A stretch of DNA of 33,054 bases, taken from Atractiella rhizophila (taxonomy: Eukaryota). The stretch is from contig MU271315.1 of the NCBI GenBank assembly GCA_021432655.1, forward strand, positions 62,001 through 95,054. Direction: 5' to 3'. Of this stretch, positions 1-33,054 are shown piece by piece (within the stretch, counting starts at the first letter, position 1; each line of letters opens with the position of its first letter). The position numbers and the translations under genes were made by a program. A model generated the notes under the pieces. The model worked only from the letters and a program-made list of their open reading frames with translations, searched no databases and was not told where the DNA came from.

Positions 1-31
1 GGGGTGCAGAACGTGTTTAAGAGCTTCCTAG

Positions 32-1262
32 ATGCTGGTGAAAGGCATCGTGTACGCTCGGATGTCACCAGACGAGAAGCAAGAACTTGTTGAAAAGTTG
101 CAAGGATTGGGTTACGTCACGAGCTTTTGCGGTGATGGCGCAAACGATTGCGGTGCACTCAAAGCTGCGGACGTTGGAATTTCACTATCAGAAGCAGAAG
201 CATCTGTTGCAGCCCCCTTTACCAGTCGAGTTGCGGACATTTCGTGCGTCTTGGAAGTCATCAAGGAAGGTCGAGCTGCTCTCGTAACTAGTTTTAGTTG
301 CTTCAAGTTCATGTAAGTACTGGTCTCTGTTTCTCTAACTGCCCTTATGCTACTTAGGGCTCTCTATTCGCTCATCCAATTTACTACTGTCACGATTTTG
401 TACTCCATGGCTTCTTCGCTAGGCGACTTCCAGGTAAGCGTCGATCGGTCTGACAACCTCACTCTAAAGGTTGAGACAGTTCTTGTACATCGATTTATTC
501 CTCATTTTACCCCTCGCTGTGACAAGTAAGAGCTCTCTTTGAGCGATGATCAAGCTCATACTTTCACAGTGGGACGAACGGATCCATTCCCTCGACTTGT
601 ACCCAAACGACCAACCGCCAATCTTATATCGAAACATGTCTTGACATCGCTTATAGGACAAATCATCATCACGTCTGGTTTTCAGCTCTTCGTTTTTCAT
701 TACGTCCGCTCTCAATCTTGGTAAGCACCTACTTCATTGAAAGACCAAGGTAAGTTTGGAAAATCAGGTACAATGCCTTGCACCTTGTGGCGAAACCAGA
801 CGATCTAGAAATCGCAAGTTTCGAAAATTCGAGCTTGTTTCTGGTCTCGTGCTTCCAGTATATCCTCGTGGCGGCCGTCTTCTGTGTGGGACCTCCATAT
901 CGTCAGCCTCTCACTACCAATGGTAAGGAACCTGAGAACAAAGCGACAATGTCTGACGTCAATTCGTAGGTGCTCTGGTCGCTGTGATGAGTGGTTTGGT
1001 CCTAGCCAGTCTTTACATCTTGTTGGTGCCAACCAGTTTCATCTATTACATTCTTGAACTCGTCATTTTCCCTCGCCAATTCCGCTCCGAATTACTCCTC
1101 CTTATCGCAGTAGACTGTGGTCTTTCGTGGATCTTCGAAGTTTGGGCGGCTGCAAGAGTGGCAAAGTTCATTGGAAATAGCATCAAAGGGTGGCGACGAT
1201 GGCGAGGGACGCGCAAATCGGACGGGCGTCTATACAAGAGCATTGAACGCGACATGGAATAG
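32..1262 (+). CDS. YPK9: P5B-type ATPase (Ypk9/ATP13A-like), last exons of upstream copy; gene begins before the window
   Basis: [33 protein letters not shown] and [16 protein letters not shown] motifs, then C-terminal TM exons joined by GT-AG introns; stop at 1260-1262. Confidence 0.93.
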
Positions 1263-1305
1263 CACTCAATGAAGGGATATATACCCTAAGGAAGGTCATA
1301 CAATG

Positions 1306-1397
1306 CTATAGACTATCCAAATATGCCATTAACTGGTCAATTATAGACTTTTGATCTTCTGCTTCTTCGCCCATGCCATTCTTGTATTCCTCAAGTA
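1306..1397 (-). pseudogene. Duplicated C-terminal fragment (about 29 codons plus stop) of CTNNBL1
   Basis: Minus strand reads LEEYKNGMGEEAEDQKSIIDQLMAYLDSL*, matching 5216-5307 (..YLGSL*); no upstream exons. Confidence 0.85.
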
Positions 1398-1448
1398 AAA
1401 CGTATGTATTCCGTCCCCCACAATAAACTCATACTGAATTCTCGGCAG

Positions 1449-4400
1449 GTGTATCGCCCTCATCAGCGCGGTTAGCATCACGACCACGCTCATTGAGACC
1501 CGGACAGTGAGTATTTACCACTGTGTTCAGGTTTGAAGGATGCTGAAATTTGGGCTGTTAATGTAGAATATCGAAAGAATGAGAGAAATGTCACGTTTTG
1601 TCTGCGACGTTGCTGTTCTACGAAAGGGTTCCTGTGAGCGTTTTCATCTCTATTACGGATCGATCAGACCACTGAACGACTTTAGGGCAAACAATTCCCT
1701 CAACCGCCCTTGTTCCTGGAGATCTGATCGACGTGGCGCGAGCAGACTTTCACACAATCCCAGCTGATCTTGTTCTGCTCTCTGGCGAGGCGATTGTTAA
1801 CGAATCAATGCTCACCGGAGAATCAGTACCCGTCCCCAAGGTATCAATAGAGCAGCCTCATATTTTCAGAGAATTGAGAGAGCGGCCGGGCGAATTGTCA
1901 CCCGAAGCCAGTCGACACGTCCTTTACAGTGGTACGAGGGTTGTGCGGATGAGAAAGAGCGGAAATGGATATGAAGGCGAGGCTGTTGCAGTCGTCCTGC
2001 TCACGGGTATACCTTCTTTGTTTGGACAACGTCATGCTAAATGCCGAAATAGCTTTCAACACAACTAAGGGTGCTTTAGTTCGCTCGATGCTCTTTCCGA
2101 AGCCCATGGGGTCCGTGGTTACGGTCATCTAATTGTGTGCTTATTTCGTCTTAGATTCAAATTTTACCGGGACTCTTTTCGTTTCATCGGAGTCTTAGCG
2201 GGAATAGCTGGCCTCGGTTTTATTGTCAGCTCCATCAGATTTGTGGAAATGGGTGTAAGCCGAGCCTTTCTCTCTGCTTAGATGGATCGATGAGAGTTGC
2301 TTCAGATTAAATGGTCTACTATTGCCAAACGAGCAGGCGATCTGGTAACGATCGTCGTACCACCTGCTCTACCAGCAACCATGTCCATCGGGACGACGTT
2401 TGCAATCGCACGGCTGCGAAAGTTGGGCATCTTCTGCATTTCGCCGAACCGAGTAAACATTGGTGGCAAAATCAATATAGTCTGCTTCGACAAAACGGGC
2501 ACCCTGACAGAGGATGGGCTAGATGTTCTCGGAGTGCGCAGCGTGGATCGAAGCCACAGTCGCTTCAGTCAGATGTTTACTGACATCGAGGATGTGCCCA
2601 TATTCGGTGCAGCCGATTCTAAAACTCCCCTCCTGCACGCTCTGGCTACTTGTCACGCTTTGCGAGTCGTAGATGGAACCATCGTCGGAGACCCATTGGA
2701 TCTGAGGATGTTTGAGTTCACGAAGTGGACGTTGGAGGAGGGCAAGGAGCCTCAGCCACCTCGGGCTTCAGTGGAGGATAGAAGGGAGACTGATCGCATT
2801 GAAAGAGGAGTGGGAAAACCTGGAGGCGTCCTTAAAAAAGTTCCGGAGCGAGTCGCGACTTTGGTTCAACTGGTGGTTCGTCCACCAGGAGGAGAGCGCT
2901 TTCAACTCGAAGATGCTATCAAAGGGGCCGGCAAGAAGGTGCGCCTCTCTGATATCTACCTGTCTATTCTCAATGTGACGATAGAGAGCGCATTTCCTCG
3001 AACTTGGTGTCATTCGAGCATTCGACTTCGTCTCGGCTTTGCGCCGCATGACCGTACTTGTAAAGAAACTCAAGTCCCAGAGCGTAGAGGTGTACACAAA
3101 AGGAGCTCCGGAAGTCATGGCGGAAATCTGCGACAGGAGTACTCGTGCGTGCATTTAGTCACCTTGACGCTGTTGTTGATGCATTCTAGTGCCTCATGAT
3201 TATGATGAGATCTTGTCCGAATACACTAGGAAAGGATTCAGGGTCATTGCGGTCGCTGCCAAAAGCGTTCCTGGGCTAACTTGGCTGAAAGCACAACGGA
3301 TGAAGAGGTTTGTAACCTTGACGCTTCGCTGGATGCGTCTTCCTTACCGAGTGTCCAGGGAACAAGCTGAATCCGATCTCCGATTCTTGGGACTTATCGT
3401 CTTCGAAAATAAGCTGAAACCGGGAACAGAACCCGCCATCTACTCTTTGCGCACCGCCCACATTGCCTGTCGAATGTGCACTGGCGACAATATCCGAACA
3501 GGCATTAGTGTCGCGCGCGAGTGTGGGATGATATCCGAAGGCGCTCATGTCTATCTGCCGTCGTTCGTGAGAGGTAGGTACCAGCTTTTCTGTCAACACC
3601 TACTGAATGAAATCAGGTGGTCCTGAGGATCCGGAATCAGTTATTTCGTGGACTGATGTGGATCGCCCTCGCAAACGACTTGATCATTACAGTCTTCGGG
3701 TGGGTTGTGACCGTTCGATCAACCCTCACTGATCTTGTATTCAGCCGGTGACTGAGTACGACGCAGATGACCAGGAGAGTGCAAGCGCCTTCTCTTTAGA
3801 GTCAAATGGGGAATCTTCTCCGTACCATTTGGCTATCTCTGGAGATGTTTTTCGATGGATGATTGATTATGGTGCTCGAGAGACCCTTCACCGAGTGCGT
3901 CCTTCGTCAACGGGAGCAGAACGTGTTTAAAAGCTTTCTAGATGCTGGTGAAAGGCATCGTGTACGCTCGGATGTCACCAGATGAGAAGCAAGAACTAGT
4001 TGAAAAGTTGCAAGGATTGGGTTACGTTACGAGCTTTTGCGGTGATGGCGCAAACGATTGTGGTGCACTCAAAGCAGCAGACGTTGGAATTTCACTATCA
4101 GAAGCAGAAGCATCTGTTGCAGCCCCATTTACCAGTCGAGTTGCGGACATTTCGTGCGTCCTGGAAGTCATCAAGGAAGGTCGAGCTGCTCTCGTCACTA
4201 GTTTTAGTTGCTTCAAGTTCATGTAAGTCCTAATCTCTATTTCTCTACCTGCCCTCACGCTACTTAGGGCTCTCTATTCGCTCATCCAATTTACTACTGT
4301 CACGATTTTGTATTCCATGGCTTCTTCGCTAGGCGACTTCCAGGTAAGTGCCGATCGGTCTGACAGACTCACTCTAAGGTTGAGACAGTTCTTGTACATC

Positions 4401-5171
4401 GATTTATTCCTCATTTTACCCCTCGCTGTGACAAGTAAGAGCTCTCTTTGTGCGACGATCAAGCTGATACTTCACAGTGGGACGAACGGATCCATTCCCT
4501 CGACTTGTACCCAAGCGACCAACCGCCAATCTTATATCGAAGCATGTCTTGACATCGCTTATAGGACAAATCATCATCACATCTGGTTTTCAGCTCTTCG
4601 TTTTTCATTACGTCCGCTCTCAATCTTGGTAAGCGCCCACTTCATTGAAAGACCGAGGTAATTTGACCACCAGGTACAATGCCTTGCACCTTGTGGCAAA
4701 ACCGGACGATTTGGAAATCGCAAGTTTCGAAAATTCGAGCTTGTTTCTGGTCTCGTGCTTCCAGTATATCCTCGTCGCAGCCGTATTCTGTGTGGGACCT
4801 CCATATCGTCAGCCTCTCACTACCAATGGTAAGGAGCCTCCTGAGAACGAAGCCACTATGTCTGACGTCAATTCCCAGGTGCTCTGGTCGCTGTGATGAG
4901 TGGTTTGGTCCTAGCCAGTCTTTACATCTTGCTGGTGCCAACCAGTTTCATTTATTACATTCTTGAACTCGTCATTTTCCCTCGCCAATTCCGTTCCGAA
5001 TTACTCCTCCTTATCGCAGTAGACTGTGGTCTTTCGTGGATCTTCGAAGTTTGGGCGGCTGCAAGAGTGGCAAAGTTCATTGGAAATAGCATCAAAGCGT
5101 GGCGACGATGGCGAGGGACGCGCAAATCGGACGGACGTCTATACAAGAGCATTGAACGTGACTTGGAATAG
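1449..5171 (+). CDS. YPK9: 5'-truncated tandem copy of the P5B ATPase (TM2 onward: A, P, N domains and C-terminal TMs)
   Basis: Begins [18 protein letters not shown] after intron 1402-1448; contains [13 protein letters not shown] (P5B), DKTGTLT, TGDN and [11 protein letters not shown]; no N-terminal exons or promoter visible. Confidence 0.85.
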
Positions 5172-5215
5172 CACTCAATGACGGTATATATACCCTAAGG
5201 AAGGTCATACAAGTG

Positions 5216-7520
5216 CTATAGACTACCCAAATATGCCATTAACTGGTCGATTATAGACTTTTGATCTTCTGCTTCTTCGCCCATGCCATTCTTGTATTCC
5301 TCAAGTATCTTATTGACGTCTTTGAAGTCTTTTCCCTTCCGTCTCAAAAGCATCTTCACGTGTTCCCGTACCTGCAATAAATGTAAATGTAATTTGCAAA
5401 GCTAGAAAGGAACCACCAACCCCATCATCTTCCATCACTATCCAAGCAATGATGTAGTTTATAAGTTGAAGCGAAAATAAACCTCCTTCCAGTCGTCGAA
5501 GGTATATTTCATCCTCATCCAATTCTACATCTTCCGAGTTCTTGAGCTATAGGTGCTTTGGTTACTGGAGCCTTGTGAAAGGGAGAGTACGAACAGAGCT
5601 GATCTCATTTTCTTTTGCAGTTACAAGGTTCTCCCAGTTCTCCCGCAACTCTAACAGCTGGTCAACCTTCTCCAAATCTTTCTCCACGAATTTTGCCAGT
5701 AAGCGAATACGAGGAGTAGAGTCGGACTCCAGATTGCTCAACAGGGAGGACAGGATTGAAAGGATGTGTTCTTCGTCTTCACCTCTCGATTCTGACTTTT
5801 TCGAGTTCTAGCCGTCACGTCGTCAATGACGGAGGGTGGCGCAAGAAGTATGAAAAACCGACCTTTCCCATAAATGCCGAAAACAACGTCTTCAAGCCGC
5901 GTACATTGACGAAGCGATGACAGAGTTCAGTCCCGTCTGGACCTGATAGAGCGTGAGAGAGGACCTTGATCGCGCGGGTTCGAGCCATTGCCTTCTCCCT
6001 GTACAGAATATCAGGAGATACTCAATGGCAAAGATTAAGCGTACATCATCATCATGACCATGAGCTCCACTCCTTCCGCGTCCATAAAAGCCTTTTTAAT
6101 GGGATACGGATGGAGAGCTGAGCAAAGGCAATCGAATAGATTCTCCACGTACTCCGTCTCATCACCGTCAACTGGATCACGTTTTCGATAGGCTGAAAGA
6201 GCGGTCAAGACGGCATCTACGCCTTGTTCTCCCCATTTCTGCAGCGCCTTCTCTCGCTTCTCCTCGTCCTCCAGACCGACGGACTGGAGCAAGATGGCGG
6301 TCAGCTCAGCGACATAGAAACGGTTTTGGTTTTCGTCTGCAGTAGATTTCTTCTTTTTGAGCTGCTTGAAGGTGAAGGAGAGGAAGGACTCGTGAGTTAG
6401 GAGCTTATAAGAGATTGTTGGGACGACAGAGAGAAGTGATTCGAAGAAAGCTGTTGTACAGACAATTAGACACGTAATCAAATAAATAGTACATACATAA
6501 CGTCTGATAGATTCCTTTGCGCTCCGTTTCTTCTTCTGGGTTCAGTCGACCTAGATTGTCAACTAGTAAGTCGAGGATTGAAAGGTCTAACTGCTCGCAG
6601 TTCAACAAGTGTTTAGCTGAAACCATATAAAAGGCGTACCAAGCTGTTGACAAGGGCTTTGAATGCCTCCACCTTCTTTTCTTCTTCATCTTCCTCCTCA
6701 TCTCCCACATCCTCATCCAGCAGCTCGTCCAAGACGTCTACGACGGTGCAAGCAATATCCACGTTCTCATGTGTCAAGAGCTGTGTTAAGGAATCCACCG
6801 TCTTGAGTCTGATCATTTCAGGATAGTATTGAGTTGGTGACTGCGTGAGAAGTAGGAGAGAACGGAGCGCTTGCTCCAACGCGAATTCTGAGTCCACAAA
6901 CCTACACCAAGTCTGAGGAAAGTCCATCAGGATAAAGCCACACGCACTTTGGGGGATCGTTAGGAAATTTGGACCGCATATTATTATTTTCATTGATGGC
7001 TTTCTCCAAATTGAGCAGGTGTCTCCGCACTCCAACAACATTGAGCTGTTCAGGCTCTGCAGTCTCGTTCGGCGCAGTGTCCATGATGTCCAATATTCCT
7101 TTCTGCGTCGAATTCAAGCCTCCGCCACTAAGCATCACTTCATCTCAATTCCCGAAAGAGTGTAGTGTCAAGAAAAGGAGCTCACTAAAACCTGCCCTCC
7201 TCGTCCTCTTCAGCATAATAGTCGGCATCATTCCCCGGAGCAAAGTCTCCACCAGACGGAAACTCTTCGTCTTCCTCCTCCTCTTCTACCATAGTTACTT
7301 TACGCGGTCCTGAAACATTCCCACTCCCATTTTGTTTTGACAACTCGTTTCCTCCACCAGGCTCTTCCAGACGTGGGCGGCTGTTTTTGAAGTCGGGAAC
7401 AGTTGGTGCTTCGAGTTTTCGCTTGTGTGGTAGAGGAGGTAGCTGTTTCCATTATGCGCATGGTCAGCGAGAGAAATTGGGGGAAGGAGAGCTCGCCTTG
7501 AAGATATCCCTCGGATCCAT
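5216..7520 (-). CDS. CTNNBL1: Beta-catenin-like protein 1 (Prp19/NTC-associated spliceosome factor), multi-exon
   Basis: MDPRDIFK|LPPLPHKRKL..DFAPGNDADYYAEEDEEGRF; RSKFPNDP; FVDSEFAL; LLTHENVDIA; EYVENLFDCLCS; YLRRLEGGLFSLQ. Confidence 0.92.
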
Positions 7521-7613
7521 TGCAACGCGTTTCGTGGTTTGCCCAGATTTGGCACTGTAAATCTAACTAAGCTCCTTCGAGCGAATTAGAGAGTTAACTA
7601 CCAAACGACCAAG
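7521..7613. promoter_or_regulatory. Very short divergent intergenic region (CTNNBL1/ARPC3), putative bidirectional promoter
   Basis: 93 bp between opposing start codons. Confidence 0.65.
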
Positions 7614-8483
7614 ATGCCCGTGAGTTGCACTCTTTGCACTTTTCCATGCTCTTATGAGATTAGGCTTATCATTCCGCGTATAACGATGCTACGGAGTACC
7701 TCCAAATGGGAAACATGTCCATGTTGCCCCTGCGAACCAAGATCCGCGGCCCCGCTCCACCCCTTGGTCTGTCCCTGTCTCATCCCTTCAATTCCTCAGC
7801 TGAGGCAGGTCTAGCGAGTCCTTCTGATCAGGACATCGTCGATGAAGCCATTGAACTCTTTCGCATCAACGCACTCTTCCGGAATTTTGAGATCAAGGTG
7901 TGCTCGTCGCCGCCTCCTTTCGCAGCAGCGTGACTTTGAATCCCGAACTAATCGCTTTGTGGTGATAGGGAGGAGCAGACAGAGTCCTCATCTACCTGAT
8001 CATGTTTATTTCCGACTGCCTGACCAAGATCGCATCTCCACCTGCTAAAGGATGGTCTGCCAATGAGGCGACTAAGCAACTGACAAGTTATGCCGTAGAT
8101 AACTTCAGGTTCAGTGTTCGTTTCATCAACTCTTGCGGATGCTGACTGGACACTTTTAGTTTACCCGGAGAACCTGGATTCCCATTGAACAATCTCTACC
8201 AAGCCCCAGCCACACGTCCCGATGCTGGTATCTTCTTCTCGCCCTCACATTTTAACCTACTCACGGATCTTTGTGCAAGATAACCTCCGCCAATACCTCT
8301 TACAAGCGAGGCAAGAGACAGCTATTAGACTGGTCGCCCGAGTATACGACACTCCTGATGGGAAACCGAGCAAGTGGTGGATGTGCTTCCAAGTTTGTCT
8401 TCTCCAACGTAATTGGAGACCTGCACACTGATAGTCATCGGGAACAGAAACGAAAGTTCATGGGAAAGAGCCTGACCAGCTAG
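7614..8483 (+). CDS. ARPC3: Arp2/3 complex 21 kDa subunit (ARPC3/Arc18); 6-nt first coding exon
   Basis: MP|AYHS..LPLRTKIRGPAP..DIVDEAIELFRINALFRNFEIK..KPSKWWMCFQ|KRKFMGKSL. Confidence 0.96.
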
Positions 8484-8800
8484 ATATGTTACAGTAAATA
8501 GGACTTGATGCGAATGAAATGTATGAGTGATAAACGATAAACGATGGCGTTTGTTCTGGAGGCGGTGCAAGGTTCACTAAGGTTTGTGAATGAGAATTGG
8601 ACTGCGTTCCCTCTTATTTAGGGAGAGAGGTCGCTACCTCTTGGTACATACATCGAATGAGATTGCTGAGCCCTCTGAATTTCCCTTCGAGAACCATTGT
8701 TGGATTCGGAATAGGACAGGCACTTACGAGTAATGTGCCTTAACGCGGGCGAACGGCCGGTGTCGGTATCTTCGAAGACCCCGCACGCCCCTCCTCCACA

Positions 8801-8817
8801 GCAGTGGATATAAAGGC
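8801..8817 (+). promoter_or_regulatory. TATA box of alcohol oxidase A
   Basis: GCAGTGGATATAAAGGC about 90 bp before the ATG, identical to 11941-11957 upstream of the paralogue. Confidence 0.7.
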
Positions 8818-8899
8818 CAGGCGGTCTCCTTGGCTGACTTTTTCCTCGTTCAAGTTCACGCTCCGAGCGCTGAAGAGTTGGACAATCATAAGGCCGACT

Positions 8900-11277
8900 A
8901 TGACCTCCCCATTTTCGCCGTCTGAAGTCGAGACGGCTCAGGCCATCTTCTCCGGAGTGTATACCCCCTTCCCTACTGATGCTGCAAAGACAATCTTGGA
9001 TAATTTGGCTACCGCCGCTTCTCAGGCATCCATTGGTGGCCTCAATATGATCCTTAAAGCGCTTGGGACTAGGCCGGGGATGCTGCTCTTGACGGGACAC
9101 AACAAGTCAGGATGGAAGGAGCTTTCGCCTGATGAGAGCGAAGCAGTGCTCTTGGCTTGGGGTAAGTTGAATTGGTTCTAGGTGATGGAAAACGAACAGT
9201 ATTGATGTTCTGAATGCGCGTGGAAATAGGAAAAGGTCGAATTCCGCTGCTTCGACAGCTCTCGAACACCTTCGCTCAACTCGCAAACGCGCACATGTAT
9301 TCCTCAGTCCCGGAAGCCATCACCCCGACCTCATATCCTTATCACTCCGACAATCCCTCATTCATGTCCTCTCACGCACGGGACTCCTCTTTCGTCGTCC
9401 CCACTTTCACTCCTGCCATTGCTCCTTTTGAAACTGAAGTCTTGGTCATCGGAACCGGAGCTGGAGGAGGTGTCACTGGAGCTCATCTCGCAGAGACGGG
9501 CCATAAGGTGCTCTTCGTGGAGAAAGGAGCGTACACGGAGTGCAATTCGCTGTTTACGAGCGAGCGGGAGGCGTTCAATAACCTATTCGAAGGACGAGCT
9601 TTTACAGCTACGGAAGAGGGAACAACAACGATTCTGGCCGGCGCGACGTTGGGTGGTGGTACAACGGTGAACTGGAGCGGATCACTGTCGCCGCCTAGGT
9701 GGTTAAGGGAGAGTTGGAAGAAAAAAGGGATCGACTGGGCTACTACAAGACAGTTTCAGGAGAGCGTCGATGCCGTGTGTGGAAGATTGGGAGTGACAAG
9801 AGATGTGGAACATGGCAGGGCCAATCAAATGTTGATTGAAGGTTCGCTGCCTTTTCTGCCTGCTTGTTGTTACTAGGTACCTGAGATTGCGAACACAGGT
9901 GCTAGAAAGGCAGGATACGACGCCAACGTCCTGCCTCAAAACTCAGCCGGGAAAGCCCACGGCGTACGTATTGTTCCTTTTCCGAACGCAAATTTGAGCC
10001 ATTGGAGAATAGTGCGGGTTTTGCACATTTGGTTGCCCATCCGGCACCAAGAATGGAACAGTCAACACCTATCTGAGCGACGCGAATAAAGCTGGTGCCC
10101 AGTTCCTTCTTGAGCACGAAGTCGAGCGCGTACTGTTCTCCTCCTCGGTCGACCCTGCATATCCCTCTCAGGATGCAACAGAGAAGGAGCTTGAGCAATT
10201 CTCTTACTCCCCCTGGTACAGGCGCACACGGGCTGTTGGCGCGGTTGTGAAGGACAAGGAAGGGAAGAAGAAGGTGATTGTTGCCAAGAAGGGAGTGATC
10301 GTGTCCGCTGGCGCACTTCATTCCCCTGCAGTCTTGTTGAGAAGTGGAATTAAGAATCCCTGGTTGGGCAAGAACCTGAGACTTCACCCTTCCGGTTTCG
10401 TGATGGGATGGTTTGATGAGGATGTCAAGCCATGGGAGGGAGACATCATGACTGCTGTGCGTCGTTCCCTCGCCTCAAAATAGCTTTTTGTGATAACATG
10501 GCTCCAAGCATGTTACGGAGACCGCAAATCGCGATGGAACGCATTACGGGTCCAAAATCATAACAATGCAAACGTCGTTGATGATTCACTCCACTATCGT
10601 TGGCTTCAAAAAAGGACGTGAAGCTCACAAGAAAGATGTGCGTTGCAAGCTACCTCTTTCTGTCCGATTCCATCTCTCGTACTGACTGATGCTATCTGAA
10701 CAGATGGCGAATTACAAAAATTGCCTCAACTTCTGCATAATAACCCGAGATCGCGACGGTGGCACTGTATCTCTGGCTCCAAACGGCTCGCCAGTCTACA
10801 ACTACACACTTTCAGCATATGATGGCGTGTCGCTCATGGAGGGGCTTATCGCTGCGGCCAACATCCAATACGCGTTAGGAGCGAAGCGAATAAGAACAAC
10901 CCAGATTTGGGTGGATGACTTTGAAGGTGGAGACGATGCCGCCTTTGAATCCTGGAAGCAGAAGGTGAGAGAGGCAGGGCCAACGGAGTCGAAAATTGGG
11001 AGCGCACATCAAATGGGCACCTGCAAGATGGGAAAAAGCAGGAAGGAAGGAGTGACGGATCCTAGGGGTGCCGTTTGGGGAACTCAAGGACTTTATGTCG
11101 CAGACACCAGCTTGTTTCCTGATTCCTCGGGGGTATGTTTTCAGTTCCTCTTTCGCTGAAACTACGCTCATCCGATTGCAGGTCAACCCCATGATTACCT
11201 GTATGAGTGTTGCTCACTTCGTCTCACGCTTCATCGAGGAGGATTTGAGGACTGTTCAGTTAGGAGCTAAACTCTGA
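8900..11277 (+). CDS. Long-chain fatty alcohol oxidase/dehydrogenase (GMC oxidoreductase), copy A, PTS1 AKL
   Basis: VIGTGAGGG FAD motif, LAGATLGGGTTVNW, CGFCTFGC, GKNLRLHP, SAHQMGTCKMG, SGVNPMIT; ends LGAKL*. Confidence 0.93.
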
Positions 11278-11940
11278 CAAGTTTTTACGGTAGTAACATG
11301 AAAGTGTGACAGTGCAAGTCTACGGGTCTGTCGAAGCTAGCACGAAGTAATAGCAGAAAGGGTCAGAAATAAGGAAATAGGGCTTCACGCTTCAGCATCC
11401 TGCATTCGTAGTATAGTGTCGCACTTGGATAGAAATTTGACACCGTATATTAGCCTAAAGTCCCTCAAAGACTACACTCATACTCATACCAAGTTGAAGG
11501 AAGTCGGCTAGCGTTGAGCCCTTAGCCAACTCATCGAAGATTGGGAAGGAGTACTTTTCCCTCACGAGATTCGGATTTTCGCGGTCGACTGGAGTTGAAA
11601 CCTTCAAGATTCTATAATGAACAGAAAATAATGCACTACCGAGCACTTGCTTCTTTGCTTGGTCTCCCTCCGGCTACCTCCTCAGCAGACTGACTCCGCC
11701 GTTAGTCCCGCGCTTGCAAACTCATAATTTAACTTATCTAACGAAAGGGAGAAATATTCGTTCGCAGGCGATGGGTAGTTTGCCTAACTTGAACTTCCCA
11801 ATCTACTAACCTTTACCTCTCACCCCTCCAAAACGTGATAGGTATACCAACAGAAAGTTACAACGAGTTACAGCAATGCTTCAATGTGGCGGGACAACGC
11901 TCGGTATTGGCGTCTTGAAGGACCTCGCAGGACTCCGCTG

Positions 11941-11957
11941 GCAGTGGATATAAAGGC
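11941..11957 (+). promoter_or_regulatory. TATA box of alcohol oxidase B
   Basis: Same 17-mer as 8801-8817. Confidence 0.7.
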
Positions 11958-12020
11958 GACTGAGTCCCGTTCGTCCTTCCAGAGCTGAAACGGTCGACAA
12001 TCAAGAAAGTAGGAACGAAA

Positions 12021-14383
12021 ATGACTTCCCCATTTTCGCCGTCTGAAGTCGAGACAGCGCAGGCCATCTTCTCAGGAGTGTACACCCCCTTCCCTACTGA
12101 TGCTGCAAAGACAATCTTGGATAATTTGGCTACCGCCGCTTCTCAGGCATCCATTAGGGGCCTCAATATGATCCTTAAAGCGCTGGGGACTAGGCCGGGG
12201 ATGCTGCTCTTGACGGGACACAACAAGTCAGGATGGCAGGAGCTTTCGCCTGATGAGAGCGAAGCGGTACTCTTGGCTTGGGGTACGTTGAATTACTTCT
12301 AGGTCATGGAAAATGCAAACTGTACTGATGATCTGACTGTGCGTGAACATAGGAAAAGGTCGAATCCCCATGCTTCGAAAGCTGTCTAACACCTTCATTC
12401 AACTCGCAAATGCACACATGTATTCCTCAGTCCCGGAAGCCATCATCCCGACCTCATATCCCTACCACTCCGCCAACCCCTCGTTTATGTCCTCGCACGT
12501 ACGCGACTCCTCTTTCGCCATCCCTACATTCACACCTGCCAGTACACCTTTTGAAACTGAGGTCTTAGTCATCGGGACTGGAGCAGGAGGAGGTGTCGTT
12601 GGGGCCCGACTGGCAGAGGCGGGATATAAGGTTTCATTCGTAGAGAAAGGAGCGTATAGGGACCGCAATTCTCTGTTTACAAACGAGCGGGAGGCGCTCA
12701 ACCATCTCTTCGAAGGCCGAGCTCTCGTAGCTACCCAGGAGGGAACCACAACGATACTAGCAGGTTCGACATTGGGAGGAGGCACGACAGTGAATTGGAG
12801 CGGATCACTGTCCCCTCCTTGGTGGTTACGAGAAGGCTGGAAAAAGAAAGGGATCGAGTGGGCTACTACAAGGCAGTTTCAGGAAAGCGTTGATGCTGTA
12901 TGCGAAAGGGTGGGAGTGACGAGGGATGTGAAACATGGACGCGCGAATCAGATGTTGATCGAAGGTTCGCAGCCCTTCTCGCTCACATTACGCTAGACGC
13001 TAAAGGTCTTGAATATAGGTGCAAGAAAGGCAGGATATGATGTTAACGTCCTTCCTCAAAATTCAGCTGGAAAGACACACAAAGTAGGTATTTTCCCTTC
13101 TATACATACAAACTTGAGCGATTGAGAACAGTGCGGGTTTTGCACCTTTGGCTGCCCCTCCGGCACCAAGAATGGAACAGTTAACACCTATCTAAGTGAT
13201 GCGAATAAAGCTGGTGCCAAGTTCTTGCTTGAGCACGAAGTCGAGCGCGTACTATTCTGCTCCTCCACGGATCCTACATATCCCTCTCTCGAAGCAACGG
13301 AAAAGGAGCTTGAGCAGTTCTCTTACTCTCCTTGGTACGGACGTACACGAGCTGTTGGCGCGATTGTGAAGGACAAGGAAGGGAAGAAGAAGGTGATTGT
13401 TGCCAAGAAGGGAGTGATCGTGTCCGCTGGCGCGCTTCATTCGCCTGCAGTCTTGTTGAGAAGTGGAATTAAGAATCCCTGGTTGGGCAAGAACCTGAGA
13501 CTTCACCCTTCGGGTTTCGTGATGGGATGGTTTGATGAGGATATCAAGCCATGGGAGGGAGACATCATGACTACTGCGTGTCTTCTCCTTAACGTCAATC
13601 GTCTGTATTAACACATTGCCCATAGCATGTCACGGAGACGGCGAATCGCGATGGAACGCATCATGGATCCAAAATTATAACAATGCAAGCGTCATTGATG
13701 TTTCACTCTACCATCGTTGGTTTCAGAAAGGGACGTGAAGCTCACAAGAGTGACGTGAGTCGCAGCCACATTGTCTATCTGACCACTTCTCTCAATTATG
13801 CTTCCTGAACAGATGGCTAATTTCAAGAACTGCCTCAATTTGAGCGTAGTAACTCGAGATCGCGACGGTGGCACTGTGTCTCTGGATCCAAACGGTGCGC
13901 CGATCTACAACTACACACTTTCAACCTACGACAGCGTGTCGCACATCGAAGGTCTGATTGCTGCTGCCAACATCCACTATGCCTTGGGAGCGAAGCGAAT
14001 AAGGACGACGCAGATTTGGGCGGATGACTTTGAAGGTGGAGACGAGGAGGCTTTTGAATCCTGGAAGCAGAACTTGAGAGCGGCGGGCACCGAGTCGAAA
14101 ATTGGCAGTGCACATCAAATGGGTACTTGCAAGATGGGAAAAAGCAGGAAGGAAGGAGTAACGGATCCTAGGGGTGCCGTTTGGGGAACTCAAGGACTTT
14201 ATGTCGCCGATACTAGCTTGTTTCCTGATTCTTCGGGGGTATGCTCCTCTTTTTTCCTCCGCTGAAGGTACGCTCAACTCGTTGTAGGTCAATCCCATGG
14301 TTACCTGTATGAGCGTTGCTCATTTCATCTCGCGTTTCATTGAGGAGGATTTGAGGACTGATCAGTTAGGAGCTAAACTCTGA
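12021..14383 (+). CDS. Long-chain fatty alcohol oxidase/dehydrogenase (GMC oxidoreductase), copy B, PTS1 AKL
   Basis: Same exon structure and motifs as copy A; needs a GC donor at 13576; ends LGAKL*. Confidence 0.88.
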
Positions 14384-14516
14384 TTGGTTTGTACAGTAAT
14401 AACAGGAAGGTGTGACAGTGTAGCTCTACAGGTTTGTCGAAGCCAGCGCGAAGTAATACCAAAAACACTAGGGAAACAGGATCAGCGTCGACAGCATTCA
14501 TAAATAATCTGCGATA

Positions 14517-16853
14517 TTAGTATCCTTCTAGCAATGCCCAAAACATCCTTGCTTTGACCGTCCAATTCCTGAGAGGACCTCTCATGACTTTTCCTTCAGC
14601 TTGTTCCATCCCTTCTCCTCTTTCCCCAATCAGCCATTCCAACCCTTGTCTCCCACATCCTTGTGCGACAGCCCACGCGCTAAAGACTGCCAACCTAACT
14701 TCACCTTGCTCTGGTTCCTTCTGCGCTCCTTCCGGTAAAGCGCCAGGCTGCCACTCATCATTTTTCAAGGTGCGAAAGTAGTACGACAGCGCGAAACTGA
14801 AGGCCCTATGCAGTCCCCAGTCTTGCGCAGCCCACACTGAGGCACCGTTTCCGATGTCCCCTCTCCAGTGCAAGGGGGAGTATTGCTGAATGCTTGCGTC
14901 CACAGTGGCTAGGTAGGTGAGAGCTTCGAGATCGAAGAAGGTATAGAAGAACGGAGTGGGACGAGCAAGCTCATGGACTAGGCCACCATTTGGAAGGATC
15001 CGTGAGGCGAGACCTCGCCCAAAGAAGTGTTCCCTGATGATCGCAGAAGCTTCCGGAGCTCTATTCATGCATATCAGAGCTGTGGATACCCTGCGGTTCG
15101 TTCACGTCAGGAGCAGTTCCGAAGTAGGAAGTCAGTGCCGCACACAGTGAGAAAGAAATCTTTGATGTTGTTTTTTCGTTTGAAAGTTTCTTTGCAGATT
15201 TCGTGGTTGAGCAGGAAATTTATGTGTCTGTCGATCCAAGGATAGAGGAAGTAGTGCGGTGAATATGGAGATGGAGGGGCAGGGAAGAGTGGGAGTACTT
15301 GAAAAATCAGGTTCAGGGGACGGAACTACAGTTGCGCGCATATGGCTTTGTCAAAAGGTGAACGCTTGCGAAAATGGGAACGAACGTGTAATCCACCTTC
15401 TGGACGACCCTTCCAATTGCCGTTTCGCCCAGGTATACATTGACCATACTGCAAGACATCAGTGATCCGGAGGTCGCTGTTATAAAAAGGACTAACCATT
15501 GTTTCTGGTTCCATACTTAATCATAGCATTCCCTTCAGAAACCCATCAGAAGCAAGATGAATTGACTCACTAAGTTTCCGGATCGTGAAAGAAGATTTTG
15601 AGAAGCCTGTAGGCTTTGTCAATAAACTGTCAAAAAATGAGCATGTCATTAAGATGATGGCCATGAAGAAATACAGTTGTGGCTCTTTGTTCATCGAACT
15701 GCATCCAAAAATGGTACGCCATAGCCAAATGATGCACTTTTGTACACATCTACTACATATCGTCAATCTCTTAGGTTCCCACTATATGAAGAGCTTACCT
15801 CTCCTAATTCTGACGCCTGCGTCGCATCCTTATAACAATCTGCCCAACAATTACCACTCTCTCAGAAGCACTACCACACAATAAGAAGTACCTTCGTCGC
15901 GCTTTCCCCTGCTCCCACCAGTATCGCGATCCCAGTCTACTGCAGTGGGCCAATCCACCCCTTCCGTTTCCCAGTTTGGATGGCACCTTTTATACTCATC
16001 TACTTGGGCTGGATCGGGGTGATATCCTGCTGCGAAGGAAAGGAAGTAATGCTTGCCTGCTCACAACGGAATTATCAGCACGGCTCACGAAGAGAAAATT
16101 TTGTCTGATCGAAAGACGGGCGTTCCCCAACAAAAGACGGTAGACGAATCACATCAAACACGCAACTGCTCTTGAACAATATTTTATAACAGCTATTCAA
16201 TAAAGCATAAGTTTTTCATGCCTTGTTCAGATGTTAATATTTCAGACTAGTGGCTGTAACATTCATCAATACTCGAGCACTCTCGTAGTGCTCCACAGGT
16301 GAGAAATGGAACATGAGAGCGCAAGAAAGTGCGTGCTTGAGAATGCTGACATAGCAAACTACTTTCACATCCTCCTCAAACCTCCTTCTAATTATCAACC
16401 ACCCATCCATGTTATGGCTTATTTTTGGTTTGGTAATACTAGGAGTCTTAAACGATTGTGGAACGTCAAGCTTTAGCGCCTATAGTATCGGATGCACGTG
16501 TTGCATGTTTCTTTCACAAGAGCTGCAAGGATGACTTGAAGGCTGCTTTATATGAAGGTAAATATAGGGAAGGTAACCAACTCACCGCCGGGGCTCCATC
16601 TCTTCGAAAACGTAACACTATAGCCCTGCTCCCTATCTGTCTCTTCCAGCACCTTCTTCGCTAAGTTCGTTATGAGTTTAAAAGCCACTGAATTCTTCTT
16701 CACCAACCCCGAATCTCTGAGCTCGATCAGTTTGGAAGGGTGGATGAACAGCTGAGGATTCGAGTGCGACTTCTTTGGGTCAGGGGGGAATGGTCCCGGG
16801 GCATGAACATGCGGCGGCAGATGGGGGTAACGAGGTGGCACCAGAGCAGCCAT
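14517..16853 (-). CDS. Alginate lyase family (PL5-like, alpha/alpha toroid) protein, divergent, multi-exon
   Basis: Spliced model: SPGGKHYFLSFAAGYHPDP; IFFHDPETYMEPETMYGQCIPG..GRPEG; KRKNNIKDFF; HELARPTPFFYTFFDLEAL. These follow the motif order of the Alginate_lyase family. Confidence 0.75.
16099..16229 (-). ncRNA. Candidate intronic H/ACA snoRNA (weak)
   Basis: UGAACAA/UUGUUCA stem, then AGAGCA (ANANNA H box), second hairpin, ACA+3 nt; 131 nt; lies in a 529-bp intron. Confidence 0.35.
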
Positions 16854-17136
16854 GGTCAATTCCCTTCCTTCGTCGTTCTGCTGCTCCACTGGCAGCAGCC
16901 ATTGGAAGTCGGTAGCGACATTTGCGACATTCTGCGACACACAAGGACAAACTTCCCGGCTTTCAACGTGTGTCAATCACCCGGTAAATGACAAGCAAGC
17001 GAGCCTGTTGAGGTAGCAGTTGCGGTCCTGGCTTTCGTGCGTCTGCCATAAAACTCTTGGAAGGCTCCTCAGAGTCGCTGAAAGATTTGACAGTGACTAT
17101 CTCGCACTAGCAACTCAGGCTTCCTCATCTACAACG

Positions 17137-18150
17137 ATGTCACTCGATGCTTTCCCCAAACACAACTCTCTCAAGCTCTCCTTTCCAATCCCTTTTGTCC
17201 TCCAAATCACAATTTCGCGTCCACCGTTGAACGCTTTCAACAAGCCTTTGTGGCTAGGCCTCAAAGACGTTGTCGATGTGGCAGCTACTCACCCCGATGT
17301 ACGAGTGATAGTCCTGCACTCAGCGAATCCCAAAATCTTTAGCGCTGGAATCGACGTGGCCGAGCTTGCTCAACTCGGTGGGCATATTGAAGGCAGCAGG
17401 GATCCGAGCAGAAATGCAGTGCTTCTCGAGAGGACTACGGCTGAGTTTCAAAATGCAATTTCTGCATTGGAGAAGAGTGATAAACCCATCATTGCCGCGA
17501 TCAATGGGGTGTGTATTGGTCTAGGTAGGTCACAGAGTTGGTTGCGCGTCATCTGAGAGGCTAATAGCGATGGAATCCAAGGCGTGGACATCGTCTCTGC
17601 TTGCGATATCCGTTGGTGCAGTGCAGACGCGAAGTTTAGCATCAAAGAAGCAGCGATGGGTCTCGCAGCGGATATTGGTACGCTGTCTCCGTTCCCAGAC
17701 CCCTTGGCGTCTAAAAAACTATCTATTTAGGCTCGCTCCAACGCTTTCCGAAGAAGGTAGGCAACGACTCGCTCGCGCGTGAATTGGTTTTCAGCGCTCG
17801 AGATTTCACTGCCGAGGAAGCTTCAAAGATTGGATACGTCAGCAATGTCGTTCCTGGTGGTCAAAAAGAGGTGCTTGCCGCCGCATTAAAGCTTGCTGAG
17901 AACATTGCGGGTGCGTCGATGTGCTCAGATAGTCTTAAAAGTTGTCTGATAAAGTCGTCCATATGTAGCCCTCTCACCTATTGCTGTCCAGGGATCGAAG
18001 AGGATCATGAATTATTCCATGAACCATTCGATCGACGAGGCGCTCCATTATCAAACGATATGGAATCAAGCCATGTTGCAGAGCGCCGATCTCAAAGAGG
18101 CCGTTACAGCTTTCTTGCAAAAAAGGAAGGCGACTTATGCAAAGTTGTGA
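17137..18150 (+). CDS. ECH1: Delta3,5-Delta2,4-dienoyl-CoA isomerase (crotonase family, ECH1-like), PTS1 AKL
   Basis: FSAGID, KPIIAAINGVCIGLGVDIVSACDIR, KEAAMGLAADIGSLQRFPK; ends KATYAKL*. Confidence 0.9.
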
Positions 18151-19045
18151 TTTCCCCTTGTGATAGGGACGTGCAGTGTATACGAAAGATATCCGAGAAT
18201 TGACTTTGCATTCTTCAGTCCTATTCTGTAGCGACAAGTGAAGTCAAGACTGTGTGGTCAAATTGGGAACCTCTGGAACTCTACTTCTCAGTACAGTTTA
18301 CCTTAAACTGACGCAATTTTGCTCATCCTGTTGCAGCCGAAAGATGACGTCTGAGTCACTCGGACAACTATCAATACTGTGACTGAGAAGTCGCTGAGGA
18401 TGCCATGAAGATGGGAACGAGCTCAAGTCTAACTGATCATTCCCTGCACTCTGGATTCTTATCTAAATCCAGGGGGTTCGAAAACCGATGTAACCCCATC
18501 ACACGGAACAGTATCGTTAATGTAACGAACTGCTTTCAGGCGTTTCAAGGTTTTTCAGATGAGTTTTGTGACATCTCTGATGCTATTTGTCGCCTTTTGT
18601 TATCGGGGGCTGCTATCTGCGCCTCCAGCCCTTAAAACCAGTTGCGTTTGAGCACTTGCCATGCCTCAAGTACTCACGCGAAGATGTTATAACGTCACAG
18701 GCCTCGAAGCTCGAAGTTTGTGACCTAGCTTGAGACAACGGATTCACACCCCGCAAGTCAAAAAACAAGTCAAAAAGGGGGTTTGTTGTCGATTTTCACT
18801 CAGCGTGGCTTCGGTTCCTTGCCAGTCGCACGATCAGATCGTTCTGGATCCCAACGCCACAAACTGGCGGGAAGGTTTCATCCAGTCGTTATATATTTGA
18901 ATGACGAACTCCTTTTCTTTTCCCGTCTCCCTTTCCTCTTCATCCCTTACTCTGACCATTATTTCCAGCTTCTAGTCTAGGCGAGTCGTTTATTGTAATA
19001 GTCGACGAGAATTGACGCCTCGGATAGGTTGCAGCCAAAGCCAAC

Positions 19046-21146
19046 ATGACAGGTGGCAACATGATTCCCTCGCCTCCTCCTTTCGTAGCTACCTCAGCAG
19101 CTTTTGCGTCTTTGTCTCTCCACCAAACCCAACTCTCCCCAGCTGTTTCGCCCCGGACGATTCCCAAGTCTCTGCGAGAAGACGAGGCAGAAGGATCGCA
19201 TATGAGGAAGAAAATCAGAAAAGTCGATTCCCTTCCCCAAGTCATTTCGTATGGTCATCCAGAAGAAGATTATCACGACATACATGCTCACGGTTTTGGC
19301 GCGAGTGGAGAGAACGAGCAGGCAACTCCCAAGACTCTTCGCTCTTCGTCGACCTTTCAACACTTTTCCTCATTTTCCAGTAGCCAGTCTAGTAGCTACT
19401 CAGCTTCTTACAACAGTGGTTCCGTCTCTCCCTCGTTTCCGACCTTCAGCTCTTCTGGTTCAATTCCTGGGTCGCTCAGTTCGACATCTTCCTTCTTCTC
19501 CAATGGAAATGTCTCAGCATCCACCAGCACCAGCTCTCTCGTATCCTCTCCAGCCCAATGCACGTCTCCCCTTCCAACTCATACTACCTTTTCTCCTCCC
19601 AGCTCTCCAGAGGAGCCTCCATCCCCACCCAGCTCTCCCTCCTCCCAACCAGACTGTACCTCCCTCCGCGCCATGACGCTCTCCGGCTACATTTTGCACC
19701 ATCTTTTCCTCTCCACATATACCATTGTCGAGGAACTCGGCTCTGGCGGCTTCGGATTCGTCGTCAAGGCGGTTCATAACGTGAGCGGTAGAGAGGCGGC
19801 CGTCAAGTTCGTGGTGAAGGAGAGGGTGACAAGGAGTGGATGGATCAAGGTTCGTGGATGGAATGGCAAAGGAATGAAACCCTCGGAGAACCAGAGGGAC
19901 GAAAGGAAAGTGCCAATGGAGGCGTACTTGCTGAGAAAGTTGAGACACCCTGGTATTGTGGAGTTCATAGATCTCTTCGAGGATGATGTTTACTTCTATC
20001 TGGTTCGACCTTCCCCTTTTTGGTCCCAATGCGTTGCATTGAAAACTGACAAGTCTGGATGGTGAACAGGTGATGGAATATCACGGTTCTCCATGGACCG
20101 CTAAATCTAAGCACGAGAACGGAGCCACATCTCCTCCTTCCCTCCCTCTGCTCGCCGCTTCCCCTAACAGCTCTCCAAAAAAGCCTCAACCTCAACCTCA
20201 ACATCAAGAGCAACCGTTCTTTGGTTCCTCGTTCGTCGACTACGCTGTCCCACCCACTTCTCCTAACGGTACAACACAATACTCTTACGATGCGATGCCC
20301 TCTTCTCCTCCCCCAGTGAAAGACGGCGCAACCCTCTTGGGCATCCCGAGACCCCCGTTGGCGACTCTCAGGAGGAGCAGCTGTGACTTGTTTGAGTGTA
20401 TCGAACAACATCAGATGTTGGATGAAGCCCGAGCAAGATTGATCTTCCGCCAAATCGTGGATGTGCTCTGTTACTTGCAGGAGCTGGGAGTGTGTCACCG
20501 AGATATCAAGGATGAGAATATAGTGGTCGACGATGAGTTCAATGTTGGCCCTCTCTTCACTACTTTCTCATAAATGCGATGGAGCTGATGTGAGATTGGT
20601 CTGAACAGGTCAAGTTGATTGATTTTGGAAGCGCCGTGATCTTCGAACCCAAAAAAGGATCGCCATACTTCAACAGGTTTTACGGGACCACCAATTTCGC
20701 TTCGTTCGTTTTCATCTCTTCTCCTTGTCCCTCATTCCCAGAGTCAATCCCGTTTCGATCTGGATAGAGCTGAAATCATGCGTGGGGAGCCTTATCAAGC
20801 GCCACCTGCCGAAGTTTGGTCACTTGGTGTCCTTCTCTCTATCCTACTCAACGGAGAGACTCCCTTTGCATCTGCGGCACACATACAATACGGTCCGTAG
20901 CATGCTTCCTTCGTTTGAGGTTTGGCTCACAAAAAAGGTTACATATGTCCAGGGAGGATGTGTCAACCGCGCGCAACTCTCAGCCGCGAAGCGTTAGACC
21001 TCATGCAAGGGTGCTTGACGGTCGACATAGAAAAAAGACTGACGGTGTGGCAAATAAGGGACCATCCCTGGCTCAAAGAGAGAGAACCCTTGAGTACACC
21101 GAGGTTGGGGATGACGACGCCGGGTACGAAGTCGAAGTTTATCTGA
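19046..21146 (+). CDS. Ser/Thr protein kinase, PASK/PIM-like (CAMK group), Ser/Pro-rich N-terminus
   Basis: ELGSGGFGFV, AAVKFV, VPMEAYLL, HRDIKDEN, DFGSA, FYGTTNFASAE, EVWSLGV. Confidence 0.92.
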
Positions 21147-21611
21147 AGTCAAGGTCTTTCTTCGATCATCTTCTCTGAGTTTGTTTGGTTTGAGTCGTTC
21201 TTGGAAGTTCCCTTCTCCATCAGTGTGAGTGAAGTGGTTGTTGATTTGTCCGAGTACAAGAAAGGTTCGATGCATCTTTCGTCCATCCCTTCCCTCATCT
21301 TCATCAGTTCGGCGGTGCATGTCCTGTATTCCTACCTAATACTCGTAACATCTAACAAGAACGAGCATGGCGCACCTCATTGTCTTCTTGTTCACCGGGA
21401 CTTTTCACATACGTCTATCCCTTACTCAAAACATCTGTCGTCCTTCTTACAGTAGTCAGTTCATAGGTTATCTTTTTTTAACTCTAGCAAGCAAAATCAC
21501 GATTTGTCACATTCAAAATGCCAATGCAATCCAAGCATGAAGTCATCATTTACAATCCGGGAACGTGTATTGTGGGCAGTTAGAATCGAAAATGAGATAT
21601 AGACGGGAAGA

Positions 21612-22956
21612 TCAACGAGAGACCATCTCGAAGCAACCCTCATGAAAGGCCCACCATCCGCCCTCTTCCTTCCCCTCGTCTGCACCACCACGTCCATCCA
21701 CAACCATATCTTCACCTCCCTGCTCTGTCCCCTGAGCTGCTGCTCCGACTTGTGTAGGCGGTGTGGCACTGAGACCAACCCAGAGTCTTCGAGTGGGAGG
21801 CTGGACGCCACCAATCTGGGTGTGCAGGTTGCGATCGTGTAGGGGAGGGAGGAGGGCGTTGCAATGTTTACATGGAAGCGAGAACAGAGAAGAGTACGAA
21901 GATAAGAGATACTACAGTCTTTCAATGAGCGAAAGTATTTGAGAGAAGGGCCGACATACGAGAACTTTGTTTATGCTTGGAGGTGCTGTTGGCGAAAGTG
22001 ATTGTAACGTAGACGAGAGCGATTGGTCGAGGAGTGCAAATAAAGAATGAGAAGAGGATTCGTAAGGCTGTCTCTATTTGCACGGTGCATTCGTGGATGT
22101 CCAAGAATGCAGCAGATAAACACGAACCTCTTCTAGCAATCCATACGTCGTTATCTTCAGCACCTTAATCGACCCTTCTTCGGATCCTCCTCCTTCTCCT
22201 TCACTCGATTCTGCGACTGTGTCGAAAGGAGGAAATCGGACAAAAAGGCACGCCTTAAACACCCGATTCACTTTCATCCAGCACACTCCATTTCCTCCCA
22301 GATTTCCTCTGCGTTCCCCGTTGTCCAAGTCTCCCGCAACTGTACCCGGCTCAAGTAAGGTGCTCTCAGTTTTCCGTCTGCGACCTTTGGTACTGTTCCG
22401 GGATGAGTACTTTGGATCAATTAGCGAGAATACGGAAGGGAACTCCTGTACACAGGTGGCTTCGAGGTCGAGAAGGGTTTCAATGGATTTAGAGAGGGAA
22501 GACGGTAGAACAAAGGGTGCTTTCGGTGGTACAATTGTCGGAGATGGCGTCGTATGTATAATTATGGGTTCTACAGGTTTTCTATCCAGAATTATTGGTC
22601 AGCAACTGCGTTATTCCACTTGAGAGGGAGGTCGAGAGGAAGACGCACGACCTCTCCTCTGCGTTCCGGACAACAATCCCAGTTCCGTCTCTCTCAGCGC
22701 TCTTGAAGGTCGAGCTTAACGCTTCCTTAGCGCCTTCTAAAGCCTTTTTGCACTCTTCAAATCTTTCGACACCTTCCTTAAATCTCTTCTTCCCCTCCCC
22801 TCCAACACCTCCTCCAACAGCAGACCACCATTCTGGTTGGTTAACGTAGAATCCTACAAGGTTAGGCAGCGCAGGCCGTAGGCGATCGAGACTGTGGAGG
22901 ACTGATTGAAGTTGGGAGCGACGGGATGAATATTCTTCTTCTGTCAGAGCTTGCAT
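21612..22956 (-). CDS. MED27: Mediator subunit 27, 4 exons
   Basis: Last exon LLSSYSSLFSLPCKHCNALL..QPPTRRLW..WWAFHEGC matches the Med27 C-terminal CxxC..HxxC zinc signature; preceding exon PYESSSHSLF. Confidence 0.8.
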
Positions 22957-23186
22957 TGTTCTTGAGAACAAGGGGAACTCTGAGCTAATCTTGGAACTTT
23001 AGATTTCTCATCCGGAGCCGAAACTTAAGTTTGTCGTTGCATCACACTCCCTCTGAACAATCCAAGAATAGGTGGAGTGACGTGGTGCTCTTTTTATCGA
23101 ATCATTACTCGGCCTAAGCCACAGGACAATGCAAGTCTAGATCAAGAGGTATACAATTCCGATTTTTCTTTAATTTTCACATGAAC

Positions 23187-25832
23187 TCATGATGGCATCC
23201 CCCGTGTTCCTCTACCTCTACCTCGAGGCGGCGGTGGAGCAGTCATGGCAGGTACGGTCTGCAAGGAGCCCGTTTGTTCAGCAGAGGGCCCTGCACCTTT
23301 AGCCTGCGCTGGAACTGGAGTACCTCTTCCTCTTCCCACACCTCTCAGAGCGCCTCTTCCCGGTGGAGTCGCTCTACCCGACGGCGCACCTCTACCACCA
23401 GGAACAGGAGTGCCTGAACCCCTCCCGATCGGTTTCTTGGGTGCGAGAGCTTCGAGCCTTTCCTGCTCCTTCTTAACCCGCTCTTTATCCAAACGATCCT
23501 TCTCAGCTTCATCCCACCTCGCTAACAAGTATCCAATGTCGGGAGCGCAGAGATATTTCTTGTTTGTCTGACCCATCACGTACATCGCTCGTCGATGGGG
23601 TTTTGGTAAGGTCGAATCGGGTTCTGGTTCGTTGAGAGGGTTCACTACACTTTGTGGAGGGTCGATGATGGCGATTTCTTGGAGGAAAGAAGGGGGAGCA
23701 CCTGCAAGGATCTACATTTCCGAATAAGTCCAAGGTTGTGAGATAAGGGGGACGACGGACATCGTACTCCACCTCTCCTAGCTTAAGCCTTACCCTCCCA
23801 CTTCGACGAACAATCAGTTCTCCAATCTGCCCACCCTCCGTGCATCCGACTACTTCGGCTGCCTTCGCTCCTTTTCTGTCATTCCACGCTGCCCCGATGG
23901 CAAGCAAGTCAGCACGAGCAAAAAGCGTTACGGCATACATACATGTTCCGGCACCAAAGCCGAATGGGCCATCTTGTGGAGCATCAGGATCCTCCTTCTT
24001 AACGACGCCAGCCGTGCGAGTAAGGAAGGAGCTGGAGGGATCCGCGATCTGAGAGGGCGAGGCGAAAACTGGGAATTCACGAGGGAATTGAAAGATGTAC
24101 AACCTCTCAGAATTCGATTCCTTCACCCAAATTTCAATGCTAGGAGCTCTCAAGAAAGGGAGGGACGAACAGGAAGTACAAAATCGTCAGTTAGGTCCTC
24201 CTCCGTTTTTGGGGTTAACTTCTTTTCCTCATCGACATCCATTCCAGAAACAGTCGTTGCCCTCCTACTCGTCTCTTTTGAATCTATCTCCATCGCCTCT
24301 ATGCTCTTCTTCACCTCTTCTCCCATTACCAATGCAGGGGTCGCCGTCCCAGAACCTTGCCAGCTTCCGGTTCCCTCGTCCTCATCTTCGAGTTTCACCT
24401 CCATCTTTCTCATTTTCTCGGCTCGCTCTTGTTCCCTCTTAGCCGCTTTCCGTGTTTCTCGATCTCTCATCTTCTCAGGATCAGGAGGAAGAACCATAGG
24501 TGCCATCTCATCTTCGTCACCAATCTCGTCCAAGTCTACCACGTTCGGAACTCGCCTCCTGGTCGTCCGCTCATCATCTTCCTCTGCATCGGAATATCCG
24601 GAATAGTCCGATTTGTATTCATCCGAATCCGCCTCTCCGATCTTCGACGGTGCAGACATGCCAACTCCGAACGCTATACCTCGAGGCGTAGAGCGACCGC
24701 TGCCTGAACAAATCAAGTAAATCACCATCATCTAGGAATGGGAGAAGAGAGACGTACCGCCCATCAATGGCCCTTGCGCCATCGGTCCACTAGCGGTCAT
24801 GACGATTTCCCCCCGTCCTCTTCCCCTCCCTCTCCCCCTCGAAGCATCGAAGTCCCCCCTACCACGCCCACGATCACGATCGCCTTCCGTTCTCCCCCTC
24901 CCGCGCTCTCCTCGTCCTCGTCCTCTCCCGCGCTCTCGAGAATCGTGCGAGCCGAATGCCGTATCTTCCTAAGGAGCGATAGACCCCTTCGGACCTTGTT
25001 GAGCAGCTAGGTGGAAGGAGGACGTACACGTTTGACGGAAGGTCTATAAAGAAGGTCGGTCAGGTTGCGTTCCTATAACGACAAAGTTGAGTTCAAGACT
25101 CCACTCCAACTTCAAAAACAAACAGCAACCTAGAAATGTGTTTTAGAAAATATGTAGATCCATCCAGGTCATCACCCCAAGAACCGCCCTGCTCCCCTTC
25201 CTACAGAGAGAGAAGGGCTCTAAAGGCAATGGTTTGTACAGGATCCTTCCAATCAATGGAGTTCGCTCTTGCGCTCCGTCTGGTCGGCAACAGCGTGTGC
25301 CCTAGTTCTTCTCGTGGAAGAAAGGACAGAGTGCCAGGCCGGAATTAAGAAACGCGATGCAGCAGCATGTTCTCTCTAAGTCATTTGTATGCCTCAGCAA
25401 GATAAACTCCTTCTTTCTGACACAATTGAATCAGCAGTTTTGGAGCATAACCAAGGGATAACTAGTTTGATTGTCATGTCTGGTACGTGATGTAAAATAA
25501 ACCTGACGAACTCTCGCCCTTCTCAAACCTGCAGAAAAGACGAAGAGTAAGATGCAAGAAACTGCTCACCCCTCTCCGCTTCCACTAGCCTCCACCCCTT
25601 TCCCCGCCTCACTCTGTTGCAAGGCCAGTTTCCTAACCACCATATTCGGCATGAACTTCATCCTCGTCGTCCCCACTCTGCTCGGCTGCCCTGCCATCGA
25701 AGTGATGGGAGCGTTAAGCAGGGCTGAAGTCCCCGTTGGCGCTGGACCTGACGTTGGAGTCGCCGTCCCTGATGTTGAGCCTGAAGGTGTGGGACGCCCG
25801 CGACCGCGTCCGCGGGGCTGAGGAGCTGACAT
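23187..25832 (-). CDS. RPC4: RNA polymerase III subunit C4 (Rpc53/POLR3D)
   Basis: RMKFMPN, MTASGPMAQGP, LYIFQFPREFP, GQIGELIVRRSGRVRLKLGEVEYDV, YVMGQTNKKYLCAPDI; 16-nt microexon at 25028-25043. Confidence 0.9.
25150..25357 (-). ncRNA. Intronic box H/ACA snoRNA, predicted guide for LSU rRNA Psi2975 (yeast numbering; snR42 target)
   Basis: 3' hairpin with lower stem GGAUCC/GGAUCU, upper stem CAUUGCCUUUAGAGCC/GGUUCUUGGGGUGAUG, ACA 14 nt below the pocket top; guides ACCUG and GUACAAAC pair with rRNA CAGGU-U-A-GUUUUAC; 5' hairpin GCGUUUC/GGAGCGC followed by a degenerate H box AGAGCG. Confidence 0.8.
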
Positions 25833-26040
25833 CTTTTGGGAGAGAAGTCGCAAAGCAGGACCTGGAAAAATCAAAATCTGGCTCAAGGCCTGGGGGCGAG
25901 AATGACTGCTTGAGGGGTATGAAAATTATTCAACGATCGATCGGCCACCAGATTCAAGTCAAGCTCGAGTCGAAGTGTCGGGGAGAAAACCAGCCACGAT
26001 AAATAGGAACGATTATTAGGATTGTGATTAGGGAGTTAAA

Positions 26041-26776
26041 ATGTCTATTCCAGCTAATTTTGATGCCGCCAATGCTCCAAACCATGCAGACGTGAGTTCC
26101 TTCTCCAGGGTTGTGAAGACTGTTTGTGGTTTTCTCATTTGGGACCAAAGATTGAGAAGCAGTTTGCTGTCAAGTGTGTCGAATACGCCGAGGTGTATGA
26201 AGAGCTATTGCAGAAGCTCCCACCTCACACTTTGAAACTGACACGGTGACTCTTCTTCCTAGATTGTTGCAGACAGGGTATTGAGGAGGGGAGAAGGTAG
26301 ACATGATGACGAAATCTACTCTGCACTCAAGGAAAAGTTCCCCGAGATTGCTGAGAACAGAGACGGGAAGTTGCAGACGGTAGATGAGGAGGATATGAAG
26401 AGTAAGGAGGGGAAGGAGAAGTGGAGAGATTTCATGAAACCTTTTGAGAAAAGTTAGTCATCGTTTCCTCCTCCCCACTGTTCCCAGTCTCCTCAAACGA
26501 GAATTAAACTCACAAGTGGCTTGGTTGCGGTTGCGGTGTAGAGGTGCAGGATTGGAATTTCGGAACGTTGCTCAAGAAAGACTGCAAAGCCGGATTCACC
26601 GAAACAAACACGATCTTCGGTGAGCATTTACTCTTTTTTTTTATCTCTCTTTCTGCCCAGGAAGCGCGGATGTTGAAGTGAGATGTGGTACAGTGCTCAG
26701 ACTACAGTTCCTTGCCTTTGAGATCGCTCGTAATCGGACAGGGCTTAACGATCGCAGCCCCTCCACAGCTTCTTGA
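26041..26776 (+). CDS. PBDC1: PBDC1/YPL225W family protein, 5 exons
   Basis: NHAD|IEKQFAVKCVE, LKLTR|HDDEIY, MKSKEGKEKWRDFM, DWNFGTLL, RLQFLAFEIARNRTGLND. Confidence 0.92.
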
Positions 26777-27393
26777 CCCACCATCGAGCGAACTTGAACT
26801 GCTGGAGGATGTACGGCGGATATGTACCTTTTTACGAGGAGCAGCATATTGTATCGGAAATGGAAAGAATGAGAATATTGTTGTCCTGTGTCCCTCCCAC
26901 TTCCTAAGCTCGCTTTTCATCAAACTCTGCTGTACTTCTCCCAGTTGGCTTGGATACGCAATTCGTACAGTATAGTACCTGAGAGGTTTAGCGAGACGGC
27001 AAACGGAACATATCAATTCGAGCACACAGTAATAATAACTTGTTCTTTCGTCTGCTTCTTTCCGGATGGAGCCGTTTTTGAAACGGGAGCAACCAAGTTC
27101 CCAGTACGATTCCAATGCTTGGAACATGGAAGGAAGGGATACATTCCGGCGACGCAGTGAGAGCTTACGCCCGCTTTGAGAGGTATAAAAGCTTGAGGCC
27201 CTTTGTTCCTGTCAAGTTCCTTTGAGCCTTTGCGTCCATTCTTTCCAGTACAAGTTCGGCATAATAGAAAAATTAGCAACAGAATACCAATCGAAGACGT
27301 GATATTCTTTCGCTTTCCTAAGGTGATTCTACTCAGGAGTCGCTTGGAGACTGTTCTGACGGTACCTTAGTAAGGAAGATAGAGCATTCTGTG

Positions 27394-29211
27394 ATGTCTT
27401 CCACTGCGACGGCCACTCGAACGTTTACCACTTCCTCATTGACGTCGGCCGAACAACTTCGCACAACCGCAACTTCAGCCTCAACCAACAGCCTCAACCG
27501 TCGAGAGCCCACCCACGCCAGTTCTGGTTCGACCAACAGCTCCTCCAGACCGTCAACCCCGCCTGAGTCTCGCTACCACTCGTCTGAGTCGTCCGTCCAG
27601 GAATCCCTCTTTTCGCCCACGTCAATCTCCAGAGTTTCCTCACCCCTCCCAAGTCCGACCTCCCTCAAAGGCTTCGGTGTCGGTGGCATCAACTACATCA
27701 CTGTACCGACTGGAAACAGCATTGGATTCGGCGGAAAGATGTCGACAAAGCAGTTGAGCGAAGAGGAGGAGCTTCAAAGCTTTTTAAAGAAGGATGAGAG
27801 GCAGAGAGCAGAAGCTGGTTTACCGTTGCCTGCTACAGCACAGGAGAAGGAATCCAACTGGGGATTGGGAGGAGCTTTACCTATTCTGAGTTATTGTGTG
27901 GCGAGCATCATGATGACTGTCATTAACAAGGTAGGTCCGATCCCCCTTTTCTTATACAATGGGGATGAGGTAGCTCACTGGCTCTCGCAACATCAGTTCG
28001 TCGTCTCTGGGAGAGACTTCAACATGATTTTTCTGCTTTGTGCCATCCAGTCGGCAGTCTGCGTTGTCTGTGTAGTAGCAGCAAAACGGTTAAAGGTCCG
28101 TTCATTGACCTTGTCGCCAGAAATATCTCACAATTGACACAGTTCGTCTCGTTTCGAGATTTCGACAAAGAGGATGCACGACGGTGGATGCCTGTTTCTC
28201 TTCTTCTCGTGGGAGTGATATACACCTCTAGCAAGAGTTTGGTGTGGTTTCTCCTCTGTGGCAGTGGGGTGTGCGTTAACGTGAGATGTGGAGCGCAGCA
28301 ATTCCTTCGGATACCAGTGTATACAATCTTCAAGAACCTCACTACCATCCTTATCGCTTATGGAGAGGTGATTTGGTTTGGAGGCGAAGTCACCGGACTC
28401 GCGCTCGCCAGTTTCTGCCTCATGGTCCTCTCATCCTTCATCGCTGCTTGGTCAGATATCACGGACGCCATCGCGTCCTTTTCCTCCTCCACTGCTGCCA
28501 CCTTAGATCCCACCACGTCGACTGAAGCACTTCAATCGTCCTCGAGATATCTCGAGCTTGTACGAGCGGTGGGGAACCTCAATTCAGGCTACATTTGGGT
28601 CATGGTGAATTGCATCGTCTCCGCAAGTTATGTCCTCTTTATGCGTAAGAGGATAAAGACGACTGGATTCAAGGTCCGTTCTTCCCATCATACATTTCTC
28701 GCTAATTCTGAGATCCGTGTTATGATAGGATTGGGACACGATGTTCTATAACAACCTTCTCTCCATCCCCTTCCTCGTTGTCTTCTCCTTCCTCTTTGAA
28801 TCATACTCCTCCGAAAACCTCCACAAAAACTTTCCCACGGAATCCGGGAACACCCTCATGACCCTCATCATCGTCTCTGGAATGGGAGCCGCCTTCATCT
28901 CGTATTGCACGGCTTGGTGCGTCCGAACAACGAGCTCGACCACTTTCAGCATGACGGGAGCTCTCAATAAACTCCCAGTAGCCGCTAGCGGCATGATCTT
29001 CTTTGGCGACCCAGTAACGGTTGGCTCCGTCAGCGCCGTGTCGACAGGTTTCGTTGCCGGTATTGTGTTTGCGATCGCGAAACAAAACCAAGCGAGGGCA
29101 ACCAGACTCCGTTCGTCCTTCCCTTCTTCAGCGTTAAAGTAGACTGAGGATGTTTCTTGTGTTGCAGGAACAGCAAATGGAGGGATTGAGATGGGATCGA
29201 GACCGCGATAG
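27394..29211 (+). CDS. VRG4: Golgi GDP-mannose transporter (VRG4/GMT family) with long Ser-rich N-terminus
   Basis: [60 protein letters not shown] (GALNK motif). Confidence 0.93.
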
Positions 29212-30155
29212 TAGTTGTTGTGACTTTGGGGAGGTTTAGACTTTCAAAAAAGACTTCGAGTTTCTCGCGTGGTACAGATTAGACCTCACTTTAGCTACAT
29301 TCCCTTTCTTTAGGATACCTCTATGTTCTGGTGGTTCTCGTTGGTCGACTTGTTGAGCCAGTACATATTCCAATCCGCCTTCCGTCAATAATACGTTTGG
29401 ATCTTTATCACCCCAAAGGATGGACAGATTTTAGATTCAAAATGGACTTGCACGCTTTCCTTACCTCTAGACCACCTGACACTTCGTCTCACAGTCTTCA
29501 GTCCATTTGTCAACATCCACTTCACATTCGCATTCAGGGCTTTCTGTCGTTCGTTACAATCTATTCAATCTCGTCCTTCCTTAAAATCTCTTTCTGTCAA
29601 AAATGGACTTGTCGATGTCGTTCTAGACTTCTGTAGTTTTCTGGGATGTGCTGAGGTAGCTCACATACGGTCCATAGATTTGGAAGCAACATGCTTAAAC
29701 CCACATTATTCATGCAGTTCCACTGTTGATGAGTTTATTTGATATTTGAAATCAACATGATTGCCTTTTTGGGAGAATGATACATTGGTCCATTGGTCCG
29801 CAGCAACTTGCACAAACAAGCGATCGTCTGGAGAGAACAACGCTGTGAATTACTGATTGCCGATTCGAGCCTGCTTTAAGCAGAATTTTGATATAAACAG
29901 CGGGCTCAAGTGAGTATTCTTCGTTGGTTTCATTCTTCAACTGGTATTCTGTCTGTTCCAGAATGCCTGCTTGTTGTCGCAATTTACAGACAAAACATTG
30001 TCATGCAGATATGTCATAAACAAACGCATATCTCGATACAAATGTGGTATTAGATATCTCAAGCATCTGGCCAGGCAAGATAGCCATGGCCATGGACGTG
30101 ACAACAACTCACAATATATTGACAGAACATTGGTTTCATAGGTCATAACGGAACA

Positions 30156-31825
30156 ATGTCGGACACTTCGTCTCCTCTATCTTCCGTCGCCTCGTCACCT
30201 CCCGAATCCGAGCAAGAGGAAATTGAAGGATCCGCTTCTCCCCTTCCTCCAACATCGGCGACGACACGGCCCCAAACCCCTTCACCAACTCCCTCAGAAC
30301 AGTCGTCTGACTCAGGAACGACTGGCGCTCGAGGGAAGAAACGAGCGCGAGATGAAGACGACGAAAGTTACGACGAGGGACAGACGAAGAAGAAGTCCCA
30401 GTCTGTTAAAAAGAAACGACAGCTTGCGCCGTCGACAGATGAGGAGAGTGCTGAGGAAACGATTCCGAATAAGGCGAAGGAAACGCTGACCAGCAACAGA
30501 AAGACTGCTCCAGGATCGAAGAACCAGCCACACAAAGCAGGTGCCGCTACCTCCACCATGAAGAAAACGTCTTCTGTCGGTGCTGCTGCGACTAAATCTA
30601 TATCAAAACCGAACACACCTTCCGCTTCCAACTCTCTGCACCACACGCAGAAAAAGTCTTCTCTCGCTCCTGCTACTGCATCGAAAGACAAGGCATCTCT
30701 GCCGTCACATCAAGCTCTCCCCCTCCGTTCGTCCAACCTGGCCAAGCGCTCTCCCAATCCAACTACTACAAAACTACCTTCGACAACTGTCGCAGGCGCG
30801 AAACCTACTCCTTTCCCTTCAGCTCGTTCCCTTCCGTCAGCCAAACCAAAACCGTCTCAATCAGGTCTCTCAGCCGCTATGCAAGCAACTGCTAAGAAAC
30901 CACCTGTCAAGAGTTCGATGGATATGCAAAATGTGGATGTTTTCGAATCCCTTTTCAATTTTGGACCTGCTAAATCATCACCGAAACCACATCCGACTAC
31001 TCCTTCTGCAGCAGCTCGAGCAGCAGATAGGGAACGGGAACGGGGGGACACCAAATCCCGTCTGAGAGAAGGAATTTCTACAGTCGCGGCCGCCAGCAAC
31101 GACCAAATGGAGGTGGATGCGATGAAGCCGAGCGAGAAATCGGAGAACGCAAGGAATCAGGAAACGGAGACAGCTCAAATTTCTCCTTCCAAACCTGCAG
31201 ACCCTCCGAAATACGACCAAACCACGGCAGACTTGAACGCCATCAAGATATCAGTATGGAATTTTGGCTACATTTTGAGCTCTGCTAACATTGGCCCATA
31301 TGTGGTTCTAGAAAGTGAAATCCGCTCCTGCAATAGCAGAGAAACCACAGCGAAGACAAGAAGCGGAGTTTACTACGCAACAGAAACTGTATGCCCAACC
31401 CACCTCCTTCCCCTATGACAACTTTGGCTCAATCTTTGGACTAACAGGGATAAGCTCTACTCTGGTATTCCACAGGCTGCAACCAAAGACTTGCTGCAGA
31501 CAACCCGAAGAGAAGCTCGTCAACTGCATGAAGAACTCAAGGTATGCTTGCTCTGCTCTGCATTTCTCCTGCCGTCAGGTTGAACAAAGTCCAGAACGGC
31601 TCGTTGGATTTAATGCGCATGCCGATGGAGATGGCCCAACTAGAGGAAGAGTTTAAAACTTACCTGAGGGGATTGCATGACCCTCTCCCCACTGGAACCT
31701 TTGGAATTCAGATTCTGAAGGGAATTGGGAGGGACGGAGATGGCCAGCGTGGGGGATATGATCACGAATACGGCTATGGCAAACAAGGGAGAGATAGCAG
31801 AGGGAGAGACCCTTGGACAGCTTGA
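30156..31825 (+). CDS. Uncharacterised low-complexity Ser/Pro/Lys-rich protein, likely nuclear
   Basis: First exon of about 1.1 kb with basic clusters (GKKRAR, KKKRQ) plus short GT-AG-linked exons ending GRDPWTA*. Confidence 0.7.
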
Positions 31826-31997
31826 TGTAATTTCCCATTATCCTATTTGCCGCTCCGTCTAAGGTTGGATGATAAACATTTGGTCAACAGAAACTGATAT
31901 AGCTCCCTCACAGTTAGACTGCCTCGGTACTACGCCGAATAAATATCACACATATTGAATAACATCGCAGGCAAACACGGGGCGACATAAGGGCACG

Positions 31998-33054
31998 CTA
32001 CACTAACGCAGCGGCTCCTGCAACTATGAGGGCAGCAGCTTGAAGCGGAAGCGAAGTAATCGTGACAGGCCTTCGCAAAGATCAGTGGTGTGTGTGACAA
32101 TGAAATATCTCACCTATCACTAGAAGCACCAGATCCACTACTCCCCTGACCACCCCCCGATCCAGGGTTTGTCAGGCCCGGCGTAGAAATGACAGCTTTT
32201 GTCGTGCTGTTGAGCACCCATTGGATGCTAGTTGAGGATTATCGGATGGAGAAGGCAAGTCTATTCAGAAATAACCCACCCATTAAGAATATGGTTTTGG
32301 TATGTTTGATTTTGCCATGTACTGATTTCGTGCCTGATAAGTGAGTGTCAGGCCGTCTCTGATATCGAAACACATTGATATCACATACCCGAGGCTGGTA
32401 TACCACATTCTTCCTTTAAAGGTCCCTTCGTTCCCGTTGGTGTTAACAAGATCTAGACCTTGCTGATTCCCATCTCTGAACCATGCGATTGGGTGGGGTG
32501 TCCCTTGAATCTGGTCTTCCTGAGCTGCGGTATGTGTTGTCGTATCGTTGTATGAAGCTGGGTCGACGCTCATGATGACCGTCACGTCATTGTCTCGGGG
32601 ATTCGAGCGAAAGTAATAGACTTCCTCGGTGAAGGTCCATCGAGCAGGAAGGGACGCTGTAGAAGGGTGCGAGACGTTTAGAGGGATAAAGGTCTATCGC
32701 AAAGGCGTGAAGTGAATTATCAGACAGGTCAGAGCCAGCGCTCCAGCAACGGGGGACTTACAGCAGGCTGCAAATCTGGATGATAATCAAAGAAAGCTCC
32801 AAACGCCTTGCCATAGAACGAAGTGTTGAACAAGGCAGCAGTAGCTGAATGTATCCCAATGAGATTTCCTCCACTCGTCAGATAGCTGAACAAGTTGTCC
32901 TTCCCGTCTGAGTCCAAAATTTCGTCCGAATTGTGTAAAAATACTAGAGCGTCAAAATTGAGGAGGTTAGATAGAGCGAAGTCCGCTGGATCCTCTGAGA
33001 ATGTGCAATTGATCTTTGGACTCATTTGCCCAAGAAAAGACTGAGCTGCTGGGA
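31998..33054 (-). CDS. ThuA-like (trehalose utilization / class I GATase-like) protein with GPI-type C-terminus; 5' end outside the window
   Basis: GGNLIGIHSA, GAFFDYHP, EEVYYFRSNPR, PHPIAW, GRMWYTSLG; Ser/Gly tail then hydrophobic LQAAALIVAGAAALV*. Confidence 0.85.

Follow-up and report, generated by a model that had tools for sequence, protein, structure and literature searches.

A predicted box H/ACA snoRNA in the first intron of RPC4 in Atractiella rhizophila with a candidate target close to the ribosomal catalytic centre

Yeast snR42 is transcribed from an independent gene. The H/ACA snoRNAs that are encoded in introns usually have translation or ribosome-biogenesis genes as hosts; as a rule, some 14–16 nt separate the top of a guide pocket from the H or ACA box. 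The modification of U2975 in yeast 25S rRNA is guided by snR42 (PMC5699541; PMC8307265). According to Canzler 2018, snR42 (HACA_33) occurs in Taphrinomycotina and Saccharomycotina but is lacking in Pezizomycotina, and very few H/ACA snoRNAs are recovered from Pucciniomycotina through homology searches; an 'Atractiellales sp' belongs to the species set of that study. A literature search on basidiomycete, Cryptococcus and Pucciniomycotina snoRNAs found no study of the H/ACA snoRNAs of this lineage.

Here a stretch of 33,054 nt from Atractiella rhizophila (contig MU271315.1 of assembly GCA_021432655.1, positions 62,001 to 95,054; hereafter the window) was analysed, following an original prediction of an H/ACA snoRNA in the first intron of RPC4. 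The segment 25357–25150 on the minus strand is probably a 208-nt box H/ACA snoRNA of RPC4 intron 1 whose 3′ pocket guides the U2975 equivalent. With Saccharomyces cerevisiae snR42 the element shares the predicted target, the RNA class and the presumed mechanism. It differs from snR42 in being intronic in a protein-coding gene, in having an H box without the trailing A, and in showing no homology, in sequence or in structure, to the families represented by 4227 Rfam models at E up to 10; H/ACA families are fast to diverge. The term "functional counterpart of snR42" in the original prediction holds for the shared predicted target and not for sequence homology in Rfam. With the intron-encoded H/ACA snoRNAs of fungi and animals the element has several features in common: a single snoRNA in an intron on the sense strand, a hairpin-hinge-hairpin-tail layout, an ACA box followed by 3 nt, box-to-pocket distances of 14–16 nt and ends that fit exonucleolytic trimming of the spliced intron. 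Here the element departs from the general pattern in its host, a Pol III subunit gene, and in its lineage, the Pucciniomycotina. The features of the locus are collected in Table 1.

Table 1. Features of the RPC4 host region and of the predicted snoRNA, with positions in the window.
Feature	Position	Strand	Basis or remark
RPC4 exon 1, ATG at 25832	25570..25832	minus	open frame; contig coverage in runs X4, X7 and X10
RPC4 intron 1 (snoRNA host)	25044..25569	minus	GT..AG boundaries; spliced out in a contig from a relative
Microexon of 16 nt, separating intron 1 from intron 2 (59 nt)	25028..25043	minus	frame logic and joint in run X7
Predicted mature box H/ACA snoRNA, 208 nt	25150..25357	minus	minimum free energy (MFE) fold and exact-span contig in run X12
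5′ hairpin lower stem, 5′ side	25349..25355	minus	pairs with 25271–25277; 7 bp, 2 of them G-U (MFE)
5′ pocket, 5′ strand UUAAUUC	25342..25348	minus	7x7 internal loop in the MFE fold
5′ pocket, 3′ strand ACCAGAC	25278..25284	minus	MFE; A25284 lies 15 nt from AGA of the H-like box
H-like box AGAGCG	25264..25269	minus	sequence; A1, G2 and A3 canonical, position 6 G and not A
Hinge spacer, apparently unconstrained	25247..25263	minus	site of three of the six differences listed for the run X12 contig
3′ hairpin lower stem, 5′ side	25241..25246	minus	pairs with 25156–25161; 6 bp (MFE)
3′ pocket, 5′ strand UGUACAAAC	25232..25240	minus	unchanged in the run X12 contig; AAAC (25235–25232) pairs with rRNA GUUU
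3′ pocket, 3′ strand ACCUGGAU	25162..25169	minus	ACCUG (25169–25165) pairs with rRNA CAGGU 5′ of the target U
ACA box	25153..25155	minus	sequence; 3 nt from the RNA 3′ end as given by the contig end at 25150

The host was assigned to RPC4 from matches to Pfam PF05132 (RNA_pol_Rpc4) on two of four minus-strand ORF pieces, both of them exon ORFs (E = 1.1e-11 and 1.1e-05), the weaker of which scored 26.1 bits, slightly below the curated cut-off of 26.5. The RPC4 exons also agree with the public protein model P0001, itself carrying PF05132. This model begins only at 24800 and does not contain exon 1, and it probably lacks the first two exons of the gene. Read from the sequence, intron 1 extends over 526 nt from the donor GTGAGC at 25569 to the acceptor TATAG ending at 25044, and introns 2 and 3 measure 59 nt (25027–24969) and 54 nt (24757–24704). 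Splicing is visible in a contig that run X7 contains from a relative: it joins 25572 to 24968 through 18 letters, which corresponds to exon 1 followed by a microexon of 16 nt and then by exon 3, and the frame is preserved; by eye, the microexon region reads W-P-S-V-K-R in the relative and G-P-S-V-K-R in A. rhizophila. The unusually long intron of the original prediction is thus borne out by its boundaries and by splicing in the relative. A snoRNA cargo would explain why intron 1 is about 10 times as long as its neighbours. No second snoRNA was found in the intron, the flanking segments 25569–25358 and 25149–25044 folding into short hairpins without the H/ACA layout.

The unconstrained MFE structure of the 208 nt is a hairpin-hinge-hairpin-tail fold of -72.0 kcal/mol in which each hairpin contains an internal-loop pocket, 7x7 in the 5′ hairpin and 9x8 in the 3′ hairpin. 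The distance from pocket top to box is 15 nt for the H-like box (A25284 to A25269) and 14 nt for ACA (A25169 to A25155), both of which fit the H/ACA rule. Plain MFE folding accordingly reproduces the two-hairpin structure originally proposed on the host strand, with ACA at 25155–25153 placed 14 nt from the pocket top and with the pocket strands where they had been drawn (ACCUG at 25169–25165 and the 5′ strand at 25240–25232). The box described at the outset as a degenerate H box, AGAGCG, is found at 25269–25264 without a final A; a strict ANANNA is absent from the hinge. In the H box, positions 1 and 3 are described as highly conserved and the trailing A as more variable in Canzler 2018. The fold is specific to the minus strand, which contains 15 G-U pairs among 64, the plus strand giving -59.2 kcal/mol and no H/ACA shape. 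Fold energy alone was not significant: z was -1.68, or -1.29 for a slightly different stretch, and 10 of 200 shuffled sequences folded equally well. In the MFE structure of the whole 526-nt intron long-range pairs take the place of the 3′ hairpin.

The same folding procedure was applied to 971 ACA sites in the window, 25 of which passed the 3′-hairpin geometry and three the geometry of both hairpins; among these three, a conserved rRNA match was found only at the RPC4 element. The other two (ACA at +12054 and -26686) gave only rRNA matches that are rich in G-U and confined to single species, and were rejected as false positives, the one at +12054 also lying inside an open frame. A single copy of the pattern AAAC-N55-75-ACCTG-N9-ACA is present in the window, where 0.08 would be expected. 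Rfam gave no match at the gathering threshold over the whole window. The Rfam search proposed with the original prediction returned no H/ACA family among 4227 models with E up to 10; the matches at E<=10 were three at chance level for 801 nt (two lncRNA regions and one C/D sRNA piece) and one for 228 nt. Among the metagenome contigs of JGI, no record contained the two-block pattern made up of the two 3′-pocket strands, and a 19-base stretch gave five records, none of them similar to the element outside the 19–20 matched bases, where about four random matches were expected by estimate; no diverged orthologues of the element were found in this collection.

RNA evidence for the element comes from a relative. 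In the soil metatranscriptome run X12, a single 208-nt contig (depth 11.7) from another organism covers exactly 25150–25357 with eight differences, no unaligned ends and no flanking intron. The comparison covered one of the four runs that are on record as RNA, and contigs show neither strand nor level. The contig ends lie 3 nt past ACA and 2 nt ahead of the basal stem. The exact ends and the missing intron flanks suggest that a discrete RNA with ends of the H/ACA type is produced in a close relative, in line with the RNA of about 200 nt anticipated in the original prediction. Six of the eight differences are listed, and the two others, near the contig ends, might fall in ACA, in the 3′ guide strand or in the 5′ pocket. 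Of the listed ones, three are in the hinge (25249, 25254 and 25258), one at 25244 converts an A-U pair of the 3′ lower stem into G-U and so keeps it, and one at 25321 breaks a pair of the 5′ apical stem without compensation. The sixth, at 25265, alters position 5 of the H-like box, the only change there, and the final A of the box is missing in the relative too. None of the listed differences falls in the three pocket strands that lie far enough from the contig ends for listing.

These data bear on whether the element is functional at all. DNA may occur in RNA libraries and contigs cannot show transcription, so that a fold arising by chance in a long intron, represented by a contig from contaminating DNA or unspliced pre-mRNA, could be envisaged, and the lack of orthologues in the metagenome collection would agree with it. 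Such a contig should, however, extend into the intron or end arbitrarily, whereas the one observed is 208 nt long and aligned end to end, and the length of the intron fits a retained cargo; this explanation is regarded as very improbable. It is also quite unlikely, if slightly less so, that the segment is a stable structured intron piece or another small RNA, for instance part of a longer non-coding transcript, that resembles an H/ACA RNA and is not bound by Cbf5. The non-canonical H box, the lack of an Rfam match, the weak fold z-score and the two further ACA sites that satisfy this geometric filter by chance would be compatible with this. Against it stand contig ends placed exactly with respect to ACA and basal stem, box-to-pocket distances of 14–15 nt in both hairpins, the strand-specific G-U pairs, the clustering of the differences of the relative in the hinge and a pocket that matches a known modification site.

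That site was identified by scanning three rDNA units (SSU, 5.8S where annotated, and LSU) from eukaryotes other than this fungus. The 3′ pocket forms 5+4 = 9 Watson-Crick bp in canonical register around one U of the LSU sequence CAGGU-U-A-GUUU, which is the sole conserved canonical match at >=7 bp and is found in all three units. Numbering was checked with an offset of +2912, at which the letters are correct for all eight modified yeast nucleotides in the table of Sloan 2016 (unique among the 42 offsets tried); this places the target U at yeast 25S U2975, one of 45 known yeast pseudouridine sites. The original prediction of complementarity to the U2975 equivalent was thus upheld as to the site, with 5+4 contiguous bp instead of 5+8. 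Specifically, only AAAC (25235–25232) in the 5′ strand forms contiguous pairs with the rRNA, and pairing of GUACAAAC with GUUUUAC needs C25236 to be bulged.

According to De Zoysa 2018, 8 bp is the reported minimum for guide pairing. For the 3′ hairpin of snR34, a truncated substrate that paired over 4 bp with the 5′ side of the pocket and over 5 bp with its 3′ side, as predicted here, still acquired pseudouridine, though about fourfold more slowly (Kelly, Czekay and Kothe 2019). In the snR34 case a longer natural duplex had been truncated in vitro, whereas the 4+5 bp of the RPC4 element would be its natural full contiguous duplex. With the bipartite threshold derived from these two studies (>=8 bp with >=3 per side), the 3′ pocket passes in all three rDNA units. 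Random pockets gave 0.014–0.015 sites with >=9 Watson-Crick bp per rDNA and 0.66–0.88 when G-U was allowed; multiplied by 45 pseudouridines over 1550–1824 U, the chance of a match at a known site is ~4e-4 to 0.02 per pocket. Judged from complementarity, the 3′ pocket most likely directs pseudouridylation of the U2975 equivalent, close to the ribosomal catalytic centre.

For the 5′ pocket, no conserved rRNA target was found in the three eukaryotic rDNA units by strict or mismatch-tolerant scans. The strict scan gave one 9-bp match in one rDNA and 8-bp matches at CUGGU-U-N-GAG in two of the three, and the mismatch-tolerant scan gave matches in single species only. In one of the three rDNAs, 7 nt of this pocket's 3′ strand are complementary to a stretch of SSU; this candidate was rejected, the other arm being unpaired.

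A genuine H/ACA snoRNA could also match U2975 by coincidence, its true target being another RNA (a species-specific rRNA segment, an snRNA or other), or it could be an orphan. This appears rather unlikely, with arguments on each side. The pairing extends over just 9 bp, a number that a random pocket nearly attains once per rDNA unit if G-U is allowed; no conserved target was found for the 5′ pocket; the scan covered rDNA of three other eukaryotes; and seven orphan H/ACA families are counted in fungi by Canzler 2018. Yet all nine pairs are Watson-Crick and in canonical register, the match is the only conserved one in the three rDNAs even with the threshold lowered to 7 bp, the U belongs to the known yeast sites, and mismatch-tolerant searching elsewhere returned matches in single species only. 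A snoRNA that guides the U2975 equivalent is the preferred reading.

By analogy with established snoRNA biology, Cbf5, Nop10, Nhp2 and Gar1 would assemble on both hairpins of the nascent intron, the 5′ hairpin presumably being required for the RNP. Splicing and debranching would be followed by exonucleases trimming the intron down to the protein-covered RNA, which would leave the ends 2 nt ahead of the first stem and 3 nt past ACA. In the nucleolus, the 3′ pocket would then bind pre-LSU rRNA through ACCUG-CAGGU and AAAC-GUUU, while U-A would remain free of pairing at the foot of the upper stem. At this place, 14 nt from ACA, the U would be converted to pseudouridine by Cbf5.

The position of the element implies that it is co-transcribed with RPC4. 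The further claim that hosting in RPC4 would link rRNA modification to Pol III supply found no support; an intronic position does not imply regulation. In a broader and improbable scenario, Pucciniomycotina, for which homology searches suggest the loss of most H/ACA snoRNAs, would instead keep conserved rRNA pseudouridines by means of guides that have diverged beyond recognition or evolved independently, with a lineage-typical H box AGAGYG lacking the last A, and the output of the present guide would be tied to the transcription of Pol III, the maker of 5S rRNA and tRNA.

The RPC4-intron element is very likely an H/ACA guide of a well-known kind, real but ordinary, and it leaves the known workings of such guides unchanged. 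A subphylum with very few homology-recovered guides (Canzler 2018) thereby gains a well-supported H/ACA snoRNA whose predicted target is a conserved site near the peptidyl-transferase centre. This suggests that the apparent loss of H/ACA snoRNAs in Pucciniomycotina is at least partly a detection problem.

The candidate box H/ACA snoRNA at window positions 25357–25150 (minus strand) lies in intron 1 of a gene encoding a homologue of RPC4, which occupies 23187–25832 of the same strand. Pfam PF05132 matched two of the four ORF pieces tested, and the exon ORFs matched a public 468-aa hypothetical protein of Atractiella rhizophila (Basidiomycota, Pucciniomycotina, Atractiellomycetes; P0001), with 98.9% identity over the final 177 residues (tblastn) and lower values in the remaining blocks since the alignment spans introns; by this match the window belongs to A. 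rhizophila or a strain very close to it. Exon/intron boundaries were read from the sequence with frame logic. In a contig of sequencing run X7, from a relative with 4–6 differences, 25572 was spliced to 24968 with 18 other letters bridging the joint; read by eye, they leave the frame intact and give W-P-S-V-K-R against G-P-S-V-K-R in the window. By this joint, the long intron 1 and the microexon are real in the relative's transcript, and the intron coordinates originally proposed, with the contrast of 526 nt to about 50 nt in other introns, hold. The bridge over the microexon (25028–25043) differs in four of the 18 letters with the peptide P-S-V-K-R retained by eye. P0001 has its start at 24800, an ATG inside exon 3, with exon 1 and the 16-nt microexon in frame upstream. 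The relative's transcript contig has both of these spliced to exon 3, and about 150 N-terminal residues are probably missing from the public model.

Features of the RPC4 host gene and of the snoRNA candidate (MFE fold), with the listed differences in the X12 contig
Feature	Window position	Strand	Description
RPC4 exon 1	25832-25570	minus	263 nt
RPC4 intron 1	25569-25044	minus	526 nt; GTGAGC ... TATAG
RPC4 microexon	25043-25028	minus	16 nt
RPC4 intron 2	25027-24969	minus	59 nt
RPC4 exon 3	24968-24758	minus	211 nt
RPC4 intron 3	24757-24704	minus	54 nt
5' hairpin basal stem	25355-25349 with 25277-25271	minus	7 bp, MFE
5' pocket		minus	7x7 internal loop, then upper stem-loop, MFE
3' hairpin lower stem	25246-25241 with 25161-25156	minus	6 bp, MFE
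3' pocket		minus	9x8 internal loop with two transient pairs, then long upper stem, MFE
X12 difference, box position 5	25265		N position of box
X12 differences, hinge spacer	25258, 25254, 25249		two-hairpin pairs untouched
X12 difference, 3' lower stem	25244		A-U to G-U, pair retained
X12 difference, 5' apical stem	25321		U-A to C-A, pair lost

Folded alone (208 nt), the element gave an unconstrained minimum free energy (MFE) structure of -72.0 kcal/mol with two hairpins, a single-stranded hinge between them and the tail ACAUAU. The base of the upper stem lies 15 nt from the box in the 5' hairpin (A25284 to AGAGCG, 25269–25264) and 14 nt in the 3' hairpin (A25169 to ACA, 25155–25153), reproducing the two-hairpin layout predicted on the host strand with ACA 14 nt below the pocket top. 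The plus strand folded 12.8 kcal/mol worse and without the H/ACA layout, the 15 G-U pairs of the minus-strand fold being mismatches on the opposite strand. Fold energy alone was unremarkable (z = -1.68, with 10 of 200 shuffles folding equally well; z = -1.29 for 25345–25145), and when all of intron 1 is folded, long-range pairs replace the 3' hairpin in the MFE. No strict ANANNA was found in the hinge, and the H-like box AGAGCG, rightly described as degenerate, has the canonical A1, G2 and A3 with G at position 6. For 2255 fungal H/ACA snoRNAs, Canzler et al. 2018 describe H-box positions 1 and 3 as highly conserved and the final A as more variable, with G at position 2 in nearly 80%, so that AGAGCG is a putative H box variant inside the described variation.

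The geometry was compared with chance by folding 208 nt ending 3 nt past each of the 971 ACA triplets on both strands of the window. To pass the 3' hairpin filter, a site needed a lower stem (≥4 bp) that ends no more than 3 nt from the box, ≥4 nt of loop on each side and an upper helix (≥4 bp) placed 13–16 nt from the box; the same was demanded for an upstream ANA. The 3' hairpin filter was passed by 25 of the 971 sites and the both-hairpin filter by three, namely the element, +12054 and -26686. When the upper helix had to reach 5 bp, 14 and two sites passed; the relaxed filter was relied on because the element passed this stricter one only via a different ANA. The other two sites were taken as false positives; all their rRNA matches are rich in G-U and confined to a single species. 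One of the two, +12054 (plus-strand segment 11917–12059), also carries an AGAGCN-type H-like box, but lies in an open reading frame with no conserved rRNA match. The window has a single occurrence of the pattern AAAC-N55-75-ACCTG-N9-ACA, for an expectation of 0.08 from shuffles, 8 of 100 of which contained it.

Sixteen sequencing runs matched, three containing half or more of the sampled words and four recorded as RNA, and contigs of X4, X7, X10 and X12 were compared with the window. Coverage in X4, X7 and X10 was of exon 1 only. X12, a random-primed soil metatranscriptome, yielded just one record, 208 nt long and with a mean word depth of 11.7. It aligned from first to last base with 25150–25357, showing eight differences but neither gaps nor unaligned ends. 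Flanking intron was absent: the 3' end of the contig lay 3 nt past ACA and its 5' end 2 nt outside the basal stem. These ends have the appearance of a trimmed, protein-protected H/ACA snoRNA, and not that expected of contaminating DNA or pre-mRNA, on the evidence of one contig from one run and a relative, contigs giving neither strand nor abundance. They coincide exactly with the coordinates of the original prediction, which is taken as agreement between structural rule and RNA; the 3' end agrees because of the ACA+3 rule, and the exact match at the 5' end may be partly luck. Six of the eight differences are listed, as those near contig ends go unreported; four of the six sit in a hinge stretch of about 19 nt and none falls in the three pocket strands far enough from the contig ends to be listed. 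The pattern fits H/ACA constraints, though as a conservation test it is weak at 96% identity. A predicted 4-bp mini-hairpin inside the hinge (25248–25260, minus) has two pairs hit by uncompensated changes in the relative; not being kept there, it is probably non-functional.

Targets were sought in rRNA of other organisms, on three of 48 contig loci picked for length and run through Rfam (L024, L037 and L055), all with eukaryotic SSU and LSU rRNA, and with 5.8S in L037 and L055; L024 is the most divergent. Each U of the rRNAs was scanned for pairing arms contiguous from the pocket top, each with a minimum of 3 bp and G-U allowed, that leave the U and the base after it unpaired. For the 3' pocket, the sole match common to the three rDNAs was CAGGU-U-A-GUUU, whose 5+4 = 9 bp are all Watson-Crick, likewise at thresholds of 8 and 7 bp; one further match occurred only in the SSU of L024. 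The guide pairing first proposed was thus borne out for the contiguous 5+4 bp and not for GUACAAAC with the full GUUUUAC: C25236 faces U, and past AAAC three more guide-rRNA pairs form only with C25236 bulged. The three rDNA units lie on contigs filed as bacterial metagenome-assembled genomes (L037 356–6687, L055 53–6838 and L024 312–5655, titled Chitinophagales, Saprospiraceae and Proteobacteria), which are likely contaminants because of the eukaryotic rRNA aboard; the SSU of L055 bears a group I intron (5472–5734).

The proposed 16-base rRNA motif was found in a fragment of locus L005 that Rfam aligned to positions 2922–3401 of the eukaryotic LSU model. With 2912 added to the L005 coordinate, the yeast positions Um2921, Gm2922, Psi2923, Psi2944, Am2946, Cm2948, Cm2959 and Psi2975 (table of Sloan et al. 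2016) fall on U, G, U, U, A, C, C and U; this offset, alone among 42 tried, fits all eight, and the target U is therefore equated with yeast 25S U2975. Two reviews (PMC5699541, PMC8307265) list U2975 as snR42-guided, and one of them marks it as human-conserved and part of the peptidyl-transferase centre. The target named originally, the U of yeast 25S Psi2975, is thus supported at the level of complementarity in all three rDNAs and the numbering fit. L005, an IMG/VR 'viral' contig, has at its start (1–361) the 3' end of an LSU rRNA of eukaryotic type; in another, L001, a stretch of about 15 kb (4817–19949) contains 14 tRNA genes.

Among 3000 random pockets, sites of at least 9 bp numbered 0.66–0.88 per rDNA unit with G-U and 0.014–0.015 with Watson-Crick pairs only. 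Multiplied by 45 yeast pseudouridines among 1550–1824 U, in our own arithmetic, the chance per pocket that a match of at least 9 bp lands on a known site comes to about 0.02 if G-U counts and to 4e-4 with Watson-Crick pairs alone. De Zoysa et al. 2018 report 8 bp as the minimum guide pairing, the shortest natural yeast guide duplex is given as 4+4, and in Kelly et al. 2019 modification of an snR34 substrate shortened to 4+5 bp continued at a rate about fourfold lower. By this comparison, the predicted 9-bp pairing is short yet in the working range. For the 5' pocket (UUAAUUC / ACCAGAC), no conserved canonical target was found among the three rDNAs, and a mismatch-tolerant search gave single-species matches only; the commonest fungal H/ACA class, according to Canzler et al. 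2018, is single-guide with only the second hairpin functional (15 of 50 families).

The Rfam search of the element matched no family, so any relation to snR42 is not detectable by Rfam models. In Canzler et al. 2018, snR42 (HACA_33) is present in Taphrinomycotina and Saccharomycotina and absent from Pezizomycotina, and about 86% of H/ACA families are apparently lost in several Pucciniomycotina, which is ascribed partly to hard homology search with short bipartite guides; 'Atractiellales sp' is among its species. That paper was the only one found in full-text literature on Atractiella and snoRNA, and searches on basidiomycete/Cryptococcus snoRNAs and Pucciniomycotina found no H/ACA snoRNA work on this lineage.

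The suggested coupling of rRNA modification to Pol III supply amounts to co-transcription with the RPC4 host and has no support beyond this. Taken together, the element is very probably an intron-encoded box H/ACA snoRNA; that it is one and also guides pseudouridylation at the LSU counterpart of yeast 25S U2975, the most likely target, is jointly a reasonably probable reading, somewhat less secure than the first. Sharing a predicted target with snR42 but no Rfam-detectable homology, it is called a predicted isofunctional guide rather than a member of the snR42 family.
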